NCBI GenBank assembly: GCA_020161265.1
Contig: JAIUOC010000003.1
Coordinates: 299,024-363,023 of the forward strand
Length of the DNA stretch: 64,000 bases
Source of the DNA: Chloroflexota bacterium
Lineage (GTDB): Bacteria; Chloroflexota; Chloroflexia; Chloroflexales; Herpetosiphonaceae
Reading direction: 5' to 3'
Shown here: positions 1 through 64,000 of the stretch, one piece after another
Position numbering within the stretch: position 1 is the first letter of the stretch
Layout: each line of letters starts with the position of its first letter
Translations under genes and position numbers: made by a program
The notes under the pieces: model-generated
Database searches by the model: none
Told to the model about the DNA's origin: nothing
What the model saw: only the letters and a program-made list of their open reading frames with translations

Positions 1-563
1 GCCCAGAAGCCTTCTTTGCCCACTTCGAGCGCCAAGAAATGCTCGGGGCAATCGACCGCGAATGGATCGATTATCTGACGGCGGTTGATGAATTGCGCCA
101 AGGCATCGGCAATGTCGCAATTGCCCAACAAGATCCATTGGTAGCCTTCAAGCGCGAAGCCTTTAAGATGTTCGACGAACTCAAAGGCAACATCCAAAAC
201 CGAATCGTCTACAACTTCTTTACCGATGCAGCCAACTGGCAAGTGCGTTTGCGCCAAGTTGAGCTTGAAATGGAAGCCCGTTTGGCCATGGCTCAAACCG
301 CTGGTGGCTCAGAAAACGCCACCGAAGAAGCGCCCAAGCCTGCCAAGCGTGGCGTTGGTGGGGCGGCACGTCGGGTCAGCAATGCCGCAGGCCAAGCTGC
401 ACCAGCCCGCCGAATCGTGATCAAAATCGGACGCAATGATCCTTGTCCATGCGATAGCGGCAAGAAGTTCAAAGCATGCCACGGCTTGCCGGGCAAAGAA
501 GCCGAACTTGAGGCGATTTTGGCGGTCAAGCATACCCACGCGCAAGCGGTTGGTAAAAAATAG
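1..563 (+). CDS. secA: Preprotein translocase SecA, C-terminal fragment (5' end lies outside the window)
   Basis: C-terminal zinc-binding tail '[21 protein letters not shown]' is typical of SecA. The ORF is open to the window start. Confidence 0.85.
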
Positions 564-928
564 CATTTGGTATAACCGATAATCGTTGGTGGGCCGTGGG
601 GTATGTTTGCTCCACGGCCTTTTTGTAGCACATAGCGATTGGGGATCGGTTGTCGGGGGTTGGGGATCGGTTATAAATGCTGGGGTATGCAGCTAGTAGT
701 TTGGGGATAGCAAGATAATCATCAAAATCTATGCTAATCTGTGGCTTAAAACAGCCCTTCGTGTAATTCGTGTAATTCGTGGCTCAATCGCTTTGCGGTT
801 TCATTCTTCGTGCGCTTCGTGTTCTTCTTGGTTTCAACATGCAGCTTTTATGGTTTGGTCAAAATCAATTTAGCGCCTCTGGGTTAAAATAGCTATTTGT
901 AATAATCTTGATGAATAGAGATCTGCAT

Positions 929-2038
929 ATGCGAATTGTAGTTAAACTTGGCACGAGCGTTTTGACCGATGGAACCGACCGTTTACGTCGCCCGCGCATG
1001 GTCGATTTAGCTCGTCAGATGGCCCAATTACGTGAGGCTGGCCACGAAGTTGTCTTGGTTTCTTCAGGCGCAGTTCTGGCTGGTTGGGAGCGACTGGGCT
1101 TTCCCAAACGGCGGCGTGAGTTGACCCATAAACAGGCTTTGGCGGCAGTTGGGCAGGGCCGTTTGATGCATATTTATGGCCAATTATTTGAAATTTACGA
1201 TGTGCCGGTGGCTCAAACGCTGCTGACCCGCGCCGACCTGCGTGATCGAGTGCGCTATCTGAATGCGCGGGCCACCTTATTAACCTGCTTAGAAATTGGC
1301 GTATTACCAATTATCAATGAAAACGATGCAGTGGCGATTGATGAAATTCGCGTCGGCGATAACGACACACTTTCAGCCTTGGTTGCGAATTTGGTTGATG
1401 CCCAGTTGTTGGTTATTTTGAGCGATATTGCTGGCTTGTATAGCGCCGACCCGCGCCATAACCCGGAAGCAACCCTCATCGACGATGTTGCAGCAGTCAA
1501 TGAACAGGTTTATGCTTTGGCAGGAGCGGCCGGTTCGCATCGTGGCACTGGCGGAATGTTCACCAAAATTCAGGCTGCCGAATTGGCGACCCGCGCTGGC
1601 ACAACCATGGTGATTGCTGCTGGCAACGAGCCGAATGTGCTAGTGCGCCTGGTTGCTGGCGAGAGTGTGGGCACCCGCTTTCGGCCAGTCAGCACCCGCT
1701 TGGAAAGCCGCAAACGTTGGATTATGGCTGAACGAGTGCGCCAAGCCCATATTGCAGTTGATGCTGGTGCAGTGCAAGCCCTAACCCATCAAGGCCGTAG
1801 CCTTTTACCTGCTGGAATTGTGTCCGTTGAAGGTGAATGGCGACGCGGCCAAACCGTAGCGATTGTTGCACCCGACGGCCAAACGATCGCCTGTGGCTTA
1901 TGCCAATATGCTGCTCACGAAGTCGCCCAAATCAAAGGCTCGCGTACCAGCGACATCGAAAGTATTCTCGGCTACTCCTACGGCGCTGAAGTCATTCACC
2001 GCGATGATATGGTAGCCTTTGTTAAGGATGAAGGATGA
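929..2038 (+). CDS. proB: Glutamate 5-kinase
   Basis: N-terminus 'MRIVVKLGTSVLTDG', an amino-acid kinase fold, then a C-terminal PUA-like region. ATG at 929 is the preferred start over 908. Confidence 0.9.
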   Translation: MRIVVKLGTSVLTDGTDRLRRPRMVDLARQMAQLREAGHEVVLVSSGAVLAGWERLGFPKRRRELTHKQALAAVGQGRLMHIYGQLFEIYDVPVAQTLLTRADLRDRVRYLNARATLLTCLEIGVLPIINENDAVAIDEIRVGDNDTLSALVANLVDAQLLVILSDIAGLYSADPRHNPEATLIDDVAAVNEQVYALAGAAGSHRGTGGMFTKIQAAELATRAGTTMVIAAGNEPNVLVRLVAGESVGTRFRPVSTRLESRKRWIMAERVRQAHIAVDAGAVQALTHQGRSLLPAGIVSVEGEWRRGQTVAIVAPDGQTIACGLCQYAAHEVAQIKGSRTSDIESILGYSYGAEVIHRDDMVAFVKDEG

Positions 2039-2187
2039 GGGATGAATTATGAAGGAAGAGCCACGAAATGATCCTTCATAATTCTATGAGGTTGAATTAT
2101 TATTTTGGGATGCTGAAAACGTGTGAATGGTTGAGGGAATATTTCATCCTTTATCCCTCATCCTTCATCCTTTCATAAAGGGGTGTT

Positions 2188-2883
2188 ATGGCTAAACTCT
2201 ATTTGATTCGCCATGGGCAGGCTGTGGTGAATGTCGAGCCGATTATTGGTGGGATCAAGGGCGATCGTGGCTTAACCGCTTTGGGCATACAACAAGCCGA
2301 ATCATTGCGTGATCGGCTGATGGCAACTCGCGAGATTGTGCCCGATCTGTTTATTTGTAGTACGATGCCACGCGCAATGCAAACTGCTGAAATTATTGCG
2401 CCAGCATTTGCTCAGCCTTTGCTCTACGATGAAAGTTTTTGCGAGTTCAACGTGGGCGAGGCTGATGGCCTGAGTTGGAAAGAGTATAATGCGCGTTATG
2501 GCAAGTTTGATTTCGACCTGCGCAAGCCTTTATCGCCTGGTGGCGAGACTTGGCAAACCTTTTGTCAACGCACGCACAGCAATTTTGAACGAGTGCTAAA
2601 CGCCAATCCCGAAGCCACGATTGTGATTGTCTGCCACGGTTGGGTGATAGAATCGTCATTAAGCTATTTTTGGCCGCATACTCGTAGCGAACAACCAAAT
2701 GTTGATCTCGAAGTAACCAATACATCCTTGACCCATTGGTATCAGCATCAGCGAGGTGGGCAGGTGCGCTGGTTTTTGGGCGGCTACAACGACGCTGTGC
2801 ATTTACATGCCGCCGTTCGTTGGCAACTCGAAGGCGATCTGGAAGGTGAGGATCATCCAGCCGCCCCGCTTGGCGAGTTATGA
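2188..2883 (+). CDS. Histidine phosphatase (phosphoglycerate mutase-like) family protein
   Basis: 'LYLIRHGQ' RHG catalytic motif at the N-terminus and 'VCHG' later in the sequence. Confidence 0.7.
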   Translation: MAKLYLIRHGQAVVNVEPIIGGIKGDRGLTALGIQQAESLRDRLMATREIVPDLFICSTMPRAMQTAEIIAPAFAQPLLYDESFCEFNVGEADGLSWKEYNARYGKFDFDLRKPLSPGGETWQTFCQRTHSNFERVLNANPEATIVIVCHGWVIESSLSYFWPHTRSEQPNVDLEVTNTSLTHWYQHQRGGQVRWFLGGYNDAVHLHAAVRWQLEGDLEGEDHPAAPLGEL

Positions 2884-2905
2884 CGGCTAGCATGAGGAGT
2901 ATCCA

Positions 2906-4168
2906 ATGCTTGAGGCAATGGGTCAGCGAGCAAAGCTGGCAGCACGCATATTGGCCCGTACAACCACAGCTCAACGGAATGCCGCTGTCGAGGCCATGGC
3001 CGAAGAACTAAGCCTTGATCGCGAATCGATTCTTTCGGCCAACGAGGCTGATATGCGGCTTGGGCGCGAGGCTGGCTTAACTCCGGCCTTGCTCGATCGT
3101 TTATTACTCAACGAGCAGCGACTTGAAGCAATTGCCAACGATGTGCGCACCGTGGCGGTCTTGCCTGATCCGGTTGGTGAGGTGTTTGAGCAAGGTGTAC
3201 TGCCAAATGGCTTGCGGATCGAGAAGCGCCGCGTGCCGCTGGGCGTGGTTGGCGTGATCTACGAGGCGCGACCAAATGTTACTGCTGATGTGGCGGCATT
3301 GTGTATCAAGGCGGGGAGTGCAGTGATTTTACGCGGTGGCAAGGAAATTACCCGTTCAGCTGGAGCGTTAGTGCAAGCTTTACGTCGCGCTTTAGAACGG
3401 GTCGATCTACCTGCTGATGCCTTGCAACTGATCGATAATCCTGATCGTGAATTGGTGCGCGGCTTGCTAACCTTGGATCGCTATGTGGATATGATTATTC
3501 CACGCGGTGGTTCGGGCTTGCACGATTTTTGTCGTAAAACTGCCACAATTCCAGTGATTACGGGCGGAATCGGGGTTTGCCACGCCTATATTGATCATAC
3601 TGCGCCACTTGAGCAAGTTGTGCCAATTATTGTTAATGCCAAAGTGCAACGCCCAAGCGTCTGCAACTCGCTCGAAACCGTGTTGATTGAGCGTAGCGCT
3701 GCGGCCAAAGTGTTGCCACGGCTTGGTGCAGCTTTGCAAGAGCAAAAGGTTGAATTGCGTTGTGATCCTGAGTCGTTGGCGATCTTACGCGAGGCTGGTA
3801 GCGCCGATTGGAACTTAGTTGCGGCCCAGCCCGATGATTTTGGTCAAGAGTTCTCGGCATTAATTTTGGCAGTACGCGTGGTCGATGGACTTGATCAGGC
3901 CATTGAGCATATTGATCACTATGGCACTGATCATTCCGACACGATTTTATCGCAAGATCCGGCGGCGATTGAGCGTTTTTTGAACGAGGTTGATTCAGCG
4001 GTGGTGTATGCCAATTCCTCAACCCGTTTCACCGATGGCTCGCAAATGGGCTTGGGTGCTGAAATTGCAATCAGCACCCAAAAATTGCATGCACGTGGCC
4101 CAATGGCTTTGCGCGAATTGACCTCGTACAAATGGGTAGTCCGTGGCGCTGGCCACATTCGCGATTGA
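2906..4168 (+). CDS. proA: Gamma-glutamyl phosphate reductase (glutamate-5-semialdehyde dehydrogenase)
   Basis: About 420 aa of the aldehyde dehydrogenase-like ProA family, next to proB. Confidence 0.9.
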
Positions 4169-4173
4169 TATTG

Positions 4174-4569
4174 CTAGCGGGCAATCGCGCTAGTTTGGCG
4201 TGGATTGCCCGTTTGTTGATCGGCCCGCAAACCCCAAAGCGTCGCGACTGCGCCAACCACATCAGCGCCAGCAAAAAAGAGCAATTGCCATGGCCCTGCG
4301 CCAGTAATTACCCACCAACCAAAGATCAACGGCACGCTCAGCCGCAAAATCACCGTGGTCATGGCATAGCGGCGCAGATCGATTGGGCTAACATTCATGT
4401 GCAAAACCCCAATAAAGCCCACCAACATACCTGCCACGCGTGGCCAAACCTCAGTCGTTGCTGGCATACCAAATACACTCAAGAGTAGATTTGGCGCGAG
4501 TGCCGCCAAAAGCCCAGTGCTCACCGCATACCAACCAAACCAGCGTAAACTACGAATTGTTCTAAGCAT
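4174..4569 (-). CDS. Small hydrophobic membrane protein, hypothetical
   Basis: Internal start 'MLRTIRSL...' gives about 131 aa with 3-4 predicted TM helices. It overlaps the MerR stop by 8 bp, suggesting an operon. Confidence 0.4.
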   Translation of the reverse strand: MLRTIRSLRWFGWYAVSTGLLAALAPNLLLSVFGMPATTEVWPRVAGMLVGFIGVLHMNVSPIDLRRYAMTTVILRLSVPLIFGWWVITGAGPWQLLFFAGADVVGAVATLWGLRADQQTGNPRQTSAIAR

Positions 4570-4972
4570 CAGAAACTCCTTGTGTACAGGCCATCTCGGC
4601 CAAAGCGTGAATAACGGGGCATTCACGCGGATCATCAGCGGAACGAGCGGCAAATTCATGCAAGGCTTGGCGCAAACGCTGAAACTGTTGAACCGTTTGG
4701 TCAATCTGCTGGACTTTTTGATCAACAAATTGCTGAATCAAGGCTTGCTCGGTATTTTGCGGGCTGAGTTGTAGAAACATGCCCATTTCGCGCAAGCTAA
4801 AGCCCAATGCTTGACCTTGCTTGATTGCTAAAATTCGCGCAACTACCGTGTTTGAATAATCGCGATAGCCTGATTCACGGCGTTGGGCGGTTTCGATCAA
4901 GCCCATTCGTTCATATAAGCGCACCGTTTGCACACTCACGCCACAACGGCGAGCTACTTGACCAATTTGCAT
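4562..4972 (-). CDS. MerR family transcriptional regulator
   Basis: N-terminal HTH 'MQIGQVARRCGVSVQTVRLYERMGLI' and a C-terminal Cys/His region. Confidence 0.8.
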   Translation of the reverse strand: MQIGQVARRCGVSVQTVRLYERMGLIETAQRRESGYRDYSNTVVARILAIKQGQALGFSLREMGMFLQLSPQNTEQALIQQFVDQKVQQIDQTVQQFQRLRQALHEFAARSADDPRECPVIHALAEMACTQGVSDA

Positions 4973-5394
4973 CGCTCAATTCCTTTCTGCTGCTTAGCAT
5001 AAACCCTATACTATGCTATAGAGTCAAGCCCAAGTTTTTATTAAAATCAAAAGGCAGAAGGCAAAAATCAAAAAGTAGCAACAGGAAATTGGAATGCAGC
5101 TGTAACGCAGAGGCGCAGAGGGAAAATATGAATGATGAATATTAAACCGCCAAGGGCATGAAGAACGCGAAATGAGGCTATAGGCTATGGACTATCGACA
5201 TTTCTTGGTATTCCAATGCTGTAAATCCAATAGCCAATAGTCAGTAGCCTGTGCTTTCCCTCTCATGGCGCGGTTGCATTTGCGTGGGCGAAAGATAAAG
5301 CCTATGATATCGAACGCCAATGGCAATTTGCCGATGACGAAGCACAGAGTCATGGCGATGCTGCTTCGACGCTGATGTGGTATGGAGGATGTTC

Positions 5395-6027
5395 ATGACT
5401 GAATCAATTGGGATTCTTGGCACGGGTGAGATGGGGGGCAGTTTGGCGCGGGCCTTCAGTCGCGCAGGCTATCCAGTTTTGCTCGGCTCGCGTGATGCTG
5501 CGCGGGCAGCGGAACGGGCTACCGCGCTTGCCGTTGCTGGTGGGGGAGTGATTCAGCCTGGTGACTATGCGACGACGATCCAATCAACTTCGATCCTGAT
5601 TCTCGCGCTGGGCTTTTCTGATGCTTTTACCTTGCTCCCAACAATCGGAACTGCCTTGAACGGCAAATTGGTGGTGGATATTAGTACGCCATGGGGCGAT
5701 GAAATTGCCGACCGCTCCGCCGCCGAACGTTTAGCAGATCAGCTTCCTGCCACGGCGCAGCTTGTTGGTGCGTGGAAAACAACCTTTGCGGCGACACTTG
5801 ACGGATCACACGAGCCGCAGCACGATGTGTTTGTATCGGGGGATCAGGCAGCGGCCAAACAGCGGATAAGTGGTTTAATTCAGCAATTAGGGTTTCGGGC
5901 GGTAGATTGTGGAAACTTGGCGACTGCCCGAGTGCTGGAGGGGATGGTGCGATTGATGGGACCAATCGCACGGTCGCTTGCACCCACCGAGCGCCATGGC
6001 TCACCTGCATGGAAGTTTTTGCCTTAG
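5395..6027 (+). CDS. NADP-binding Rossmann-fold oxidoreductase (F420-dependent NADP reductase / predicted dinucleotide-binding family)
   Basis: 'IGILGTGEMGGSLARAFSRAGYPV' dinucleotide-binding motif. RBS GGAGG at 5384-5388. Confidence 0.6.
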   Translation: MTESIGILGTGEMGGSLARAFSRAGYPVLLGSRDAARAAERATALAVAGGGVIQPGDYATTIQSTSILILALGFSDAFTLLPTIGTALNGKLVVDISTPWGDEIADRSAAERLADQLPATAQLVGAWKTTFAATLDGSHEPQHDVFVSGDQAAAKQRISGLIQQLGFRAVDCGNLATARVLEGMVRLMGPIARSLAPTERHGSPAWKFLP

Positions 6028-6049
6028 GCCATGGTCATACCGTGCAAGT

Positions 6050-6658
6050 ATGCCATTGAATCGGAGAAGTGTGATAGTTTCGATGATAAATGCTCCCTTG
6101 TCGCTTCAGTATACAGTGTTAGGAATGCTATCTGGTCGCCCACCCTGCACCGATGGCGACTACGGCGATGCCGTTGATATGCTCTGGCCAACTGAAATGG
6201 CGCGGATGGGAACCGTGTTTATTCAGGCATTGACGGCACTTCACCAGCAGGTCGGCTGTCAGATGCCGCTTGTCCAACGAGAGTGGGCTTGGTGTTCCGC
6301 CGATCTAGCAGCGCATATTGCGATGTGGTATGGCGATGATGGCGGACTTACGTATGCGATGTTTCCGAAAGGCGGGCGTGGTGATCCAGTGGCGATTAGC
6401 GCACGGTGCTCGTTTATCAAAGGTGTCTTATTGCGCAAGGGCTTTTGGGATGAGACGCAGCAGTATTGGGCGGTTCCCGTGGCGGATCTGGCCTGGGGCT
6501 TTGTGCTATATCAGGTCTTATTAGATTTGCGCTGGTATGGGACGACTATGGTCTATGAGGCGATTGAAGGCCCGCTGGTGGTGGTCACGATTCCTATATC
6601 GCCCTTTGCGGAGCACTTGATGGCTACGCCCTGGCCATGGGAGAATGATCCTGTTTAG
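6050..6658 (+). CDS. Hypothetical protein
   Basis: ORF with normal codon usage and no motif I can assign. The start is uncertain (6050 or 6082). Confidence 0.4.
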   Translation: MPLNRRSVIVSMINAPLSLQYTVLGMLSGRPPCTDGDYGDAVDMLWPTEMARMGTVFIQALTALHQQVGCQMPLVQREWAWCSADLAAHIAMWYGDDGGLTYAMFPKGGRGDPVAISARCSFIKGVLLRKGFWDETQQYWAVPVADLAWGFVLYQVLLDLRWYGTTMVYEAIEGPLVVVTIPISPFAEHLMATPWPWENDPV

Positions 6659-6880
6659 TCAATTGGTATAGAGAGCAGAACCTGCTATCCAGTGATCAGG
6701 TCTAGCAGAGGGCTGGCTGACTTTGAATTTCCCTGCAACCAGCGCCTCTACGCTAAAGCATTGATCTATGCAGGAGTACAAAGATTTATTTTGAGCCACA
6801 GATTGTTTAGATTCTCCCAATAGCCTAGAGCCAATTCCCCTGACCCCTATTTTGATTTTTGCCTTCTGCCTTTTGCCCTT

Positions 6881-6921
6881 AAAAAACTCCCCCATAAACC
6901 TGTAGGCTCATGGAGGAGTTT
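6881..6921 (-). terminator. Putative Rho-independent terminator after nuoN
   Basis: Stem aaactcc/ggagttt with inner ccat/atgg pairing. On the minus strand it is followed by a U-run (plus-strand aaaaaa at 6881-6886). Confidence 0.45.
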
Positions 6922-6940
6922 CAACAACCTAGAAATTAAT

Positions 6941-8416
6941 TTAGGGAGCGACGGTCAGCACCAGCGCTTTGGCCAAATCGGTGAAGATATTCGGCAAAAT
7001 TCCCACAGCAATAATCCCAATTACGGCGACGATCACGCCCAACGAGAGCGAGGCCGTGGCATAGGTTGGTTGTGGCTCAGTGGCTTCGGCATCGCGCATC
7101 CACATCGTCACAATCACCCGCAAGTAGAAGAATGCCGAAATCACACTGGTAACCACCCCGATAATCGCCAGATAATCGAGGTTGGCATCCCAAGCGGCGC
7201 GGAAAATGCCAAACTTGCTGGCAAAGCCGGCTGTTGGTGGCACGCCCGCCAACGAGAACATAAACACGGTCATCGCTAGCGCCAACAATGGGCTACGCTT
7301 GCCCAAACCGCGTAAATCGCTCAATTCAAACACGGGCATGCCGCGATTTTCTAAAGCGATTAGCACAGCAAACGCGCCAAGATTGGTCAAGGTGTAAGCC
7401 AACAGGTAAACCGTGAAGGCGCTAATGCCTTTTTCGCTGGCTGCCAACACGCCCAGCAACATATAGCCAGCGTGAGCAATCGACGAATAAGCCAGCATGC
7501 GCTTGAGGTTGCTTTGGGCAACCGCCACGATATTGCCATAGGCCATGGTTGCAGCGGCAAATAAACCAAACAGCAATTGCCACTCAGGCTTGAGCGCAGG
7601 AAATGCTACATTCAAGAAACGCAACATGGCTGCAAACGCCGCACCCTTAGTCGCAACCGACATGTACGCGGTGACTGGTGTAGGCGCACCTTCATAAACG
7701 TCAGGTGTCCAAGCGTGGAAGGGGAACATTGAAACCTTGAAGCCCAAGGCAATCAATACAAAGCCAACCCCAGCCAACAAAATTGGATCATCAATTGCTT
7801 TGCCTGTGCTTTGCCAAGTGCTCAATTCGTTGGCAATTTGGGCTAAGTTGGTTTTGCCGGTCATGCCATAAATCAAGGCAATGCCATAGACCAAAAAGCC
7901 AGCCGCAAAACCACCAAGCAACAGATATTTAATCGCTGCTTCGCCCGATTTGAACTGCGGCACGGCAAAGCCGGTTAGCACATACAGCGCAATCGAGAGC
8001 GTTTCAACCCCAATGAAGATTGTTACAAGGTCGGTTGATTGAACCAAGAACAACATCCCCGAGGTTGCAAATAACACCAAGGGATAAAATTCGCCTTGGC
8101 TGAGATTTTGGCGTGGCATGTAATCAAAGGCAATCAGCAAGGTCAAGGCTGTGCCCGCCAGCAAAATCCAATTTACCAATACCCCAAACTTGTCAAACAC
8201 CAACATGTCTGAGAAGCCCGAGATAGTTGAGCCATAATCCAGCGCACCGAGCGCCGCCGTCACGCCAAGCCCAATCAGGCTCAACGTGAGCAAAACCCGC
8301 CGATCCGAGGTGAACATATCGACAATCAATACCAACATCGCCCAAATCATCAGGAATGCTGGCATGCCTAAGACTGTCCAGTTAATCTCCGGCGTGATAA
8401 ATGTTAAATCATTCAT
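6941..8416 (-). CDS. nuoN: NADH-quinone oxidoreductase subunit N
   Basis: 491-aa polytopic membrane protein at the end of the nuoI-N series. Confidence 0.85.
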   Translation of the reverse strand: MNDLTFITPEINWTVLGMPAFLMIWAMLVLIVDMFTSDRRVLLTLSLIGLGVTAALGALDYGSTISGFSDMLVFDKFGVLVNWILLAGTALTLLIAFDYMPRQNLSQGEFYPLVLFATSGMLFLVQSTDLVTIFIGVETLSIALYVLTGFAVPQFKSGEAAIKYLLLGGFAAGFLVYGIALIYGMTGKTNLAQIANELSTWQSTGKAIDDPILLAGVGFVLIALGFKVSMFPFHAWTPDVYEGAPTPVTAYMSVATKGAAFAAMLRFLNVAFPALKPEWQLLFGLFAAATMAYGNIVAVAQSNLKRMLAYSSIAHAGYMLLGVLAASEKGISAFTVYLLAYTLTNLGAFAVLIALENRGMPVFELSDLRGLGKRSPLLALAMTVFMFSLAGVPPTAGFASKFGIFRAAWDANLDYLAIIGVVTSVISAFFYLRVIVTMWMRDAEATEPQPTYATASLSLGVIVAVIGIIAVGILPNIFTDLAKALVLTVAP

Positions 8417-8434
8417 TCGAACTCACGCTCCGTC

Positions 8435-9988
8435 TTATTGGCCAGCAATCAGTGGCGCAGCATTAGCAACGAAGGCTTCAAGCGCCTTGATCGTTGTTTC
8501 CATTGGGCGAGTAAAGTATGACGAGTAGAGACCAATTACCAACATCAAGATACAGAGTGGTAACAAAATCGCTACTTCACGGCGGGTCAAATCGCTGAGG
8601 TGTGGCGTGCGGCGTTCGCTAAATGGCCCCGAAGCAATGCCTTGGAACATCTTGAGCAAATAGACCGCTGCCAAAATCACCCCAACTGCGGCAAACGCGG
8701 TGAACGTCCAGCCGATTGGCGAATCGAACGCGCCGAGCATAATCAAGAATTCGCCGACGAAGCCGTTCAGGCCAGGCAAGCCGACCGAGGCCATCGTGGC
8801 AAACAACAGGAAGTAGACGAACACTGGCACAACTTTCCACAAACCGCCGTAATCGGCCAATTCGCGGGTGTGAGTGCGTTCGTAAACCATCCCAATCAGC
8901 AAGAACAACGCGCCAGTGCTCAACCCGTGGTTGATCATTTGCAGCACTGCGCCTTGCAATCCAACTTCATTCAGCGCGAAAATCCCCAAAACGATAAAGC
9001 CCATGTGGCTGACTGATGAGTAGGCCACCAGCTTTTTAATATCGCTTTGAGCATACGAAAGCACTGCGCCATAGATGATCCCAATCACTGCCAGCAAGGC
9101 AATTGGCCGTGCCCATTCCTGGGCAATTTGTGGGAACAACTGGACGCAGAAGCGAATCATGCCGTAGCCGCCCATTTTCAGCAGCACCGCCGCCAGAATT
9201 ACCGAGCCAGCGGTTGGGGCTTCAACGTGGGCATCGGGCAACCATGTGTGGACGGGCCACAATGGCACTTTGACCGCAAATGCCACGAAGAACGAGAGGA
9301 ACAGCAATTTTAATTCGGTATCCGACAAGCCAAATTGATTGATATTAGCCATCAAAGTTTGCACTTGGAAGGCGGTATCAGTTGGTAAGCCTTGTTGGGC
9401 CAAATATTTGTAATTGAGCAAGCCCAAGGCAATAATGCCGATCAACATAAACACCGAGGCAGCGAAGGTATACAAGAAGAACTTCACTGTGGCATAAATG
9501 CGGCGCTTGCCACCCCACATCCCAATCAAGAAATACATTGGAATGAGGGTGAATTCCCAGAAGATATAGAACAAGAACAGGTCTTGAGCGAGGAACACGC
9601 CCAACATCCCAGTTTCTTGCAACAGAATTAGCATCAAAAAGTTGTTGGTTTTCTCTTCAACATTCCAGGCACTCCAAATTGCCAAAGGAGTGACGAAAGT
9701 TGTCAACAATACCAACCACAAACTAATGCCATCAAGACCCAACTCGTAGCGCACGCCCCAATCTGGAATCCAGTTGAAATATTCGTAGAACTGAAGCCCA
9801 GCGGCATCGTGCTTGAAATTGAACAAAATTGGCAATGACACGGCAAAAACGAGTGTGCTCCAGCCCAAGGCAAAAATTCGGGCTGCTCCGCGTTGGCCGC
9901 GCATAAACGCCAGGATGATCGCACCGACGGCGGGTAAAAACACCACCAGCGATAAGATCGTAAAACCTAAGTCGTTTGTATTCGTCAA
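8435..9988 (-). CDS. nuoM: NADH-quinone oxidoreductase subunit M
   Basis: 517-aa antiporter-like subunit, e.g. 'WLPDAHVEAPTAGSV'. Confidence 0.9.
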   Translation of the reverse strand: MTNTNDLGFTILSLVVFLPAVGAIILAFMRGQRGAARIFALGWSTLVFAVSLPILFNFKHDAAGLQFYEYFNWIPDWGVRYELGLDGISLWLVLLTTFVTPLAIWSAWNVEEKTNNFLMLILLQETGMLGVFLAQDLFLFYIFWEFTLIPMYFLIGMWGGKRRIYATVKFFLYTFAASVFMLIGIIALGLLNYKYLAQQGLPTDTAFQVQTLMANINQFGLSDTELKLLFLSFFVAFAVKVPLWPVHTWLPDAHVEAPTAGSVILAAVLLKMGGYGMIRFCVQLFPQIAQEWARPIALLAVIGIIYGAVLSYAQSDIKKLVAYSSVSHMGFIVLGIFALNEVGLQGAVLQMINHGLSTGALFLLIGMVYERTHTRELADYGGLWKVVPVFVYFLLFATMASVGLPGLNGFVGEFLIMLGAFDSPIGWTFTAFAAVGVILAAVYLLKMFQGIASGPFSERRTPHLSDLTRREVAILLPLCILMLVIGLYSSYFTRPMETTIKALEAFVANAAPLIAGQ

Positions 9989-10034
9989 GGGTTACTCCTT
10001 GTGAAGTTGCAAGCCGAGGCCTGCGCTCCACGTC

Positions 10035-12119
10035 CTAGCGCAACGCAAAGAAGCCAAGCACGATCACCACACCGATCACAAACATCAGTGCATACGAGCG
10101 TACATAGCCCGATTGGAACGTTCGCAAGCCGCGACCCGACAAGCCGACAAGCTCTGCCGTGCCATTAACGATGCCATCAATAATTTTGACATCGAAGAAC
10201 TTACCAAAGAAGCTAGCCAAGGCCTTGTAGGGCTTGACCAAAACCGCGTTGTACAACGCATCAAAGCCCCATTTTTCCTCAAGGATGGCATAGAAATCGC
10301 CGCCCCAGTGGTGCAACAGGTCGCGTTGGTTGGGCTTGATCCGTTTGTGCTTGGCTGCCCAATTGTAGAGATAGAAGCCTGCGGCAAACGATGCCAAGCC
10401 TAAGATCGTTACAATTGCGGCGATGTTGAGGTGGAACTTAGCAGCTTCTTCTTCGACGATTGGCTCAAGCCATGTGGTTAATGGATGCCAGCCAGGAACG
10501 TTGATCAAACCACTGGCGAGGGTCAAGCCTGCCAAAATCCACAATGGAATCGTCATCCAGCGGCTGCTTTCGTGGGCATGAATGTGCTGATCACGTTGTT
10601 CGCCAAAGAAGACCATTGAGATTTGGCGGCCCATGTAGAACGAAGTCAAGACTGCGCCCAACACCAACAGCATGCCAACTGTGCGATGGTCGTGATCAAA
10701 GGCATGGCCGATGATTTCATCTTTCGACCAAAAACCCGAAACCAAGGGGAAGCCGATCAAGCCCATCGTCCCAACAATATATGTCCAGAAGGTGGCGGGC
10801 ATTTTCTTGCGCAGACCGCCCATCTTGCGCATATCTTGCTCGTTGCCAAAGCCATGAATCACTGAGCCAGAGCCAAGGAACAAGAGCGCCTTGAAAATCC
10901 CGTGGGTCAGCAGGTGGAACATCGCGGCAACGTATGCTCCCATGCCCACGGCTGCCACCATAAAGCCCAATTGCGAGACGGTCGAGAAGGCCAGAACCTT
11001 CTTGATATCGTATTGACCGAGCGCAATTGAAGCAGCGACCAAAGCGGTAGCAACCCCAATAAAGGTTACAGTGCTTTGAACCGATGGCGATAATTCAAAG
11101 ATTGGATGGGTGCGGATCATCAAATACACGCCAGCGGTAACCATGGTTGCGGCGTGAATCAAGGCCGAAACAGGGGTTGGGCCAGCCATTGCATCGGGCA
11201 ACCAGACAAACAGCGGAATTTGCGCCGATTTACCAGTTACGCCAAGCAACAGCATAAAGGCAATCGCCCCAGCCGCCGTGTATTGCGTGCCCATAAAGAA
11301 GGTGCTGTATTGTTGCAGCGAGAAGACCGTCCCTTGCTCCAAGACTTCGCGGAAGACCAATGAATGCAAGAAGGTACCATCGGGTTTACGCGCCAAGGCC
11401 CAAATTGCAAACATCGCCATCAACAAGCCAAAGTCGCCAACCCGGTTGGTTACAAAAGCTTTGACTGAAGCCCATGGTGGGTCGCGTTGTTCAAACCAGA
11501 AGCCAATCAGCAAGAACGAACACAAGCCCACGCCTTCCCAACCTAAGAAAAGCATCACAAAGTTGTTGCCCATGACGAGCATCAACATTGCCACAATAAA
11601 TAAGTTGAGGTAGACGAAAAAGCGGGTAGGCCGTTCATCGTGGCTCATATAGCCTACGGCATAGAGGTGAATTAACGTCCCTACGCCAGTGACCAAGAGC
11701 ATCATCGTGACCGAAAGTTGGTCGATCAAGAAACCAAAAGGAACTTCCAAATCGCCAAAGGCCATCCAGTTCCAATAGGTTACATCGAACCAACGATTAT
11801 TTTCGCCCAATGTGGTTGTGGCAGGCATACCCAGCAACTCAATCAGAGTTGCGACGGTCAGCACAAAGCCCAAACCAACCATGACGCTGGCAATCAAGCC
11901 AGAGCGTTTAGCGGTGGGATTATCGCCATGTCCATGGTGCGCGTCACCGTGGCCATGCCCGTGATCATGCCCATGGTCGTGGTGGGCGTTGGCGCGACTG
12001 AGACGCAAATCGTTCAGCCCCAACAGAGTATTGATCACGACACCGAGCAGTGGCAGCAACGGCACAAGCCAAATTAATTCCGCCATAAGTTCTCCAGTAG
12101 ACACTTCGGCAAGGTGCAA
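10035..12119 (-). CDS. nuoL: NADH-quinone oxidoreductase subunit L, with a His-rich N-proximal insertion
   Basis: 694-aa antiporter-like subunit, e.g. 'WLPDAMAGPTPVSALIHAATMVTAGVY'. Contains 'HHDHGHDHGHGHGDAHHGHG' near the N-terminus. Confidence 0.9.
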   Translation of the reverse strand: MHLAEVSTGELMAELIWLVPLLPLLGVVINTLLGLNDLRLSRANAHHDHGHDHGHGHGDAHHGHGDNPTAKRSGLIASVMVGLGFVLTVATLIELLGMPATTTLGENNRWFDVTYWNWMAFGDLEVPFGFLIDQLSVTMMLLVTGVGTLIHLYAVGYMSHDERPTRFFVYLNLFIVAMLMLVMGNNFVMLFLGWEGVGLCSFLLIGFWFEQRDPPWASVKAFVTNRVGDFGLLMAMFAIWALARKPDGTFLHSLVFREVLEQGTVFSLQQYSTFFMGTQYTAAGAIAFMLLLGVTGKSAQIPLFVWLPDAMAGPTPVSALIHAATMVTAGVYLMIRTHPIFELSPSVQSTVTFIGVATALVAASIALGQYDIKKVLAFSTVSQLGFMVAAVGMGAYVAAMFHLLTHGIFKALLFLGSGSVIHGFGNEQDMRKMGGLRKKMPATFWTYIVGTMGLIGFPLVSGFWSKDEIIGHAFDHDHRTVGMLLVLGAVLTSFYMGRQISMVFFGEQRDQHIHAHESSRWMTIPLWILAGLTLASGLINVPGWHPLTTWLEPIVEEEAAKFHLNIAAIVTILGLASFAAGFYLYNWAAKHKRIKPNQRDLLHHWGGDFYAILEEKWGFDALYNAVLVKPYKALASFFGKFFDVKIIDGIVNGTAELVGLSGRGLRTFQSGYVRSYALMFVIGVVIVLGFFALR

Positions 12120-12128
12120 GGCCGTTGC

Positions 12129-12431
12129 CTAGCCCTTGAGCGTATTCACGTCATCAATGTTGGTGGTCTTTTTGGCACGGAAAATCGACACCAACAGCGC
12201 CAAACCGACTGCGACTTCTGCCGCAGCGACTGCAATCACGAAGAATGTGATAATTTGGCCATCGCTTTCAGCACGTGCACGGCTAAACGCAATTAACGCC
12301 AAATTGGCCGAATTGAGCATCAACTCGACCGACATAAACATCACGATTACATTGCGACGCACCAAGACCCCAACGACTCCAATCGTAAAAAGAATTGCGC
12401 TCAAGAGCACATATGCGTTGGTTGAAATCAC
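12129..12431 (-). CDS. nuoK: NADH-quinone oxidoreductase subunit K
   Basis: 100 aa with 3 TM helices, positioned between nuoJ and nuoL. Confidence 0.85.
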
Positions 12432-13018
12432 GATTGGCTCTCCTCACGGGCAACCACCCGCCGACGGGTCAGCACGACTGTCCCGACTACTGCAATCAAG
12501 AGCAAAATTGAAATCACTTCAAAAGGCAAGAGATAGGTGCTGAAAAGTTTGGCGCTGATCGTGGTTGGTGCGCCAATGTTGGTTGCATCGGCCACCGGAG
12601 CATCGATTAATTTCGTGCCACGATAGGCCACATAGCCAATCTCGGCCAATAATGCGACACCCAAGACGAGGCCAGCCGGCTTTTGCCAGCCGATTTTCTC
12701 CTCGCCAAGCTCGGCATTTTCAGCGCCCAACAGCATGATCACGAACAGGAACAGCACCATAATCGCGCCAGCATAAACCGTCACTTGAACAGCACCGAGA
12801 AACGGCGCACGCAGCAAAAAATATAAAATGGCGACCGAGCAGAAATTCAAAATCAAAAACAGCGCACTATGCACTGCATTGCTGCTCAGCACCATTGCCA
12901 AGGCTGCCCCCACCGCCACAATGGCCGTGGTGATAAACAAAAATGTTTCCATGGACACTCCCAGATAAAGGATGAAGGATGAGGGATGAAATTCAAACCC
13001 CGTTGGCACGCCCTTCAC
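12428..13018 (-). CDS. nuoJ: NADH-quinone oxidoreductase subunit J
   Basis: 196-aa membrane protein whose end overlaps the nuoK start by 4 bp. Confidence 0.8.
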
Positions 13019-13131
13019 ACTTTGTACCGTTGGCTACCCTTAGCGATAAAGCAGAAGCTTGGGTGCTGAGCAATCAAATTCAGCCTGAACTAGCCCATCC
13101 TTCATACTTCATCCTTCATACTTCATACCTT

Positions 13132-13638
13132 TTATAGGTCTATTTGGGCCGGTGGGTTAAGTTGTTTGCCAGTTTGTTGCAAGACTGGTGGCACTTCGCC
13201 GTGGCCTTTATCGACCGCAACCAGCAACATATCTTGGGTATAGATCGAGGCGCGGCGGTCGTAGAAGGCCAATTCATATTGGTGTTCAAGCACAATTGCA
13301 TTGGTGGGGCATGCATCTTCGCAGTAGCCACAGAAAATACAACGCAACATGTTAATTTCATAAACAGCCGCATGGCGTTCGCCTGCCGAGCGTGGATTCG
13401 CCGGATCGTTCTGGCCAGGCACCACATAAATTGCATCTGCCGGACAAGCAGCGGCACACAGCGAACAACCGATACACCGCTCTAGACCATTGGCAAAACG
13501 CTTCAGCTCATGCCGACCACGGAAGCGCTCGCGGACAGGCCGTTTGACCTCAGGATATTCAACGGTCACAGGCTTTTTGAAGAGATATTTCGCCGTGGTT
13601 TTGAGACCCTTAAAATAGGCCATCGTTCCTTTCAGCAT
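13132..13638 (-). CDS. nuoI: NADH-quinone oxidoreductase subunit I (2x[4Fe-4S] ferredoxin)
   Basis: Two CxxCxxCxxxCP motifs, 'CIGCSLCAAACP' and 'CIFCGYCEDACP'. Confidence 0.9.
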   Translation of the reverse strand: MLKGTMAYFKGLKTTAKYLFKKPVTVEYPEVKRPVRERFRGRHELKRFANGLERCIGCSLCAAACPADAIYVVPGQNDPANPRSAGERHAAVYEINMLRCIFCGYCEDACPTNAIVLEHQYELAFYDRRASIYTQDMLLVAVDKGHGEVPPVLQQTGKQLNPPAQIDL

Positions 13639-13986
13639 TGGCGATTCCTTTCTCGGTGCGTGACTCCTATGGCGTTCACGCCAAAACCGCCACTATGCAT
13701 CAAGCGGCGGTGCAATGTCATTCGAATCGGTGCCGTCGCGGGCGCGTTTATTTTATCACAATCTCTTGATAAGCCAAACAGGGGGAATAAGGATGAAGGA
13801 TGAATTATGAGGGATGAAATTAAGAACATAGAACATAGGGCGATCGGCGTTTGGCTTTGGGCGATTGGCTATCGGAACGTTGTGTGGTATGACACTCATT
13901 CGCGATAGCCAATCGCCTATAGCCTATAGCCTTTTGTCACATCTTCGTGCGCTTCGTGGATCAAAATATCCCAAATCCTCGATGTT

Positions 13987-15195
13987 CTAGGCTAGAGTTT
14001 CTTGCTCATTCCAACCAGCAAAAGGATCATCGATTTGCCAAGTTGCGGCTGGTTGTTGCCATTCGTGATCGCTGACCAAACATGCATCCAACGCTTGTTG
14101 CAACCATTGTTGATCAAAATCTTGGCCAATAAAGACTAGTTCTTGGCGACGATCACCAACTTGCTCATCCCATAGGGCTTCAATTTCGGCACGTTCCTCG
14201 GCAGTTTCGGGCCATTCGCTCTGATCGCTATCGGCCCACCACTCGCCAGCTGGCTCAACACGGCAATTTTGGCCTGCTTGCGAGAGTAATCCAGCGGTTG
14301 TGGGCTGTGAAATTACCCAAAAGAAGCCTTTGGCGCGAATCACTCCAGGCCAATCGTTATTCACAAACTCCCAAAAACGTTGAGCTGCAAATGGCCGTCG
14401 AGCACGATACACCCAACTGCGAATGCCATATTCCTCGGTTTCGGGTGTATGTTCACCACGCAATTCGGCCAGTCAGCCAGGTGCAGCGCTCGCTTGATCA
14501 AAATCAAACAAGCCAGTATTCAGAATTTCGCTGAGTGGCACTTGACCATGCTGGGCATGAATAATCTTGGCCTGCGGATTGAGTTTATTTAGCAATTCGT
14601 GTAAATGAGTTAATTGTTCAGCACTGATTAAATCAGTTTTATTAATGATCAACACATTGCAAAACTCAATCTGATCGATCAATAAATCGACCAAGGTGCG
14701 CTCATCAGCCTCGTCAATTGCCAAATCACGGTCGCGCAAATCGTGGGCAGCATTGAAATCGTGCAAGAAATTGAGGGCATCAACCACCGTCACCATCGTA
14801 TCGAGTTGAGCAATTTCGCCCAAACTGAGGCCTGATTCATCTTCGAAGGTAAAGGTTTCGGCTACGGGCAATGGCTCCGAAATGCCTGTCGATTCGATCA
14901 ACAGATAATCGAAACGGCCAGCACGAGCCAACTTACCGACCTCAAGCAGCAGATCTTCACGTAAGGTACAGCAAATACAACCATTGCTTAACTCGATCAA
15001 TTGTTCTTCGACCCGATTGAGCGCAAGCTCGCCTTGACCTACCAACCGCGCATCGATATTAACTTCGCTCATATCGTTGACGATGACGGCGACCCGCAAA
15101 CCCTCGCGATTGGCCAAAATATGATTTAATAAGGTGGTTTTCCCCGCACCGAGAAACCCAGAAAGTACAGTTACAGGCAGCGGCAACTTCGACAT
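13987..15195 (-). pseudogene. COG0523/CobW-family G3E GTPase (metallochaperone) interrupted by an in-frame TGA. The N-terminal GTPase part is 14473-15195 and the CobW_C part is 13987-14463.
   Basis: P-loop '[11 protein letters not shown]' and a 'CICCTL' metal motif are in the upstream ORF. The downstream ORF, in the same frame, carries a CobW_C-like 'EEYGIRSWVYRARRPF'. The two are separated only by TGA at 14473-14475 plus 3 sense codons. Confidence 0.55.
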
Positions 15196-15340
15196 TTGGC
15201 TTTAATCCTTATTTATTGATACCATGTATCATTATAATCGATTTTTGAATTCGTCAAGCAGCGTTTGACAAAACGACCAAAGCGGAGTATACTTCAGCAC
15301 TGTTGAACGGCAAAATCGCCCAAAACACACAACTATATAA

Positions 15341-15416
15341 TCCCTGATAGCTCAGTTGGTAGAGCAATTGACTGTTAATCAATGGGTCCTAGGTTCGAGT
15401 CCTAGTCAGGGAGCCA
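15341..15416 (+). tRNA. tRNA-Asn (anticodon GTT)
   Basis: Cloverleaf read by hand: acceptor tccctga/tcaggga, D-arm gctcagttggtagagc, anticodon loop cuGUUaa, T-arm ggttcgagtcc, encoded CCA. Confidence 0.85.
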
Positions 15417-15436
15417 CTTCTTTTTACAATTGATAA

Positions 15437-15512
15437 TCCCTGATAGCTCAGTTGGTAGAGCGGTTGACTGTTAATCAGCATGTCCTAGGTTCGAGTCCTA
15501 GTCAGGGAGCCA
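15437..15512 (+). tRNA. tRNA-Asn (anticodon GTT), second tandem copy
   Basis: Near-identical to the first copy, differing only in the anticodon stem and variable loop. Encoded CCA. Confidence 0.85.
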
Positions 15513-15516
15513 CAAC

Positions 15517-15560
15517 CGACAAACGTCCATTGAGCAATCAGATGGGCGTTTGTTAATTAA
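15517..15560 (+). terminator. Stem-loop after the tRNA pair
   Basis: acaaacgtccat...atgggcgtttgt inverted repeat directly 3' of the second tRNA. Confidence 0.4.
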
Positions 15561-15833
15561 GACACAAAAAATAAAGCACTGCGTCAAACACAGTCGCTTG
15601 GTATCAATACATCATCAGGGATAACCACCGTATTCCTGATATGGACAACTGGCAGCGGTCACATGAATGGCTACCATTCATACAACGATCTCAGCATGCC
15701 AAGAATCTTGTCCCCTTTATCTATTCATTTGGTAAGGTGCGTTAGTTTACAGAGGATACTCCACTCGCGATATAGCTGACGGTCGCCAAACACAAAGCAT
15801 ATATCGCAATAGAACTGGCCCAACTATCAGACA

Positions 15834-16100
15834 CTAGTTAGTCTGCTGAAGTTGGGCCAGTTCTACTTTTTTAGGATAAAAAAGTCCAACGGGTTCATTA
15901 TCTGGCACTTGTACCAGTAAATCACCAGGTGAAACTTCAAGAATTGAGCAAATCTTATCTAAGATTGGCAGGTCTACGCGTGTCGTATAACCACGATACA
16001 AACCTTTTGCAGTGTTATACGAGATATCAGCTCGATCTGCCAGATCTTGAATAGATAACCCTTTTTCTTCTGCAAATCTTCCCACGTTTAATACGATCAT
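15834..16100 (-). CDS. XRE (Cro/CI-type) HTH transcriptional regulator
   Basis: 88 aa with an HTH_3-like 'LSIQDLADRADISYNTAKGLYRG'. Confidence 0.8.
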   Translation of the reverse strand: MIVLNVGRFAEEKGLSIQDLADRADISYNTAKGLYRGYTTRVDLPILDKICSILEVSPGDLLVQVPDNEPVGLFYPKKVELAQLQQTN

Positions 16101-16176
16101 AAAGACCCCCTGTAACTTGGCCGTAAGTCTATTAGATCTGTTTTATTTTATCAACTTTTATTCTTTTCGACTTGTT

Positions 16177-16250
16177 GCCATTAGGTTGCTCCATTTTATA
16201 ATTTCAACTTTTCGACTTGTTGAAATTATAAAATGGAGCAACCTAATGGC
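16177..16250. promoter_or_regulatory. Perfect 32-bp inverted repeat (arms 16177-16208 and 16219-16250, 10-nt spacer) overlapping the RBS and ATG of the downstream gene. Candidate operator.
   Basis: gccattaggttgctccattttataatttcaac is the exact reverse complement of gttgaaattataaaatggagcaacctaatggc. A direct 13-mer ttttcgacttgtt precedes each arm. Confidence 0.5.
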
Positions 16251-16743
16251 ACACACAAAAGCGGTCACCTATAACTTCAAGAATCGGGATTTCGATGCGT
16301 CCGTGAACGGCGAGTACATTGGCTCATTCCCAACCGATCTGGATGCACGAATGGCCTGCAATCGTTTAGTGTTGGAATTGATTGAGTTGGATAATCGGGC
16401 TGTTGAGGAAGCTGAAGAAGTAATGGCCATTGGCGTGGTTGAACCCGTTGCCGAAGCTAGCGCTGAGGTTGCTTTGTTTGAAGTCGTCGATCTGATTCCC
16501 ATGCCTGTGGTTACCGCCACGACCTATGCCAACACCCCTATTGATGCGCTTGCCCGCACCATGGTCATTTTGAGCCGCAACTGGCAACGGGCGATTCGCG
16601 CAGGTCGGTATACTGATGCCGAGCGGATTGAAGCTCATGAACAGGCCGTCCGCAGCCAATTCCGCTCCCTCTCCTGTCCTGCATTGCCACCCACGTCTGC
16701 TACTCAGCAGTGCCCAACGACCAGTCGCCAGATTAACTATTAA
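16246..16743 (+). CDS. Hypothetical protein (islet cargo)
   Basis: ORF with GGAG RBS 9 nt upstream of ATG 16246. No recognisable motif. Confidence 0.5.
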   Translation: MAHTKAVTYNFKNRDFDASVNGEYIGSFPTDLDARMACNRLVLELIELDNRAVEEAEEVMAIGVVEPVAEASAEVALFEVVDLIPMPVVTATTYANTPIDALARTMVILSRNWQRAIRAGRYTDAERIEAHEQAVRSQFRSLSCPALPPTSATQQCPTTSRQINY

Positions 16744-16833
16744 ACCCTTCACTGCTCTTCAAAGCAGCAAAGGGCCTCACATGACCGAGGTGCAGACTGC
16801 AACCTAGCCTCGGTCACGAAAGGATGATACCTG

Positions 16834-17151
16834 ATGTCACAGACCCATGTCAATCACGACCGCTGCCAACGCTTGGCGCGTGCCAGTGCGATTGTTCAAC
16901 TGGCTACTATTATTCAGGAAGAAGAAGGCCTCGACGACAACACCGCCTACACGCTGGCTGAACACGAACTCGATGCCATCGCTGTGACCGAAGCGGCATG
17001 GAGCGAACCGCAACCCCTCGCCATGCTTCGTATCCTGCCAACAGCGTGGGGGATCGTGCTGGTGCGCAACGGTTCGCGCGTGGTCGTACATCGTGCCGAT
17101 ATTCCGGCGGTGCTGGAATCCTTGACCCGTTGGGCTGCTGTATCCTATTAA
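16834..17151 (+). CDS. Hypothetical protein
   Basis: 105-aa ORF with no motif. Confidence 0.4.
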   Translation: MSQTHVNHDRCQRLARASAIVQLATIIQEEEGLDDNTAYTLAEHELDAIAVTEAAWSEPQPLAMLRILPTAWGIVLVRNGSRVVVHRADIPAVLESLTRWAAVSY

Positions 17152-17174
17152 TAGATATAGCGAGGACTATTGTT

Positions 17175-17534
17175 ATGGCTGATACTGCATCACCGCTCGC
17201 AAGCATCAAAGTGGAGCACCAGATTCACTTCACCCTTGATGGCTTTCCTTGCACCACCTCGGTGGCAGGTGCGACCGCCGATCAACTCAAAGTCGTGATT
17301 GATCGCCTCAAAGCGATCGGAGCACAACCACCCACGACACACCCAGCTCAACCAACCCAACCAGTCGCCGCTGCTGCACCACCCAGTGCTCCCGCCCAAC
17401 GCCTCTGCCCAACCCATGGTTCGCCCTTGCAGTTACGCCAAGGCACGCGACGCGGTGGCAAGCCCTACAAATTTTGGAGCTGCAACCATACCGATGCGGA
17501 TGGCAACTGGTGTGATCATACCGAGAAGCCGTAG
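17175..17534 (+). CDS. Hypothetical protein with a C-terminal zinc-ribbon-like motif
   Basis: 'CPTHGSPL...FWSCNHTDADGNWC' resembles a small C4/C3H zinc ribbon. Pro/Ala-rich linker. Confidence 0.4.
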   Translation: MADTASPLASIKVEHQIHFTLDGFPCTTSVAGATADQLKVVIDRLKAIGAQPPTTHPAQPTQPVAAAAPPSAPAQRLCPTHGSPLQLRQGTRRGGKPYKFWSCNHTDADGNWCDHTEKP

Positions 17535-17696
17535 TGGAGGGTATTCATGGAATTAACCGCTGCGGCGATTCGTCGCTATGTGACCACCCGCTTGGCCACG
17601 CACATTGCTGACATACACGCGCTCCCTAGTCCACATCCTGAATGGGATGTTGGGTATCTTGATCAGTAAGTCTCTAGGAATAGCAGATGTCACTCC

Positions 17697-18002
17697 CTAA
17701 CTCTGAGCGTCATCCAGCAGTATTCTGCTCCATTCCAGAAGCTGTTGGCGACCAGATTCGCCGACCAACTTCTCGCTGATTGCTAAGCGAACAACCTGCC
17801 GCCGAACCGCTTCAAGGACAACATCATGATAGTGGTTCACGATCCATTTGTGCCAGTCCTCGGGTGTGGTCTGATTATCAGCAAGGTGGATAAGAAAGGC
17901 GGCAAATTCCTGGCGGTACGATGTGGACATAAACAGCCTCCAGGGCGGCACCGCCACCCAGTTCTGGGGATATGACACCCGCAGCGTCGGGAGGGGAGCC
18001 AT
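17697..18002 (-). CDS. Hypothetical protein
   Basis: ORF only. The start is uncertain. Confidence 0.3.
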   Translation of the reverse strand: MAPLPTLRVSYPQNWVAVPPWRLFMSTSYRQEFAAFLIHLADNQTTPEDWHKWIVNHYHDVVLEAVRRQVVRLAISEKLVGESGRQQLLEWSRILLDDAQS

Positions 18003-18725
18003 TGTTCGGTATGCTTGGACGGACCACCAACCAAGCTTTACTGCCCAAGGAGACTCCCCTCATGAACACGTTGCCAGCCTTGACCAGTCAACGTATTTTA
18101 AATGATACCATGGCCCTGCTCCAGACCTATATCCCACTTCAAGCCACAGGCTATCGCTGCCAGACAGCCTATGGGACGGCCTTGAGCGATCTGGCAGCAT
18201 AGATACGAGAGACCCTCGATGAACCCCTGCCGCCCCTCGTTGATCGCGAAGCCGATGGGCTGGCTATCGCGATTGACTGACTGATGATGGATGACCAGCC
18301 AGCAGTTCAAATCAGGCTGTTGGCGAATGTTTTTTTAGCGCGAAACGGTTATGATAATGGATATTGTCGCACATGGTCGGTATCGACCTGCTACCCCATA
18401 TGATGTTTAACGCGACACGTTCGCACCCCGTACTCAATTCCATGCCCCAGGCACCGCCGTTAAATCCACCCCAACCCCCGCACGATGGCCAGCAGAAGGA
18501 GTTTCCAGCTGTGGCCAAGCAACTGCGCGGACGATGGCACAACATCGCCAAACTGCACTAGCCATGTGACCCAAGAGTTGATTGGGTTGCAACTCCTCAG
18601 CACTGGCATACGTACACACCGCAGTGATACCAAGATTCCGTGTTGCACCAATCCAACTGGAGTGTCTGTCAGGTGAAAACGATACGTAGGCCCCAACAAA
18701 TAATCTTATTAGAGGAGAGACCCCT

Positions 18726-19676
18726 ATGCATACCAGACGGCTGGCCCTGTTAGCGAGCTTGTGTGCCGTGTTGCTTGGCTTTGCGGTGGCTAAACAACCT
18801 GAAGGAACACGCGCCAAGGCATTATTAACACCAACCCCAACGCCACTTCGCTCGGAATTAATTCTGAGCGGCCCGACCGAAGTTTACGTTGGTGAACTGT
18901 TTTTGATCATGATTCAATATGTCAATATTGGTGTGCCTTCCACCACAATCACCCTGAGTCCGAACAATCTGGCGCACTTTGATCCACCGATGATGATGCC
19001 GTGTAAGTCCAATGAACATATAACAGGGTGTCGCGCAATCACATTACGAGCAACGGCTGGGGGACTATTAAAAATTTCTGCATCGGCGACAGGCGAAGTA
19101 CCGATTGCTGGTGGTGGTTGGGCTTGGGGCAGTGCTCAGGAACGGAATCCATTGATGATCAATGTTGTTGATTCCAATGTGACGGCTACCGCAACAGCGA
19201 CTAACACGGCAACACCATGCCCAACTACCGTGGCGATGCGTGATAGCGCTTGTATCGGAACCCCAACGATCACGCCAACTAGTGGAAGTCCAACGGTCAC
19301 ACCACTGGTTAAAGAGTTGATTTTGAGTGCGCCACCGTTGGTGAATGTTGGCGATGCATTCAGTTTGACGATTCAGTATGTCAATATTGGGGTACCCTCT
19401 ACCGGAATTACCCTGAACCCAATCGGCACTGTCCAGTTTGATCCACCATTGACGATGCCCTGTACGTACAATCAACATCCAACGGGATGTCGCACGATTG
19501 GGTTGCGAGCGGTTGCCCCTGGTACGATTGAGATTGACGCTGGGGCGACTGGTGAAGTGCCAATCGCTGGTGGCGGCTGGGCTTGGGGTAGTGCCCAGGC
19601 ACGGAATTCTATTAATGTGCAAGTCCGTAGTGTTTTAGCCTATAAAACCTTCATTCCCTATGCCAAAGTTCAATAA
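18726..19676 (+). CDS. Secreted protein with two tandem ~100-aa internal repeats
   Basis: Signal peptide 'MHTRRLALLASLCAVLLGFAVA'. The block 'ELILS..IQYVNIGVPST..ITL.P......FDPP..MPC......TGCR.I.LRA.A.G...I.A.ATGEVPIAGGGWAWGSAQ.RN' occurs twice. Confidence 0.6.
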   Translation: MHTRRLALLASLCAVLLGFAVAKQPEGTRAKALLTPTPTPLRSELILSGPTEVYVGELFLIMIQYVNIGVPSTTITLSPNNLAHFDPPMMMPCKSNEHITGCRAITLRATAGGLLKISASATGEVPIAGGGWAWGSAQERNPLMINVVDSNVTATATATNTATPCPTTVAMRDSACIGTPTITPTSGSPTVTPLVKELILSAPPLVNVGDAFSLTIQYVNIGVPSTGITLNPIGTVQFDPPLTMPCTYNQHPTGCRTIGLRAVAPGTIEIDAGATGEVPIAGGGWAWGSAQARNSINVQVRSVLAYKTFIPYAKVQ

Positions 19677-20152
19677 TGGGAAGGATAGAAAGTTGGGGGA
19701 ATGAAAGACGATGACAAATGGCAACCCACGGGAGCGCCAATGAGTTGAATGATTGGGATGTCGAAGCCGAGGAGGCGCTCTACCTATTGTGTTGCCCACA
19801 ACCAGGGAGGCTACGCCGCCAGCTCCTGAGACCAGTGACCCCGACCCGTATTTCGGTATAGCCATCGACCGCAGTCGTCGTGGTCAACAGGGTGTGCATG
19901 ACGTGACTGATCGGCGGTATGATCTCCATGGATGTTCCTTGGATTCATCATGAGTGTTGCAATGTCATGATGCCATGGGGCGTCCGTTAATATTAAGCTT
20001 GCTGCGCATGGGGAATTTACTTTTAGTTCCTAAAAGCACGCAGATCTGCCTTTCCAGAAGGAATCACGATTATGCATTAAATCGTGATTCCTTCTTTATT
20101 ATGGAGTTCTTTCAGGCAATCAGGTTTGTGCTTTTTAAAGGGAGTTGTGAAT

Positions 20153-23100
20153 CTATCGATTTATAACATATGGAATATAGACATAATTAATTGGATCGAC
20201 TGGAATGACGTAGATTTGCGTATCGGTGAGAATCGCTGGCTGTGGAATACCCGTCCGATCACTGGCTTGGGCTGCACCTAAAGCGAAGTTTAGGCTGCCA
20301 GGGTTGGTAGCACGTAAGGTAATTGTGGCTAGTTGTCCATTGCCTGATGCTCCAACGGGGCTAGTACCGATGCTATAGGCTGCAAAATTAAGCGTTCCCC
20401 TGACCAGATCGATCTGCGGCCCGATCGGATAAAATTGACGACCACTGCTACTTGGATAGCCATCAATGGTAGCGTTGAGGATTTCGAGCTTGCTTGGGCT
20501 AAATGGTAGTGTGAACTCGAAAGAACCAAGATCATTGACATCACTAATTACTACTCCAATGGTAAATGGGACTCCAACTTGAATTGGCGCTTTGGTTGGC
20601 TGTAAACTAAATGTGGTGGGCCATGGCGTTGCAGTTGATGTCAAGGTTGGCCGTGGAGCAGAACACTGAGTTCCCCAACGCACCGCTACTCTCTGAATGT
20701 CGATAATATCGATATCGCCATCAGCATCAATATCATAAAGTGGCGCATAGAGTGGGTCGCCGAGGTGTGTATTCCAGCGGTAGGAGATTCGCTGGATGTC
20801 GATGATATCAACATCACCATCAAGATCAAAATCGCCAAGGCAGTTGGCAACCTGAATCGATCCATTGCGAGTTGCGACTGTAATTGCCTGACCATTGATA
20901 TTGCTGACCTGAACATTACTGAAGGTGAGCGGTGCTGTGCCAACCGCCCGAGGACGCAACCGGATATGGGCAAGCGAACCCTGGCCACTCGCGCCTGCTG
21001 GATTCGCCCCAAGACTAAAGCCGCCAAAGGTTATCGTCCCTGCATTTGGATTGATCGTCGGCCCAACGGGGGTAAAGTTGCGGCCAGTACTAGCAGGAAA
21101 TGCCCCCATAGTAACTTGCTCAACCGTTACAAGCGCTGGGCTATACGCTAGCGTAAACTGGAACGAGCCAAGTTGCTGAATTTGCGAGATTGCCACTGTG
21201 GCCGTAATTGCTTGCTCTAAACCTCCAGATAATGCTGGTGGCGACAGATAGACCAGTGGTTGATTACTAGGTGGCGCAAGCACAGTAATATAGTTTGGCT
21301 TAACAATTGTGTTGGAGCCACCAGGGCCATCGACGAGCAAGCGCACTGCATAGGTGCCTGGTTGGGTGTAGGTATGGATTGGATTTGGAATGCTGTCCTC
21401 GCCGCCATCACCAAAATCCCAACGTCTACTAGCGATTGTTCCACTTGATTGATCGCTGAAGCTGACGGTAAGCGGCGCGACACCAGTCAGTGGAGTTGCC
21501 CCAAAGTCTGGCGTTGGTGGCAATTGATCCGCCATCAAGGTACGTTCCTCAAGGGCAATTTCGTTAATAAATGCCCCAGTTGTGCCATTTGTGCGCACTA
21601 TGCTGACGATGATGCTCTCATCACTAACATAGGCACTCTGGGGGATATCAAGGACAGGGCGCTGAACTTGGAAATTACCAGTATTAATTGGTGACCCTAG
21701 CTCAATGCCATCAATCTGGACTTTTTGAATCCGCTCGCTTCCGTCACGCTGCCAAAAACTCGTATGCAGTTGATAGCGTCGATCACGCTTGAGTCCATCG
21801 AAGCGATAGCGCAATGTAGCATCACTTTGATCGATTCGAACACTCTGATAGGGCAGGGTTCCCCAGATACTATTGCGAACTCCATCGAGCGCACCAAAGC
21901 TTAATCCACTGCTTGGGGTGGTTCCTGGATAACCAACCTCGGTAAGTGAACCAGCATCAATATAACGATAATCGATTGGATGCAAGCTCACATAGGCAAC
22001 AACTGCACCGTCAATACCTGGCGCTTCTATGCTAACCTCAATTTTACGATCAGCGTATAATGCTGGATCAATTCGCGTTGAAAGCCGTTGAATTTGGCCA
22101 TTGGCAAGGCTTACTGGCCCAACAATAGGATTACCATCAACGTTAATCACTTCCTGTCGGCCAACACCATCGCACTCAAAGAGCGTAATATCAAGATGAT
22201 AGAACCGTCCAGGCTGAAGTTGATCAAACTGATAGCGTACCTGCCCATCGGGATCGATTCGAACAGTTTGGTGTGGTGCTGAACCACAACTACTGATCGT
22301 ATCAGGCTCTCCGATATCAATCACTCCATAGCCAAGGCTCGGCGTATAGGTTGCCTCGCTAGCTGCGCCACTATCCAGATGGATTGGGCCATTGATGCCT
22401 ACGGCAATCGGTTGCCACAACGTGTTGTTGGCTTCGTTGGATTCAGATATCTCGGCTTGGCTATCGATGCTTGCAGTTAATTGATACAAACCAAACTGGG
22501 TTGGAGTCCATGGAAGTACAAGGGTTGTGGTGCTGGCAGCAGTTAGCATGGGGATGCTTTGGCTGCTAATGATCGCACCTGTTTGGCCCGTTGCGCCTAC
22601 CATTAAGCGTAGATCATGCCTACCTGCGGTTGTTTGACCAGCATTGTGAACTTGAATTGTTACGCTGATCGGCTGGCCAATCAATGGCTCTGAATCAGAA
22701 AACTGAATCCGGCTAACCTGAAGATCGGCGCGGGTTCGAATCGGTAGGGTTGCTGTTACCACATTATTGGTCTCGTTAATCTCTGCTACCCGATCGAATG
22801 GGTCTACCACGACCCGAACCGGAATTGTTCCTTGAAAACCTTCGGTTGGGAATGGAATCGATACTAAGGCATCGCCACCTGCCGGAATATTGGCAACAAA
22901 TCGACTGCCTAGGTACCAATCGCCAAAAATTGGTGATTTGGCGTAGACACTGGTAATAAATCCGCCGGTGGCTAGATTGCTTGGGTTGCGAATGCGGGCT
23001 TGGAGCTGAGCCTGCATGCCCTCAGTTGGGTTACTAGGATTTAAACTTAGCTCATGGGCTGCCAAACCTAGCTCGGTAGCACCGCCTGGGGTTGCAACGA

Positions 23101-26100
23101 GATTGAGCATATGCAGTTGTCCACTGGTATTGAGTGAAATTCGAATGGGTACGCTGACCATCCCTTGGGCATCAGGTGTTGCCGATGCCATGAAACTTGT
23201 CAGGCCAGCAGCGAGGTTGGTGGTTGAGAGAGTGGTTGGCAAGGTTGGCGAGTTGTTATAGCTCCACTCCCAATTGCCATTATTGCCAATATCGAGATTG
23301 ATTTGCAAGAAAGCGGCGTTCGATCTGGTTATGAGCAGATCGAGAGTTGTAGTGAGATAGCGAGCTTTTGGCAAACTAACGTGGATAACCTGTTCGCCAG
23401 CGCTGCTGAATTGGATTGTTCGCCCACTTTGCACATGGTAGCGTTGACGATCACGGAATGCTGTTGGGATATAGAGATTAATTTGGTGTGGGCTACCAGC
23501 AACTTTTTCGATGCTAAATGCCAGCATGCCAAAATGAGCAGTCGCGGTTGCGCCTGCAACGAGGTTAACGTTCACTGAGCTAGCACTCGTTGCCGCATAT
23601 CCATTGGGTAGGGTTGCATTAACGGTATAGGCAGCTGCCGTAAGATTGGTAAAACTATAAGCGCCTTGGGCATCGGTAACGCTGGTTTGTCCGGTTCCGC
23701 TCAGCGCAACATTAATGCCGGCAAGGCCATTCTCCCCAGGATTTTGGATTCCATTTTGATTAAGATCATGGAATACAATTCCGCTAATGCTTGCTTGCGG
23801 AATGAGCGCAAGATTAACCGTGGTTGTCGTGTTTGATTGAACCGTTACGCTGTTGGTACACGAATTACTACAAGCGTATCCAGCTTTTGGGGTAACAGTG
23901 AGGCTATAGGTTGCTGGCGGCACGTTGTTAAAGTTATAGTCGCCATTCGCATTCGTTGTAGCCGTCCCAACTGTATTTAAATTGATGTTAATCGTTGCCA
24001 ATCCTGCTTCACCAGGATCACGCACGCCATTTGCATTATTATCACTATAGACGCTGCCCGCAAGTGTGCCATAACAACCAAGCTGGGCTTGATTAGGTGC
24101 TGGAACGATATTCTCAATCCCAGTTACTGTATTGCAATACTCAAGCCGAATTGAGCCATGGCCACCAGCACCACCAATAAATCGTCCGCTTGGGCTGCCT
24201 GGTGGCACTAGTTGTGGTGCGCCGAGTGCGTTGATCCCATTCGCCGCTACCGATATCGTATCAGCGCGAAGATACATTTGCCCACCGCCGCCAGAGCCAG
24301 CAGCCACACGCCGATTGGTGCCATCATCGGACATAGTGCCATTTGCTTGCTGCCCATTGGCCCGAATCTGGCCAGTGATTGTGAGTTGACGGGCAAAAAT
24401 AAACACCAATCCACCGCCGCGTCCAGCCTGCGAATAGCCAGCGCCAGGGTTGATGCTGGTAGCACTCCCACCGCCACCGCCACCAAAATAGAGTCGTGTG
24501 CCATCGGTTGTACAGTGACCAATGCCACCGCGACCCCATGTACTGCCGCCAATATGTTCACCATCGCCTCCGGCTGCACAACCAGCGCCACCGCCGCCAC
24601 CACCAATCGCATCGGCAGCACCACCGCCTTGGGCCGATGGCGTGATGTTGGGGGTTTGGCAATAATGCGTGCTATTATTCGACGTGCAGATAATCCCTTC
24701 ACCCTGCCACTGATCAGTTTGATAACCATTGCCACTATCTCCACCACGAAAGCCGCTGGCATCGCCATTGATCAGCCCGCCGATTGTGGCATTATTTTGA
24801 CACATAAAGGCGATAATCCCACCAACGTGACCATTCCAAGCCAGCAAGGGTGTGATTGTGCCGCTGACTGGGCAATCGCTGTATTGTGGCACGCGCATAA
24901 TTTGGGCTTGGGCACGGTAGTCAATCGAGCTATAACTATGGCGCAAGGGTTGAGCTAAAGCAAAGGTTCCACTCCCAGTAACATCGCCAACTGCGGTATT
25001 GAGTTCCCACAAACCAGCAATTGAAGGGTCACCGCGAGTCTGATGAATCAATACTCGATCGCCGGGATTAATGCGCGAAACTGCATGCTGATCGACAATC
25101 GTAATCGCGGTTGAGCCAGCATTGCCACTGGCTATCCCAATACCAACGCCATTACTGGTATCAAGATTGCCATTTGCTGGCATGATGCCATCGCGACCAT
25201 CACCATAGCGATCGGTTAGATTCGTGGGCTGAGGTGTTGCCAGCGCAAGGCGAGCCTGCCGGAGGTTAACAACAATTCCCTGTAATAGCCCACGGCCAAT
25301 CCCAAGCAGGGTTTGTTGGCTTTGATCATAGAGACGGAGTGGTGTGACATGCAGTGCATCGCTAACAATTGTATCAACATAGGAAATGAGCTCACGTTGA
25401 GATCGCGAACCAGTTACCACAACATACTCATCCCAAGGCCGATATGGGCTGATCGGGAGCGCTTGGGCTGGCGTGGTTGGAGCTACGATGACACCCTGAA
25501 CTTGCAGGTTGTGGCTCGGACGTTGAGGATCACTAGTCCGTAGTTGAATGGTGCGACTGAACGGCCCAACCGGGATATAATAGGTGTCCAGAAGTACCTC
25601 AAGTATGCCCATATCACCAGCCGCAATCGTTGTGGTGGGCCGTGATTGGCTTGTAACCGGTATTCCTGAGACTTCCACATGGGCTTGGAATTGCCCAATG
25701 GTATCGGTATTACAGCCGAGACAGTTGTTGGTTGCTAAATACAGTCGCCCACTTGTGGAGCTGGCTGCGCGATAGCTGGTTCCTGCCATAAATGGCGTAT
25801 TATTGCCAACTCGGGCAATCAGGCTGAATTGACTTGCTCCAGGGGCTGTCCATCCGCTAGCTGCGTCTACTCCGTTGCCATCAGGCCCAAAGCAATTTGT
25901 ACTACTGTCATAACAGATATTGCCAGTTGCCTGAATACCAATTGCATCCCCATGACGAACCTCAAGGCCTGTATCCATCCAGCTAATTTCACCAGAAATT
26001 GCCAGATCACGTCGCCCTCCAGCGCCTAAAAGGGTGGTGCGCAAGCCAGCACGGCCCTCGTTGGGCAAGCCAAAGTTATGGCGAAGTTGACTGCCTTGGG

Positions 26101-29100
26101 TTGCCGTCCCAAAATTCCAAACCGATTCAGCGGTATTGATTGCAAATATTGGCTGCGGGTCGGCTTGGAAGGTATCGAGCATTCGCGCTGAGTTTCCAAG
26201 GATATTGCCCTGATGATCGGTTAGAAAGGCAATAACACCATAACGATGGTTGGGATTAAATGCTGGATTGAAGTCGGCAGCTTGCCACGTGATATTAACC
26301 AAATTTGGCCCTGGTTGGAGATTGACTGAACGAGCCTCTTCGCGAACGACTCCACCTTGACCATTCAGATCAATGAATTCAAGATACAGTCGTGCATTAA
26401 TAAAGCTCTCTACTGCCGGAATTTGGGCCAACAAAGTGGTAGTTTGTTGTAAGGCTGGCGTAAATGGTGCGGTTGCGATGATCTCAACACCCGCACTATC
26501 ATGCAGCATTTGGCCGCTGTAGGGTGCAAGGTTTGCTTGAGGATGACTTAACTCAGACGTGGTAACCAAGCGATGATGACCTTGTGGATCGTTGTAGGCG
26601 AGAATTACTAAGGGTTTTGTATATGGCTCACGGTTGATTCGATAGCTAAAGGCATCATTGGGCGGAGTTGCTACAATCTTAAAGGTTTGGTTATGTTGAA
26701 CTGTGCCGCTCATCAGCGCCAGTTCAAGCCCTTGGCCCCCGACACCTAGGCGTTGGGGTGATGCATAGCCTGCACCAAAGTTGAGGCTGCCAGTATTGCC
26801 TATGCCATCATTCCAGTGTAATGCCCATGTTCCGCTGCCAACGTCGCAGCCTAAGGGAGCCGAACATTGAACGGTAAAGAGATATTCACGTTCGTTTGCA
26901 CCAACATAATAGCCAGCAGTTGTGGGAAGCGCCGTACCCGACCATGAACTGGAGAGGCTAGGTTGATGGATCGTACTGCCAACCACGACTTGATGGAATG
27001 CGCGAACGCGGCCTGTACCACCAACAGTATTATTTTGGATCGTCACCGAATCATTTGGCGCAACCATAATCGCCTGAACACTATAGGCATCGTATAGCCC
27101 AGTGTTGAGCAGCGATAGCGTACTTGTAACAACATTGCCAACCCGCGTCGAATGGGTTGCCGCAAGCAGTTCAGGCTTTGGAAATGAGCTAGCATTGTGC
27201 GGATCAGTTTGGAGCCGAAGCTCATCACTATCACTATAGCCATCAAGATCACTATCTTGATTAAAGCGAAATAATGCCCCAGCAGCTGGTGCGGCTGCCA
27301 TATCTTGAAAACCCAAATCGCCATTGCCAAGCCCGCCAGAGTAAATATTCCACCACTCGGCAGCTGAAAGTGCATGTTGACACCACAGGATTGCTCCAAC
27401 TCGACGTGGTAAACGACACCAACTAGGGCTATCAGTGCGCCGTTCAGGAGTCCAAACCGCTATTAATTGACCATTCGCATCGGTTGTTGTGGGAAAGTAG
27501 CGAGCTAATACATCAAAGGCTGTTTCATCACCCCAGGTTGGAATCAAGAAATCCTCGATTAGCTCATCGTTATCGGCAGTTCCATCTTCAATTGCAATCG
27601 TCATGCTTGCATTGAGTGCATCCGCATAAAACAACTCATCAATGCCATAAGTATAGTCTTCGGCCACGATTCGAATTGGCGAACCAAGATCGATCGCACG
27701 TAATTGGTCGAGGGTTAGTGCAATTCGACGAGACGTGTATTGATGCGACTCACCTGGCATGAAGTTGTGAAACTTGCCATCGCCGCCGAGATCTGGCCCA
27801 ACAAAATAGGTTGTTGCTGGAATCGGACTGTCACCGATATATACGTTGAAAGCGAGATTGCCAATTTCGCGGGCATATTCGCTGCCATTATTGCTCACGC
27901 GATAGCTAAACCAGAGTTCAGCGGCATGAGCCGAATTGACCGCAACAGCATTGCTCCACGATTCACCCGACGAAAATGCTTGACCATTCGTAACGGTATG
28001 TTCTTTATATTGAGTATGGGTGGTTGTTTGCGCACCACCGCGTGATTGCCCTTTGGCGCTCGTCGTTGTTTGGGTGGGAACCTGCTGTGGGTAACTGAAT
28101 TGATAATATTGCTCGACAACGGCGCGAGCATCACTCGTGGCTCCACTATGCAGGTGGTTACCAACACTTCGGCCTTGGCTTATTTGTGATGTGCGTTGAC
28201 TATTGACGGTTTGTTGGGAGCTGGCAGGGGTTCCAACTTTGCTGCTACAGCCAGGCACACATTGATTCGCCTGCTGCTTGAGTTGTTTAATCTCAGTTTG
28301 AAGTTGGCGTAAGGTTTGAGCCGATTGTTGGGCTTCATTACGATTGACAACATAGTCGCCATAGGCAGTTGCAAACCCAATTGTGCCTACAGCAATAGCC
28401 GACGCAAGGGTAATCCCAGCACAAAGTGGTGCTGTTGCCAAACAAAGCCCTGCCGCAGTTACACTGATTGCCCCACTCGTAATTGCTAGCCCAATCTTTT
28501 GGCGATCCCAGGCTTCGGTGGTGGGAGCCCGGGGCAATATACCGAATGTTGGTGGCAAATAACGGCCAGCAAGCGGAATGGTCGTTGCAATCGATTGCTC
28601 CTCCCAGGCGTTCCAGTTTACTTCATTGGCAATGCTCGAACTCGTGCCTTCGGTACTTGCCGTGCTATAAAGCCGCTCGGTTCCCGTAATAATGGTGTGA
28701 TCAGTGCGAATTTCGGTGACGGTTTGCACTCGCAGCGAGTTTGGTACTAAATCAATCGCTGGGACTGGGAAGGCTGCCATTAATGGGTGATTGGCTGGAG
28801 TTTTAACCCATGCAGGCATTTCGGCAAAGATAATGCCCCAATCCTCGTTGCGAGGTAATGCGCCATAGCCACAAAATCCACCACTGCCAGGGCAATAGGT
28901 GCTGCCAAAAAGCTCTTGTCCATCATCAAATTTATCGCGGTCGGTTGATTCGCGATTCATGTTCAGCCCCAAATCCCAACGCTCAGCGAGATCGGGGATG
29001 GAATCTAAATCGTCGTCACGACAGTTTGCAAGCTGGCTAGGCCAGCCAGCGAATGGTTTACCATTTGCTGGTGGGCTGCTTCGTTCGTGGCGCATCCAGC

Positions 29101-29701
29101 TACGGGCGGCCTGAACTTCGCTACCATCATGTTCACCATCGCCATCGGTATCGGGCATAAGTGGATTGGTACACCACCATTGCTCTTGGGTATTTGTCAA
29201 GCCATCATTATCATCATCAATACTCGAGCCACTAGCGATGGCAGCTGTTTGTTCAGGCCGCAGTTGTTGCATTTGGGTATACAGCAACGAACGATTGGCT
29301 TTTGAAGGTGTTTTGGCAACTACCTTGGCGGCCTCAAAGAGCGGTTCAAGGGTTGCTACGAGTGTAGGTGGGCTAGCGGTGTGTTTGAGTAGTTCAGAGA
29401 GCCCATTGGTTTCAGTTGGGCCAAAACCCAGTCGCGCAAGTTTATCGAGCATGAGTTCATCAACTAATACAAGCAGCCGATCTGCTTCTTCATGTAAGAT
29501 GCGTAGATCAAACTGTTGTAAACGCTGTTTTGTATAATCAGTTGGCTGATAGAGCACTGTTCGATAGAGAATACTGCCATCATTTGGTATTGTGGATGGC
29601 ACAGGCTGTAGACCATAGACATCAGCAGTTGGCCAATAGGTTGAGAGCAGGCTGCATAGCAATAGTAGTGCGAGTAGGCGGCGATTAAGGCGGTTTCGCA
29701 T
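20153..29701 (-). CDS. Giant (3182 aa) secreted multidomain surface protein (PKD, Cna-B/SdrD-like, CARDB-like, Gly-rich and dockerin-like modules)
   Basis: Signal peptide 'MRNRLNRRLLALLLLCSLL'. PKD-like 'WDFGDGG..S..NP.HTY..PGTY'. SdrD/Cna-B-like 'GSVYSDNNANGVRDPGEAGLA' repeats. CARDB-like 'DLQVSRIQFSD'. Gly-rich block. C-terminal paired 'DLDGDVDIIDIQRISYRW / DIDADGDIDIIDIQRVAVRW' dockerin-like repeats. Confidence 0.8.
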   Translation of the reverse strand: MRNRLNRRLLALLLLCSLLSTYWPTADVYGLQPVPSTIPNDGSILYRTVLYQPTDYTKQRLQQFDLRILHEEADRLLVLVDELMLDKLARLGFGPTETNGLSELLKHTASPPTLVATLEPLFEAAKVVAKTPSKANRSLLYTQMQQLRPEQTAAIASGSSIDDDNDGLTNTQEQWWCTNPLMPDTDGDGEHDGSEVQAARSWMRHERSSPPANGKPFAGWPSQLANCRDDDLDSIPDLAERWDLGLNMNRESTDRDKFDDGQELFGSTYCPGSGGFCGYGALPRNEDWGIIFAEMPAWVKTPANHPLMAAFPVPAIDLVPNSLRVQTVTEIRTDHTIITGTERLYSTASTEGTSSSIANEVNWNAWEEQSIATTIPLAGRYLPPTFGILPRAPTTEAWDRQKIGLAITSGAISVTAAGLCLATAPLCAGITLASAIAVGTIGFATAYGDYVVNRNEAQQSAQTLRQLQTEIKQLKQQANQCVPGCSSKVGTPASSQQTVNSQRTSQISQGRSVGNHLHSGATSDARAVVEQYYQFSYPQQVPTQTTTSAKGQSRGGAQTTTHTQYKEHTVTNGQAFSSGESWSNAVAVNSAHAAELWFSYRVSNNGSEYAREIGNLAFNVYIGDSPIPATTYFVGPDLGGDGKFHNFMPGESHQYTSRRIALTLDQLRAIDLGSPIRIVAEDYTYGIDELFYADALNASMTIAIEDGTADNDELIEDFLIPTWGDETAFDVLARYFPTTTDANGQLIAVWTPERRTDSPSWCRLPRRVGAILWCQHALSAAEWWNIYSGGLGNGDLGFQDMAAAPAAGALFRFNQDSDLDGYSDSDELRLQTDPHNASSFPKPELLAATHSTRVGNVVTSTLSLLNTGLYDAYSVQAIMVAPNDSVTIQNNTVGGTGRVRAFHQVVVGSTIHQPSLSSSWSGTALPTTAGYYVGANEREYLFTVQCSAPLGCDVGSGTWALHWNDGIGNTGSLNFGAGYASPQRLGVGGQGLELALMSGTVQHNQTFKIVATPPNDAFSYRINREPYTKPLVILAYNDPQGHHRLVTTSELSHPQANLAPYSGQMLHDSAGVEIIATAPFTPALQQTTTLLAQIPAVESFINARLYLEFIDLNGQGGVVREEARSVNLQPGPNLVNITWQAADFNPAFNPNHRYGVIAFLTDHQGNILGNSARMLDTFQADPQPIFAINTAESVWNFGTATQGSQLRHNFGLPNEGRAGLRTTLLGAGGRRDLAISGEISWMDTGLEVRHGDAIGIQATGNICYDSSTNCFGPDGNGVDAASGWTAPGASQFSLIARVGNNTPFMAGTSYRAASSTSGRLYLATNNCLGCNTDTIGQFQAHVEVSGIPVTSQSRPTTTIAAGDMGILEVLLDTYYIPVGPFSRTIQLRTSDPQRPSHNLQVQGVIVAPTTPAQALPISPYRPWDEYVVVTGSRSQRELISYVDTIVSDALHVTPLRLYDQSQQTLLGIGRGLLQGIVVNLRQARLALATPQPTNLTDRYGDGRDGIMPANGNLDTSNGVGIGIASGNAGSTAITIVDQHAVSRINPGDRVLIHQTRGDPSIAGLWELNTAVGDVTGSGTFALAQPLRHSYSSIDYRAQAQIMRVPQYSDCPVSGTITPLLAWNGHVGGIIAFMCQNNATIGGLINGDASGFRGGDSGNGYQTDQWQGEGIICTSNNSTHYCQTPNITPSAQGGGAADAIGGGGGGAGCAAGGDGEHIGGSTWGRGGIGHCTTDGTRLYFGGGGGGSATSINPGAGYSQAGRGGGLVFIFARQLTITGQIRANGQQANGTMSDDGTNRRVAAGSGGGGQMYLRADTISVAANGINALGAPQLVPPGSPSGRFIGGAGGHGSIRLEYCNTVTGIENIVPAPNQAQLGCYGTLAGSVYSDNNANGVRDPGEAGLATININLNTVGTATTNANGDYNFNNVPPATYSLTVTPKAGYACSNSCTNSVTVQSNTTTTVNLALIPQASISGIVFHDLNQNGIQNPGENGLAGINVALSGTGQTSVTDAQGAYSFTNLTAAAYTVNATLPNGYAATSASSVNVNLVAGATATAHFGMLAFSIEKVAGSPHQINLYIPTAFRDRQRYHVQSGRTIQFSSAGEQVIHVSLPKARYLTTTLDLLITRSNAAFLQINLDIGNNGNWEWSYNNSPTLPTTLSTTNLAAGLTSFMASATPDAQGMVSVPIRISLNTSGQLHMLNLVATPGGATELGLAAHELSLNPSNPTEGMQAQLQARIRNPSNLATGGFITSVYAKSPIFGDWYLGSRFVANIPAGGDALVSIPFPTEGFQGTIPVRVVVDPFDRVAEINETNNVVTATLPIRTRADLQVSRIQFSDSEPLIGQPISVTIQVHNAGQTTAGRHDLRLMVGATGQTGAIISSQSIPMLTAASTTTLVLPWTPTQFGLYQLTASIDSQAEISESNEANNTLWQPIAVGINGPIHLDSGAASEATYTPSLGYGVIDIGEPDTISSCGSAPHQTVRIDPDGQVRYQFDQLQPGRFYHLDITLFECDGVGRQEVINVDGNPIVGPVSLANGQIQRLSTRIDPALYADRKIEVSIEAPGIDGAVVAYVSLHPIDYRYIDAGSLTEVGYPGTTPSSGLSFGALDGVRNSIWGTLPYQSVRIDQSDATLRYRFDGLKRDRRYQLHTSFWQRDGSERIQKVQIDGIELGSPINTGNFQVQRPVLDIPQSAYVSDESIIVSIVRTNGTTGAFINEIALEERTLMADQLPPTPDFGATPLTGVAPLTVSFSDQSSGTIASRRWDFGDGGEDSIPNPIHTYTQPGTYAVRLLVDGPGGSNTIVKPNYITVLAPPSNQPLVYLSPPALSGGLEQAITATVAISQIQQLGSFQFTLAYSPALVTVEQVTMGAFPASTGRNFTPVGPTINPNAGTITFGGFSLGANPAGASGQGSLAHIRLRPRAVGTAPLTFSNVQVSNINGQAITVATRNGSIQVANCLGDFDLDGDVDIIDIQRISYRWNTHLGDPLYAPLYDIDADGDIDIIDIQRVAVRWGTQCSAPRPTLTSTATPWPTTFSLQPTKAPIQVGVPFTIGVVISDVNDLGSFEFTLPFSPSKLEILNATIDGYPSSSGRQFYPIGPQIDLVRGTLNFAAYSIGTSPVGASGNGQLATITLRATNPGSLNFALGAAQASDRTGIPQPAILTDTQIYVIPVDPINYVYIPYVINR

Positions 29702-29969
29702 TTCAATCCTCCTAGCGAGAAAGCACCAACACCGTTACAACTAGTAGCGAATCCGTTAACCTGTTGAGCAATCGTAACCTCCTCGATATACGTCATTAAT
29801 CCTAAACTACCTACTCCAGATATCACCCAATCATGGCTACAAACCCCCGCAGTTGTTAGGAGTGATCGACCTCAAGGTGTCCAGTCTAGAGGCGTAGTAT
29901 CCATTGCGAATGCAGCGGAAGGTTTGTTATGATGCTGATGGTAGCGAATAGTTGGGCGAAGTGAAAGCA

Positions 29970-30008
29970 AAAAAGCAGTCATAAAAAGCAGTCATAAAAA
30001 GCAGTCAT
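29970..30008 (+). repeat. 3 perfect tandem copies of the 13-mer aaaaagcagtcat abutting the ATG cluster of the STAND regulator gene
   Basis: Direct reading gives 29970-29982, 29983-29995 and 29996-30008, all identical. Confidence 0.6.
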
Positions 30009-30013
30009 ATGCA

Positions 30014-32785
30014 ATGCACGACTGGAAGGATGGGTGTATGCAGAAAAAACCACGGCAGGAGGCTAACGCTCGGGCCAAGCAGGCCTATACTTTGGTCAAT
30101 GATCTGCGGGAGCAACTGGGGTTTACTTGGAATGATATTTCTCAGGCAACGACATATGCACAATCATCAATTAGTAATTGGCGAGGGCGAGGGATTGGTA
30201 CAACTCAAATCACGCTGGTTGGCGATCTGATTAGGTTGTTTGCCAAGGGCAACCGTGGGCTACAATGTACTGCCGATGATGCCGCGCGGCTCGTAAGTTT
30301 AACCTACCCTGAGCACGTTGTGGCGGAGCACTATCAATATCTGCTGGGGCTCTTCAGCCATACTGAACTTGCGCTCGCACTCCATCTTCATGCGCCATTT
30401 GTGGCCTATACCCTTGAGCAAGCAGGCATGCTTTGCTTAAATGTACGGCCTGAAATCCATTTACATCTAGGGCGGCTGCAAGCACCACGCGAGCTTCAAT
30501 TAATTGGGCGTGAGCGGTTGCTGAAACACTGGCGTGCCCGTTTGCTTAAGCCCGATCTTCGCTTGCTGACGATTGGAGGGCCAGGTGGGATTGGCAAAAC
30601 CCAATTTGCCCTGCATCTTGCCGATAAACTTCAACAACAATTTACTAGCGTTCAAAGTATCGATCTTAGCAATATTACGCAGGCCGAGGATGTAGTTGGG
30701 GTGCTCGTTCGCCAGATTTTGCCCCCCGATCAACCACAAACTGCTGGTACTCCAACTGAACTTGGTCAATTGATCGACTATGTGCGCCAACGGCAGATGT
30801 TGCTTGTGTTAGACAATCTTGAGCAGCTTTTGCGACCAGGTGAGGGGCTTGAACAGATTCAGCGCTTGCTGCATGAATTGCTCAAGGCTACCGATTGGCT
30901 CAAACTGATTGTCACCAGCCGTCAAACCCTGAATCTTCCATTTTGGGAGCATATCTGTGAACTACCTCCGCTTGCAGTATCAGCATCTGAGCCTGAAAAT
31001 TCTGGCATCAGCCCAGCAGTTCAACTGTTTATCAAGCGTGCGCAAACATGGGATGCTACCTTTACCCCTACGCTTGAACAGCTGCAGGAGATTAGCGCAA
31101 TTTGCACACGGCTTGATGGGATTCCTTTGGCGATTGAACTTGCAGCAGCCCGTTTACGCCAAATTGGAGCCTTGACTCCTTGGCTTACCCAGCTTAATCT
31201 CTTGGGCTTTGCCTCGTTTGATCAAGCTGGTGGCTCACTTGATCGGCATCAGACATTGCGGGCTACGATTGAATGGAGTTATTGTCTTTTAAGGGCTGAC
31301 GAGCAACGAATTTTTCAGCAACTTGCTATTTTTGCCGATGGATGGAGTCTTGATGCAGCCCAAGCGATTTGTTTTCCGACCCTCGACCAAGCCTATGGCT
31401 TAAGTATGCTTGGGCGCTTGGTTGATACATCGCTGATTCAAGTGATGCCAAAAGCGACGAGCCATCAACGCTATACCATGTACAATGTCATTCGTGAATT
31501 TGCCCTCGAATATTTTGCCAATGATCAAACTGCAGTTGAGATTGCCCAACGCCATGCTCACTACTATAGCCAACTCGCCATCAATTTGACCACCAAAATT
31601 AAAAGTTCTGACCGTTCCAATGCGTTGGCAGAACTTGAATCGTTGCATGCGAATATTGCGATAGCTCTCGAATGGTTGATTGAACATCAATTGCTTGAGG
31701 CTGCCACCCTTGCCGATAGCTTGACATATTTTTGGGGAGTGCGGGGATATGCCCGTGATGGCTTGCGCATCCTATTGCGTTTCGAGCCAACAGCGCTACC
31801 GCAAGCACTTCGTCCGCAGTTTCACTATAATCTTGGCTGGCTTTACGATAGCTTGCGCGATTATGATGCTGCATCGAAACACTATCAGATTTGTGCCAGT
31901 TATTGGAAACACCAGCCTTCATCGCTGGATTGGGCGAGGGTGCTTTATGCCCAAGGGCGGGTTGCTCGTTCGCAAAACCATTTTACCGAGGCTGAGCGTT
32001 TGTTAACCGAAAGTTTGGTGGCACTTGCTGATCAGCCTGAACCATGGCTTCAGACGGCAATATTAAGTGTGCTTGGTTGGGTCCAAACCCAGATGAATAC
32101 ATTTGAAATAGCCGAGTCCACCCTGCAGGAGAGTCGGAGGCTGAGCCGCTCCGTTGGTGATCCAGATCTCGAAGCGATCACTTTGCTGAATATGGGTAGT
32201 TTGTGTGCTCGAATGGCAGAGTATGCCTCGGCTCAGGCCTACCTTATTCAGGCAAAAGCGATCTTTGAACAACTTGGCAACCTTGGGCAATTGGCGGTTT
32301 GTCTTAATAATTTGGTAGCAGCCAGTAGTGATGACCATAACTATAGCCAGGCAATCGATTATCTTGCCGAATTGCTGCCGCTGCTCAAGACCCTTGATGA
32401 TCACGAGGGAATCATCTATTGGTATCTAAACCGCGGCGAGCTGGCACTTAAACAAGACCAATTCGCCCAAGCTCGGGCTGATTATGTGAGTGCGTTGCGC
32501 CAAGCCGAGCGAGCTAATTTTGGGTGGCCGTATGGGGCATCAATAACGGCCTTAGCCAATATCCAAGCTAAAATTGGTCATTTTACAGCTGCTGCCCAAT
32601 TGATTGGTGCTGCTGATCAAGCCTACGAGGTATGTGGTGCTGATGCTGCACTCTTTGATCCATGGCGCTCGCAAACGCTTGGCTTAATTCAACAACAGCT
32701 CAATCCTGAGCAGGAGCTACACCTGCATAAACAAGGTAAACGGATGCCGATTGGGCGGATTATCCAACTGAGTGTTAGCGAGTAA
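30014..32785 (+). CDS. STAND-class NTPase regulator: N-terminal HTH, central NB-ARC/AAA P-loop, C-terminal TPR repeats (AfsR/MalT-like)
   Basis: Walker A 'GGPGGIGKTQFAL', hhhhD 'LLVLDNLEQ', and a C-terminal TPR-like helical repeat region. The start may be at M9 (30038). Confidence 0.7.
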   Translation: MHDWKDGCMQKKPRQEANARAKQAYTLVNDLREQLGFTWNDISQATTYAQSSISNWRGRGIGTTQITLVGDLIRLFAKGNRGLQCTADDAARLVSLTYPEHVVAEHYQYLLGLFSHTELALALHLHAPFVAYTLEQAGMLCLNVRPEIHLHLGRLQAPRELQLIGRERLLKHWRARLLKPDLRLLTIGGPGGIGKTQFALHLADKLQQQFTSVQSIDLSNITQAEDVVGVLVRQILPPDQPQTAGTPTELGQLIDYVRQRQMLLVLDNLEQLLRPGEGLEQIQRLLHELLKATDWLKLIVTSRQTLNLPFWEHICELPPLAVSASEPENSGISPAVQLFIKRAQTWDATFTPTLEQLQEISAICTRLDGIPLAIELAAARLRQIGALTPWLTQLNLLGFASFDQAGGSLDRHQTLRATIEWSYCLLRADEQRIFQQLAIFADGWSLDAAQAICFPTLDQAYGLSMLGRLVDTSLIQVMPKATSHQRYTMYNVIREFALEYFANDQTAVEIAQRHAHYYSQLAINLTTKIKSSDRSNALAELESLHANIAIALEWLIEHQLLEAATLADSLTYFWGVRGYARDGLRILLRFEPTALPQALRPQFHYNLGWLYDSLRDYDAASKHYQICASYWKHQPSSLDWARVLYAQGRVARSQNHFTEAERLLTESLVALADQPEPWLQTAILSVLGWVQTQMNTFEIAESTLQESRRLSRSVGDPDLEAITLLNMGSLCARMAEYASAQAYLIQAKAIFEQLGNLGQLAVCLNNLVAASSDDHNYSQAIDYLAELLPLLKTLDDHEGIIYWYLNRGELALKQDQFAQARADYVSALRQAERANFGWPYGASITALANIQAKIGHFTAAAQLIGAADQAYEVCGADAALFDPWRSQTLGLIQQQLNPEQELHLHKQGKRMPIGRIIQLSVSE

Positions 32786-32819
32786 GCGGGGCTATTAACC
32801 ACAATAGCCCCGCCAATCG

Positions 32820-35800
32820 TTATCGATTAATCAGCGGCAGATAGATCGGCTGGCTTTGGTTGATCATAAGATTATCGAGCAGCCAGCCACGATCTGATCC
32901 GTCGCGGTCAACGGTCATGCGCAACCGTAAACGAATGGTTTGATTCTGAAATGAACGTAGGGAGATTCTGACTGGTTTCCAATGAGGAGTTGACCATTCA
33001 TCGCTGCTTGGGGTTGCTGGGCGTAGGCCATGTGCGCCGCCGCCAGTGAAATCGGCGATGATCTGCCAGGTTAGGCCATTATCGGTTGAAACTTCCACAC
33101 TCCCATGATCATCGCCTGCTGCGGTTCGGGCAAACACGTAATCGTGCTCGAAGGAAAGCACTGGATGCTGACAATTAGCTAGGTTAATTGGCTCGTGGAA
33201 GGTTAGGGTACTTGTCAGATATTGATTTGGTGCGACGGCTTGGGCATAGGCATGGCCCGGGCTATCATCAAGGGCAACCTCGCCACTCGCTAAGCGCGAT
33301 GTAGCCCAAGTTCCTTGAATTTGCCATTTGCCCAATTGGCTATTAAATGTTTCAGCAAAACATGCAGGTGTTGGTGGGTAAAGGGCGAGTGCTGGTGCTG
33401 GTACGCTTGACCCATCACCATTGGTTAAGCTCGTTCGGTAATAACCTGGGGCAAGTGCAGCGGTTAGGGTTATGCTGCCACTGCTGGAGTTATGCAATGT
33501 AACGCTTAAACTGATCGTGCTGGTTAGCGTTTGCAAGTGAAGTGTTGCTGGTGCCAGTAAGTTGTTGCCGCTTACCAGCAATGTGTTGGTAAGCCCACTG
33601 GTGATCATGGTTGGTGTTAAACTTTGAACGCTTGGCTGCGAATGCCCACCTATTAATGTATAGATGCCTGGCTTTGGCGCATGAGCCGCGGCAACATTAT
33701 AGGTTGTGTTCAAAACGGTCGATAAACGCTCCCAATAGGTTCCATTCCAAAAGCCAATCGCTAAATCTGGCTCTTCAACATTGGCTGTAATCAGATCATA
33801 ACCAAGATATTGAAAACTAACTGAGCCTGAAATTGGTTGGGTTTGTTGGGCGGTAACGAGTTGATAGCCTTGCCCCACGTTTACCACCCCTGCTGGTAAA
33901 GCCGGAAGTTCGGCCATCTCTTGAATCGCATAAAATTGGCCAACTTCAAAGGTCGCTTTGGTATAGAAGGTCATCTGTCCATCGGGAGATAGTAACGGTG
34001 CACCACCCAACCGATAGTAACCGCCACCACCGCGATAGTAACCGCCACCACCGCGATAGTAACCGCCACCACCGCGATAGTAGCCTGGGTTTCCGCCAAT
34101 TGAGTAGGCGATAAGTGTTTCGCGGCGTGGGTTTGTCTCACTTGCTGGCTCTTCAACCCATACTTGAATATGGCCACTCATCGAGGGATATTGGCTTACC
34201 AAGCTTCCACGGTAGCCATCGCCAAAATGCTCAAGCAGTACTGGTGAACCAGCCGATCCATCATCAGGAAAGAGCCGTGCTTGTAAACTTAAGCCTGGTT
34301 GAATTCCAGTTACCTGAAGTTTGAGGGTTGTGCTGGTAACTGGCGAGAGCGTTACGAGTGGTTTCCAAGCAGCATCATGCTTAAGCGTAATATATTGATC
34401 ATCGATGCTCAACACTTCACAACCAAAGTGTTGTGTGCCACGATCAAAAAGACAAAACCGATCGCCCGGCTGTGCCCCTCGGCCTAAGATGCGGTTTTGA
34501 TTGTTGACAGTACTGCCCAGAGGCATAATCGTATCGTCAGTTAGAGCTGGGGTCTGCTGGTTTGTAATCAAGAATCCGCGAGCTTTGGCTGAACTGGTTG
34601 TATTACCAGCATATTCTAAGTATAAGGTAGGATCAACCAAAGGAGTGGTAGGAGTCAAGGGGTCAACGATTTGCACATTCGTGAAGACGAAAGGCATTTG
34701 TTGTGGCCCAGCCAGCGGCATAGTCGGAGTTATCAGTGCCGGATACCAAAGCCGAAGTGTTTCCCATTCAGTTCGTTTTAACTCCTGCGCTGCGAGGGTT
34801 TCCTGACAGTGTGCTTGCCACACCTCAGGATCAAAGACAAATTCGGTATTTGTTGGAAGATACACATCACCCATCGCGCTTCCCGCGCATGTATCCACCG
34901 GAACCAAGAGCTGATCTGCTTGGATTCCAAGGTAAGTGTCTTCCATGAAAAATAAATAATGGCTTAATTCATGGGCAAGAATAACCGACCAATCAGTGCT
35001 AATATCTTCGCCAGGAATTCCATTGCGATTCCAGTGGGAACCAATATGCACTTGTCCTATATCGTAGATCACCTCAGGATGTTCAAGATCAAGGGTTTTG
35101 GTTAAGACGATTCCGCCCTCGCTGGCGAAAGGTCGGAGCCGATTTGTTGCATGGATCACAACATCGGCATAATTGAGTTGCTCTCCATTCTGGTAGACGC
35201 TTATTTTTCCTAAGGCTACCTGGCCATTAGTAAAGTCATAGAGATAGCGTGAAGCGCGATGGAGATCTGACTCAAGTTTTTGCAGGTAGGTGGGGGAGTG
35301 TGATGCATCCCATTCGAGCGCAATTTTCAAGTTAAAGAGCAATAATGGATGTTCTGGTCGCGCAATCAACTCTTGCGTGCCGGGCGTGGTGATCGTCCAA
35401 CCATCCAAGCCCATCTCAGTAGGAACCCCATTTGTATGATAAAGGCTGTAGGCATAGGTTGTTGTAATTGGCACAAGGGCGATTAAGCGATCATCTGGCC
35501 GTAATTCGCTTTGGCCTTGCAAGTAGCCTTGACCATCGGTAATAAATGGCGCACTGCCCTGACTTGCTGCCATAGGCCGCCCACCGCCGCTTTGACCTGC
35601 GCCTAGTCGGTAGACGATTGCTCCTGCCGCAGCGATTGGTGGTTGCTCGGCGGTGGCATGCAGCACCCGCACGCCTGTGCCACGCACTCGGAATGGAAAT
35701 GAGTTCGTTGTATAGGCTCCATAACGATAGCTACCAGCAGTACTATGCGCCTGAGGCAGTACACTAGGATACATTCGAAGCTGAACCGCCATTGTATCGT

Positions 35801-38393
35801 TGCTGCCACGAACTCCACTCCTGAAAAGATCCCAAGTATAGCTATTTGGCCCAAGATTTGGTTCACCAAGCGTTCCGCTTAATGGAATTGCAGCAGTCCA
35901 GTGACCACCACCCATGCGTGAGAAGGCTAGATCAACCTGACGAGCTGGGGCATACCGCAGGCTATAGCTAATTGGTAGTTGGGGATCACTCAAAATCGTC
36001 GGGTTGGCGATCCCATCTGCGGCTAACCCACCAGGATGTTCAAGCAAGGGTTGTGGAATAACGCCTTGATGCAGGAGGTTGAAGCGTTGGTTTTGATAGA
36101 TCGCTGTGGTAATTGTATCAGCGGGATTTGTACCTTGGTTTTCGCCGCTTGCACTGAGATAAGCGATCGCTAGATCGTGATCACCATCAGCATCGGCATC
36201 GCCGCAAGCCCCGGCAAAAGCTCGCCCAGCGGTTGGGGTTGACCATAAAGCTGAGCGACTCAGGCTGCCAGCTTCGTTAAGGTACAGCCGACTGGGAGTA
36301 CCTTCGTTAAAGGCCAACAGATCAAGATCGCCGTCACCTTCGATATCACATGCTTCAAGTCCATTCGATGGGTCGTTTTCGCGTGATGACCAGATCGGTC
36401 GTACATCCAATGTTTCGCCTTGGTTGAGAAACACGCGATTTGGTTGATTATAGTTAGCAACCAAGAGATCTTGTAGACCATCGCTATTAATATCGGCCCA
36501 AGCAATATCCCGAGTCCGATCACGGTAGGTTATATTGTTCCAAAGCAGATTAAATTGATAGTGTGGGGTTAGTGCTAAGGGGTCACGTAATCCATCGTTA
36601 CGATAAACTTGGGTTGGCTGACCATCATTTGCAACCGCCAGATCGATATCGCCATCACCATCAACATCGCCCCAAGCTAGATTGCGAGTTGCCTGTACAA
36701 CTGGAGCGACCCATGCATCATACATTGTTACACTAAAGGGTTGCGTTTGACCAATTGGTGGTGGTTCAGTCGCCCGATTGCCAAGAATATAAATTGGGGC
36801 TTGATTTCGCCCGACAGCCATGTCAAGATCGCCATCATTATCAACGTCGCCAATCGCTAGCGAGGCATAGTCGGTGCCAAGCCGGACATCTTGCCAACCT
36901 GGCCGTCCATTAGGGCCAAAATTTCCATCGCCATGATTAAGAAACATGGCTAAACCTGTGCGACTTGCAGTCACCAGATCAAGCTTTCCATCCATATTCA
37001 TGTCGGCCCAAGCAATATCAAAGAGATTGTCTTGGCCAGACGATTGCCAGATGGGCGTAGTTGAGAGAGAGCCGCCGATATTCTGATAAACTTGTACTCC
37101 TTGATAACTTGCAATAGCAAGATCGAGCAAGTTATCAGCATCGAAATCGCCCCACGCCATTCCACGCACCGATATACCTACTGGAAGCGCCCATTGCGGC
37201 GCTGCAAATGGCGCTTGTCCATTGAGATACAGTCGGTTTGGATCTTCGTTATTTGAACGGATGATATCCAGATCACCATCATTATCAATATCGCCAGCCG
37301 CTAAACCATAGGATATATCCCGCTCGTTTGAAGTCCAGTCGGGAGTTTCTGGGTAAGTTCCAGCTTGTGCAAGATAGATCTGCATCGGGCCATGCGGTTG
37401 TTGTGGCGTATTACCACTCACGCTAATAACATCTAAATCATAGTCACCATCAATATCTTCTACGATTAAGTCTTGAGTTTTATCAGGGTTCGTTGACGAC
37501 CAAGTTGGGGTTAGGGCCAACGTTCCACTGATATTGTCAAAAAAGCGATTACCATGGCTTTCGCTGGCAATAAACAGCTCGGGATAGGTATCGTGATCAA
37601 TATTCCGCCATACGACACTGGTAGAGGCTTCAATTTGGGGTGCTTGCCAGACTGGATTCGCCGTAAGCAGGCCATTTAGGTTGTGATAGACTTGAGTTTT
37701 AGCGTTGCCACTATAGTTGGCAAAAGCTGCATCGAGATCATGATCGCCATCAACATCATCAAGTGCCACATAGACTGCTGGCAAGGCTATGTCCGAATTC
37801 CAGACAGGACTTGCACCCAAGGTTCCATCGCCTTGGTTGTAATACATGACTGCTTTGTTTTTATAGCAGGCAACCACAACATCTAAGTTGCCGTCGCCAT
37901 TCATATCGCCAAGTGCTAAGCTCCAACCGTGGTGAAGTAGTGGGGAGCGCCAACTTGGATGGTTTGGAAAGTGGCCCTGTTGATTGAGGTAGATTAGAAT
38001 CGGCCCATCGAAGGTGACTACAACGAGATCAAGCCAATTGTCACGATTCATATCGCCAAGGGCAATATCGCGCACCCGGTCGTTATCATCGACATCAACG
38101 TACCAACTTGGCAGTGGTTCTAGGCTCCCTCGTTGATTGCGATACATTCGAATACCGCCAGCATCGTCGCCGAAGAAAACATCGAGCCATCCATCATTAT
38201 CGCTATCACCCCAGGCGGTTGAGGTTGTTTCATAACGATCATTTGCTAGCCAAATTGGCTCAAGCGTTACTGTTTGGGGGGATGCTGGCGCAGCCAAGAG
38301 TTGCTGATTGGTGTGGGTATGTGGCAGGAAACTAAGGGTTAGCAGCAATAATGCGATGATTCGAAATCGGTGTAACGTACTCAAAAGAAACAT
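32820..38393 (-). CDS. Giant (1857 aa) secreted FG-GAP/VCBS beta-propeller repeat protein with an HExxH metallopeptidase-like motif
   Basis: Signal peptide. More than 15 'GD.D.DG..D' FG-GAP Ca-binding repeats. 'ILAHELSHYLFFMED'. The GGGYYRG x4 tandem repeat. Confidence 0.8.
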   Translation of the reverse strand: MFLLSTLHRFRIIALLLLTLSFLPHTHTNQQLLAAPASPQTVTLEPIWLANDRYETTSTAWGDSDNDGWLDVFFGDDAGGIRMYRNQRGSLEPLPSWYVDVDDNDRVRDIALGDMNRDNWLDLVVVTFDGPILIYLNQQGHFPNHPSWRSPLLHHGWSLALGDMNGDGNLDVVVACYKNKAVMYYNQGDGTLGASPVWNSDIALPAVYVALDDVDGDHDLDAAFANYSGNAKTQVYHNLNGLLTANPVWQAPQIEASTSVVWRNIDHDTYPELFIASESHGNRFFDNISGTLALTPTWSSTNPDKTQDLIVEDIDGDYDLDVISVSGNTPQQPHGPMQIYLAQAGTYPETPDWTSNERDISYGLAAGDIDNDGDLDIIRSNNEDPNRLYLNGQAPFAAPQWALPVGISVRGMAWGDFDADNLLDLAIASYQGVQVYQNIGGSLSTTPIWQSSGQDNLFDIAWADMNMDGKLDLVTASRTGLAMFLNHGDGNFGPNGRPGWQDVRLGTDYASLAIGDVDNDGDLDMAVGRNQAPIYILGNRATEPPPIGQTQPFSVTMYDAWVAPVVQATRNLAWGDVDGDGDIDLAVANDGQPTQVYRNDGLRDPLALTPHYQFNLLWNNITYRDRTRDIAWADINSDGLQDLLVANYNQPNRVFLNQGETLDVRPIWSSRENDPSNGLEACDIEGDGDLDLLAFNEGTPSRLYLNEAGSLSRSALWSTPTAGRAFAGACGDADADGDHDLAIAYLSASGENQGTNPADTITTAIYQNQRFNLLHQGVIPQPLLEHPGGLAADGIANPTILSDPQLPISYSLRYAPARQVDLAFSRMGGGHWTAAIPLSGTLGEPNLGPNSYTWDLFRSGVRGSNDTMAVQLRMYPSVLPQAHSTAGSYRYGAYTTNSFPFRVRGTGVRVLHATAEQPPIAAAGAIVYRLGAGQSGGGRPMAASQGSAPFITDGQGYLQGQSELRPDDRLIALVPITTTYAYSLYHTNGVPTEMGLDGWTITTPGTQELIARPEHPLLLFNLKIALEWDASHSPTYLQKLESDLHRASRYLYDFTNGQVALGKISVYQNGEQLNYADVVIHATNRLRPFASEGGIVLTKTLDLEHPEVIYDIGQVHIGSHWNRNGIPGEDISTDWSVILAHELSHYLFFMEDTYLGIQADQLLVPVDTCAGSAMGDVYLPTNTEFVFDPEVWQAHCQETLAAQELKRTEWETLRLWYPALITPTMPLAGPQQMPFVFTNVQIVDPLTPTTPLVDPTLYLEYAGNTTSSAKARGFLITNQQTPALTDDTIMPLGSTVNNQNRILGRGAQPGDRFCLFDRGTQHFGCEVLSIDDQYITLKHDAAWKPLVTLSPVTSTTLKLQVTGIQPGLSLQARLFPDDGSAGSPVLLEHFGDGYRGSLVSQYPSMSGHIQVWVEEPASETNPRRETLIAYSIGGNPGYYRGGGGYYRGGGGYYRGGGGYYRLGGAPLLSPDGQMTFYTKATFEVGQFYAIQEMAELPALPAGVVNVGQGYQLVTAQQTQPISGSVSFQYLGYDLITANVEEPDLAIGFWNGTYWERLSTVLNTTYNVAAAHAPKPGIYTLIGGHSQPSVQSLTPTMITSGLTNTLLVSGNNLLAPATLHLQTLTSTISLSVTLHNSSSGSITLTAALAPGYYRTSLTNGDGSSVPAPALALYPPTPACFAETFNSQLGKWQIQGTWATSRLASGEVALDDSPGHAYAQAVAPNQYLTSTLTFHEPINLANCQHPVLSFEHDYVFARTAAGDDHGSVEVSTDNGLTWQIIADFTGGGAHGLRPATPSSDEWSTPHWKPVRISLRSFQNQTIRLRLRMTVDRDGSDRGWLLDNLMINQSQPIYLPLINR
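34000..34082. repeat. Perfect 21-bp tandem repeat (3 exact copies plus 1 degenerate) inside the FG-GAP gene, encoding (GGGYYRG)n
   Basis: accgccaccaccgcgatagta at 34020-34040, 34041-34061 and 34062-34082. Confidence 0.7.
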
Positions 38394-38909
38394 GGCTGTC
38401 CTCCTGATGGGGATCTATCAATAGACCTACAGGAATGGACACTACGCACACTATTACAACATCAATAAGCAAAATAATACTCTGATGGTTCTTTCTAGAC
38501 TGGACGAACAGATTATACACCAATATATTTTCTTGCGGAACAGGAATATCGCTGCCATGCGGTGCGTGGGATGGTTGCGATGTCGCGCCCATTTGACTAG
38601 AGACTATCGCATAAATGGTAGGATTCCTCTATTGTTGTCGATGGAGAAATCGCATGGAATTGACGAATTGCGCAATGGCAGGTTGTCGCACCCCTCATCC
38701 CTGAACCACCCCGCCGTCCTGATGGGTGTGGGCGGCCTTGGCGGCCAGTTCACTTTTGGACGGAATTCTCTGGATCTTTTGGGTTAGTGCTCCTTTTTTA
38801 GCCGAAAAATTCAATCCGTCTTTTGCATATTTTCTCAATAGTGGATACGATCATCCAAATCCTTTATCCCCAATTCTAAAGTTCTTGGATTATCCCAAGA
38901 AAGGATGTT

Positions 38910-39827
38910 ATGAAGCAGGCCGTTGGTGATTCATCAATTTCTTTGCCACCCAATCACGCCGACCCATCCGTTCGCCGCCAGCGCTGGCTTGGGATTGCGG
39001 CCATGTTGCTTTCGGCGATCGCTTTTGGCTGGCTGGGTGTGTTTGCACGACTGGCCTACGCCGATGGTGCTGAGCCGATCACGGTTTTATGTTTACGATT
39101 CAGTATTGCCGCTGTGGTCATGTTTGGTATTCTGCGGGTTCGTGGTGAACGGCTGCCACGTGGAAAGCTGCTCGTCGGTCTCTTGCTACTGGGTGGAATT
39201 GGCTATGTGGCTCAATCGTTGGCCTATTTTGTTGCGCTTACCATGGCCTCGGCGGGCTTAGTTGCGGTGTTGCTCTATCTCTATCCTGGCTTGGTTACCA
39301 TAATCTCGGTTGTGGTTTTTAAGGAACGGCTGACCTCTCGGATGGTGCTGGCGCTAGTGTTGGCATTGGCAGGCTCGGCGTTGGCAATCGGGCCGATTGG
39401 TGGTGGCAAGCCGCTCGGTATCATTTTCGCAATCAGCGGGGCGGTGATCTACGCTATTTATATTACGGCGGGGAGCCGAATTACTGCCCAAGCTGGAGCC
39501 ATCCCTTCATCAACCGTGATTATGAGTGCAGCAGCAGTGGTATATATTGGAATAATGCTTGCCCGAGGTCCGGTCTGGCCAGTAAGCATGGACGGTTGGC
39601 TGGCGATTATTGGGATTGCCCTGATTTCCACCGTGTTGGCGATTGTTATGTTTTTTGTTGGACTCGAACGGATTGGCCCAACGGCGGGATCGACGATCTC
39701 AGCATTGGAACCCTTGGTATCAGTGGGTGCAGCGGTTGTCGTTCTGCATGAACCAATTAGCCTCTGGCAACTTGGTGGTGGCTTGCTCATTCTGATAGCT
39801 GTGGTCTTGCTAGCACGCCATTCGTGA
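38910..39827 (+). CDS. EamA/DMT-superfamily transporter
   Basis: Ten-TM protein with duplicated EamA-like halves. Confidence 0.75.
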   Translation: MKQAVGDSSISLPPNHADPSVRRQRWLGIAAMLLSAIAFGWLGVFARLAYADGAEPITVLCLRFSIAAVVMFGILRVRGERLPRGKLLVGLLLLGGIGYVAQSLAYFVALTMASAGLVAVLLYLYPGLVTIISVVVFKERLTSRMVLALVLALAGSALAIGPIGGGKPLGIIFAISGAVIYAIYITAGSRITAQAGAIPSSTVIMSAAAVVYIGIMLARGPVWPVSMDGWLAIIGIALISTVLAIVMFFVGLERIGPTAGSTISALEPLVSVGAAVVVLHEPISLWQLGGGLLILIAVVLLARHS

Positions 39828-39948
39828 GCAGCCTGAAGCCGATAGTCATTCGTGCTCGGCAAGGTTGCCATCCTATGCATCCTGCGTATAATGCAAACGC
39901 TGATCATCGGCTCGGTGATCATTAATTTGAACATTTCAAGGATGAGGT

Positions 39949-40857
39949 ATGGCTCAGACATCACTCGAACAAACTGACTTGTCGCCACGTCGCGAGGCCT
40001 TACAACTCTGGATTCCCTTGGGGATTGTGCTGCTTTTGACGATTGTGACGACCTTCTTTTTAACTGGTCAGTATCAAATTGCCGCTGGCAAGGGGATTGT
40101 GCAAGGCTTGGGCGAGCCGTTACCAATTTCGTCATCGGCACATTTAATTGTTGTGCCATGGTTTTTCAATTGGCAAGATCCCTTTTTTCAAACCCAAACC
40201 TTTGATGTTGCCCTGCATATGGGCACATTAATTGCTTTGCTGTTGTTTTTTTGGCGCGATTGGTTGAATTTGATTATGCATATGCATCAACCACGCAGCC
40301 AACAAGGCCGCATGTTTTGGTTTATCGTGTTGGCATCAATTCCAGCTGGGATTGTCGGTTTGCTCTTAGATAGTTTGGCGGAAGAGTATTTTCTTGATAA
40401 ATATTTGGTGATTGCCGCCACAATGAGCATTATGGGAGTTGTGCTCTACATTGCTGATCGCTTTGCCCCGCGCCGTTATGAGTTGAGCGACTTGACTTGG
40501 AAACATGCCTTGTTGGTTGGCTGCGCTCAAGCATTGGCATTAATTCCTGGGGTTTCACGCTCTGGCAGTACCATGACGATGGGTCGTGCCTTGGGTTTTA
40601 CCCGCGAAACTGCCGCGCGTTTCTCGTTTTTAATGGCGATTCCCATTACCTTTGGGGCTGGTGTGCTTAAATTGCGCGATATTGATAGCTCGCAATTGAC
40701 TGCACCCTTTTGGCTGGGAATTAGCGTCTCATTTGTGGTGGGAGCATTGGCGGTTGGCTTTTTGCTGCGCTATGTTCGTACTAACTCATTTTTGCCGTTT
40801 ATTATTTACCGCCTTGTAATTGCAGCGGTGATTGTGGCCGTCTATCTCGCCCGCTAA
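39949..40857 (+). CDS. uppP: Undecaprenyl-diphosphatase (BacA/UppP)
   Basis: 'GLGEPLPISSSAHL' and 'GVSRSGSTM' signature motifs. Confidence 0.85.
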   Translation: MAQTSLEQTDLSPRREALQLWIPLGIVLLLTIVTTFFLTGQYQIAAGKGIVQGLGEPLPISSSAHLIVVPWFFNWQDPFFQTQTFDVALHMGTLIALLLFFWRDWLNLIMHMHQPRSQQGRMFWFIVLASIPAGIVGLLLDSLAEEYFLDKYLVIAATMSIMGVVLYIADRFAPRRYELSDLTWKHALLVGCAQALALIPGVSRSGSTMTMGRALGFTRETAARFSFLMAIPITFGAGVLKLRDIDSSQLTAPFWLGISVSFVVGALAVGFLLRYVRTNSFLPFIIYRLVIAAVIVAVYLAR

Positions 40858-40889
40858 CTGTTCTGGCGCAATCCGTGCAGGAGGAAGCA

Positions 40890-41575
40890 TGATTTGTAGC
40901 GCGTGCCAAGCCAACGTTCGGGATACAGCTCAGCATTGTACTACCTGTGGCGCAAAAATTAATCAGCCAAGTGCCGCAACTGGACCATTGCCACAAGCCA
41001 AGGTAGCCAAGCCACGGCGGCGCTGGGTTAAATCGTGGTGGAGCTTTATTCTGGGCGTTTTAAGTACAGGCTTGATCTTGCCGCTCATCGGGATTATCGC
41101 TTTGTGGATTTTTGGCGGCACGAATGCGGCTCGCACACCATCGCCAGTGCCCGATGAACGCCCCGATATCAGCGTCGATATTGATCATAGCTATATCGAA
41201 CAAGCGATTGCGACCAACCCCGATTTTCAAAATCCCCAAGTGATTTTGGGCAATCATCCCAAGGGCGGCGTGGCAATGACCGTCACGCTAGGCTACCCGT
41301 TGCCCTTGGTTGGTGTGCAAGATATTCAAGCCCGTACCCAAATTGCCGCGATCGATGGTAAGTTGGTGGTAACAACCGAGAATGTTGGCTTAGGCGAAAA
41401 TGGTCGGCTGAGTATTCCAGGCTCGGTGATTGAAAATATGCTTAGCTCAACCCTCAACGAAGAGATTGATAAGCGCCTGCGTTCAAATCCACAGCTGGAG
41501 ATTGCGATTATCAACACAAGTACCACTAATCAGGTCTTGCGGGTAGCCGCAATTATCACCACCAAACCAAAGTAA
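40890..41575 (+). CDS. Hypothetical membrane-anchored protein with an N-terminal zinc ribbon
   Basis: 'MICSACQANVRDTAQHCTTCGAKI' (CxxC...CxxC), one TM helix, and a periplasmic C-terminal domain. GGAGG RBS. Confidence 0.45.
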
Positions 41576-41621
41576 AACCCTTCTCCCATAATCGAGAGAA
41601 GGGTTTGCTTGGCAAGTTTGG

Positions 41622-42227
41622 TTATTCGGTAACCTCAACCTCGATTAAAAAGAGTTGGTTGGGGTCAGCAGTCTCAAAGCCACGCTGATACGCCAAGGCA
41701 AAACTGCCTGAGCCAACTTCGACCGCTTGGAAATAGAAGGTTTCGGTGCCGCCAGAGCCTGGTTTCGGATTTGGATCTGAGGATTGAAATTGCGCTGCGC
41801 CTTGTTGCTGCAACAGTTTGCCAGCATCAGGGCCAGTGCTCCAAGCAAAGCCCGTGCTGGGGTTGCTGTCCAGCACAATTTCGATGATCTCGCCTTTTTT
41901 TAGGGTAATTTTGCTATTGTTATCTTGCATGGTCAGCCGCTTGACGCTGGCATCGCTGCTTGCTTGATTTTGGCTGGTTGGGCGACATTCGCCACGCTGA
42001 AAGGCCCATTCTTCACATTCGCTGCCATCGGGAAAGCCACAAAAACCCGTTTGATTGCCAGCTGCATCTTGGCGAATACTCAGCGTGCCCCCGTTTTGCG
42101 TACAAAATGCCGAAGCAGGATTGACCATATTGGCTGCAGGCACGGCGGTTGGTTGATTCGCGCCACAAGCGATCAAGAGACTCGCGCACAGCCCAAGGCC
42201 CAAACCGAGAATTGATTGACGGATCAT
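41622..42227 (-). CDS. Lipoprotein with a DUF333-like Cys-rich module and a chagasin/I42-like peptidase-inhibitor module
   Basis: Lipobox 'LLIAC'. 'FCTQNGG...GFCGFPDGSECEEWAF..GEC'. 'NPSTGFAWS' chagasin-like motif. Confidence 0.55.
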   Translation of the reverse strand: MIRQSILGLGLGLCASLLIACGANQPTAVPAANMVNPASAFCTQNGGTLSIRQDAAGNQTGFCGFPDGSECEEWAFQRGECRPTSQNQASSDASVKRLTMQDNNSKITLKKGEIIEIVLDSNPSTGFAWSTGPDAGKLLQQQGAAQFQSSDPNPKPGSGGTETFYFQAVEVGSGSFALAYQRGFETADPNQLFLIEVEVTE

Positions 42228-42338
42228 GTATTTTAGCTCCATTGCCAGATTTCCACGGGAGAACGTTCTCGTTGTTTGCAATTGCACTAGTCTAACGTGC
42301 TAGCTAGCTAGATTGTTCCCAATCTGGTAAGAGCATTT

Positions 42339-42740
42339 TTAAGCTTGGGCGATAATCCAAGCCCATTGTTCGGGGCTGCATGGCACAACCGAAAGCCGCG
42401 ATTGGCGCACCAAGGCCCAATCAGCCAAACTAGGCTCGGCTTTGATTTGGGCTAAACTTACGGGCTGAGCAAGCGGGCCAACTGGCTCAATTTCAACTAC
42501 AACATGCTTAGGATTCTCGCTATTGGGGTCGGGGTAGGCGGTGCGACTAATCCGCGCAATTCCAACTGCGGCTCGTACATCGCCGCTGTGATAGATCAAA
42601 CATTGGTCATCAAGCTGCATGGCACGGAGATTAATCAAGGCTTGGGCGTTGGTTACGCCATTCCAAACCGTCGAACCATCGCGCAGCAAATCTTCCCAGC
42701 TAAACTCGTTTGGCTCAGTTTTGAGCAACCAAAACGCCAT
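42339..42740 (-). CDS. EVE (PUA-like) domain protein
   Basis: 'MAFWLLKTEPNEFSWEDL' is a typical EVE N-terminus. AAGGAG RBS. Confidence 0.7.
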   Translation of the reverse strand: MAFWLLKTEPNEFSWEDLLRDGSTVWNGVTNAQALINLRAMQLDDQCLIYHSGDVRAAVGIARISRTAYPDPNSENPKHVVVEIEPVGPLAQPVSLAQIKAEPSLADWALVRQSRLSVVPCSPEQWAWIIAQA

Positions 42741-42810
42741 GTATATGCTCCTTAACTCAAAAGCACGGATGGCAACAACCACCCGTGCTCAAACCTGTGG
42801 TTAATCAGGC

Positions 42811-43413
42811 TTACTTATCGTTTTCAGCGACTTTGTTCCAATCCAACACTTCCCACCACGTTTTGATGTAGTCGGGGCGGCGGTTTTGGTAGCGCAAGTA
42901 GTAAGCGTGTTCCCAAACATCTAAGCCCAACAAGGGGGTTTGGCCTTCCATGACTGGTGAGTCTTGGTTGGCGGTGCTAGTTACGGCCAATTTACCTTCG
43001 CTGGTGCGCACCAACCAAGCCCAGCCTGAGCCGAAGCGAGTGGTTGCAGCTTTGGCAAATTGTTCCTTGAAGTCATCAAGTGAGCCAAAGGTCGCGTTGA
43101 TTTCATCGCCAAGTTTGCCGGTTGGTTCACCGCCGCCATTTGGGCTGAGAATGTTCCAGAACAAGCTGTGGTTGGCATGGCCACCGCCGTTATTGCGCAC
43201 AGCGGTGCGAATATCTTCGGGCAAACTGTTCAAATCGCTGATCAACTCGTGCAATGATTTGCTTTGCAATTCGGGATATTTTTCCAAGGCAGCGTTGAGG
43301 TTATTCACATAGGCAGCATGGTGCTTGCCATGGTGAATTTCCATGGTTTGCGCATCGATTGCTTTTTCTAAGGCATCGGTTGCATAGGGCAACGCTGGCA
43401 GTTCAAAAGCCAT
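42811..43413 (-). CDS. sodA: Superoxide dismutase [Mn/Fe]
   Basis: '[10 protein letters not shown]...[14 protein letters not shown]' and 'DVWEHAYYL'. Confidence 0.9.
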
Positions 43414-43693
43414 TGTATGGACTCCTTTTGATCTCAAGGATGCGACTTTGCACGCATCAACACACGGTTCCCACTTCTATTGTAGCAGAAGTTGGGCCAT
43501 GCTTGATGCACAATCTTGGGCACATTTGGAATCATGGGGATCGGGGATCGGTTGCTGGGGGTCAGGGATCAGAGATCAGGGATCAGAAATACTGAAACCG
43601 CGAAGAACGCGAAGATCGCGAAGGCTGGAGATCGGAAATCAAACAGCTTTAGGTTGATCAGGCAACCACTGCAAATCAAAAATTGAACTTTAT

Positions 43694-43751
43694 GCAGGGG
43701 GATGAAAACCCACTGCGTTTCCCTCCGGTGGAGGGACGGAAGGGTGGCGAA
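43694..43751 (+). repeat. Copy A of a conserved two-hairpin ~58-nt element (a possible structured RNA)
   Basis: Sequence gcagggggatgaaaacccactgcgtttccctccggtggagggacggaagggtggcgaa is matched at 63257-63314. Confidence 0.6.
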
Positions 43752-43862
43752 ACGATGAGTTCGTTCTCAAGCACCCAATTGGCTAAAATGTGTTAAGCTT
43801 AATCCCAACGATGATTAATCCCATGCAATCCCAATTGCTACCACAATAGATGTAGGAACTTC

Positions 43863-46388
43863 ATGAGCGAACAACGCCGTTTTTCCAAGCCCGAAGTGAT
43901 GAGTCCGGCGGGCTATTGGCCGCAGTTGCACGCCGCAATCGAAGCAGGTGCAGATGCGGTTTATTTTGGTTTGAAGCATTTTACCGCCCGTGCCAAGGTG
44001 GGTTTTACGCTCAGCGAGTTGCCCGACGTGATGCGTACCCTGCATCAACGTGGTGTGCGCGGCTTTGTGACCTTCAATACCTTGGTGTTCGAACACGAAT
44101 TGCGCGAAGCCACCCGCTCGTTGGCAGCGATTGCCGAGGCTGGAGCCGATGCGGTGATTGTGCAAGATATTGGCATCGCCCAGCTTGCCCGCCAAATCGC
44201 CCCCGAAATGGAAGTGCATGGCAGCACCCAAATGAGCATCACCAGCGCTGAAGGGGTTGACTTAGCGCGGCGGTTTGGAGCTAATCGGGTGGTTTTGGCC
44301 CGTGAATTATCGCTTGCTGAAATTGCGGCAATTCGCCAAGCCACCGATTGCGAGCTAGAAATGTTTGTCCATGGGGCGTTGTGTGTCTCATATTCTGGCC
44401 AATGTTTCTCCTCAGAAGCTTGGGGCGGGCGCAGTGCCAATCGTGGCCAATGTGCTCAAGCTTGTCGTTTGCCCTACCAATTGTTGGTTGATGGCAAACA
44501 TAAACCCTTGGCCGATGCCCGGTATTTGCTCTCGCCAGGCGATTTGTATGCTGTGCCCTTGATGCACGATATTATCAAATTGGGCATTTCGTCGCTGAAA
44601 ATCGAAGGCCGCTACAAAGATGCCGATTATGTGGCCTTGACTACCAGCGCCTATCGCAAGGCGGTTGATGAGGCTTGGGCTGGCTTGCCCTTGAGCATCA
44701 CGCCCGCCGAAGAGTTGCAATTAGAGCAAGTCTATTCGCGTGGCTTAGGCACATTTTTCATCGGCGGAACCAATCATCAAACCGTGGTCAATGGCCGTGC
44801 GCCGCGTCACCGTGGCGTATTAATCGGTATGGTCAGCGATATCTATGGCGAACGGATTGTGCTCAAGCCCCACGAAAATCATGCTATTGCCCCGCTCAAG
44901 GCTGGCGATGGCGTAGTGTTTGATGCCGCCAATTGGCGCAGCCCTGAAGAACGTGAAGAAGGTGGGCGAATTTATGGCATCGAAGCCTTGCCAACTGGCG
45001 AAATTGAGCTACGTTTCGGCCCGCAAGCGATCAAACCCAACCGCATTCGCATTGGCGATTTGATTTGGCGTAGCCACGACCCTGAGCTTGATCGCGCTGC
45101 TAAGCCGTTTTTAGAGGCCGCCGCGCCTGTCGCCAAACAACCTTTGCAGGTGCATGTTGTAGCCCACGAAGGCCAGCCTTTACAATTAACCTGGACGGTC
45201 AGCAATTATCCTCAATTCAGCGTAACCGTGCAATCGCCTGAGCCATTGCCATGCTCACAAAACCGCGCCTTGACCAATGAATTTCTGTTTGATCAAGCCA
45301 GTCGTTTGGGCAACACCGCCTACAGTTTGGCCGAAATGAGCGTCGATATTAGTGGCCAGCCGTTTGTGCCAAGTTCGTTGCTGAACAACCTGCGCCGCCA
45401 AGCAATCGAGCAACTTAGTGCGTTGCAAGCCGCCGCACCAACGCGCCAGATTCAAGCGCCACTTGAGGTTTTGGCCCAAGCGCAACAAGCGGTTCAAGTA
45501 GCACCAAGCCTCAGCAATGCTCCCCAATTGCATATTTTGGTGCGCACGCCTGAGCAATTGCAAGCTGCGATCGCCGCCAAACCAGCCAGCATCACCCTCG
45601 ATTATTTGGAATTGTATGGCTTGAAGCCAGCGGTTGAATTAGTTCAAGCTCATGGAATTACGGTGCGCGTGGCTAGCCCACGGGTGCTCAAACCTAGCGA
45701 GCAGCGGATTATTCACTTTTTGCTCAAGCTTGGCTGCGAAATTGTAGTCCGTTCAACGGGCTTGCTCGAAGCCTTGCGCCAAGAACAACACCCAGCCTTG
45801 ATTGGCGATTTCAGCCTGAATGCCGCCAATAGCATTACCGCCAACACCTTGCTCGAATTAGGCTTAGAGCGGATTACGCCGACCCACGATTTGAATGCGG
45901 CCCAAGTTGCGGCCTTGGCTGAGCAATTGGGTAGTGCAGCGGTTGAAGTGATCGCCTATCAACATTTGCCTGTATTTCATACCGAGCATTGCGTGTTTTG
46001 CCGTTTTCTCTCGAATGGCACAAGCTTCAAAGATTGCGGCCATCCCTGCGAGAAGCATCGGGTCGAGTTACGCGATCTGAATGGGCGGGCGCATCCAGTA
46101 ATGGCCGATGTTGGCTGTCGCAATACGGTTTTTGGGGCTGAAGCTCAAACGGCTGTGGAGCATCTTGATGCCTGGCGAGCCGCTGGCATTGTGCATTATC
46201 GCTTGGAATTTGTGCACGAAACTGCTGAACAAGTAGAGGCAATTATTGCCGCCTTTGATCGCACGTTGCAAGGCCAGCAACCAAGCAGTGTTTTGGCCGA
46301 GCAATTGCGCAAGGCAGCGCCGCAGGGCATCACCCAAGGCAGCTTGTTTATTCCCAACGATTATCTGCGCGTACCGTTGATGCAGTAG
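43863..46388 (+). CDS. U32 family peptidase (long form)
   Basis: N-terminal 'AGADAVYFGLKHFTAR' and 'EGRYKDADYV', with a conserved Cys cluster at the C-terminus. Confidence 0.8.
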   Translation: MSEQRRFSKPEVMSPAGYWPQLHAAIEAGADAVYFGLKHFTARAKVGFTLSELPDVMRTLHQRGVRGFVTFNTLVFEHELREATRSLAAIAEAGADAVIVQDIGIAQLARQIAPEMEVHGSTQMSITSAEGVDLARRFGANRVVLARELSLAEIAAIRQATDCELEMFVHGALCVSYSGQCFSSEAWGGRSANRGQCAQACRLPYQLLVDGKHKPLADARYLLSPGDLYAVPLMHDIIKLGISSLKIEGRYKDADYVALTTSAYRKAVDEAWAGLPLSITPAEELQLEQVYSRGLGTFFIGGTNHQTVVNGRAPRHRGVLIGMVSDIYGERIVLKPHENHAIAPLKAGDGVVFDAANWRSPEEREEGGRIYGIEALPTGEIELRFGPQAIKPNRIRIGDLIWRSHDPELDRAAKPFLEAAAPVAKQPLQVHVVAHEGQPLQLTWTVSNYPQFSVTVQSPEPLPCSQNRALTNEFLFDQASRLGNTAYSLAEMSVDISGQPFVPSSLLNNLRRQAIEQLSALQAAAPTRQIQAPLEVLAQAQQAVQVAPSLSNAPQLHILVRTPEQLQAAIAAKPASITLDYLELYGLKPAVELVQAHGITVRVASPRVLKPSEQRIIHFLLKLGCEIVVRSTGLLEALRQEQHPALIGDFSLNAANSITANTLLELGLERITPTHDLNAAQVAALAEQLGSAAVEVIAYQHLPVFHTEHCVFCRFLSNGTSFKDCGHPCEKHRVELRDLNGRAHPVMADVGCRNTVFGAEAQTAVEHLDAWRAAGIVHYRLEFVHETAEQVEAIIAAFDRTLQGQQPSSVLAEQLRKAAPQGITQGSLFIPNDYLRVPLMQ

Positions 46389-46416
46389 TGAGCAAGGGGT
46401 CAGGGGCTAGTTGTCA

Positions 46417-46457
46417 GGGGTCAGAAAAAGTAGAGCTAATTCTTAATTTCTGACCCC
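46417..46457. terminator. Bidirectional stem-loop between convergent genes
   Basis: ggggtcagaaa (46417-27) and tttctgacccc (46447-57) form a perfect 11-bp stem with a 19-nt loop. It lies between the U32 stop and the hydrolase stop. Confidence 0.5.
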
Positions 46458-46481
46458 TAGCCTCTGAATCCTAGTCTCCAC

Positions 46482-47366
46482 TTACAAATAGCGCTCGAAA
46501 AACTCGGCGACTCGTTTGACATAGGCTGGGCGATCAGCGAAATACGCTCCGCAATGTGGCATGTCTTCAACAATCCACAGTTCTTTCGGGCCTTGGGCGG
46601 CGGCATACAAATCGTAGGCATCAACCACGGGAATCACCGTATCACCTGTGCAATGAATGACCAGCAATGGCCGTTGCCCATAGCGAATCAAGGCCTCGAT
46701 TGGCCGCACGGCCTCAAAGCGATAGCCATAACGTTGAGCAGTAATGTGGTCGGCTAAAGCTCGCAATGGGCGACGCGGCAAACGCCGATTAGCCAAAGCA
46801 AAATCAACCAAATTGGCCATTTCGGCAAAGCTACTATCAGCAACGACCGCCTTAACCGCTGGCTGATTGGCGCTGCCCAACAGGCTAACCGCTGCACCCA
46901 TCGAATAGCCAATTACCCCAATTTGCGCTTCAGGCAAGCGTGATTCAACATACTTGATCGCGCCATGCAAATCGCCAACCTCGTGATAGGCCAGCGAACA
47001 GATCGAATCATCGCTCTCGCCACGCCCGCGAAAATCGAAAATCAATACATTCATGCCTGCTCGCCACAAGCCTGAACCAATGCCGAGCAACTCGTCTTTG
47101 CGGCCCCGATGGCCATGGCAGCCAATCACAACCCGCTTGCTTTCAAGTCGGCCAAGCCACCAAGCACGAATTTGTAAGCCATCGACCGAATCAAACCGAA
47201 CTTCTTCCCAATCGACCCCGGTTTCAAATGGCGTGAAAGCAAATAGCGTTTCACGTTTGAGCGCGGCAGTTGGGCCACTTAACCGATGGGCGGCATAGGC
47301 CGCAATGCCAGCAAGCGCACTGGCGGCGGCACTCAAGCCAGCCCCAAGCCATAATTTGCGTTTCAT
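46482..47366 (-). CDS. Alpha/beta hydrolase fold protein
   Basis: Nucleophile elbow 'GYSMGAA' and the 'HGHRGRK' region. N-terminal signal or TM segment. Confidence 0.7.
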   Translation of the reverse strand: MKRKLWLGAGLSAAASALAGIAAYAAHRLSGPTAALKRETLFAFTPFETGVDWEEVRFDSVDGLQIRAWWLGRLESKRVVIGCHGHRGRKDELLGIGSGLWRAGMNVLIFDFRGRGESDDSICSLAYHEVGDLHGAIKYVESRLPEAQIGVIGYSMGAAVSLLGSANQPAVKAVVADSSFAEMANLVDFALANRRLPRRPLRALADHITAQRYGYRFEAVRPIEALIRYGQRPLLVIHCTGDTVIPVVDAYDLYAAAQGPKELWIVEDMPHCGAYFADRPAYVKRVAEFFERYL

Positions 47367-47368
47367 AA

Positions 47369-48844
47369 CTACTCGATACTAAAAACCATTTCAACATCAC
47401 CAATCCGAATCCGGTCACCAGGCCGCAGATGGTGCGGTTGATAGGCAGTCATTGGCACGCCATTGATGCTTGTGCCATTGATGCTGCCCAAATCAATTAA
47501 TAAATGATGATCACCCTGTTGTTCGATCACGGCATGGCGGCGCGAGGCCACACCCCGATCATGCTCAGCCAAATCGATCTCAGGATGATGATTTTGCGCC
47601 GGATCACGCCGCCCAATTCGGCAAGGAAAGTGGGTTAATGCCAATTCCCACACAGCGCGGGGCGAAGTAATCACTAGCTTGGGCACAGCCCGTTTGATTG
47701 CCGCGCCACAACCAGCGCAAAACCGCGCATTAGGTTTATTCATGCGGCCACATTGATCGCAAATTGGGCCATTAGCCTGGGGCGGCGGCGACCAAGCTGG
47801 GGTTTGGACGGGCGGTGCCCACGATGGGGCTGGCTGTGGCACAGGTTGCGGCATTGGCTGTTGATATTGTGGCGGACTGGGATTGCCCCAAGCTGGCGCA
47901 GGGTTTGGGTTCGGATTACCCCAGGCTGGCGCAGGGTTTGGATTGGGATTATTGAAAACTGGTGCTGGCATCGACATCATGGTTGGATCATCGCGCTTAT
48001 CGGGCACAATCACCCCACGATCAACCGCCAACAATGCTTGCTCAAACGAAGCCATGGTCTGAAAGCGCTTCTCGCGATCCATTGCCATCGACCGAATAAT
48101 CACCTGCTCCATCTCTGGGGTAACCGATTGATTATGTTTGATCAGCGAGCCATCTTTGGGAGTTTGCAGCGGCACAGGTGGCAGGTTAGTCAACATATGC
48201 AGCAAGGTTGCGCCCAAGGCATAAATATCAGCCCGCGCATCAGTTTGGCCCTTGCCATATTGCTCAGGTGGCGCATAGCCAGCCGACCCCATAGCCACGG
48301 TATCTTTACTTTTATTGGTTTTGTAGGTTCGCGCCACGCCAAAATCGATCAGCTTAATAATGCCTTCAGGCGTGAGCATCACATTCGGCGGCTTCATATC
48401 ACGAAAAATAATTGGGGGATTTTGGCTATGCAAATAATTAAGCACACGAGCAATCTGCACGCCCCAATTCAGCACATCACGTTGAAAAAATGGCGCGTTC
48501 ATTTCACGCTGCTTATCTTCAAGCGTTTTGCCTTGGACAAACTCCATCACCAGCGTGGGGCGACCAGCCTGCTCAAATGAATCGACCACTTTGGGCAAGT
48601 TGGGATGATCGAGCGTTTGCAATAATTGCGCTTCTTGGTCAAAGAGCTTGCGATTTTCGGCAATTTCCTCGGGAGCGGCCTCGGCTGGTGGGCGCATCTC
48701 TTTAACCGCCCAGGTTGAGCCATCGCTGAGGCGCTCGCCACGATAGACCGCGCCCATGCCCCCGCGCCCGATGATGCCGAGAATCCGATATTGATCGTGT
48801 TGTCCTTGAAGGATCGTGCCATCAGGCAGCAAATCAGCAAACAC
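47369..48844 (-). CDS. Ser/Thr protein kinase with a Pro-rich repeat linker, a zinc ribbon and a C-terminal FHA domain
   Basis: Kinase motifs 'AVKEM', 'FRDMKPPNV' and 'DFG'. '(NPNPNPAPAWG)x2'. 'CDQCGR...CAGCG'. FHA-like C-terminus '...RRHAVIE...GSINGTSINGV'. Confidence 0.8.
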   Translation of the reverse strand: MFADLLPDGTILQGQHDQYRILGIIGRGGMGAVYRGERLSDGSTWAVKEMRPPAEAAPEEIAENRKLFDQEAQLLQTLDHPNLPKVVDSFEQAGRPTLVMEFVQGKTLEDKQREMNAPFFQRDVLNWGVQIARVLNYLHSQNPPIIFRDMKPPNVMLTPEGIIKLIDFGVARTYKTNKSKDTVAMGSAGYAPPEQYGKGQTDARADIYALGATLLHMLTNLPPVPLQTPKDGSLIKHNQSVTPEMEQVIIRSMAMDREKRFQTMASFEQALLAVDRGVIVPDKRDDPTMMSMPAPVFNNPNPNPAPAWGNPNPNPAPAWGNPSPPQYQQPMPQPVPQPAPSWAPPVQTPAWSPPPQANGPICDQCGRMNKPNARFCAGCGAAIKRAVPKLVITSPRAVWELALTHFPCRIGRRDPAQNHHPEIDLAEHDRGVASRRHAVIEQQGDHHLLIDLGSINGTSINGVPMTAYQPHHLRPGDRIRIGDVEMVFSIE

Positions 48845-49107
48845 AGTTTCCCCCGCCGCTACATGATTGCGTAGCCTGTATTATCAACGATTGATACGCC
48901 AAAAGTCAAAGGGTTGTGGCAACTATTAATCAACAATTAAGCAAAAAAACTCAACTTAGCTGCAAAAAAATCACGCCAAATTGCATCTATACCTAGTACA
49001 GGCTGTGCTTGACAATCCTTGGTAGGATAGGACGTATCTCCTAGCGTTCCACCAAGCCACACCAATATACCACTCTCTGTTGCCAATTAGTTCTCTGGGG
49101 AGTTGTA

Positions 49108-50949
49108 ATGTCGCATTTATTACTAATCACGATTGGTCCAGTTCAAGATTTCATCGCCAGTGCTCGCCGAACCCGCGACCTCTGGTTTGGTTCGTGGCTG
49201 CTCAGCGAGTTGTCCAAAGCGGCGGCACAAAGCATTTATCAAGCTAAAGGTAATTTGATCTTTCCTTATCCAACCGATTCTGACCAAGATTTAGAGGCAA
49301 ATAGTGCTTTCAATGTACCCAACAAAATTCTGGCCGAGGTAGAGGGCGATGTCAAAACGATTGCTGACGCAGCCAAAAATGGCTTGGATACCCGCTTGAA
49401 CGAAATTCGTAACGGGGCATTTGCAAAAGTAACTGGTGCGTTTGATCAAGCCCGAGCCAATGACCAAATCAATGCTTTGATGGAATTCAATTGGGTTGCC
49501 CTGCCCTTAGGGACTGATTATGCGAAAACTCGCGAGCAGCTTGAACACCTGATGGCAGCTCGCAAAAATACTCGTAATTTTAGCGAGGTGACGTGGGGCA
49601 CTCGTGCTCCAAAATCCTCAATCGATGGCGAACGTGAATCGGTGATTGATGAAAAATACTATCCCCCTGCTGGGATGGCGAATACCTCGCCAGAATACGC
49701 CAAAATCGTGACTAGGCTCTATCGTGATTATGGAATCAACGTTGGTGAACGTTTATCAGGCGTTGATATTCTTAAACGTCATGGTCAAAAAGGTGCCGAT
49801 TCAAGATTTCCAAGCACCTCGCATATGGCTGCTATACCTGTTTTTAATTATTTGCTTGGAATGAATACCAAAGAGCAAAGTAAAAATAAGGTAGCCCAAT
49901 CGTGGGATACATACATTGCTAATTTAAATACTATTCCTGCGGCACAAGAATATATTCGCAATGAAGTTACTCCCAAATCACAGGATATTTTTAAAGATTA
50001 TGATGGTTCGCTCCTCTTTGCTGAACGTTTTAATGATGCTTTGGTAGGGGATGATCTGAAGAATGCTCAAAAATATCTGCATGATTTCTTAAAACCATTT
50101 CTTGATACTACAACTCCGATTCCCTACTATGCCATTCTGCATGCTGATGGTGATGCGATGGGGAAATTTATTAATGCGACCCATAGAATGGATGAACATC
50201 AAGACATTTCTGAAAAATTAACTAGATTTGCGGGAAATGTTAAGTTGATCGTGGAGAAACATCAAGGAGCCTTAGTCTATTCGGGCGGCGATGACGTTTT
50301 AGCATTTTTACCACTAACAAGTAGCTTTGAAATTCAAGAAAGTGACAATAAACGTTTCGCAACAGTTTTTGATTGTGCTGCTGAATTAGCTGATGAGTTC
50401 AAACAAAAACTTGCTAATTCAATGGTATCACTCTCGGTTGGCATTGCGATTGTGCATCACCTCGAGCCATTATCCGATGCCTTAGATTTAGCGCGTAAGG
50501 CTGAGCAGAAAGCCAAAGCTGTAACAGGTAAAAATGCGCTGGCAATCAACCTCAGCAAACGCGGCGGCGCAGATCGAATTATCGCCGGATCGTGGGCTAA
50601 ACCTGAGGGTCAGTTTTCGTTATATGAACGACTGACGCACCTAATCGAGTTACATCAAGCCGAGCAAATTCCCCTCGGCTTTGCCTTTGAACTGCACGAT
50701 TTATCTATTCGCCTAAAAGACTTGCCCGCCAACATTTTTCACGCCGAAGCCAAACGAATCATCGAGCGCAAGCATACAAGCAACGGTAAAAAAGTTAAGG
50801 ATACTATTGCAGGGCAATTACTCAAAATGATTGATGATTTGTTATTAGATCAAAATACCAAGCCTCATTCTGGTATTCAACAATTTGCTGATGAAGTCAT
50901 TATTGCCGAATTTATTGCTAAAGCACAGAAGCTCGCCAATGGAAATTAA
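49108..50949 (+). CDS. cmr2: Type III-B Cas10/Cmr2, short form lacking the HD domain and the Cys4 zinc finger. The GGDD cyclase motif is intact.
   Basis: N-terminal 'ITIGPVQDFIASARRTRDLWFGSWLLSEL', palm-1 'ILHADGDAMGKF', palm-2 'LVYSGGDDVLAFLPL'. The protein has a single Cys. 613 aa. Confidence 0.75.
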   Translation: MSHLLLITIGPVQDFIASARRTRDLWFGSWLLSELSKAAAQSIYQAKGNLIFPYPTDSDQDLEANSAFNVPNKILAEVEGDVKTIADAAKNGLDTRLNEIRNGAFAKVTGAFDQARANDQINALMEFNWVALPLGTDYAKTREQLEHLMAARKNTRNFSEVTWGTRAPKSSIDGERESVIDEKYYPPAGMANTSPEYAKIVTRLYRDYGINVGERLSGVDILKRHGQKGADSRFPSTSHMAAIPVFNYLLGMNTKEQSKNKVAQSWDTYIANLNTIPAAQEYIRNEVTPKSQDIFKDYDGSLLFAERFNDALVGDDLKNAQKYLHDFLKPFLDTTTPIPYYAILHADGDAMGKFINATHRMDEHQDISEKLTRFAGNVKLIVEKHQGALVYSGGDDVLAFLPLTSSFEIQESDNKRFATVFDCAAELADEFKQKLANSMVSLSVGIAIVHHLEPLSDALDLARKAEQKAKAVTGKNALAINLSKRGGADRIIAGSWAKPEGQFSLYERLTHLIELHQAEQIPLGFAFELHDLSIRLKDLPANIFHAEAKRIIERKHTSNGKKVKDTIAGQLLKMIDDLLLDQNTKPHSGIQQFADEVIIAEFIAKAQKLANGN

Positions 50950-50974
50950 TCCAACAAGTTTTTGGAGGATTGCT

Positions 50975-52450
50975 ATGACTACACGCCGAGAACGTTCTAA
51001 GCAAAAGCAACAAGCCAAAAGGCAAAACAGCAGCAATATCCAATTGGTTGAGCAAACATTGCTAACACCAACCATTGATCAAATAGCTGAACCAACAATT
51101 GAGTCGGATAATTCAATTCAAGTTGAGGCAAACTCAGATCAACCAACCAACGCTGAAACTACAACTCAGCAAGCGTGGCTGATCGAGCCGCGTGACCCGT
51201 TGATTGTGCGCGATGGCCGACCGTTTAACAATACACTAGGAGCACGCGCCTATACCCAGTCGTTTCCACCACCATCAGTTTTGGCTGGGGTTATTCGATC
51301 CCAAACCGCCTATGCAACAAATATGCGGCTTACCCTTGATAATGGTAAACCTAATCAACCTAAGCTTGATCTGCTTAAACAAATAAAAATTTATGGACCA
51401 TTGCTATTCAAATTGCCCAATCCAAACAAAGAAAAAAATGAGCCTGAATTCCTATGTGCTGCACCTGCCGATGCACTGTTATTTGAGCCTGAGGCCAAAA
51501 CCGAGGCCCAAGAATCCGACAATCAACAATCACCCGCAACTCGACCTTGGCTCTGCCGCTTGATGCCAATTCAGGTTCCTGAAGGGTTCGTCTGCGATTT
51601 TAATGAACTTGGCTTGGTTGGTTTAGTCAAAGCTGATCCACGTAAGCCAGCCAAAGAGCAACCGCAATTTTGGTATTGGAAGCATTTTCTGCAATGGTTG
51701 CAAGATCCTGAAGGATTGATCAATAAGACCAATCCTCAAGCCTCAAACCCCAAGACAATCGCCATGGGAGATTTGGGAATTAAAGGCTTACCAATTGATC
51801 AACGAACGCATGTACAGATTGATAGTGAGAGCCAAAGTGCTGAAGATGGCCGCTTATTTCAAACCCGTGGCCTAAGTTTTACCCAAACCAACGAGCAACA
51901 ATTAGCAGAAGCGCGGCGTTTGGCATTATATGTGCACGCCGATTACCGCGATATAACTGGTTTAAGCATTCCACAGCCAAGCATTGCCCCCTTGGGCGGC
52001 GAACGCCGTTTGGCTCATTGGGCAACAACCAATCATAACTTACCAGCATGCGATCAAGCTATTCTCGACGCAATCGTAGAAGCCAACGCCTGTCGCGTAA
52101 TTCTGCTCACCCCAGCGATGTTTGAACATGGCTATCGCCCAACTTGGCTTTGTCGCGAGGTTGATGGGGTGCAGCCAACACTTGCAGCAATCGCGATCAA
52201 GCGTGCTCAAGTTATTTCAGGCTGGGATTTAGCAGCACGTGGCGCTAAACCAACTCGCCGCCTAGCTCCTGCTGGCACAGTCTTTTTCCTCTCGCTAGTA
52301 GGCGAAAAACCTGCAATTGAAGCTTGGGTTCGCAACTATTGGATGCGTTGTATTAGCGATGCCGACCAAGATCGCCGCGATGGCTTTGGGTTAGCAGTGC
52401 TCGGAGTTTGGGATGGGACGTTCGCTGAAATTAAGGGGGTAACCAAATGA
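50975..52450 (+). CDS. cmr3: Type III-B Cmr3 (Cas5 family)
   Basis: 'WLIEPRDPLIVRDGRPF...SFPPPSVLAGVIRS' is a typical Cmr3 N-terminus. GGAGG RBS. Confidence 0.7.
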   Translation: MTTRRERSKQKQQAKRQNSSNIQLVEQTLLTPTIDQIAEPTIESDNSIQVEANSDQPTNAETTTQQAWLIEPRDPLIVRDGRPFNNTLGARAYTQSFPPPSVLAGVIRSQTAYATNMRLTLDNGKPNQPKLDLLKQIKIYGPLLFKLPNPNKEKNEPEFLCAAPADALLFEPEAKTEAQESDNQQSPATRPWLCRLMPIQVPEGFVCDFNELGLVGLVKADPRKPAKEQPQFWYWKHFLQWLQDPEGLINKTNPQASNPKTIAMGDLGIKGLPIDQRTHVQIDSESQSAEDGRLFQTRGLSFTQTNEQQLAEARRLALYVHADYRDITGLSIPQPSIAPLGGERRLAHWATTNHNLPACDQAILDAIVEANACRVILLTPAMFEHGYRPTWLCREVDGVQPTLAAIAIKRAQVISGWDLAARGAKPTRRLAPAGTVFFLSLVGEKPAIEAWVRNYWMRCISDADQDRRDGFGLAVLGVWDGTFAEIKGVTK

Positions 52451-53877
52451 ATCGTAAACCAACTATTGATGCACCGGATCTGGAAAATTATCAATTACCC
52501 AATCAATTTACTGTTGGCGAACATACCTATATCACCGAAACCCGCAGCTACAAGCTGATCACCCCATTATTTGGTGGCGGCATCGAGGCTGGAGTGAATG
52601 ACCCAATCACGCCTATTCGTGCTAGTGGCATTCGCGGCCAATTGCGCTTTTGGTGGCGAGCTATTCGCGGCGGCGGCTATAGCTCAATTGATGATTTACG
52701 GGCAAAAGAGGCTGAGATTTGGGGTAGTGCTAATACAAATAGTGATTCGAAGAAAAATCGACAACTTTTTAGATCGGTGCAAATTAACGTTACTGAGGTT
52801 ATTCATACTCAAAATGAAAAAAAGAAGTATGAAATTACTCCATACGAAGTCATAAAAAAAGATGGTAAGTACTCAGTCACTATAACTCGAAACAATCCTA
52901 TTCCTAGATATGCAGTATTCCCACTACAACCAACTACTGAGGAAGCACAAGAGATAAAAGATAACAAACAAGATAAGCGCATTAAAAAACTTACCCATAA
53001 TATCCATTTTGATTTAGAGATTACATATCACGAAAGTTTTGAACTTGAAATTCAATCTGCATTATGGGCATGGGAGACATTTGGTGGAGTTGGTGGTCGT
53101 ACCCGACGTGGATTTGGTTCGATCAAAAGACTTGATAATCTTACATATCCTAAAACTATAAAGGATTTCAGACAATGGCTTATTAAAAATTTTGAAAATT
53201 ACAGTGTACTAACATATCTGCATGAAAAATTGCCTCAACTAAATATTAATAACCCTATTCGATTTATGATCTTTTATAAAACAAAAAAACAAGGTTTATT
53301 TGGAATGTGGAGGGATTTGATAGAACAATTGAAATATTTTCGGCAAGCAAAAAATACTGATGGAACAAGTCTTTGGCCTGAACCAAATCAGATTCGTAGA
53401 ATTACAAAACAATATCTTAAGCATCATAATCCAGATAATGTTCAAGCAAATCCGCAGTATAAGATAATCAAGGCATTCCCTCGTGCCCAGTTTGGATTAC
53501 CAATCATTTTTCAGTTTAAAGGTAATAGATATGGATCTAATAGGAAAGATTTAGATCCTCGTCCTACAACTCTTGGATTAGTAAATCCCAATGATTCAAC
53601 AAAAGATAATGAGCGTTTAGCCAGCCCACTTATCTTAAAAACCTTCCAATGTACAAATGGAGATAGCATAGGGTTAGCATTTATTTTATCAGGAAGTGAA
53701 CTAGCGCCAAAAATGGAGCTAGCACTGAAGGCTAGTGGCCATCCTATATCTCCAAAATCAGAAGATCTTAGGTTTTTGTTGGAAGAAGATGAAAAAATTG
53801 ATATAGGTATTAGTGAGGTAAAAGGCAATATCCTTGAATCATTTTTAGCTTATCTTGATAAAAAAATGCCGAAATAA
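52447..53877 (+). CDS. cmr1: Type III-B Cmr1 (Cas7 family), long form
   Basis: 'TPLFGGG...PIRASGIRGQLRFWWRA' and a G-rich loop 'FGGVGGRTRRGFGS'. The central part is AT-rich and Lys/Asn-rich. Confidence 0.7.
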   Translation: MNRKPTIDAPDLENYQLPNQFTVGEHTYITETRSYKLITPLFGGGIEAGVNDPITPIRASGIRGQLRFWWRAIRGGGYSSIDDLRAKEAEIWGSANTNSDSKKNRQLFRSVQINVTEVIHTQNEKKKYEITPYEVIKKDGKYSVTITRNNPIPRYAVFPLQPTTEEAQEIKDNKQDKRIKKLTHNIHFDLEITYHESFELEIQSALWAWETFGGVGGRTRRGFGSIKRLDNLTYPKTIKDFRQWLIKNFENYSVLTYLHEKLPQLNINNPIRFMIFYKTKKQGLFGMWRDLIEQLKYFRQAKNTDGTSLWPEPNQIRRITKQYLKHHNPDNVQANPQYKIIKAFPRAQFGLPIIFQFKGNRYGSNRKDLDPRPTTLGLVNPNDSTKDNERLASPLILKTFQCTNGDSIGLAFILSGSELAPKMELALKASGHPISPKSEDLRFLLEEDEKIDIGISEVKGNILESFLAYLDKKMPK

Positions 53878-53947
53878 TCTACTGTTACTAGGTAAAAAAT
53901 ACTGTTCTCAAAGCATTTTTAGCCTATCTTGCGAAGGAGCTACGATA

Positions 53948-54829
53948 ATGACCACCAAACTCGTTTTTGTGCATGCGCTTTCACCACTTCATGCTGGCAC
54001 TGGCCAAGGCGCTGGAGTTATTGATTTGCCGATTGCCCGTGAAAAAGCCACCAACTTGCCCTATTTGCCTGGTTCATCGCTCAAAGGCCCGTTGCGCGAT
54101 AGTTACGATGGTGCTCGTAAAGACGAAATCTTTGGAACTGCATCAGATAACGCTACTGGTAACGCTGGCTACGTTCAATTTTCTGATCTGCGCTTGTTGT
54201 GCATGCCGGTGCGCAGCTTGTATGGCACCTTCGCATGGGTTACCTCGCCCTACATTCTCAATCGCCTTGCCCGCGAAATCAAAAATCTTTTTACTGAAAA
54301 CACCCCACCGAGCTGGATCGAAAACCCTGATGTCGAGCAATGCCTTGTCGTTGCCGGATCAGCACTTAAATCAAACTTGCCAAAATCAGAAAAGCACAAG
54401 GATATTTATTTAGAAGATTTAGATTTTGAATATCAAGCAGATCAAGCTGAGCTAGTGACCCAATGGGCTGATTGGCTCAAAGAGCGTATTTTTGGCGATT
54501 TACCAGAGTGGCAACCCATGTTTGTCGAGCGTTTCTGCATCGTCAATGATGATGTATTTAGTTTCCTTCTGAATACAACGACCGAAATAACTGCTCGGAT
54601 TCGGCTCAACGATGAGACCAAAACAGTTGCCGATGGTCAACTTTGGTATGAAGAAGCCTTGCCTGCCGAATCGATTTTGACTGGCTTGATGTTGATTGCT
54701 CCGCCAGCCTCAAAAACAGACGTAGGAGACAGCATTAAGACTGAGCTACCACGCCTGTGGCAAAAACCAATTCAGCTTGGGGGCAAGGCCACCGTTGGGC
54801 GTGGCATTTGTCGCGTGATTGTGAAATAG
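53948..54829 (+). CDS. cmr4: Type III-B Cmr4 (Cas7 backbone subunit)
   Basis: 'LSPLHAGTGQGAGVIDLPIAREKATNLPYLPGSSLKGPLRD'. GAAGGAG RBS before ATG 53948. Confidence 0.8.
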   Translation: MTTKLVFVHALSPLHAGTGQGAGVIDLPIAREKATNLPYLPGSSLKGPLRDSYDGARKDEIFGTASDNATGNAGYVQFSDLRLLCMPVRSLYGTFAWVTSPYILNRLAREIKNLFTENTPPSWIENPDVEQCLVVAGSALKSNLPKSEKHKDIYLEDLDFEYQADQAELVTQWADWLKERIFGDLPEWQPMFVERFCIVNDDVFSFLLNTTTEITARIRLNDETKTVADGQLWYEEALPAESILTGLMLIAPPASKTDVGDSIKTELPRLWQKPIQLGGKATVGRGICRVIVK

Positions 54830-54839
54830 GAGCAGCACA

Positions 54840-55310
54840 ATGAGTAATTCAGTCTTTCAAACTCGTGATCAACAATATGCTGCTTCAGCGTATGCTCATA
54901 TTGAAGAAGTTCTAGAAAAATATCCAAAACCGGATATTAAGTCAGATGAAAAAAACACACTGGTGTACAAAAAAAACCGCAAACGCTACGGGGTCATAGC
55001 ACATAAATTGCCTATATTAATTAGAACTGCTGGCTTAACGCAAGCATTGGCATTTATTAGTTCACGGAGTAAGAAAAATAAAACTGGCAAAGAAGATGAA
55101 TTTAGTTTATTCCTAAGCCATCTTGCAAAAACAATAAACATAGATACAAATGATCTTGTTCAATATAGTATCCAACAACCCCTATCAAATTATATGTATC
55201 TAACCCAACAGGTGCTTGATGCACTTTTATGGTATAAGCGCTTTGCTCAAAGTGTACTTGATGTTGATCCAACTGATCAACTTGATGATGAGCAGGGAGC
55301 TGAAGCATGA
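54840..55310 (+). CDS. cmr5: Type III-B Cmr5 (Cas11 small subunit)
   Basis: 156-aa helical protein between cmr4 and cmr6, e.g. 'HKLPILIRTAGLTQALAF'. Confidence 0.65.
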   Translation: MSNSVFQTRDQQYAASAYAHIEEVLEKYPKPDIKSDEKNTLVYKKNRKRYGVIAHKLPILIRTAGLTQALAFISSRSKKNKTGKEDEFSLFLSHLAKTINIDTNDLVQYSIQQPLSNYMYLTQQVLDALLWYKRFAQSVLDVDPTDQLDDEQGAEA

Positions 55311-56155
55311 GAAGCAGTCGTTTAGAGGTTAAATATGAGCATATTTCAACAAAAGATAGGCCTAGTGATTGTAATGCAGGCTTATGGCTAGATCGTTATT
55401 TATCTGATCAATCAAACGATGATGGGAATTTCAAACCAAAGCATTTCGCCGATGTTACCAAAATTGCACATCACATGCATAACTCTAAACTCTATCGAGC
55501 ATTTTTTACCCGTTGGTTGAACACATTAAAGGGGATTCCTGAGATTTGTTTGTTGAAGGCGACCGTCGAGGGCCGTATGGTCGTGGGGCTGGGAGCCGAA
55601 AGTGTGCTCGAAAACGCTATTGCCTTGCAGCGCACCTACGGCTTGCCTTACATTCCAGGCAGTGGCTTGAAAGGCTTGGCATCGAGCTTCGCTCACCAAC
55701 GCCTTGGCCAAAGCCCAGCCAACGCTGATACCCTCAACGATTGGGCTAAGGGTGGAAAATTTCATCGCGAATTATTTGGCACAACCGAGCTAAGTGGCTG
55801 CGTTAGCTTTTACGATGCTTTGTATATTCCTAATACGGCTCAGGCTGGTGGTCCATTGCATTCGGATGTGATTACTGTGCATCATCCTACGTATTATCAA
55901 GGCAATTCAACCCCGCCAGCGGATTGGGATAGCCCAGATATTATTCCGTTTCTTAGCGCAACTGGTCACTATTTAGTAGCACTCAGCGGAGACCCGAATT
56001 GGTGTAATGCCGCCCGCACCCTGCTCGCTAATGGCCTGACGCATATGGGTATTGGCGCAAAAACATCAAGCGGCTATGGCCGGATGAAACTTGGGGAAAT
56101 GTGTAAGAACGAGCAACAAATCGAAGCCCTACTTCAACGTTTGAATAAAAAATAA
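55307..56155 (+). CDS. cmr6: Type III-B Cmr6 (Cas7 family)
   Basis: 'GLGAESVLENAIALQRTYGLPYIPGSGLKGLA'. Overlaps the cmr5 stop (ATGA). Confidence 0.75.
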   Translation: MRSSRLEVKYEHISTKDRPSDCNAGLWLDRYLSDQSNDDGNFKPKHFADVTKIAHHMHNSKLYRAFFTRWLNTLKGIPEICLLKATVEGRMVVGLGAESVLENAIALQRTYGLPYIPGSGLKGLASSFAHQRLGQSPANADTLNDWAKGGKFHRELFGTTELSGCVSFYDALYIPNTAQAGGPLHSDVITVHHPTYYQGNSTPPADWDSPDIIPFLSATGHYLVALSGDPNWCNAARTLLANGLTHMGIGAKTSSGYGRMKLGEMCKNEQQIEALLQRLNKK

Positions 56156-56221
56156 GAGCGCTTTTGATGATGAGTTAAAAAGGTTTTTCATTAATTTTTA
56201 TTTTCACTTAAGGAGTCATCG

Positions 56222-57076
56222 ATGAAAATTCTTTTATCGCTAGTTGGTGCCCAACCTTTGCCGAACCTTATTCCTATCTATCACCTTAAACCAGATTTAG
56301 CATTGCTTATTTATACTGGTGGAACAGTCAAACAAGCTAATAATACTGCGGCGCTTCTAAGATCCAAAAATATTGAAACTGAAATTATATGTACGGATTC
56401 TTATGATATCTCAAAGATTACCCGACAGATAGAGGAAGGTATTTCTAATTTCAGCGCAGGTAATGAGATTTACTTTAATGTTACTGGTGGAACAAAACCG
56501 ATGTCATTTGCCGCTGCCCAGGTGGCACGAAAATACAACTTTCCTGTGGTTTATCTTGAGAGCGAAGCAGGCAAAAGTAAGTTGTATACATATGCTTGGA
56601 AAGATTTTGAATTCCATCTCATAAAAGAAGATTCTATACCACCTTGTATAGCACTAGAGGATTGGCTAGATGTTCATTTAGGCTTAGAAAATTGGTCTAT
56701 CGAGAAAGTAAAAGAGCCTTTTGAAGAAGCAGTTATAGGTATTCTGGAAAAGAATAATATTGAAATATTATCAGCTGTACGTTCTTTCTCAGGACAGATA
56801 GATTTAGATGTAATTTATCGTAAGGGTAATCATTTTGGTATTATTGAAGTGAAATGCGGAGAAAAAGGTAAAAAAATTGAAGGTATAAGACAACTTAATA
56901 CAACGGGTTTACACTTAGGTATTTATTCAAATAAGATTCTAATTATTACAGAACAACCTGGGAAATCTCAATTAGCCCTTGCAGATGCATCAAATGTGCA
57001 AATTCTTTCAGTTAATTTTGATGGCTCTACTATTGATGAAGATTCTGAAGCAAAAATATTAAATATTATTAAGTGA
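56222..57076 (+). CDS. CARF-domain protein with a C-terminal PD-(D/E)xK nuclease-like domain (Can2/Card1-like cOA-activated effector candidate)
   Basis: N-terminal 'MKILLSLVGAQPLPNLIPI' CARF-type Rossmann start and C-terminal 'IDLDVIYRKGNHFGIIEVKCGEK' (D...EVK). AT-rich gene. Confidence 0.55.
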   Translation: MKILLSLVGAQPLPNLIPIYHLKPDLALLIYTGGTVKQANNTAALLRSKNIETEIICTDSYDISKITRQIEEGISNFSAGNEIYFNVTGGTKPMSFAAAQVARKYNFPVVYLESEAGKSKLYTYAWKDFEFHLIKEDSIPPCIALEDWLDVHLGLENWSIEKVKEPFEEAVIGILEKNNIEILSAVRSFSGQIDLDVIYRKGNHFGIIEVKCGEKGKKIEGIRQLNTTGLHLGIYSNKILIITEQPGKSQLALADASNVQILSVNFDGSTIDEDSEAKILNIIK

Positions 57077-57110
57077 TATTATTCGAGTAGAATTTAACGA
57101 AGGAAACCCT

Positions 57111-57500
57111 ATGCTTCTGATTAACTTTGCGCATCCATTGACTGATAAACAGTTTGCCCAAGTTGTAGCGCTGGTCGATGAAACGCCCGAAATTCGCTTT
57201 GTCGATACCCAAGTGAGCCGCATGCGGCCTTTGGCTGAGGTTGCTTACGATTTGATTGAAAGCATCGGCTTGAAAACCGCCGATTGGCAAACAATCCCAA
57301 TTATTATCAATCCGCCGGGGCTGGCTCCATTGGCCTTGGCGGTTATCGCTGAGTTGCATGGGCGCTCCGGCTATTTTATGCCAATCATCAATATGCGCCC
57401 TGTGCCCAATACCACCCCAACCGTTTTTGAGGTAGGCGAGATTTGCAATTTGGATGCAATTCGTCAAGTCGCCCGCACTCGGCGAATTCCTAAACTGTAG
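57111..57500 (+). CDS. Small (129 aa) uncharacterized protein co-oriented with the cmr module. Possible accessory protein (Csx3/ring-nuclease-like?), unverified.
   Basis: Position and orientation only. Alternating beta/alpha pattern 'WQTIPIIINPPGLAPLALAVIAELHG'. Confidence 0.35.
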   Translation: MLLINFAHPLTDKQFAQVVALVDETPEIRFVDTQVSRMRPLAEVAYDLIESIGLKTADWQTIPIIINPPGLAPLALAVIAELHGRSGYFMPIINMRPVPNTTPTVFEVGEICNLDAIRQVARTRRIPKL

Positions 57501-57548
57501 CAGCAACACAGGGCATCGATATGATTTGATCGGTGCCCTGCATTTAAT

Positions 57549-58307
57549 CTAGCTAAACCGCCCGACATACACGGTGGTTGTGTATAAAAAGGCCACTTTG
57601 CCTTCAACCTGATGCTGTTGCCAAGCCTCAATCAACCCTTGGCGGAGCAGTTGATAGGTAGGTTGCTCAGGTGTAGGCGTATACGACGAGGAAAAAGCTC
57701 GGCCTAACAAACCAGCTTGATCAAAATATTGGGCGTTTTGGGCGGTATAGCAAGCTGGTTGGTTGCCAAAGAAATCAGCAATGCGTTGTGGTTCGATGTT
57801 GGTATGCCTGACGCTGGCGTAATCGCTGCCAAATTGGTGTAATAGCGCTTCGTATTGCTGTAAAAACGCTGTGCCGTCAAGCGAACGTTGGTTCCAAATT
57901 AAGCCTACCCAACCCTCAGGTTGTAAAATTCGTTGCCATTCGCGGCGCGTCGCCTGTGGTTCGAACCAGTGAAACGCCTGAGCCGCCGTAATCCAATCGA
58001 CGCTCTGATCGTCCAATCCCGTGGCTTCGGCGCTACCATCAACGGCTTGGAATGTGGGATAACGCTCGGCAAGTTGCAGGCTGGCTTCGCGCATCGGTGC
58101 GTTGGGTTCAACCGCATAGACAGTTGCCCCATGCTGGAGTAGTTGCTCGCTCCAAATCCCTGTGCCCGCCCCAATATCGGCCACGACTGAGTTTTGGCCA
58201 AAGCCATGGTGTTGTTGCAAGGGCACGAATATTTCGCTAGGGTAATTTGGGCGAAACTGGACATAATCAGCTACCCGATTGCTGAAGCGCTGACGATTAT
58301 CGGTCAT
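57549..58307 (-). CDS. Class I SAM-dependent methyltransferase
   Basis: Motif I 'VADIGAGTGIWS' and 'VYAVEPN'. Confidence 0.75.
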   Translation of the reverse strand: MTDNRQRFSNRVADYVQFRPNYPSEIFVPLQQHHGFGQNSVVADIGAGTGIWSEQLLQHGATVYAVEPNAPMREASLQLAERYPTFQAVDGSAEATGLDDQSVDWITAAQAFHWFEPQATRREWQRILQPEGWVGLIWNQRSLDGTAFLQQYEALLHQFGSDYASVRHTNIEPQRIADFFGNQPACYTAQNAQYFDQAGLLGRAFSSSYTPTPEQPTYQLLRQGLIEAWQQHQVEGKVAFLYTTTVYVGRFS

Positions 58308-58330
58308 TGGGCTACTCCTTCAAGCAAATG

Positions 58331-60070
58331 CTACGAGCGAAAGCTATACCACCATTCGAAAATCAACGCTGCCAAGGCCAAACCAACCAGCATCGGCCAT
58401 AATGGCGTGCCTTGCGGTGGTAGGCGATCGCCCTCAGGTTGCGGGCTTTGGCTAATCGTTGGCTGGTTTTGTTGTTGCAGATTTGACTCCTGTGGATCGC
58501 CAAAGTTGACCGCAATCCCGCCACGATTACTCCCAACGACCCGATACAAACCTGCTTGATTCAGGCGCTGATCGAGCGCTTGCGCCTCGCCATCAGGGCG
58601 GGTTAGTGGTGTGTTGGGAGCAAAACTGCCAGCCGCCAGTTGCTCAGGCAATGATCCACCCGTTAATTTAGCGATACTGGCCGCTGTCAATAAGGGAAAG
58701 GCCAATTTTGCGCTGAGATTGGTGTTATCCAGATTAAAGAGCCAAATGATGGTGGCTCGCTCTTGCCATGTGCCACGCAGCACCAAGGGCGCTTGCGTAT
58801 CAGTTTCGATCACACTGCTCAAGCCTGCGGGAATCTCGTCACGCTTGATCGGGCGACGACCACCCCATTGGACACTCGAAAGGTCGATGCCTGCAAAATC
58901 GGCATCCAAGACGGCACTACTGGCCTGCTCACCCAAAACACTATCTTGGGTTGGCAAACGTAGGTCACTCGGCGGATTGACAATCAACAAGGCGCTGGTT
59001 GGTAATTGCTGCGGCAAAACTCCGTTCAACACAGTCAAATCCACCCGTTGATTGCTGACGGTTTGGCTAACACTTAACTCGATATTGGGCAAACTGCGCA
59101 GCATGCGTTCAAGTGGCGAGGGGGTTAATGTGGCCAAATGCACGCGCAACGAGCCAGAGCGGCTGAGCGCAAGCACTGCTCGATCATCAAGGGCATAACT
59201 ATCGTTGGGGCTAAGTTGTAATTCGGCCAGCTCACCGTTAGCAACTTCCCAAGTGCGCTCCTCGCTGCCACCAGGCTGAATCACCAAATTTTGCTCCGAT
59301 TCAACCTCGCCATCAACTAAAAGGGTTAAGGTTCGGGCCGCAGGCAAATCGCTAAAATTGGTCACGCGGGCATACAGGGCATTGCGTTGGTTGGGCAAAC
59401 GGCGGCTCGCAAAATTAACAATGCCACTATTGGCGGTGCTTTCGCCCAGCATGCGCCATTCTAATTCGGCGGCAACCGATAATGGCGTGCTGTTGGCAGG
59501 CAACGCGCCATCGCTGAGTACAATCAGCTGGTTTTGGCGATCGTTGGCGAGGGTGGCGGTGGCAATGTTCAGCGATTGGGCCAAGTTGGCATTATTACCA
59601 GCGGGAGCCAGCTCGGCCACAATTTGACGCAATTGTTGGCGTTCAGCATAGCCGCCATAGCCAAGCAAACGCGCTTCGTGATTCAACTCAACCAGTGCGA
59701 GGCTATCATCACGCCCCAAATCATTAATCAAATTTTCGGTTTGTTGTTGGGCTTGAGTAAATGAGCGATTGGCCGCCATACTTGAAGTTGTATCAAGAAT
59801 AATTACGAGGTGGCGTGGCGCATCGGCTCCAAAAATCCAAGCTGGTTGGGCTAGGCTCAAAGCCAAACAAGCTGCGACCAGCAAATGTAATGCTAACAGC
59901 AAAGTTAGGGGCAAGGTACGTTGTTGGCGCTCAGGTGGTGGCGTTAATGCCGCCCACAGCCGAATAGTGGGAATCTTCAGCCGCTGTCGGCGTTGGCGCA
60001 CCATATGCAACACCACGATGATCGGCAAGGCGATTAAGCCAATTAAACCCAATGGCATAAGCAAATTCAT
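58331..60070 (-). CDS. BatA-like vWA-domain membrane protein
   Basis: N-terminal paired TM 'LIALPIIVVLHMV', then 'VIILDTTSSM' (vWA MIDAS-like), with a C-terminal TM. Confidence 0.6.
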   Translation of the reverse strand: MNLLMPLGLIGLIALPIIVVLHMVRQRRQRLKIPTIRLWAALTPPPERQQRTLPLTLLLALHLLVAACLALSLAQPAWIFGADAPRHLVIILDTTSSMAANRSFTQAQQQTENLINDLGRDDSLALVELNHEARLLGYGGYAERQQLRQIVAELAPAGNNANLAQSLNIATATLANDRQNQLIVLSDGALPANSTPLSVAAELEWRMLGESTANSGIVNFASRRLPNQRNALYARVTNFSDLPAARTLTLLVDGEVESEQNLVIQPGGSEERTWEVANGELAELQLSPNDSYALDDRAVLALSRSGSLRVHLATLTPSPLERMLRSLPNIELSVSQTVSNQRVDLTVLNGVLPQQLPTSALLIVNPPSDLRLPTQDSVLGEQASSAVLDADFAGIDLSSVQWGGRRPIKRDEIPAGLSSVIETDTQAPLVLRGTWQERATIIWLFNLDNTNLSAKLAFPLLTAASIAKLTGGSLPEQLAAGSFAPNTPLTRPDGEAQALDQRLNQAGLYRVVGSNRGGIAVNFGDPQESNLQQQNQPTISQSPQPEGDRLPPQGTPLWPMLVGLALAALIFEWWYSFRS

Positions 60071-60223
60071 CTGGCTCGCTGCCTCACAACCATCTCAGCC
60101 GAGGCCCAGATGCTTGCGCTGAATGAACAAACAGCATGGTTTGTACCATGCTGTCGTATTATAACGAGCTTTTGGGTCGCGTTGGAAGCGAAGAATCAAA
60201 ATAATGCTGCGACACCATCCAAG

Positions 60224-60964
60224 CTAGCGTTGAGGTAACTCGTTCATGAAGGTATGTTGTTGCTCATTGATTGCTTGTTGCAATTGGTCGCGCGAGAGCA
60301 TGCCCGAAAGCACCAACAACTCGCCAACCTGGAAATTCTGGCCGCGCACCTTCAAATCGGCTTGACGGGCAATGACTTGATTAAGTTGAGTCCGCGTAAT
60401 CAGGCCTTGCTCAATCAAATGTTCACCCAACCGATTGATTGTGCTGGCGTGGCCACCCTGAGCACGCGCCATTTTTTGCACTTCCAGAACCTTGCCAAGC
60501 GCTTGGGTGGTAAGCCACCGTCGCCGCAACAAAATATCGCCCAGTGGCACGATTCGGCCATAACGCGCTTCTTGGGCTTGCTCGCTTAAAGCTGCATCAA
60601 GTTGAATTTGCTTAATAAACTTTTGCTCGACCAAATATTCGCCCAAACGTTTGACCACTGCGACTGATTTTTCAACTGGCGGAGCAGGTGGTGTTTGATC
60701 AACAACGACTTGCAAGCGCAGAAACTCTAAGCCCATGAGCGCCGCTTCGTTGGTTGGCTCAAGCTCAAGCACCCGTTGCAAACAATCACGGCGTTTTTCT
60801 GGCTCCTCCAAAACCCCGCTGAGCCAGAGCCATGCTGGCGCAAAATCGGGGTCTTCATGAATAATTGAAATTAATAAGCTGCGCCCCTCCTCCTTCCGGC
60901 CAGTGCTTATGGCAGCACGGGCATGGGCAAAAAGCGTTTCGATGCTCACAGAATGTCCTTTCAA
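60224..60964 (-). CDS. Protein with an N-terminal TPR-like region followed by four MshEN/T2SSE_N-like 24-residue repeats (candidate c-di-GMP receptor)
   Basis: 'RLGEYLVEQKFIKQIQLDAALSEQ', 'PLGDILLRRRWLTTQALGKVLEVQ', 'RLGEHLIEQGLITRTQLNQVIARQ', 'QVGELLVLSGMLSRDQLQQAINEQ'. Confidence 0.6.
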   Translation of the reverse strand: MKGHSVSIETLFAHARAAISTGRKEEGRSLLISIIHEDPDFAPAWLWLSGVLEEPEKRRDCLQRVLELEPTNEAALMGLEFLRLQVVVDQTPPAPPVEKSVAVVKRLGEYLVEQKFIKQIQLDAALSEQAQEARYGRIVPLGDILLRRRWLTTQALGKVLEVQKMARAQGGHASTINRLGEHLIEQGLITRTQLNQVIARQADLKVRGQNFQVGELLVLSGMLSRDQLQQAINEQQHTFMNELPQR

Positions 60965-60966
60965 GC

Positions 60967-62316
60967 TTAGCCTTTAGCCAATGCTTGGGCAGCAACCAAC
61001 AGTGGGTCCCACACCGATGAAAATGGGGGTGCATAACTCAGGTCTTGCCAAGCAAACTCATCTACCGTCATTCTTCCCGCGAGTGCCACCGCTACCACAT
61101 CAACCCGCTTTGCTACATCGTCGAAGCCAATAATTTGGCCACCCAACAATGTGCCGTCGGCTGCATCAGCAACCAACTTAACCGTTATTGGCCGAGCATT
61201 AGGGTAGTACCCCGCATGATCGGTTGAATGGATGATTTTGCTACGAACGTGGTAGCCATGGTGGAGAGCTTGCTCAACACTTAATCCAGTTGCGGCAATA
61301 TGTAAATCAGCAAATTTGGTGACTGCTGTGCCCACAACTCCGCGAAATGGGCGCTCATGGCCTGCGAGATAGGCTCCAAGCGTCCGACCTTGTTTATTGG
61401 CAGTCGTGCCCAGTGGTAAATACACGGGCTTATTGAGAATTCGATGATCAACGGTACTGCAATCGCCAGCAGCATACACCCTATCGACGCTAGTACGGCC
61501 TAATTGGTCGATTTTGATTGCGCCATGCTCGCCAAGCTCAGCGCCACAGCTTTGGGCCAATTCGCTATTTGGCTGCACTCCGGTGGCGATAATCACCAAT
61601 TCGGCGGGAATATCGCGACCGCCAGCAACCACATGAGTTACTCGATCGTGCTTGCCTTCAAGGCCTTCCAAGCCACAACCAAGCGCTAATTGCACGCCCG
61701 CAGCTTCAAGTCGGGTAATAATCTGGCTGCTCATATCGTGATCAAGTGAGCTTAACACGGTTTTGCTGCGATTGACCAACGTTACGCCAATCCCACGATC
61801 GAGCAAGGCCTCGGCCATTTCTAGCCCAATATAGCCAGCACCAACCACGACAGCATGCTTGGGTTGCTGTTCGCTGATGTAGGTTTGAATCGCCAAACCA
61901 TCATGCATTGAGCGTAACCGAAAGACCCCCTGTAGTTCAATCCCTCGTACTGGTGGACAATTGACTCTCGCGCCAGTTGCCAGCACCAAACGATCAAAAT
62001 GATCGTGGAACGTACTATTGTTAGCCAAATCGCGCACGGTCACCCGCCCCGCCGCTACATCAAGATCGATCACTTCATGGTCGGTTTTGACGGTTACGCC
62101 ATCGCGGGCAAATTGAGCTGGAGTACGGGCGATTAACGCCTGATAATCAGCAACTGCCCCGCTAATCAAATAGGGCAACCCACAAGCAGAGTAGGAAACA
62201 TGAGCTTCACGGCCATATACACAAATATCCAAATCGGGATTGGTGCGTTTGGCTTTGGCGGCAGCACTCGTTCCGGCGGCGACGGCTCCAATCACGATCA
62301 CCCGTTCGCTAGCCAT
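60967..62316 (-). CDS. FAD-dependent pyridine nucleotide-disulfide oxidoreductase (CoA-disulfide reductase / NADH oxidase family)
   Basis: 'VIVIGAVAAGTSAA' FAD motif. Single redox Cys in 'SYSACGLPY'. NAD motif 'AVVVGAGYIGLE'. Confidence 0.8.
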   Translation of the reverse strand: MASERVIVIGAVAAGTSAAAKAKRTNPDLDICVYGREAHVSYSACGLPYLISGAVADYQALIARTPAQFARDGVTVKTDHEVIDLDVAAGRVTVRDLANNSTFHDHFDRLVLATGARVNCPPVRGIELQGVFRLRSMHDGLAIQTYISEQQPKHAVVVGAGYIGLEMAEALLDRGIGVTLVNRSKTVLSSLDHDMSSQIITRLEAAGVQLALGCGLEGLEGKHDRVTHVVAGGRDIPAELVIIATGVQPNSELAQSCGAELGEHGAIKIDQLGRTSVDRVYAAGDCSTVDHRILNKPVYLPLGTTANKQGRTLGAYLAGHERPFRGVVGTAVTKFADLHIAATGLSVEQALHHGYHVRSKIIHSTDHAGYYPNARPITVKLVADAADGTLLGGQIIGFDDVAKRVDVVAVALAGRMTVDEFAWQDLSYAPPFSSVWDPLLVAAQALAKG

Positions 62317-62377
62317 TCCAAGCTCCTTTAGCTATGCTACTATTTGGACAGATTGTCACGAGCATGAGAGCTTAATT

Positions 62378-63151
62378 ATGCCACCAAGCCCTAGTAAGAA
62401 TCAACCACGTTTGCCGGCTCAACCAAATCGTTTGGGAGCTTGGTTGGTCTATCAGGCCTTGATCCGGCCTGCATTACGCAAAACCTTTGATCAAGTATTG
62501 CTGAATGTTGGGTCAACCGCTGACATTCTGCGCAGCCGCGAGCCAATTTTGGCCTATGTTACCCATACAAGTTGGTGGGATGGGCATCTGGCGTTCGAAT
62601 TATTTCGCACAGTCTACCCACGCCACCACTATTTAATGATGGAAGAAGCCCAGTTGGCCCGCTATTTCTTCTTTCGTTGGTGTGGCTGTTTCTCGGTTAA
62701 TCGCCAAGAACCACGCGAAGCCTTGCGCTCAATTCGCTACGCCAGCAGCCTGCTCCAACACAAACAATCTTTAGTTTGGATCTTTCCGCAGGGTCAGATT
62801 ATACCGCCAGATCGCCGTCCGCTCCAACTTTTTCGTGGGGTCGCCGATATCGCCACCCGCACCGGCAATTTGTGGTGCTTGCCAATCGCCTTGCGCTACG
62901 AATTTGCTGGCGAACAACGGCCAGTTGCCTTAATTCGCTGCGGCGAGCCAACATGGGTTGATGCAGATACCAGCCGCGAACAGCTGCAACCGCAATTAGC
63001 AATCAACCTAACCCGTGCCGCCGATCAACTACGCGATGAATGGAATCAGCAAGAGCTTGTTAATTTTCAGCCAATTTTGCAAGGCACAGCCTCGGTCAAT
63101 CGCCGTTTTGATCACATTTTAGGGCCAATTGTGCGCTGGTGGCAACAATAA
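62378..63151 (+). CDS. Lysophospholipid (1-acyl-glycerol-3-phosphate) acyltransferase family protein
   Basis: HX4D box 'HTSWWDGH'. Start set at 62378 to avoid overlap with the divergent gene. Confidence 0.65.
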   Translation: MPPSPSKNQPRLPAQPNRLGAWLVYQALIRPALRKTFDQVLLNVGSTADILRSREPILAYVTHTSWWDGHLAFELFRTVYPRHHYLMMEEAQLARYFFFRWCGCFSVNRQEPREALRSIRYASSLLQHKQSLVWIFPQGQIIPPDRRPLQLFRGVADIATRTGNLWCLPIALRYEFAGEQRPVALIRCGEPTWVDADTSREQLQPQLAINLTRAADQLRDEWNQQELVNFQPILQGTASVNRRFDHILGPIVRWWQQ

Positions 63152-63256
63152 CCAACATTTGGAGATCGGAACAAACGAAACCGCGAAGAGCACGAAGACC
63201 GCGAAGTATGAGATATTAGAAATACAAGAACAATCCACAAACTAAATATTTGGGGG

Positions 63257-63314
63257 TGCAGGGGGCTGAAAACCCCCTGCGTTTCCCTTCGGCGGAGGGA
63301 CGGAAGGGTGGCGA
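63257..63314 (+). repeat. Copy B of the conserved two-hairpin ~58-nt element
   Basis: gcagggggctgaaaaccccctgcgtttcccttcggcggagggacggaagggtggcgaa. Substitutions relative to copy A keep both stems paired. Confidence 0.6.
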
Positions 63315-63338
63315 AGCCAGATGAAAATCAGCAAAATA

Positions 63339-64000
63339 TTATTGAAAAACAGCTTTAATCAATTGTGGCAACAACTCATCAGCACTGCCCGCCAACGAAT
63401 AAGTTGCAATCCCTCGCAACGGAATATCAGGGTTAATTTCAATCACCGTTTTTTTGCGGCGCAAGGCTCGATGAGGCAACGAAGCAATTGGCTCAACAAT
63501 CGCCGATGTGCCAATTACCAAGGCCACGTCGCTGTTATCAAAGGCGTGCTTGGCCGCTTGCAATATGTCAGCATCCAACAATTCGCCAAACCAAACAATA
63601 TCAGGCCGTAATGGTGCGCCACAAGCCGGGCAAATTGGCTGCTCAGCATCCCAGGTTTCAACCAAATTGCCTTCTCGCGAACAGATTGTGCGAGCCAAAC
63701 TGCCATGCACCTCATAAACCTGGCCTGAGCCAGCCCGCTGATGCAAACTATCAATATTTTGGGTAAACAGCTTAAATTGCGTGATCAATTGCTCCAAATG
63801 CGCCAAGGCATAATGCCCAGCATTTGGTTGGGCTGCCTCACACTGGCGTTTCATGGCTTGATACACCTGAAAAACCCCAACTGGATCACGCTCAAAGCCC
63901 GCGAATGTCGCAACTTTATCAGGATCATAGGCCGTCCAACGGGCATCAGCGGCGGCACTACGATAGGTCGGAATTCCGCTGGGAGCTGAAATTCCCGATC
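63339..64000 (-). CDS. cobB: NAD-dependent protein deacylase (Sir2/CobB), 3' portion. The gene continues past the window end.
   Basis: 'FTQNIDSLHQRAG', 'VYEVHGS', 'CPACG' and 'RPDIVWFGE'. The upstream frame, still open at 64000, encodes 'SGIPTYRS'. Confidence 0.8.
   Translation of the reverse strand, partial: SGISAPSGIPTYRSAAADARWTAYDPDKVATFAGFERDPVGVFQVYQAMKRQCEAAQPNAGHYALAHLEQLITQFKLFTQNIDSLHQRAGSGQVYEVHGSLARTICSREGNLVETWDAEQPICPACGAPLRPDIVWFGELLDADILQAAKHAFDNSDVALVIGTSAIVEPIASLPHRALRRKKTVIEINPDIPLRGIATYSLAGSADELLPQLIKAVFQ

Follow-up and report, generated by a model that had tools for sequence, protein, structure and literature searches.

Why does a 58-nt segment with two potential hairpins recur, almost unchanged, in a single stretch of a Herpetosiphonaceae genome, and is it an RNA gene, a mobile element or a repeat of another kind? 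The stretch analysed here, called the window, comprises 64,000 nt of contig JAIUOC010000003.1, and a preliminary description had proposed the segment as a small structured RNA or a mobile mini-element. The repeated, structured unit itself stood, and the choice between an RNA gene and a DNA repeat is left undecided by the data. A degenerate 58-mer pattern matched the window exactly twice and matched none of 100 shuffles. Both copies are on the + strand, at 43694-43751 (copy A) and at 63258-63315 (copy B, first placed at 63257-63314). The alignment shows identity at 54 of the 58 positions, with four differences, instead of the 52 of 58 first reported, and the invariant sequence at the end of both copies is ACGGAAGGGTGGCGAA. 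The features of the two loci are the following.

43536-43586, + strand: heptamer tandem array GGGGATC/GGGATCA of about 7 units, found by TRF
43599-43623, + strand: three CGCGAAG words at a 9-nt period, upstream module of copy A, found by pattern match and TRF
43627-43637, + strand: GGAGATCGGAA word of copy A, found by pattern match
43665-43693, + strand: 5' part of the copy A core (AAATCAAAAATTGAACTTTA), without the GGGGG run, from the covariance-model hit
43694-43716, + strand: copy A hairpin 1, GCAGGGGG-ATGAAAA-CCCACTGC, an 8-bp stem with one G.A mismatch and a 7-nt loop
43720-43736, + strand: copy A hairpin 2, TCCCTCC-GGT-GGAGGGA, from the sequence and family covariation
43737-43751, + strand: copy A 3' tail CGGAAGGGTGGCGAA, nearly invariant, at the sharp 3' edge of the family
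63161-63171, + strand: GGAGATCGGAA word of copy B, upstream of the CRCGAAG array, found by pattern match
63182-63206, + strand: CGCGAAG/CACGAAG/CGCGAAG array of copy B at a 9-nt period, found by pattern match and TRF
63224-63257, + strand: 5' part of the copy B core, consisting of AACAATCCAC, an A/T-rich spacer and TTTGGGGGT, from the covariance model and alignments
63258-63280, + strand: copy B hairpin 1, GCAGGGGG-CTGAAAA-CCCCCTGC, a perfect 8-bp stem
63284-63300, + strand: copy B hairpin 2, TCCCTTC-GGC-GGAGGGA, with one U.G pair
63301-63315, + strand: copy B 3' tail CGGAAGGGTGGCGAA, whose end is 23 nt ahead of the stop codon (63339) of a convergent sirtuin-like gene

Hairpin 1 of copy B, described as perfect, is fully paired over 8 bp. 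The change in hairpin 1 of copy A had been taken as compatible with a G.U pair; it is a C-to-A change that leaves a G.A mismatch (GCAGGGGG...CCCACTGC), and the same mismatch is present in the ortholog of copy A in H. aurantiacus DSM 785. The C-to-T difference in hairpin 2 does keep a U.G pair (CCCTCC/GGAGGG vs CCCTTC/GGAGGG), as claimed. The proposed extent of 58 nt was too short: the conserved unit extends further in the 5' direction, adding TTAGGGGGT and usually AATCCAC, and the covariance-model hits cover 43665-43761 at copy A (89 bits) and 63224-63325 at copy B (111.5 bits). A 5-nt deletion relative to the DSM 785 ortholog has removed the GGGGG run just 5' of the hairpins from copy A. One Logan contig (public assemblies) begins inside copy A.

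As for the flanking genes, copy A is found between a superoxide-dismutase-like gene (42811-43437, - strand) and a peptidase U32 gene (43863-46388, + strand) that lies 112 nt downstream in the sense orientation. Copy B nearly fills the gap between two convergent genes, at 62240-63151 (+ strand) and 63339-63866 (- strand). From this layout, copy A is in a promoter-type region and copy B is in a terminator-type region.

The segment had been described as present twice; the family in fact numbers well over a hundred copies, with eight genomes among the matches listed. A scan of a genome collection with the 20-mer GGAGGGACGGAAGGGTGGCG returned at least 120 loci, and every one listed comes from eight Herpetosiphon or Herpetosiphonaceae genomes. 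Among the matches listed, there are at least 15 loci in H. aurantiacus DSM 785, at least 20 in H. giganteus, at least 31 in H. geysericola, at least 4 in H. llansteffanensis, at least 12 in Herpetosiphon sp. NSE202, at least 28 in a Chloroflexia MAG, at least 9 in the Herpetosiphonaceae MAG MGR_bin20 and at least 1 in the Herpetosiphonaceae MAG F20_78. An nhmmer profile search of the 20-mer loci and the window, with a covariance model built alongside for the copy searches, identified at least 158 copies, some of which do not contain the exact 20-mer. The window comes from a close relative of DSM 785, in which the flanks of one locus (L011), orthologous to copy A, are identical to those in the window. 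No copies were found in the plasmid, phage and viral-contig collections searched.

These copies define a core of 66-90 nt, which can be written, with the two hairpins in brackets, as (AATCCAC-N12)-TTAGGGGGT-[ GCAGGGGG-AUGAAAA-CCCCCUGC ]-GUU-[ UCCCUCC-GGC-GGAGGGA ]-CGGAAGGGUGGCGAA. The DNA consensus is AAcAATCCAC-(about 12 A/T-rich nt)-TTAGGGGGT-GCAGGGGG-ATGAAAA-CCCCCTGC-GTT-TCCCTCC-GGC-GGAGGGA-CGGAAGGGTGGCGAA, in which the invariant unit is 66 nt long, or about 86-90 nt including the AATCCAC extension. When the copies were anchored on the 20-mer, column conservation was elevated about 65-85 nt upstream and fell to background directly after GGCGAA. Copies at separate loci in H. geysericola have only 64-88 nt in common, and their homology always stops at GGCGAA; the shared lengths are bimodal, reflecting two upstream subfamilies, AATATTAG and GTCCTTTAG. 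The 3' boundary, which is sharp, lies a fixed 16 nt past hairpin 2, with weak conservation (nCnATgA) over the approximately 8 nt that follow GGCGAA. The left junction is T-rich, with TTTA, ATTA or TTGA before GGGGG. In addition, the unpaired 3' tail and the loop of hairpin 1 (N-U-N-A-A-A-R) show very strong sequence conservation in more than 100 copies from several species and MAGs. Terminal inverted repeats are absent from the core, as its ends (GGGGGTGC... and ...GGTGGCGAA) are not reverse complements of each other. A coding role was rejected, as the ATG in the loop varies (ATG, CTG or ATT) and as 1-nt indels and stem-compensatory substitutions occur.

The further copies do not break the stems at random. 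In a MAFFT alignment of 127 distinct copies, the two hairpins are 96-99% paired (96.4% for hairpin 1 and 99.0% for hairpin 2), and pairing falls to 52-61% when the partners are shifted by 1-3 columns. Changes on both sides of a pair were found in 49 cells compared to 13.1 ± 2.7 in column shuffles, with 0 of 500 shuffles reaching 49; these counts are inflated and do not represent independent events because the subfamilies share ancestry. The third pair of hairpin 1 is AU in 80 copies, UG in 26, CG in 5, GU in 3 and UA in 3, and 8 copies carry A.G intermediates. Hairpin 2 occurs as UCCCUCC/GGAGGGA and as UCCCGCC/GGCGGGA, a swap of U-A to G-C that may be a single event, and the loops of the two forms differ; the second form is UCCCGCC-UUGA-GGCGGGA or CCCGC-UGG-CGGG. 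The wobbles are asymmetric, with 60 G.U cells on the strand as written compared to 15 A.C cells, which would be wobbles on the other strand. The abundance of the GCUGGGGG...CCCCCGGC form indicates that the G-rich strand is the folding one, as RNA or as single-stranded DNA.

Additional helices were also considered. A long-range closing helix, CCAC/GUGG, was rejected, as it shows no covariation and is unpaired at one position in 38 of the 127 copies. A third helix like that of the wcaG RNA (CCCUCC/GAAGGG) was rejected as well: it is only 82% paired, shows no double changes and is disrupted in 9 variants in which hairpin 2 is intact. An extension of hairpin 1, in which the 5' G-run pairs with GUUUCC, is 98% paired, but it is G.U-rich and changes on one side only.

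Around the core there are smaller modules. The triple CRCGAAG array that had been noticed upstream of each copy is present with a 9-nt period, and the window contains 9 such matches compared to 0.03 expected. The GGAGATCGGAA word, also noticed at both copies, is found nowhere else in the window, but taken alone it is not significant, as 19 of 100 shuffles contained two or more matches. This word comes after the CGCGAAG array in copy A and before it in copy B, and therefore the order of the modules is not fixed. The composite architecture suggested earlier holds for a subset, about 39% of full copies, in which the 150 nt upstream contain at least two CGCGAAG-type words on the strand of the core; the corresponding rates in controls were 0.7% for the opposite strand and 9% for intergenic DNA elsewhere. 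The modules otherwise behave as independent, shuffling units, and CRCGAAG arrays also occur without a core, at 757-830 and 13943-13958 in the window. Heptamer tandem repeats are abundant across the intergenic DNA of the window, as detected by TRF. In the arrays of other genomes, a G-rich heptamer module often adjoins the cores, and in three loci (L118, L093 and L110) it follows them.

We then consider how copies are arranged and how they differ between relatives. All 23 pairs of adjacent copies less than 300 nt apart are direct repeats, and none is inverted. The arrays, in which many copies are found, have 2-3 units with a period of about 150-360 nt, in the order core, G-rich heptamers, CGCGAAG 9-mers, spacer and next core. 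When the composite region of copy A was compared to that of DSM 785, many substitutions and indels and a swapped downstream module were found between identical flanks. The heptamer module is hypervariable in this comparison, and the hairpins with the 3' tail (43694-43751) differ by a single loop substitution. In three other genomes, the locus orthologous to that of copy B is expanded, and it contains two copies in at least one of them. Identity between orthologs is about 95% in the core vs about 79% and about 86% in the flanks, which is a rough measure because some flanks contain coding sequence. Differences in presence or absence were seen between loci L051 and L035 and between L053 and L023, where the intergenic DNA is too diverged for the junctions to be placed; these two candidate site pairs showed neither a clean filled and empty site nor a target duplication. 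Taken together, the ortholog and array patterns suggest duplication, recombination and gene conversion among copies, together with constraint on the core or its homogenisation.

We propose, with a probability of about 0.58, that the two segments belong to a high-copy, non-coding, modular and non-autonomous interspersed repeat family that is specific to Herpetosiphon/Herpetosiphonaceae and is organised like BOX, BIME and ERIC. The family seems to be so far undescribed, and of a familiar kind. As in BOX/ERIC-type modular repeats, the element is high-copy, intergenic and non-coding, with stem-loops and with modules of variable number and order. With genes called by a home-made procedure in which ORFs are scored by codon usage, 152 of the 158 copies are intergenic, while about 83% of the sampled DNA is coding. 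BOX of Streptococcus pneumoniae, ERIC/IRU and the Correia elements of Neisseria resemble the core in being non-coding, intergenic and lineage-specific, in having about 100 or more copies, variable modules and stem-loops, and in lacking a transposase. None of the three has sequence similarity to the core, which differs from them in its two unlike hairpins with a conserved single-stranded tail, in having no terminal inverted repeats and in that adjacent copies are always direct. The flanking modules resemble the cyanobacterial STRR, which are heptanucleotide tandem repeats in intergenic DNA, and the cyanobacterial small dispersed repeats likewise include small repeats nested among others, in a different phylum and with different sequences. 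We know of no counterpart of the two-hairpin core among these cyanobacterial repeats.

In this repeat family, the G-rich strand folds into two stem-loops joined by a GUU linker and followed by a conserved purine-rich tail, and optional modules (heptamers, CGCGAAG 9-mers and GGAGATCGGAA) surround this core in varying order and number. Function, mobility and transcription are inferred as follows. With no coding capacity of its own, the element would multiply chiefly through local duplication in direct orientation and through recombination or gene conversion among its copies, and it could reach new intergenic sites only with the help of a trans-supplied factor. Constraint on the hairpins and tail, which could for example be the binding site of a trans-acting protein, may keep the core uniform; alternatively, the copies may homogenise each other. 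Upon read-through from a neighbouring gene, both G+C-rich hairpins would be expected to form in the RNA, and the likeliest effect of such co-transcribed hairpins would be on mRNA 3'-end formation or stability. The likeliest roles are probably an effect on mRNA 3' ends or stability when the element is co-transcribed, or a binding site for a trans-acting factor. The uniformity of the unpaired tail and loop, which is unexpected for passive selfish DNA, points to a sequence-specific partner and would also fit an RNA gene. A trans-acting partner could likewise explain an identical 20-mer at no fewer than 120 places in the eight genomes listed, together with the compensatory changes and the strand-specific wobbles. 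If this conservation reflects function, the core would represent a new type of structured RNA or of protein-binding site whose regulatory reach would be genome-wide.

The main alternative, doubtful but still credible, is that the copies are multi-copy small structured RNA genes. The G-rich strand of every core would then be transcribed independently, and the product would work in trans or within a ribonucleoprotein, making contacts through the conserved loop and the purine tail. The compensatory changes in both hairpins, the fourfold excess of G.U over A.C cells that favours one strand, and the sequence conservation of the unpaired segments are all consistent with such genes. The orientation of the copies is also independent of their neighbours, being near random (same/same 46, opposite/opposite 36, divergent 29 and convergent 20). 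Independent transcription would call for a promoter, and no conserved one was found: a sigma-70-like site lies upstream of 12 of 140 copies, which is at the background level of about 7% in shuffled sequences. When the two window copies were scanned, neither a sigma-70-like promoter nor a hairpin with a U-tract terminator was found in the core on either strand, and no promoter was found beside these cores. The two upstream subfamilies, AATATTAG and GTCCTTTAG, do not share a -10-like box, and beyond the sharp 3' edge there is no terminator. Identical units in tandem and modules shuffled into mosaics are, moreover, more typical of repeat DNA.

Comparison to known RNA families bears on the same question. 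Across the whole window, only two tRNAs reach the Rfam gathering thresholds, and permissive Rfam scans of both copies gave sub-threshold matches only. An origin from tRNA or tmRNA was rejected, as ARAGORN and the Rfam tRNA model find only two tRNA-Asn genes, at 15341-15512. The wcaG RNA (RF01761) was rejected with 23.1 bits compared to a gathering threshold of 42; it shares with the core the block order GGUGC, G/C hairpin, GUUUC, hairpin and GUGGCGA, and unlike the core it is found in the 5' UTRs of marine cyanophages. The Clostridiales-2 RNA (RF02937) was rejected with 24 bits compared to a threshold of 58.6, with the central 34 positions of the model replaced by 9 nt; it shares AUAAAAUAGGGGGUGCAGGGGG-loop-CCCCUGC with the core and occurs in different taxa (Clostridiales). 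The likeness to Clostridiales-2 includes an A/U-rich stretch before GGGGGUGCAGGGGG, a possible -10 box and start site that would suit an RNA gene. The blocks shared with wcaG and Clostridiales-2 are no more than a lead. The Chloroflexi-1 RNA (RF01698) is a multi-copy motif of hairpins whose function is unknown. Neither window copy matches it, even at E<=10. It belongs to the same phylum, Chloroflexi, and is confined to Chloroflexus aggregans (PMC2864571), and it differs from the core in genus and in sequence.

In a more speculative form of the RNA reading, to which we give a low probability, the core would be an unrecognised multi-copy structured ncRNA class of the Herpetosiphonaceae, possibly distant kin of wcaG or Clostridiales-2, made from the G-rich strand at more than 100 loci and serving as an RNA-level regulator or sponge instead of being selfish DNA. 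A dedicated protein or the ribosome would then recognise the invariant U-turn-like loop and the Shine-Dalgarno-like tail (GGAGGG...GGAAGGGUGG).

It is unlikely that the core is a single-stranded DNA hairpin element moved by an HUH/Y1 enzyme encoded in trans, of the REP/RAYT or the IS200/IS605 PATE type, with hairpins 1 and 2 as the left and right ends on the top strand. Several properties would suit such an element: the hairpins are strand-specific and tolerate G.T wobbles, terminal inverted repeats are lacking, the 3' boundary is sharp and a fixed 16 nt after hairpin 2, the T-rich left junction (TTTA, ATTA or TTGA before GGGGG) resembles a target motif, and the element is extragenic and high-copy. 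The hairpins at IS200/IS605 ends are similar to each other, unlike the dissimilar hairpins of the core. The comparison to PATEs is likewise divided, with strand-specific hairpins and a T-rich left junction, yet with unlike hairpins and with conserved sequence upstream, since the AATCCAC block before the putative left end is itself conserved. Lagging-strand targeting would be expected to leave an orientation bias, and there is no orientation polarity along the replichores of the DSM 785 chromosome. A MITE was rejected as well, as the terminal inverted repeats of that class are absent.

REP sequences and BIMEs deserve separate mention in this context. Like the core, they are extragenic, high-copy hairpin units that form mosaics and are recognised in a strand-specific manner, and roles in mRNA stability and termination have been proposed for them. 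A REP is defined as a single imperfect palindrome of 20-40 bp with a GTAG or CGTC tag at one end (PMC3733652). The core was rejected as a REP, as it has two different hairpins in 66 nt and a 5' junction of TTAG, TTTG or TGAG followed by GGGGG, with neither the GTAG nor the CGTC tag; it was rejected as a BIME, as the inverted pairs of BIMEs never occur (0 of 23, all being direct).

The neighbouring genes gave no indication of autonomous machinery for the element. No RAYT gene was found near the copies in 120 loci of 8 kb, and no Y1/RAYT-like family lies beside them in this sample of about 1 Mb. All-against-all clustering of the 882 predicted neighbour proteins revealed no transposase-like cluster. 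The clusters that did form were ordinary families only, such as histidine kinases, ABC ATPases and reductases, which were named by eye and not by Pfam. Co-occurrence with particular genes had been raised at the outset, and no protein family recurs beside the copies in these 120 loci.

A cis-regulatory leader (riboswitch or attenuator) or an intrinsic terminator for the adjacent gene is very improbable and is largely refuted as a general explanation. Copy A does precede the peptidase U32 gene in the sense orientation by 112 nt, and there is the sub-threshold likeness to wcaG, a riboswitch candidate. Where the downstream gene is on the opposite strand, the 3' end of the element is a median of 59 nt from the stop of that gene, and at one orthologous site the element replaces a canonical terminator hairpin with a T-run that is present in the relative. 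The replacement at this terminator site and the proximity to stops are hints of a role at 3' ends; yet 29 copies are purely divergent. Against any single regulatory role, all four gene contexts occur, including the 29 divergent and 36 fully antisense cases, and the neighbour genes are mutually unrelated. Copies are antisense to an adjacent gene in 134 of 294 flank counts (about 45%), and therefore a purely co-transcribed RNA role cannot cover all copies. No U-tract terminator was found on either strand, and wcaG itself fails on its score (23.1 bits, below the 42-bit threshold) and on its third helix, which is contradicted by the variants.

We consider it extremely unlikely that the core serves as an orphan scaffold for a guide RNA, comparable to the omega RNA or reRNA of TnpB/IscB, with the variable sequence past the 3' edge as the guide, for although a conserved structure is indeed followed abruptly by variable sequence, no TnpB/IscB-like neighbour recurs, 66-90 nt is short, the "guide" in tandem arrays is an identical module in every unit, and weak conservation (nCnATgA) extends over about the first 8 nt past GGCGAA.

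Searches of the literature on Herpetosiphon repeats and sRNAs, on the sequence strings and on intergenic hairpin repeats in Chloroflexi returned nothing on the core family. A "mobile promoter" has been reported for H. aurantiacus (PMC3488235); it is common to distant phyla, and therefore it is probably a different element. As an interspersed repeat, the core family should help in the annotation and assembly of Herpetosiphon genomes, since a copy is a place where an assembly can break, and it is a possible marker for strain typing. It also marks hotspots of intergenic rearrangement in a lineage of predatory filamentous Chloroflexi whose non-coding genome has hardly been studied. When metagenomes were scanned with the G-C variant of hairpin 2, 15 loci were found, all of the same family and mostly from one sample. 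On one MAG contig, the copies form runs in a single orientation.

Two arrays of the CRCGAAG/CACGAAT words with a 9-nt period were found in the window with no two-hairpin core nearby.
757-830, minus strand, CRCGAAG/CACGAAT word array
13943-13958, minus strand, CRCGAAG/CACGAAT word array
The intergenic region of the 757-830 array also carries C-rich heptamers (CCGATCCCCA...) at 640-700, which are the reverse of the GGGGATC module. Since neither array lies near a core and these heptamers are present as well, the CRCGAAG-type and heptamer modules are independent repeats in their own right.

The core itself varies in its linker and in hairpin 2. In copies from two Herpetosiphonaceae MAGs, roughly 15-30 nt of additional sequence separates hairpin 1 from hairpin 2; this insert includes a small GCCC-AGR-GGGC hairpin, which shows that the core linker tolerates an added stem-loop. 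In a second group of copies, hairpin 2 takes a GGCGGG form, and the 3' end is GGGTGGTGATCA(CC), not GGGTGGCGAA.
L049:434-560, L080:7515-7630 and L099:439-553, core copies with the linker insert
L122-L136 (metagenome loci), L007:5229-5315, L083:2961-3047 and L104:4301-4387, GGCGGG subfamily
The GGGTGGTGATCA(CC) ending creates a GGTGATCACC palindrome containing a GATC site, and GATC also recurs in the heptamer module and in the GGAGATCGGAA module. GGUGAUC is complementary to the 16S rRNA 3' end.

We compared one orthologous gene at its 3' end in H. llansteffanensis (L053:3380-3560) and H. geysericola (L023:2440-2560). The former has a canonical terminator-like hairpin and a T-run, whereas the latter has the repeat core in its place, antisense to the gene. 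On the 3.7-Mb MAG contig CAVYBW010000001.1 (loci L020...L085), core copies occur in long single-orientation runs, plus up to 0.83 Mb, minus from 0.94 to 1.65 Mb and mostly plus beyond; no such pattern was seen in H. aurantiacus DSM 785.

At copy B, sub-threshold Rfam alignments over 63244-63322 (plus strand) were obtained for Clostridiales-2 (24 bits) and wcaG (23.1 bits), which have several conserved unpaired blocks in common with the core, in the same order. The likeness may mean that the families are distantly related, or that G-rich motifs coincide by chance. At copy A, a public Logan assembly contig with the peptidase U32 gene starts within hairpin 1 (L001:1-60 = window 43698-43757), as would be expected if the assembly broke at a repeated k-mer.

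Many intergenic sites of the window carry short tandem repeats of heptanucleotides; these are abundant and highly varied in sequence, recalling the cyanobacterial STRR repeats. Longer-period perfect or near-perfect tandem repeats and a tandem pair of tRNA-Asn (GTT) genes, a 96-nt direct duplication, are also present.
2024-2056, 2143-2172, 5043-5075, 12964-12990, 13096-13131, 13789-13838, 13905-13932 and 46395-46424, examples of intergenic heptanucleotide repeats
34012-34082, period 21 nt, score 142
29970-30009, period 13 nt, score 80
47880-47951, period 33 nt, score 116, within a predicted ORF
15341-15413, plus strand, first tRNA-Asn (GTT) gene
15437-15509, plus strand, second tRNA-Asn (GTT) gene

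Follow-up and report, generated by a model that had tools for sequence, protein, structure and literature searches.

A complete set of Cmr genes with no CRISPR array beside it raises a simple question: from where does such a module take its crRNAs, if it takes any? The locus lies at positions 49108-57500 of the window (the whole 64-kb stretch of Herpetosiphon-like Chloroflexota DNA that we analysed), and consists of eight co-oriented open reading frames on the + strand, in the order cas10/cmr2-cmr3-cmr1-cmr4-cmr5-cmr6-CARF nuclease-csx15, at or near the coordinates originally predicted. The original prediction, made from the letters alone, had left two options, that the module borrows crRNAs from a distant array or that it works as a stand-alone signalling system. 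The existence of a type I-B locus with cas6 and an array, described below, favours the first of these and not the second, and we think that the locus is probably functional, a type III-B (Cmr) module for interference and signalling whose crRNAs are supplied in trans.

The identity of the genes can be settled first. The profile searches that had been proposed as a check place all eight proteins in known families (TIGRFAM, Pfam, NCBIfam and PADLOC models), and the predicted series of co-oriented cas10/cmr2, cmr3, cmr1, cmr4, cmr5 and cmr6 is borne out by matches to every family. The full subunit set Cmr1, Cmr3, Cmr4, Cmr5 and Cmr6 is encoded in one operon, each protein scoring above the cutoff of its own model except Cmr3 against TIGR01888 (97.7 bits, just below the cutoff of 100.4). 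Judged from its genes, the module is thus a complete but conventional type III-B (Cmr) interference operon, and it is an ordinary representative of what was known already (the type III-B family, this form of Cas10, and Csx15).

Cas10/Cmr2 (613 aa, 49108-50949, +) matches TIGR02577 at 190 bits (cutoff 79.4 bits) together with PF12469 (Cmr2_N) and PF22335 (Cas10-Cmr2_palm2), and its sequence is that of NCBI MCA0352076.1, annotated "type III-B Cas10/Cmr2". Both palm domains are present, and residues 393-396 form the cyclase motif, which is GGDD here and in 116 of 122 homologues and GGED in the other six, while D347 and D349 are invariant across all 122. The Cmr2_N profile begins at residue 4, which leaves no space for an HD domain, and the HD region is likewise absent from the 120 closest homologues listed (573-690 aa) and from Thermus thermophilus Cmr2 (TtCmr2). 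The HD nuclease domain is found in many type III Cas10 proteins, not all, and does not define subtype III-B, so that its absence has no bearing on membership. There is a single Cys in the protein, and the treble-clef CxxC pairs are replaced by S170-S-I-D173 and S217-G-V-D220, the first replacement being common to 120 of the 122 nearest homologues, TtCmr2 among them. Motif positions and profile start therefore agree with the prediction of a Cas10 with GGDD and without HD or zinc finger. The label "minimal Cas10" holds as far as these losses are concerned; it does not hold as a special status, since this is how Cas10 normally looks in a very large clade that includes TtCmr2 (more than 3000 matches at E<=1e-10, with a length of 573-690 aa among the 120 matches listed).

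The other subunits can be described more briefly. Cmr3 (491 aa, 50975-52450, +) matches PF09700 over the full profile (242 bits) and carries a low-complexity, poorly conserved N-terminal extension of about 67 aa, a segment that is extra by comparison with Thermus; its start is that of the gene call in locus L001, and the gene caller differs from the longest open reading frames both here (50975, not 50885) and for cmr4 (53948, not 53855). Cmr1 (476 aa, 52447-53877, +) is a RAMP protein (TIGR01894, 70 bits; PF03787) and the product of the most divergent module gene among Herpetosiphon genomes (38-64% amino acid identity), and Cmr6 (282 aa, 55307-56155, +; TIGR01898, 127 bits) is a second RAMP protein. 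Between them lie Cmr5, the Cas11 small subunit (156 aa, 54840-55310, +; PF09701, 83 bits; TIGR01881, 44 bits), and Cmr4 (293 aa, 53948-54829, +; TIGR02580, 250 bits), the predicted Cas7-type backbone and target-RNA cleavage subunit. In Pyrococcus furiosus Cmr4, D26 is the catalytic Asp for target RNA cleavage. The window protein conserves this Asp26 in an N-terminus that aligns without gaps to the P. furiosus structure 4wnz (GVIDLPIARE versus GVVDQPIQRE).

The surroundings are as had been proposed, a divergent Ser/Thr kinase-FHA gene (47369-48844, -) next to cas10 and a convergent class I methyltransferase gene (57549-58307, -) next to csx15, and the cmr block stands out as a low-GC island (40-44% versus 50-54% in the flanks). 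Since a sigma-70 consensus scan of the region between the kinase-FHA gene and cas10 (48845-49107), uncalibrated for Chloroflexota, returned no convincing + strand site, we only presume that this region holds the cmr operon promoter. At the other end, a GC-rich hairpin of 12 pairs (7 of them G-C) at 57509-57540, the top terminator-like site of the region, is a likely terminator between the convergent csx15 and methyltransferase genes.

Directly 3' of cmr6 comes the CARF plus PD-(D/E)xK nuclease-like protein of the original prediction, and here profile, fold and motif evidence concur with it. We assign this protein (284 aa, 56222-57076, +; N-terminal CARF, C-terminal PD-(D/E)xK nuclease) to the Can2/Card1 family, of which it is a compact member: it matches CARF_Card1 PF23400 (50 bits) and, from end to end, PADLOC PDLC01887 "CARF4--CARF_PDDEXK" (E=1.6e-110). 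The top PDB folds for its AF2 model (pLDDT 95) are Can2 (8bao and 7bdv), Cdn1 (9u49) and Card1 (6wxw), with query TM-scores of 0.65-0.75 (Foldseek E=8e-16 to 3e-15 and 0.72-0.75 for 8bao, 7bdv and 9u49), and both domains of the Can2/Card1/Cdn1 proteins (7bdv, 8bao, 6wxw, 8q3z, 9u49) are superposable on the predicted structure. The CARF domain is also similar in sequence to that of Can2 7bdv (E=6e-7). The Pfam model of the Card1 nuclease, PF09002, does not detect the C-terminal domain and matches only more distant homologues of 382-395 aa, yet the Card1 motif ELDVIY...IIECK aligns with DLDVIY...IIEVK in our protein. In 34 homologues the nuclease residues E168, D196, E209, K211 and Q224 (D...ExK) are invariant, as are the CARF motif GGTK (89-92), N86 and T88. 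The difference from the solved proteins is one of size and sequence (342-439 aa, 12-19% identical). The short-form subfamily, of which we found about 37 proteins of 285-318 aa and no member among the solved structures retrieved, has already been catalogued in silico (PDLC01887; NCBI names DUF6293, HFX_2341 and DUF1887), and the window protein, with its 284 aa, may show the smallest size at which a Can2-type nuclease still functions.

The last gene of the module had been left as a small unknown ORF, and its record (MCA0352083.1, locus tag LCH85_08815) is annotated "hypothetical protein"; it can now be named csx15 (129 aa, 57111-57500, +), a predicted cA4 ring nuclease or sponge. The match to the NF040560 equivalog reaches 140 bits (cutoff 35; E=4.7e-41) over profile positions 1-125 of 125, and PADLOC Csx15 agrees (E=1.3e-38). 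Among structures, 9teu (csx15) and the Csx15 domain in 9ylu (CbCash) can be aligned with the protein, whose H8, H83 and C-terminal Arg cluster (R122/R124/R125) align with the corresponding residues of 9teu; the two aligned histidines we take to be H13 and H90 of CliCsx15. Those two residues are catalytic in CliCsx15, and Csx15 (PfCsx15, CliCsx15) is a characterised cA4 ring nuclease/sponge, a family whose features are cA4-induced head-to-tail filament formation and cA4 hydrolysis (PMC13148439). The likeness to PfCsx15 and CliCsx15 (PMC13148439; PDB 9teu, 9tet) thus concerns the motif-I His (H8), the central His (H83) and the Arg cluster and, for CliCsx15, the setting, a type III locus in which a cA4-type effector is the neighbouring gene; the window locus differs from those of the characterised proteins in being III-B, not III-A. 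For the window Csx15 either role is conceivable, that of a slow nuclease or that of a sponge.

We come now to the guides. The prediction that the 64 kb are devoid of array, cas6, cas1 and cas2 was correct: TRF, a direct-repeat search, Rfam and a k-mer array finder found no CRISPR array in the window, and none of its other ORFs of at least 120 aa is a cas6, cas1 or cas2 (large ORFs were compared with Pfam, and a set of ORFs, mostly without Pfam match, with NCBIfam). Such a situation is common in this clade of Cas10, for in 17 of the 32 loci whose flanks are complete no array lies closer than 10 kb.

Elsewhere, we found a type I-B contig with the order WYL-cas3-cas8-cas7-cas5-cas6-cas1-cas2-cas4, after which ATTTCAATAATTCGATCCGCCCAGAGGATACTGAAAC is repeated at least 82 times. 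Its Cas1 (MCA0350757.1) is labelled "MAG: Chloroflexi bacterium", the neighbouring Cas6 is MCA0350758.1, and both accessions fall inside the accession block of the MAG that contains the window (Cas10 MCA0352076.1, Csx15 MCA0352083.1), in which the csx15 locus tag implies about 1763 genes ahead of csx15. From this numbering of accessions and locus tags, the I-B locus, with cas6, cas1, cas2, cas4 and its array, very probably lies on another contig of the same Herpetosiphon-like MAG, although two metagenome scans for one sample holding both the window and the I-B contig found nothing. The term "orphan" is therefore right within the window and, very probably, wrong genome-wide: the same genome would keep cas6, cas1-cas2-cas4 and a large array at a separate I-B locus, which would explain why an array is missing next to the module. 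The closest complete genome, that of Herpetosiphon aurantiacus DSM 785, certainly has both: the cmr module sits at the corresponding place on its chromosome (70-98% amino acid identity), and the same I-B system, with cas6 and about 100 repeats, is on plasmid pHAU01. The I-B Cas1 cluster (90% identity clustering) also includes H. llansteffanensis and strain NSE202, which both carry the cmr module.

The repeats are compatible with such sharing. In its last 8 nt, ACTGAAAC, the I-B repeat agrees with an array that adjoins one related Cmr module (L017), and more generally the 3' ends of repeats next to such modules are ATTGAAAC, ACTGAAAC or ATTGCGAC, matching the 3' end of the I-B repeat. A point against the scheme is that the stem-loop of the I-B repeat is thermodynamically weak, no better than that of shuffled sequence.

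How the parts may work together can be sketched as follows. The six Cmr proteins, identified above, would assemble into a canonical Cmr ribonucleoprotein; the I-B Cas6 would cut the repeats of the I-B array into crRNAs with the 8-nt 5' tag ACUGAAAC, which the complex would load. Binding of a complementary transcript would trigger cleavage by Cmr4 through Asp26, and Cas10, being HD-less, would presumably cut no DNA. The GGDD palm domain would make cyclic tetra-adenylate (cA4), a reading suggested by the motif and by reports that Can2-type and Csx15 partners are specific for cA4. Binding of cA4 to the CARF domain would switch on the PD-(D/E)xK nuclease for non-specific cutting of nucleic acids, as fold and catalytic residues suggest, and Csx15, if it behaves like its characterised homologues, would degrade or sequester cA4 and reset the response. 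That the signal is cA4 we infer only from these partners, activation of the nuclease by cA4 being suggested by its genomic context (a GGDD Cas10 and a Csx15 whose characterised homologues are cA4-specific). The original logic, that a GGDD cyclase is coherent with a cOA-activated CARF partner, is sustained, both being present with conserved motifs.

Two known systems help to judge this scheme. The T. thermophilus Cmr complex makes cA4, which activates CARF effectors. Its operon in strain HB8 (pTT27, NC_006462 151610-157896) has the identical order cas10-cmr3-cmr1-cmr4-cmr5-cmr6, and TtCmr2 (584 aa) is 36% identical to the window Cas10 from end to end. It too lacks an HD domain and has only one Cys; SSLD stands in place of the first treble-clef CxxC and A-G-P-D in place of the second, which leaves it, like the window protein, with neither Cys pair. 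The annotation of the 25.7 kb that we examined there shows neither cas6 nor adaptation genes; arrays lie nearby, separate from the operon. These Thermus arrays are within about 5 kb of it, whereas the window module has none for at least 49 kb on its upstream side and 6.5 kb on its downstream side; moreover, the Thermus CARF effectors are not joined to the operon end, where the window has a compact Can2-type nuclease and Csx15 directly after cmr6. The III-B locus of Marinomonas, the second system, reportedly has its own array and an RT-Cas1, and the window module has neither. Experiments in Marinomonas mediterranea have established that type III-B can use type I crRNAs (I-F crRNAs; PMC5576922), and co-occurrence of types I-B and III is statistically enriched (PMC7145637); the likeness to our case is that of a III-B module relying on a separate type I locus, with the differences that the partner is I-B and not I-F and that the sharing is here a proposed one.

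One may still ask whether the crRNAs come in trans from other arrays with a different Cas6 (for example of type III, elsewhere in the chromosome) and not from I-B. H. aurantiacus is annotated with 11 CRISPR arrays (PMC3368417), of which one was examined here; H. gulosus carries the module and was not seen in the I-B Cas1 cluster at 90% identity clustering, so that some hosts may use other arrays; and a Cas6 homologue adjoins the Cmr genes in 20 of 80 related loci, which indicates that dedicated pairs of Cas6 and array exist in the clade. We nonetheless hold this source to be unlikely, since the sole array with cas6 actually found in these genomes is that of the I-B locus, the repeat tag of which recurs, as said, beside the L017 module.

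It is very unlikely, in our opinion, that we are looking at the decaying or silent remains of a CRISPR-Cas island that came in by horizontal transfer and has lost its array and adaptation genes. Their absence nearby, the low GC and the lack of a detected consensus promoter upstream would fit such a history, but the sigma-70 scan is uncalibrated for this phylum, and none of the eight ORFs is broken, the catalytic residues being in place (Cas10 GGDD, Cmr4 D26, Can2-type E168/D196/E209/K211, Csx15 H8/H83). Furthermore, at least five Herpetosiphon-type genomes keep the module whole and syntenic, at the same slot between flanks with 87-100% protein identity, a sign that it is maintained by selection, and even the recombinant mosaics described below preserve their reading frames. 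Least probable of all is crRNA-independent, stand-alone cOA signalling, with Cmr proteins sensing something other than a crRNA-target duplex: the 64 kb free of array, cas6 and adaptation genes and the conservation of the array-less arrangement in five related genomes would fit it, but the module still has the full crRNA-binding backbone (Cmr1, 3, 4, 5, 6) and the Asp26 that cleaves the target, compatible arrays and cas6 occur in the same genomes, arrays adjoin the other 15 of the 32 related loci with full flanks (hence a crRNA-guided clade), and we know of no Cmr complex that works without crRNA.

If the module is ordinary in its genes, the locus has one notable extra, a recombinational cmr mosaic between near-identical genomes. 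In Herpetosiphon the operon occupies a fixed chromosomal slot, and genomes with flanking genes that are 95-100% identical (protein) have Cmr subunits that are only 38-94% identical, in a sharp patchwork where the nearest relative differs gene by gene; the accessory effector set is also swapped among these loci (Can2-short, Csx1, or both). One could tentatively imagine, although we consider it rather doubtful, that the slot behaves as a recombination hot spot and that the mosaic is produced by diversifying selection on Cmr subunits and effectors through cassette-like allelic exchange. If this were true, such exchange of cmr cassettes could, for instance, allow these bacteria to escape phage-encoded type III anti-CRISPRs.

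The eight genes at 49108-57500, all on the plus strand and tightly packed, form a type III-B module that had been read correctly but is an ordinary one: all of its components belong to described families, and its architecture is that of the Thermus Cmr system. Curated profiles agree with the original prediction for all six effector genes, namely cas10/cmr2 (TIGR02577, 190 bits), cmr3 (start at 50975 by the gene caller; PF09700, 242 bits), cmr1 (TIGR01894), cmr4 (start at 53948 by the gene caller; TIGR02580, 250 bits), cmr5 (TIGR01881) and cmr6 (TIGR01898). They are followed by the gene of a Can2-type protein of 284 residues (56222-57076), matched by the CARF_Card1 profile, and by a small ORF (57111-57500) that had been called unknown and is Csx15 (NF040560, 140 bits); all eight ORFs thus fall within Cas, CARF or Csx15 families. 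The order cas10-cmr3-cmr1-cmr4-cmr5-cmr6 is also that of the operon of T. thermophilus HB8, whose Cmr2 is 36% identical to the window Cas10 over its full length. The window Cmr3 differs from the T. thermophilus protein (361 aa) by about 67 additional low-complexity residues at its N-terminus (50975-51175), with many Q, T, E and S; this segment lies before the Pfam Cmr3 domain and is very poorly conserved (34% nucleotide identity to the Logan assembly L004).

With a GC content of 40-44%, versus 50-54% in the flanks, the block forms a low-GC island, bordered, as originally described, by a divergent Ser/Thr kinase-FHA gene (47369-48844, minus strand) and a convergent methyltransferase gene (57549-58307, minus strand). 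PADLOC matches the former to the PD-T4-6 and mad6 kinases and the latter to the mad2 methyltransferase. Such matches reflect generic domains (any Hanks-type kinase would match the PD-T4-6 models), and we regard neither gene as cmr-linked defence because both belong to the conserved high-GC flank; the kinase-FHA gene was rejected as a system component since it sits in flanking sequence that is 90-100% identical, outside the island. A strong hairpin (57509-57540) lies 3' of csx15. An antisense ORF of 146 residues (57069-57509) was discarded, being wholly within csx15, whose profile support is strong. A sigma-70 promoter scan returned fewer sites than in shuffled sequence, and none convincing upstream of cas10.

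In Cas10, Cmr2_N starts at residue 4, and there is therefore no HD domain; the GGDD motif is at 393-396, with D347-G-D349 also present upstream. The protein holds a single cysteine, and in the alignment to the closest solved Cas10 (9arw, 612 aa) it has S-S-I-D (170-173) and S-G-V-D (217-220) where that protein has the zinc-finger pairs C-S-I-C and C-G-V-C. Profile coordinates and alignment together confirm the earlier picture of a Cas10 with GGDD, but without HD domain or treble-clef zinc finger. The family has more than 3000 matches at E<=1e-10, the best 120 of them being 573-690 aa long. When these 120 were aligned with the window protein and T. thermophilus Cmr2, GGDD or GGED proved universal, and Ser plus Asp occupied the first zinc-finger pair in 120 of the 122 sequences; judging from this alignment, the degenerate zinc finger is not peculiar to the window gene. 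Cmr4 retains Asp26, the residue with which P. furiosus Cmr4 cleaves its target. The gene identities and catalytic residues of the module are directly observed.

The 284-aa protein had been described as CARF plus PD-(D/E)xK nuclease-like, and this holds on three counts: the CARF_Card1 profile, a nuclease motif that aligns to that of Card1, and an AlphaFold model (pLDDT 95) that matches Can2, Cdn1, VC1899 and Card1 across both domains. Its CARF domain carries an invariant GGTK motif, and E168, D196, E209, K211 and Q224 of the C-terminal domain are invariant in 34 homologues. Within the CARF4/Can2 clade it is a compact form, one that PADLOC already models as PDLC01887 (CARF4--CARF_PDDEXK, 285 positions), which covers it end to end (E=1.6e-110). 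Csx15 appears to retain the two histidines and the arginine cluster of CliCsx15, where these are required for cA4 binding and cleavage (PMC13148439). By analogy, we infer that the GGDD Cas10, the Can2-type nuclease and Csx15 would make a coherent cA4 signalling circuit; the loading of crRNA, cA4 as the signal, activation of the nuclease and reset by Csx15 would each proceed as in characterised homologues.

The original prediction called the module apparently orphan. Within the window this stands: TRF, a direct-repeat search, Rfam and our own k-mer array finder, which readily recovers arrays in three control loci (L005, L011 and L012), all found no CRISPR array in the 64 kb. Beyond it, the term very probably does not hold. 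In H. aurantiacus, cas6 and an array exist in trans on plasmid pHAU01 (CP000876, 92-109 kb), in a type I-B locus cst1-cas7-cas5-cas3-cas6-cas1-cas2-cas4 with about 100 repeats of ATTTCAATTACTCGATCCGATTAGAGGATACTGAAAC; eleven arrays have been annotated in that genome (PMC3368417). The 90%-identity cluster of the pHAU01 Cas1 has members in H. llansteffanensis, strain NSE202 and a 'MAG: Chloroflexi bacterium' (MCA0350757.1). The window Csx15 has the accession MCA0352083.1, and its locus tag, LCH85_08815, places about 1763 genes before it; MCA0350757 (Cas1) and MCA0350758 (Cas6) therefore fall inside the accession block of the window's genome. This is strong but indirect evidence for a common assembly, and the presence of cas6 and an array in trans in the window's MAG is accordingly a strong inference.

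The contig bearing this Cas1 (L011) reads WYL-cas3-cas8-cas7-cas5-cas6-cas1-cas2-cas4 and then continues, up to the contig end, with at least 82 copies of the repeat ATTTCAATAATTCGATCCGCCCAGAGGATACTGAAAC. The last 8 nt of this repeat are ACTGAAAC, and repeats directly beside related Cmr modules end in ACTGAAAC, ATTGAAAC and ATTGCGAC, matching its 3' end. Between the L011 and pHAU01 repeats there are 7 mismatches in 37 positions, of which five fall in the central segment (GCCCAGA versus GATTAGA). In L011 (1-18147) the locus, with its cas6-cas1-cas2-cas4 genes and large array, adjoins a gene for a GH5 glycoside hydrolase. Clustering at 90% identity groups this hydrolase with a chromosomally encoded H. 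aurantiacus protein; as the H. aurantiacus locus is on pHAU01, the I-B system has therefore moved between replicons. JGI metagenome contigs, scanned twice for exact matches to 45-50-mers of cmr1 and cas10 as a way of placing the window in the sample of the I-B contig, gave none. Comparing the I-B contig with the window in tetranucleotides and GC is uninformative because cas regions are compositionally atypical: r is 0.72-0.78, comparable to the 0.70 given by an unrelated Chloroflexota locus. The I-B repeat folds into a weak ATCC/GGAT stem that does not outperform shuffled sequence (z-scores -0.7 and -0.3), so the hairpin is not used as evidence.

We think that the module, locally array-less, is very probably served in trans by the type I-B locus; its crRNAs would come from the I-B array and, in H. 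aurantiacus, would be expected to bear a 5'-ACUGAAAC tag. Array-less type III-B systems sharing crRNAs with type I systems are already documented, and in Marinomonas it is established that type III-B modules use crRNAs of type I origin (PMC5576922). Of the two options first proposed, crRNAs from a distant array are favoured by the finding of the I-B locus. The other, a stand-alone signalling system independent of crRNA, fits the empty window but is unlikely, because the module has kept its full crRNA-binding backbone as well as the cleavage residue, and arrays compatible with it exist. That the module is a decaying remnant is also unlikely, since its genes are undamaged and have been kept in several genomes.

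The window Cas10 is identical to MCA0352076.1 of a 'Chloroflexi bacterium' MAG, and its closest named relatives are from Herpetosiphon species. The same slot, between kinase-FHA and methyltransferase genes, holds cmr genes in five other places: H. gulosus, H. llansteffanensis, the Logan assemblies L004 and L001 (the latter with an identical Cas10) and the H. aurantiacus DSM 785 chromosome (CP000875, about 804,100-812,600). No CRISPR array was found beside the module in these five, within retrieved flanks of up to 10 kb on each side. A scan of species-representative genomes with the Cas10 alignment confirmed at least 582 loci out of the 600 pattern matches listed, and 80 of these loci were fetched. 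Among these 80, an array was present in 15 and absent in 17 of the 32 with full 10-kb flanks, and Csx15 occurred in 21, a short Can2 in 10 and a Csx1-like gene in 15; the array-less state and the Csx15/short Can2 accessory set are both common in the Cas10 clade.

Flanking proteins of the window are 95-100% identical to those of H. gulosus, H. aurantiacus and L004 and 87-94% to those of H. llansteffanensis, but its Cmr proteins only 38-94% to those of the same relatives. Nucleotide identity in 300-nt sliding windows against these four reveals a patchwork in which the nearest relative changes sharply between segments: 50000-50600 is 85-89% identical to H. gulosus and L004 versus about 60% to H. 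aurantiacus, 53300-53900 is 84-98% identical to H. gulosus versus 43-49% to H. aurantiacus, and 54800-55400 is 93-96% identical to H. aurantiacus versus 57-65% to H. gulosus. The 3' end of cmr1 (98% to H. gulosus, 49% to H. aurantiacus) and cmr5, where the relation is reversed, illustrate this. The accessory slot 3' of cmr6 (equivalent to about 56160-56220) varies too: the window, H. aurantiacus and H. gulosus have Can2 and Csx15 only; H. llansteffanensis has a Csx1-type CARF-HEPN gene (L003 9636-10949; TIGR02221, DxTHG, R-N-D-I-A-H motif), then short Can2 and Csx15; L004 has a Csx1-type gene (16801-18141) and Csx15, and no Can2-type gene. Patchwork and variable slot point to repeated recombination of divergent alleles at a fixed locus.

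The remainder of the window consists of housekeeping and surface protein genes. Two predicted surface proteins are giants, one of 3182 aa (20153-29701, minus strand; SdrD_B, CARDB, PKD, cohesin and dockerin domains) and one of 1857 aa (32820-38393, minus strand; 11 FG-GAP repeats), and the gene of the latter includes a 21-nt tandem repeat that is perfect and in frame (34012-34082). The interval separating the two genes encodes a STAND NTPase (NB-ARC/NACHT) that also has TPR repeats (30014-32785, plus strand), and ahead of the NTPase gene a 13-nt unit occurs three times in perfect tandem (29970-30009). The superoxide dismutase gene gives 208 aa as an ORF in the window versus 200 aa as called in relatives. 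Two tandem tRNA-Asn(GTT) genes (15341-15416 and 15437-15512) start 96 nt apart and are 93% identical. Short tandem heptamer arrays, with units AAGGATG, TTCATCC, GATGAAG, CATACTT and ATAGCCT, lie at or near gene boundaries (2024-2056/2143-2172, 12964-13131 and 13789-13932); the first two (AAGGATG, TTCATCC) look nearly complementary. All these arrays are similar to the short heptamer tandem repeats known from filamentous cyanobacteria.

Two annotations of the MAG are corrected by this work: the 'hypothetical protein' MCA0352083.1 is Csx15, and the 'DUF6293 family protein' (our cluster P0121) is a Can2-type nuclease. NCBI names relatives of the latter DUF6293, HFX_2341 or DUF1887, the H. llansteffanensis orthologue being an 'HFX_2341 family transcriptional regulator domain-containing protein'; such names conceal what, from sequence, is probably a standard pair of cA4 effector and ring nuclease. 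The module itself matters little as a discovery, and mosaic recombination at the cmr slot is its sole mildly interesting aspect, the mosaic among near-identical genomes being a good data set for the diversification of type III effector complexes. H. aurantiacus DSM 785, cultivable and with a complete genome, is a host suited to the study of the proposed crRNA sharing from I-B to III-B, of the compact Can2 and of a III-B-linked Csx15.

Follow-up and report, generated by a model that had tools for sequence, protein, structure and literature searches.

In the textbook architecture, Cas10 carries an HD domain at its N-terminus (bioRxiv 10.1101/2020.06.24.163345). The textbook protein also has a four-Cys zinc finger between its Palm domains, and both features are absent from a Cas10 candidate encoded by a Herpetosiphon-like member of the Chloroflexi. 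The locus raises the question of whether the protein is a genuine Cas10/Cmr2 and, if so, how it would act. The gene and its upstream surroundings are given below in coordinates of the window (the whole 64-kb stretch of DNA that was analyzed):

47369-48844, minus strand: Ser/Thr kinase-FHA gene, the next gene upstream of cas10 and divergent from it
48845..49107, no strand: 263-bp intergenic region between the divergent kinase-FHA and cas10 genes
49108..50949, plus strand: cas10/cmr2, 613 aa, HD-less and without zinc-finger Cys, cyclase motifs intact

The cas10 ORF begins with an ATG and has a Shine-Dalgarno sequence (GGGGAG) about 7 nt 5' of it; in 48845..49107 the minus strand has a single sigma-70-like site, no more than expected by chance. 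Pfam placed Cmr2_N (PF12469) at residues 4-100 (1.3e-18) and Cas10-Cmr2_palm2 (PF22335) at residues 340-479 (1.8e-34), and the curated equivalog TIGR02577 was matched at 190.1 bits (cut-off 79.4) over model positions 1-509 of 510. The identical protein is named "type III-B CRISPR-associated protein Cas10/Cmr2" in NCBI, from a Chloroflexi MAG. Comparison with five Herpetosiphon orthologues gave dN/dS values of 0.23-0.31. Given the TIGR02577 and palm2 scores and these dN/dS values, cas10 is judged from its sequence to be a real gene rather than a chance ORF, and its product is assigned as an HD-less type III-B Cas10/Cmr2, encoded by the first gene of a complete Cmr operon. An AF2 model (pLDDT 88.7, pTM 0.87) was used for Foldseek searches. 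Cmr2 structures were the best full-length matches to the predicted fold (probability 1.00, TM up to 0.75); they included DtCmr2 (9arw_A; TM 0.73/0.75, E 1e-24) and the HD-deleted PfCmr2dHD (3ung; TM 0.65/0.72), on which the model superimposes over its full length.

Among Pfam and NCBIfam matches to the protein (E ≤ 0.01), there was no HD family. The short length could be an artefact, with the HD domain sitting in a different upstream frame because the gene is split or frameshifted, or lost from the annotation through a miscalled start; beyond the textbook N-terminal position of the domain, no support for this was found. Only 263 bp lie between cas10 and the divergent kinase gene, and this region holds no HD coding remnant and several stops in each of the three forward frames, the closest in-frame stop being 21 codons before the ATG. 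Small ORFs nearby had no Pfam match, even at E ≤ 1. The homologues share this start residue, and the in-frame extension available upstream of cas10 in 81 related loci is at most 97 codons (median 12). Residue 3 of the protein already falls on the first position of TIGR02577, a model that therefore contains no upstream HD segment. A sequencing error would have to hide more than 600 nt and is excluded, because five Herpetosiphon genomes show the same architecture. With the forward frames closed, no Pfam match in the small ORFs and at most 97 codons of upstream room in relatives, a split or frameshifted gene was rejected, and the artefact retains a negligible probability. The protein could also resemble Cas10 without being one, as a diguanylate cyclase of the GGDEF type or some other nucleotide cyclase. 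A few homologues have a precomputed PF00990 match, one of them is named "GGDEF domain-containing" in UniRef, and several PDB entries for Cmr2 are also deposited under a GGDEF name. The window protein, however, has no PF00990 match at E ≤ 0.01, its best matches are the palm2, Cmr2_N and above-cut-off TIGR02577 models, its best full-length structural matches are Cmr2 structures, and its gene heads a cmr3-1-4-5-6 operon. On family scores, fold and operon context, the diguanylate cyclase was rejected, leaving it only a vanishing chance. The sequence-only reading had described a 613-aa Cas10 without an HD domain that opens at its first palm segment and is not mis-annotated, and had proposed superposition on Cmr2dHD and a search for a split gene or a GGDEF cyclase as checks; the description stands after all three.

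The catalytic and zinc-finger regions of the protein contain four features of interest:

50284..50295, plus strand: GGDD cyclase motif of Palm2 (residues 393-396), with acidic partner residues D347 and D349 at 50146-50154
49615..49626, plus strand: degenerate first zinc knuckle, S170-S-I-D173 in PKSSIDGERES, aligned with C-S-I-C of DtCmr2
49756..49767, plus strand: degenerate second zinc knuckle, S217-G-V-D220 in GERLSGVDILKR, aligned with C-G-V-C of DtCmr2
50317..50358, plus strand: lineage-specific insertion of 14 aa (T404-F417) that follows the GGDD hairpin directly

The SGGDD sequence occupies residues 392-396. Residues D347, D349, G393, G394 and D396 are invariant in 151 of 151 family sequences, and D395 is present in 148, so the earlier description of the motif as intact was sound. 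Its observation of one Cys and no zinc finger was likewise reproduced: C423 is the sole Cys, no CxxC motif occurs in the window Cas10, and the four Cys of DtCmr2 (CSIC...CGVC) align with S170, D173, S217 and D220. Of the 151 family representatives, 149 have S170 and 138 have D173, and the second knuckle takes either an S..D form (94) or a C..G form (about 52). A careful alignment showed the C423 column to be a nearly invariant Cys (64/65). The 14-aa insertion was present in only three of the 65 aligned sequences (the window Cas10, P0002 and H. gulosus P0004) and is predicted to form a β-hairpin, with mean pLDDT values of 82-87 for the 10-residue blocks covering it in the AF2 model. The column that follows it holds His in 62/65 sequences and Ala418 in the window Cas10. 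No description of the clade-wide SxxD...SxxD replacement of the zinc ligands, or of the insertion, was found in the literature examined, and the PDB entries searched included no atomic structure of the TtCmr2-like clade, the closest of them being 23% identical with its Cys retained. A tentative and rather doubtful proposal is that the Ser/Asp set conserved in this clade marks a structurally undescribed form of the Cas10 zinc-finger module that does without zinc and is possibly stabilized by hydrogen bonds or a different metal, and that the insertion and the His-to-Ala change near GGDD could alter the output of the cyclase, in the size of its cyclic oligoadenylate (cOA) product or in its regulation.

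Membership in Cas10/Cmr2 is unaffected by the missing domains. An HD domain is recognizable in only 39% of all Cas10 proteins (PMC11229360) and more than half of III-B Cas10 proteins are without one (bioRxiv 10.1101/2023.09.03.556089), so its absence does not exclude membership; HD-less Cas10 proteins of about 600 aa are a recognized and abundant class (PMC8682760, PMC11229360). The zinc-finger Cys are not clade-defining either, since neither T. thermophilus Cmr2 (TtCmr2) nor the 150 best representatives have the ligands. Among 50%-identity representatives, the window Cas10 had 7039 matches with E ≤ 1e-3, of which 1601 reached E ≤ 1e-30. The median length of the best 150 is 621 aa, and none of them has at least two CxxC motifs or an N-terminal extension of more than 60 aa. 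The window protein shares with the TtCmr2-like short clade end-to-end homology, a length within about 570-690 aa, and the KSSxDGxRES and LSGVDxLKR sequences that replace the knuckles; the cmr2-3-1-4-5-6 order is kept in every sufficiently long locus among the 81 related ones.

TtCmr2 from strains HB8/HB27 (TTHB160) is 36-40% identical to the window Cas10 over the full length (584 versus 613 aa). It is also HD-less, has exactly one Cys and no CxxC, and retains GGDD and the DGD motif; its knuckles read KSSLDGARES and LAGPDLLKR, giving the common pattern KSS-x-DG-x-RES and L-[S/A]-G-x-D-x-LKR, and its operon has the same cmr2-3-1-4-5-6 order. The TtCmr complex lacks an HD domain, makes cOA upon target binding, has no DNase activity and protects in vivo (PMC8376896; bioRxiv 10.1101/2023.09.03.556089). 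In contrast to TtCmr2, which comes from a thermophilic member of the Deinococcota, the protein of the Herpetosiphon-like host carries the 14 inserted residues after GGDD and has Ala where the clade conserves His. The window also has a CARF effector and Csx15 directly downstream, whereas the sole annotated CARF-family gene in a 19.7-kb stretch surrounding the HB8 operon is csm6, about 8 kb upstream. The closest solved structure is that of DtCmr2 (612 aa, III-B), which is similarly HD-less and about 600 aa long and whose sequence match spans both halves of the window Cas10 (E 4e-35), but which is only about 23% identical and keeps the CSIC...CGVC Cys in place of S..D/S..D. Because DtCmr2 is HD-less yet retains these Cys, loss of the HD domain and loss of the zinc ligands are separate events. 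(PMC13060164, on S. marcescens, was considered as the source of 9arw and 9z7x and set aside; it describes a III-A Csm complex.) Compared with Pyrococcus furiosus Cmr2/Cmr2dHD (3ung, 3w2v, 4w8y), the predicted model is a natural counterpart of the engineered construct that lacks HD. Palm2 of PfCmr2 aligns well with that of the window Cas10, GGDDVLA included, at about 22% identity, but native PfCmr2 begins with an HD domain of about 200 aa, with the Palm2 match displaced by about 195 residues along the 888-residue chain of 4w8y. HD-less Cas10 proteins acting via cOA signaling are an established, abundant and experimentally characterized class (TtCmr and VmeCmr of Vibrio metoecus), of which the window protein is an ordinary member. 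The rarity implied by the sequence-only reading was mistaken, since the ~600-aa HD-less class is abundant and T. thermophilus Cmr2 has all three of the features it had singled out, the single Cys among them.

The remainder of the operon follows cas10 on the same strand:

50975..52450, plus strand: cmr3 (Cas5 family), Pfam Cas_Cmr3 2.2e-71
52447..53877, plus strand: cmr1 (RAMP), TIGR01894 2.4e-19, PADLOC Cmr1 4.6e-35
53948..54829, plus strand: cmr4 (Cas7 backbone RNase), 293 aa from ATG 53948, TIGR02580 2.9e-74
54840..55310, plus strand: cmr5 (Cas11 small subunit), Pfam Cas_Cmr5 2.8e-23
55307..56155, plus strand: cmr6 (RAMP), TIGR01898 8.7e-37
56222..57076, plus strand: compact Can2/Card1-like CARF and PD-(D/E)xK nuclease, 284 aa, putative cA4-activated effector
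57111..57500, plus strand: csx15, 129 aa, small CARF-superfamily protein, putative cA4 sponge or ring nuclease

The true start of cmr3 is likely ATG 50975 rather than TTG 50885; the resulting N-terminus, MTTRRERSKQKQQ, matches the start of the H. gulosus gene, and GGAGG lies upstream. Catalytic D26 of Cmr4 is kept, with GVID placed on GVVD(26) of PfCmr4 by alignment. The nuclease matches PADLOC CARF4--CARF_PDDEXK over its full length (1.6e-110), Pfam CARF_Card1 (5.5e-13) and, in the PDB, Can2 (7bdv, 6e-7) and Card1 (6wxw, 1.7e-4). Its DLDVIY (194-199) and IIEVK (207-211) align with ELDVIY and VIECK of Card1, so that it shares both the CARF_Card1 domain and the D..E-x-K motif with these enzymes, at 284 aa compared with 366-382 aa for the solved Can2/Card1 chains. 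The PADLOC profile is PDLC01887 (285 positions), a separate compact subfamily that is already catalogued. The Csx15 assignment is based on PADLOC (1.3e-38), PDB csx15 (9teu, 6.5e-14) and the Csx15 domain of CbCash (9ylu, 8.5e-16); proteins of this family act as a cA4 sponge or ring nuclease (PMC13148439). Values of dN/dS across the eight operon genes were 0.03-0.55, indicating purifying selection. In H. gulosus the locus is syntenic and occupies the same chromosomal site, and four other Herpetosiphon genomes also have this operon; in two orthologous Herpetosiphon operons, Csx1 (CARF-HEPN) takes the slot of the Can2-like gene and Csx15 is kept. The upstream kinase (PADLOC PD-T4-6, mad6) and a downstream methyltransferase (mad2) were considered as linked defense genes and rejected, as the matches are generic and the NCBIfam scores fall far below cut-offs.

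The reading preferred here, with a probability of roughly 80%, is that the protein is the large subunit of a complete type III-B Cmr effector in the HD-less, zinc-ligand-less TtCmr2-like clade, which would convert crRNA-guided RNA sensing into cA4 and so activate a nuclease. Cmr1-6 would assemble on crRNA from a CRISPR array at another site in the genome. A complementary foreign transcript, once bound, would switch on the Palm/GGDD cyclase of Cas10, and the resulting cOA, most likely cA4, would bind the CARF domain of the adjacent Can2/Card1-like nuclease, leading to degradation of nucleic acid. Csx15 would sequester or degrade cA4, Cmr4 would cleave the bound target RNA through D26 and thereby turn the cyclase off, and Cas10 itself would have no DNase activity. 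The inference of target-RNA-dependent cOA synthesis draws on conserved motifs, the linked CARF proteins and published TtCmr activity (PMC8376896), and the choice of cA4 as the most likely messenger follows the effector families. A CARF nuclease and Csx15 directly downstream are what a signaling-dependent system needs. The mechanistic elements of the sequence-only reading are all supported, with the HD domain absent and the cyclase residues kept, but its "signaling-only" label disregards the Cmr4 RNase; with D26 conserved, the complex should still cut target RNA, and "signaling-only" is slightly overstated.

Two further possibilities concern the messenger and the state of the operon. Cas10 could be active with cA3, cA6 or SAM-AMP in place of cA4: the products of Cas10 enzymes vary in vitro, the HD-less III-B VmeCmr, paired with NucC, makes cA3 (PMC8682760), SAM-AMP is attributed to some HD-less III-B systems in work cited in PMC11229360, and the insertion beside GGDD could shift product size. 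Compared with VmeCmr by description only, the window has CARF-type effectors (Can2-like, Csx15), which point to cA4; characterized members of the Can1-2/Card1, Csx15 and Csx1 families are cA4-specific (PMC11229360, PMC13148439, PMC12409355). No NucC-, CorA- or NrN-type gene was present beside the operon among the genes scanned (those at about 41.6-63.9 kb and ten large ORFs at 0.9-40.9 kb of the window), and a different messenger is considered unlikely. Less likely still is an orphan operon that is silent or in decay, a horizontally acquired, array-less remnant that has lost its role in immunity. No CRISPR array was detected in the 64-kb window with TRF, a repeat finder and a k-mer chain detector, there was no family match to cas6 or cas1/cas2 among the window ORFs scanned, GC content is 34-46% in the operon versus 50-55% in its flanks, and the insertion and the lost His adjoin the active site; the missing array and these two changes also weigh against the preferred reading. 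Against decay, all eight ORFs are intact and under the purifying selection noted above, Cas10, Cmr4 and the nuclease retain their catalytic residues, and the locus persists at its site in H. gulosus and its operon in four more Herpetosiphon genomes. Nor is a missing array unusual: only 23 of the 81 related loci have one within 10 kb, III-B loci are mostly without their own (PMC12669027, legend of Extended Data Fig. 2), and array-less III-B loci use arrays in trans (PMC12669027; bioRxiv 10.1101/2023.09.03.556089).

For the family, an intact HD-less Cas10 of this kind has little importance beyond correct annotation. What mild interest there is lies in structure, in the folding of the zinc-finger region without its ligands and in the role of the 14-aa insertion beside GGDD. 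For the organism, the locus reads as a tidy, natural and self-contained cA4 module, in which a cyclase complex is joined by a compact Can2-like nuclease and a putative Csx15 off-switch, and as a compact mesophilic system it could be of use in diagnostics or biochemistry.

The cas10/cmr2 reading frame is real. Script counts on its 613-residue product gave exactly one cysteine (C423), placed an intact SGGDD at residues 392–396 and found no CxxC motif. The surrounding type III-B operon is arranged as follows, in window positions.

47369–48844, minus strand: Ser/Thr kinase gene with zinc-ribbon and FHA domains, flanking the operon, next upstream of cas10
48845–49107: divergent intergenic region of 263 bp between the kinase-FHA gene (minus) and cas10 (plus)
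49108–50949, plus strand: cas10/cmr2, ATG start, 613 aa
49615–49626 and 49756–49767, plus strand: former zinc-ligand sites within cas10, SxxD...SxxD
Likely true start ATG 50975, plus strand: cmr3, downstream of cas10
Plus strand: cmr1, downstream of cmr3
Likely true start ATG 53948, plus strand: cmr4, downstream of cmr1
Plus strand: cmr5, downstream of cmr4
Plus strand: cmr6, downstream of cmr5
Plus strand: 284-aa CARF protein, downstream of cmr6, PADLOC CARF4--CARF_PDDEXK
Plus strand: 129-aa Csx15, downstream of the CARF gene, PADLOC Csx15
57549–58307, minus strand: class I methyltransferase gene, flanking the operon

The gap ahead of cas10 is a divergent intergenic region because the kinase gene lies on the opposite strand. 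Stops interrupt all three of its forward frames, the closest in-frame stop lying 21 codons 5' of the cas10 ATG; a GGGGAG Shine-Dalgarno sequence lies ~7 nt 5' of that ATG, and Pfam searches of small ORFs near cas10 returned nothing at a threshold as loose as E ≤ 1. An HD domain needs ~200 aa. On these grounds the upstream region offers neither space for an HD domain nor a remnant of one, as the sequence-only reading had held.

Pfam searches of the protein placed Cmr2_N at residues 4–100 (1.3e-18) and Cas10-Cmr2_palm2 at residues 340–479 (1.8e-34) and returned no match to GGDEF (PF00990). The curated NCBIfam equivalog TIGR02577 (Cas10/Cmr2) scored 190.1 bits (cut-off 79.4); its match begins at model position 1, corresponding to residue 3, so this is a model without an upstream HD segment. 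An AlphaFold2 model built from 65 homologues was confident (pLDDT 88.7, pTM 0.87), and its top PDB structure matches were Cmr2 chains throughout. These included DtCmr2, a solved HD-less III-B Cas10 (9arw_A; TM 0.73/0.75), and, in the Cmr2dHD comparison that had been proposed from the sequence, P. furiosus Cmr2 with HD removed (3ung; TMq 0.65, TMt 0.72). With full-length PfCmr2 and with A. fulgidus Cmr2, the match was confined to the non-HD part (TMt 0.44–0.50). The modeled fold suggests that the window Cas10 is in effect a natural "Cmr2dHD".

In textbook Cas10 proteins, a zinc finger joins the Palm domains (PMC3150331; bioRxiv 10.1101/2020.06.24.163345). The expected absence of a four-cysteine finger was borne out by alignment, in which CSIC of DtCmr2 corresponds to S170..D173 of the window protein and CGVC to S217..D220; spacing and position suggest that the DtCmr2 cysteines are zinc ligands. 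Among 151 sequences, S170 is kept in 149 and D173 in 138, position 217 is Ser in 94 and Cys in 55, and position 220 is Asp in 94 and Gly in 52. The former ligand sites of the 151 representatives and T. thermophilus Cmr2 (TtCmr2) are thus conserved as SxxD...SxxD, or as SxxD...CxxG in a subgroup, and the motifs around them, KSSxDGxRES and ERLSGVDLLKR, vary hardly at all. Because both replacement residues and flanking motifs are conserved, the cysteine ligands have been lost and the sequence element retained in a conserved cysteine-free form. No discussion of such a replacement was found in the literature searched, and the PDB yielded no solved structure from the clade. Since HD-less DtCmr2 retains its cysteines, HD loss and zinc-ligand loss are independent events.

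The cyclase residues D347, D349, G393, G394, and D396 are invariant (151/151 sequences). Directly after the GGDD hairpin, a 14-aa insertion (TSSFEIQESDNKRF; T404–F417, window 50317–50358) is present in only 3/65 aligned sequences, namely the window protein and the two sequences nearest to it, P0002 and P0004 from H. gulosus. At the next position (codon 418) these three have Ala, vs His in 62/65. AlphaFold2 modeled the insertion as an extra β-hairpin, with mean pLDDT 82–87 in the blocks holding it.

The closest characterized relative is Cmr2 of T. thermophilus HB8/HB27 (pTT27, 584 aa), which aligned end to end at 36–40% identity in a tblastn search against plasmids. It shares the operon order, a single cysteine, the absence of CxxC, and an intact GGDD with the window protein, and its former zinc-knuckle sites read KSSLDGARES and LAGPDLLKR. 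The TtCmr complex is well studied and provides plasmid interference in vivo (bioRxiv 10.1101/2023.09.03.556089). A search of 1.84 billion representatives at 50% identity returned 7039 hits with E ≤ 1e-3, of which 1601 reached E ≤ 1e-30. Among the top 150 (E < 1e-92), the median length is 621 aa, and no sequence carries two CxxC motifs or >60 residues ahead of the Cmr2_N start. At 81 genomic loci from Chloroflexota, Acidobacteriota, Bacillota, Abditibacteriota, Myxococcota, and others, the possible in-frame upstream extension reached at most 97 codons (median 12), and every locus long enough to show gene order had cmr2-3-1-4-5-6. An array lay within 10 kb in 23/81, Csx15 was present in 29/81, and a Can2-like gene in 17/81.

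The 284-aa CARF protein matched CARF4--CARF_PDDEXK over its full length (1.6e-110), as well as Pfam CARF_Card1 and solved Can2 and Card1, and its DLDVIY...IIEVK aligns with the PD-(D/E)xK region of Card1. Csx15 matched its PADLOC profile (1.3e-38), PDB csx15 9teu (6.5e-14), and the Csx15 domain of CbCash 9ylu (8.5e-16); members of the Csx15 family bind cA4, serving either as sponges or as slow ring nucleases (PMC13148439). A 146-aa ORF antisense to csx15 (57069–57509, minus strand) is probably a shadow ORF: its sole match is a sub-threshold Pfam hit, and in H. gulosus it is csx15 on the plus strand that is annotated. Repeat scans found no CRISPR array across the 64-kb window, and no cas6 or cas1/2 family matched the window ORFs scanned; III-B loci lacking arrays or adaptation genes are usual (PMC12669027, legend of Extended Data Fig. 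2). The flanking genes match PADLOC defense profiles (kinase, PD-T4-6 and mad6; methyltransferase, mad2), but their NCBIfam scores are far under cut-offs, so they look more like generic domain matches than a linked defense system.

The messenger is most likely cA4, because characterized members of the Can1-2/Card1, Csx1, and Csx15 families respond to it (PMC11229360, PMC12409355, PMC13148439). In the best-supported scheme of five steps, a transcript would be bound under crRNA guidance, Cas10 would make cA4, the CARF nuclease would be activated, Csx15 would damp the signal, and target cleavage by Cmr4 would switch the system off. The proposal of a signaling-only effector holds for Cas10 and fails for the whole complex, in which the catalytic Asp of Cmr4 (D26, P. 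furiosus numbering) is kept.

Herpetosiphon Cas10 orthologues are 65–82% identical to the window protein, and an identical sequence is already in NCBI, annotated there as a type III-B Cas10/Cmr2. GC content of the cmr-can2-csx15 block (~49000–57500) is 34–46% vs 50–55% in both flanks, which fits a horizontally acquired island; yet in H. gulosus, too, the block is bordered by this kinase gene on one side and this methyltransferase gene on the other. In pairwise comparisons with orthologues from five Herpetosiphon genomes, dN/dS was 0.23–0.31 for cas10 and <0.6 for all eight operon genes. Divergence from the five orthologous loci (L001–L005) is mosaic along 49108–57500: dS against H. aurantiacus (L003) is 0.05–0.09 for cmr5 and the Can2-like gene vs 1.07 for cmr1, and identity to H. 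gulosus is 98% for csx15 and 57% for cmr5. This mosaic suggests recombination or module exchange inside the operon. In H. geysericola and Herpetosiphon sp. NSE202, a Csx1 (CARF-HEPN) gene replaces the Can2-like gene between cmr6 and csx15 (L002 17131–18471; L005 16885–18192; PADLOC about 1e-88 to 1e-93); the effector cassette is swapped and Csx15 kept.

Elsewhere in the window, two tandem tRNA-Asn (GTT) genes (15341–15416 and 15437–15512, plus strand) sit in an 81-nt repeat with copies 93% identical. Three very large ORFs lie at 20153–29701 (minus), 32820–38393 (minus), and 30014–32785 (plus). Their products are a protein of 3182 aa in which SdrD_B, CARDB, PKD, and cohesin domains were recognized, an FG-GAP repeat protein of 1857 aa, and a 923-aa NB-ARC/NACHT-TPR (STAND-type) ATPase. 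A 175-aa ORF (63339–63866, minus) matched the Sir2 family over the C-terminal part alone (profile positions 51–180) and may have a miscalled start or be truncated.

Published work describes a Cas10 class of ~600 aa in which HD is absent, cyclase residues are retained, and interference proceeds through signaling alone (PMC8682760); HD is recognizable in only 39% of 1113 Cas10 proteins (PMC11229360) and missing from most of those of type III-B (bioRxiv 10.1101/2023.09.03.556089). The sequence-only observation is accurate, and the mechanism read from it is in essence what the field accepts. What had seemed surprising in this protein is normal within a large Cas10 clade that is annotated and has been characterized biochemically. 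The HD-less, zinc-ligand-less Cas10 of the window is thus of a kind already known.

Follow-up and report, generated by a model that had tools for sequence, protein, structure and literature searches.

A compact Can2-like CARF-nuclease gene next to csx15 in a Herpetosiphon type III-B CRISPR locus

The DNA analyzed here was one stretch of 64,000 nucleotides (nt), which we refer to as the window and which was 83 to 94% identical to the DNA of H. aurantiacus DSM 785. It carried a type III-B CRISPR module in which the genes cmr2-3-1-4-5-6 were followed by a seventh gene, compact can2, that encoded a protein of 284 amino acids (aa). Compact can2 started 66 nt past the end of cmr6, and csx15 was located 34 nt downstream of it. 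The coordinates of these genes, and of the features of the 284-aa protein that are discussed below, are listed in Table 1. The Cas10 (Cmr2) protein contained a GGDD motif at residues 393 to 396 (nt 50284 to 50295), and its orthologues matched the Pfam models Cmr2_N, Cas10-Cmr2_palm2, and mCpol and had no HD domain. Because the GGDD motif was intact and there was no HD domain, signaling is expected to be the main output of the system. The orthologue of the cmr3 product in the H. llansteffanensis locus (L001) contained the Pfam domain Cas_Cmr3.

Table 1. Positions of the type III-B genes and of the compact CARF-nuclease features in the window
Feature	Coordinates (nt)	Strand	Basis or remarks
cas10/cmr2, 613 aa	49108..50949	+	TIGR02577, E 6.9e-56; cyclase-competent, no HD domain
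cmr3	50885..52450	+	TIGR01888, E 7.3e-28, 97.7 bits, slightly below the 100.4-bit cut-off; start codon uncertain
cmr1	52447..53877	+	TIGR01894, E 2.4e-19
cmr4	53945..54829	+	TIGR02580, E 2.1e-74
cmr5	54840..55310	+	Pfam Cas_Cmr5, E 2.8e-23
cmr6	55307..56155	+	TIGR01898, E 8.7e-37
Shine-Dalgarno sequence AAGGAG	56210..56215	+	6 nt 5' of the ATG; read from the sequence
Compact (INS-less) Can2-like CARF-nuclease coding sequence	56222..57076	+	284 aa plus stop, ATG start
CARF domain, residues 1-140	56222..56641	+	Rossmann-like core plus beta-hairpin 118-138; Pfam, PDB profile search, model secondary structure
N86-V-T-G-G-T-K92, the NxTGGTK cOA-binding motif of the Can2 family	56477..56497	+	N, T, G, G, T, and K invariant in 34/34 relatives
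Short linker, residues 141-160, where canonical Can2 has INS	56642..56701	+	One helix, 145-153; hhalign gap, model secondary structure
PD-(D/E)xK (REase) nuclease core, residues 161-284	56702..57073	+	
E168, first catalytic glutamate (helix 166-177)	56723..56725	+	Invariant in 34/34; aligns with GGWxE of Can2/Card1
D194-L-D196, counterpart of the Can2 ExD motif	56801..56809	+	Aligns with E276-L-D278 of SthCan2
E209-V-K211, ExK catalytic motif	56846..56854	+	E and K in 34/34; aligns with IECK of Can2/Card1
csx15, 129 aa	57111..57500	+	Predicted cA4 ring nuclease or sponge; proposed off-switch partner

The genes flanking the cas island were on the opposite strand and were unrelated to it; one encoded an FHA domain-containing Ser/Thr kinase, and the other encoded a methyltransferase. 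The same flanking genes bracketed the island in H. llansteffanensis. The kinase gene (47369 to 48844, minus strand) contained a 33-nt tandem repeat at 47880 to 47951, which encoded a duplicated NPNPNPAPAWG in the linker of this Ser/Thr kinase-FHA protein. Elsewhere in the window, two tandem tRNA genes (15341 to 15413 and 15437 to 15509) shared 93% identity across an 81-nt repeat, at a spacing of 96 nt.

The island, which extended from about 48.9 to 57.5 kb (48900 to 57540), was GC-poor (34 to 47%, versus about 52% in the flanks), and this GC pattern suggests that the cmr-can2-csx15 island may be mosaic or horizontally acquired. GC content was also uneven inside the island, with cmr1, cmr5, and can2 at 34 to 36% and csx15 at 50%. 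The first-pass annotation had singled out the 284-aa gene as the most AT-rich of the locus, and the values bore this out: its GC content was 33.9% (21.8% at third codon positions), compared with 35.7% for cmr5, 36.1% for cmr1, 43 to 47% for the other cmr genes, and 49.6% for the window.

A search of the 64-kb window revealed no CRISPR array, cas6, adaptation genes, or Rfam CRISPR repeat family, and the crRNAs on which this type III-B module relies must come from another part of the genome. In H. llansteffanensis, an extra gene of 437 aa (L001:8660-9973) was located between cmr6 and compact can2; its product belonged to the TIGR02221/cas_TM1812 family and had a DxTHG motif. Only the 66-nt spacer (56156 to 56221) occupied this place in the window and in H. 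aurantiacus DSM 785, so this Herpetosiphon type III-B module offered no candidate for a signal-activated effector other than compact Can2.

The open reading frame proposed by the first-pass annotation matched ours exactly in position, strand, and length. The N-terminal string on which that annotation had relied, MKILLSLVGAQPLPNLIPI, and the C-terminal motif IIEVKCGEK were both found in the translation. Six of the 284 residues of the protein differed from those of its orthologue in H. aurantiacus DSM 785, and no functional residue was among them.

The N-terminal half of the protein was a CARF sensor domain. The Pfam model CARF_Card1 (PF23400) matched residues 3 to 116 with an E value of 5.5e-13 and 49.6 bits, versus a cut-off of 24.6, and when the single sequence was searched against the PDB, chains of Can2, Card1, and "DUF1887" were matched convincingly via this half only. 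We aligned 34 relatives of 284 to 318 aa and built a profile from the alignment for the PDB search. The invariant columns in the CARF half of this alignment included G9, Q11, P14, N15, N86, T88-G-G-T-K92, Y111, and S114. The residues from N86 to K92 correspond to the NxTGGTK motif that was defined for the Can2 family (PMC10783487), and K92 aligned with K99 of SthCan2, which contacts cA4. In SthCan2, the residues that hydrogen-bond cA4 are S19, D20, H21, T42, K99, Y118, and S121 (PMC7969007); their counterparts here were G9, A10, Q11, T32, K92, Y111, and S114. Four of these seven contacts (T32, K92, Y111, and S114) were identical and conserved in the family, and the equivalent of Ser19 was an invariant Gly. 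D20 and H21 of SthCan2 also touch cA4 via main-chain atoms (PMC7969007).

The C-terminal half had the PD-(D/E)xK fold with the E-ExD-(E/S)CK catalytic motif. Its invariant columns in the 34-relative alignment included E168, D196, E209, K211, and Q224; position 194 was D in 29 relatives and E in the remaining 5, and D196 was present in all 34. Because the catalytic positions were invariant, or acidic in the case of position 194, in every relative, the motif was not a chance match. The D-x(12)-IIEVK pattern that had been read as a nuclease core holds if its D is D194, with D194-x-D196 and E209-x-K211 forming a fuller acidic set. The D, E, and K residues of the annotated catalytic set therefore stood, and E168 had to be added to it. 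Pfam and NCBIfam searches of the C-terminal half returned no significant match to a nuclease domain, so the assignment as a nuclease depended on the structure together with hhalign and the profile search of the PDB.

The family profile, unlike the single sequence, picked up the nuclease half in the PDB search. It matched the whole chains of SthCan2 (7bdv; E 8.8e-24) and Card1 (E 4e-17) over separate CARF and nuclease stretches, and the profile alignment paired FE168 with GGWFE, D194-x-D196 with ELD, and E209-x-K211 with IECK. Similar results were obtained when the family was aligned via hhalign with eight Can2 proteins of 380 to 417 aa: both domains aligned (probability 99.9, E 1.6e-33), and the query had one large gap of about 75 to 100 residues at residues 158 to 166, between the CARF and nuclease domains. 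The AlphaFold2 monomer model had a pLDDT of 94.9 and a pTM of 0.89, with all residues at 70 or above. The 20 best Foldseek matches in the PDB were all Can2, Card1, Cdn1, VC1899, or Can1, with best TM-scores of 0.72 to 0.75 (query-normalized). The reading of this protein as a CARF plus PD-(D/E)xK protein, which had been made from the letters of the gene, was thus supported by fold, homology, and intact motifs: the model and the Foldseek matches revealed folds like those of Can2 and Card1, and the catalytic positions were kept in all 34 relatives when these were properly aligned.

It had also been remarked that the protein is shorter than Card1 and Can2, and this was correct, since the solved Can2, Card1, and Cdn1 chains have 366 to 439 aa. 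The shortness has one cause. [quoted passage not shown] Its absence accounts for the approximately 80 to 150 missing residues and leaves a linker of about 20 residues between the two domains. The INS domain is present in six of the seven Can2 clades, and a Can2-like group without it has been described as "clade 4" (PMC10783487). The hhalign gap and the single helix between the domains place the 284-aa protein with this INS-less group rather than with canonical Can2.

According to a word-indexed search, the family would be very small, with about 35 clusters, but this turned out to be an artifact of the word index, as an exhaustive profile search returned 301 cluster representatives at an E value of 1e-30 or lower. 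The best 150 of these were nearly all 285 to 325 aa and matched end to end. The compact form is therefore not a truncated protein but a coherent family of considerable size.

The PADLOC profile PDLC01887, "CARF4--CARF_PDDEXK" (285 positions), aligned residues 1 to 284 with its positions 1 to 281 (E 1.6e-110, 367 bits). We take the label CARF4 to come from the numbering of clades (CARF1-9) in the paper that classified CARF domains. Judged by sequence, the 284-aa protein belongs to the Can2/Card1 family (CARF4 clade) as an ordinary member of compact size, and its short form is already catalogued, since the PADLOC profile fits it end to end and the INS-less clade 4 has been published (PMC10783487). 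The protein shared with clade 4 (Jungfer, Sigg & Jinek, NAR 2023/24, PMC10783487) and PDLC01887 a CARF domain, a short linker, and a PD-(D/E)xK core without INS, as well as the NxTGGTK and E-(D/E)xD-ExK motifs and an association with type III loci; we found no difference. Its identity with clade 4 would follow from this shared architecture, not from an accession match. Our literature search found no paper that characterized an INS-less Can2 member, no published name for the short form (searched as "Can3" with CARF), and no paper that linked Herpetosiphon with CARF and type III. The main text of the 2025 CRISPR classification did not mention Can2, Card1, or Csx15.

The best-studied relatives differed from the 284-aa protein in several respects. 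SthCan2 (7BDV) and the Dysgonamonadaceae Can2 (8BAO), both from type III-B systems, have 366 to 387 aa, are 15 to 19% identical to it, and have four additional helices and two additional strands that form INS; in addition, Ser19 of SthCan2 is Gly here. TresuCard1 (6WXW) and TbrCan2 (8Q3Y) also contain INS and come from type III-A and type III-D systems, respectively, whereas the 284-aa protein belongs to a type III-B system. Can1 (6SCE) likewise combines a CARF4-type CARF with a PD-(D/E)xK nuclease and is activated by cA4, but it has 638 aa, is monomeric, and contains a second CARF domain and an additional nuclease-like domain, whereas the 284-aa protein consists of a single CARF domain and a single nuclease domain.

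The gene downstream of compact can2 was readily identified as csx15. Its product matched the NCBIfam model CAS_Csx15 (NF040560; E 4.7e-41, 139.9 bits versus a cut-off of 35) and the PADLOC Csx15 model (E 1.3e-38). It contained H8, H83, and R118/R122/R124/R125, which, by position only and not by alignment, would be counterparts of H13, H90, and the Arg cluster with which CliCsx15 and PfCsx15 bind and cleave cA4. Csx15 binds cA4 specifically and sponges it or slowly hydrolyzes it (PMC13148439). Can1-2 effectors have no intrinsic ring-nuclease activity, and an extrinsic ring nuclease accompanies them in 66% of loci (PMC12409355).

The pairing of compact can2 with csx15 was not confined to the window. 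Six homologues that we located by exact sequence were all beside type III genes (five cmr operons and one Csx19-containing type III locus), and a directly adjacent gene of 125 to 129 aa was present in five of the six loci; all five products scored as Csx15 (E 6e-42 to 3e-49). We also scanned genomes, with one genome per species, and took the best 80 of 194 relatives (L010 to L089). These 80 were mostly from Chloroflexota (Anaerolineae, Chloroflexia, Ktedonobacteria, and Caldilineae), and the others included some Bacillota, a cyanobacterium, and a Methanotrichaceae archaeon. Csx15 was at most 300 nt from compact can2 in 47 of these 80 loci. The loci were searched with ad hoc HMMs, and 48 of them had at least 6 kb upstream and at least 1 kb downstream. 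Cas10 and/or Cmr4 was present in 44 of the 48 loci and Csx15 in 38, and Csx15 lay within 300 nt in 31. These counts show that INS-less Can2 and Csx15 are strongly paired. A total of 18 Csx15-containing loci were reported previously (PMC12409355), and the pairing that we observed was much tighter than those loci would suggest.

The explanation that we favor, and consider likely to be correct, is that the INS-less CARF plus PD-(D/E)xK protein is a cyclic oligoadenylate (cOA)-activated effector, with cA4 the most probable activator and Csx15 the off-switch. The fold, homology, intact motifs, absence of INS, and conserved neighborhood of the protein are direct observations, and its most likely function is that of a cA4-activated, metal-dependent nuclease that is switched off by Csx15. 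From what is known of the family, the Cmr complex would bind a transcript that matches its crRNA, and Cas10/Cmr2 would then make cOA. A homodimer of the 284-aa protein would hold the messenger, for which cA4 is the most probable candidate, in a site between the two CARF domains; the conserved SthCan2 contacts point to a pocket formed by G-x-Q, T32, NxTGGTK, Y111, and S114. By analogy with Can2, Card1, and Cdn1, the nuclease domains would rearrange so that E168, D194, D196, E209, and K211 coordinate a divalent metal, and the output would be nonspecific cleavage of single-stranded RNA or DNA and/or nicking of DNA, which would slow both the invader and the host. The published biochemistry of Csx15 suggests that the adjacent Csx15 would then sequester or slowly hydrolyze cA4 and turn the response off.

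The protein might be a cOA-responsive effector whose activator and/or substrate differs from those of characterized Can2 proteins; for example, it might respond to cA6 or, with the INS domain missing, cleave double-stranded DNA (dsDNA) or have another sequence preference. This reading, which is possible but on balance unlikely, would refine the favored explanation rather than contradict it. TbrCan2 has an E-ExD-SxTTS-K motif and uses INS residues for its contacts with substrate and bases (R213, K217, E296, and N299), and dsDNA modeled into TbrCan2 clashes with the backbone of both protomers. Moreover, the residues that relay the signal from cA4 to the active site are clade specific in the Can2 family, and Cdn1 and Card1 show that cOA recognition within the family is plastic. 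An activator other than cA4 is disfavored by the linkage to Csx15; there was no direct evidence against the rest of this reading. Given the INS contacts of TbrCan2 and the clade-specific relay, we did not transfer any particular substrate preference to the 284-aa protein.

The remaining readings were rejected on motif, profile, and neighborhood evidence. It is improbable that the protein is a relative of VC1899 (1XMX), that is, a Can2-fold protein that senses another ligand or none and works as a constitutive or differently regulated nuclease hitch-hiking in the cas island. VC1899 has 380 to 385 aa and an INS-type motif. It is not linked to CRISPR and is inactive in vitro (PMC7969007). It also lacks the cA4 contact residues, having Asp, Asp, Arg, and Val at the four positions where T32, K92, Y111, and S114 are kept invariant here together with NxTGGTK. 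The 44 of 48 loci with sufficient flank that were type III, with the gene usually in the same operon position, also spoke against this reading, as did the pairing with the cA4-specific Csx15, which implies a cA4-responsive partner.

An even less probable reading is that the protein damps signaling as a cOA-degrading ring nuclease or cOA sponge, with its nuclease-like domain serving as a mere scaffold. Many CARF proteins have intrinsic ring-nuclease activity (PMC12409355), Foldseek matched the CARF half to the ring nucleases Sso2081 and Sis0455, and there was weak CARF-level similarity to Crn1 (NCBIfam E 0.029). However, the Crn1 model (NF040581) scored 14.1 bits versus a cut-off of 125, and the 284-aa protein has a second, catalytic-looking domain, unlike the stand-alone CARF of the Crn1 type. 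The five nuclease positions, invariant or acidic in 34 of 34 relatives, argue for selection on a working active site, and the CARF domains of characterized Can2 proteins lack ring-nuclease activity. A second ring nuclease would also be redundant beside Csx15, which was next door in most loci, and the locus would be left with no effector.

Two names used by NCBI, [quoted passage not shown] and "DUF6293 family protein", suggest a role in transcriptional regulation, which is extremely improbable. The Pfam match to HFX_2341_N (residues 18 to 114; 31.5 bits versus a cut-off of 30) speaks for such a role but covers only the CARF-like N-terminal half, under the much stronger CARF_Card1 match. The C-terminal half, for which no HTH or wHTH was reported, aligns with the nuclease domains of Can2, VC1899, NucS, and AF1548 and has an intact active site. 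The database names "DUF6293" and "HFX_2341 family transcriptional regulator" are misleading for this cluster and are corrected here.

Conceptually, the cOA-activated effector that we favor adds nothing at present to the known biology of Can2 and Card1. We tentatively raise the idea, which we regard as rather doubtful, that the INS-less clade is mechanistically distinct, with other substrates such as duplex DNA or another allosteric relay, and that it has co-evolved with Csx15 as a fixed two-gene cassette of effector and off-switch, mainly in type III-B systems of Chloroflexota. If the cassette reading is true, INS-less Can2 would be the native effector that works with Csx15, a protein whose role has been a matter of recent debate. 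At 284 aa, the protein is also among the smallest CARF-nuclease effectors and could interest groups working on type III CRISPR diagnostics.

Some variation was seen among the relatives and their loci. In one metagenomic protein from outside the window (P0036, 399 aa), CARF was fused at its N-terminal side to EAD1 (PF19955, "effector-associated domain 1"; E 9.1e-18). The nuclease motif of this protein was degenerate, with AxR in place of ExK and R at the Q224 equivalent, and the protein would seem to be a sensor-adaptor derivative rather than a nuclease. In two loci (L005:4793-7732 and L006:4793-7732), a 979-aa NACHT/HEAT-repeat gene was located between cmr1 and cmr4, and compact Can2 and Csx15 were encoded in the same locus.
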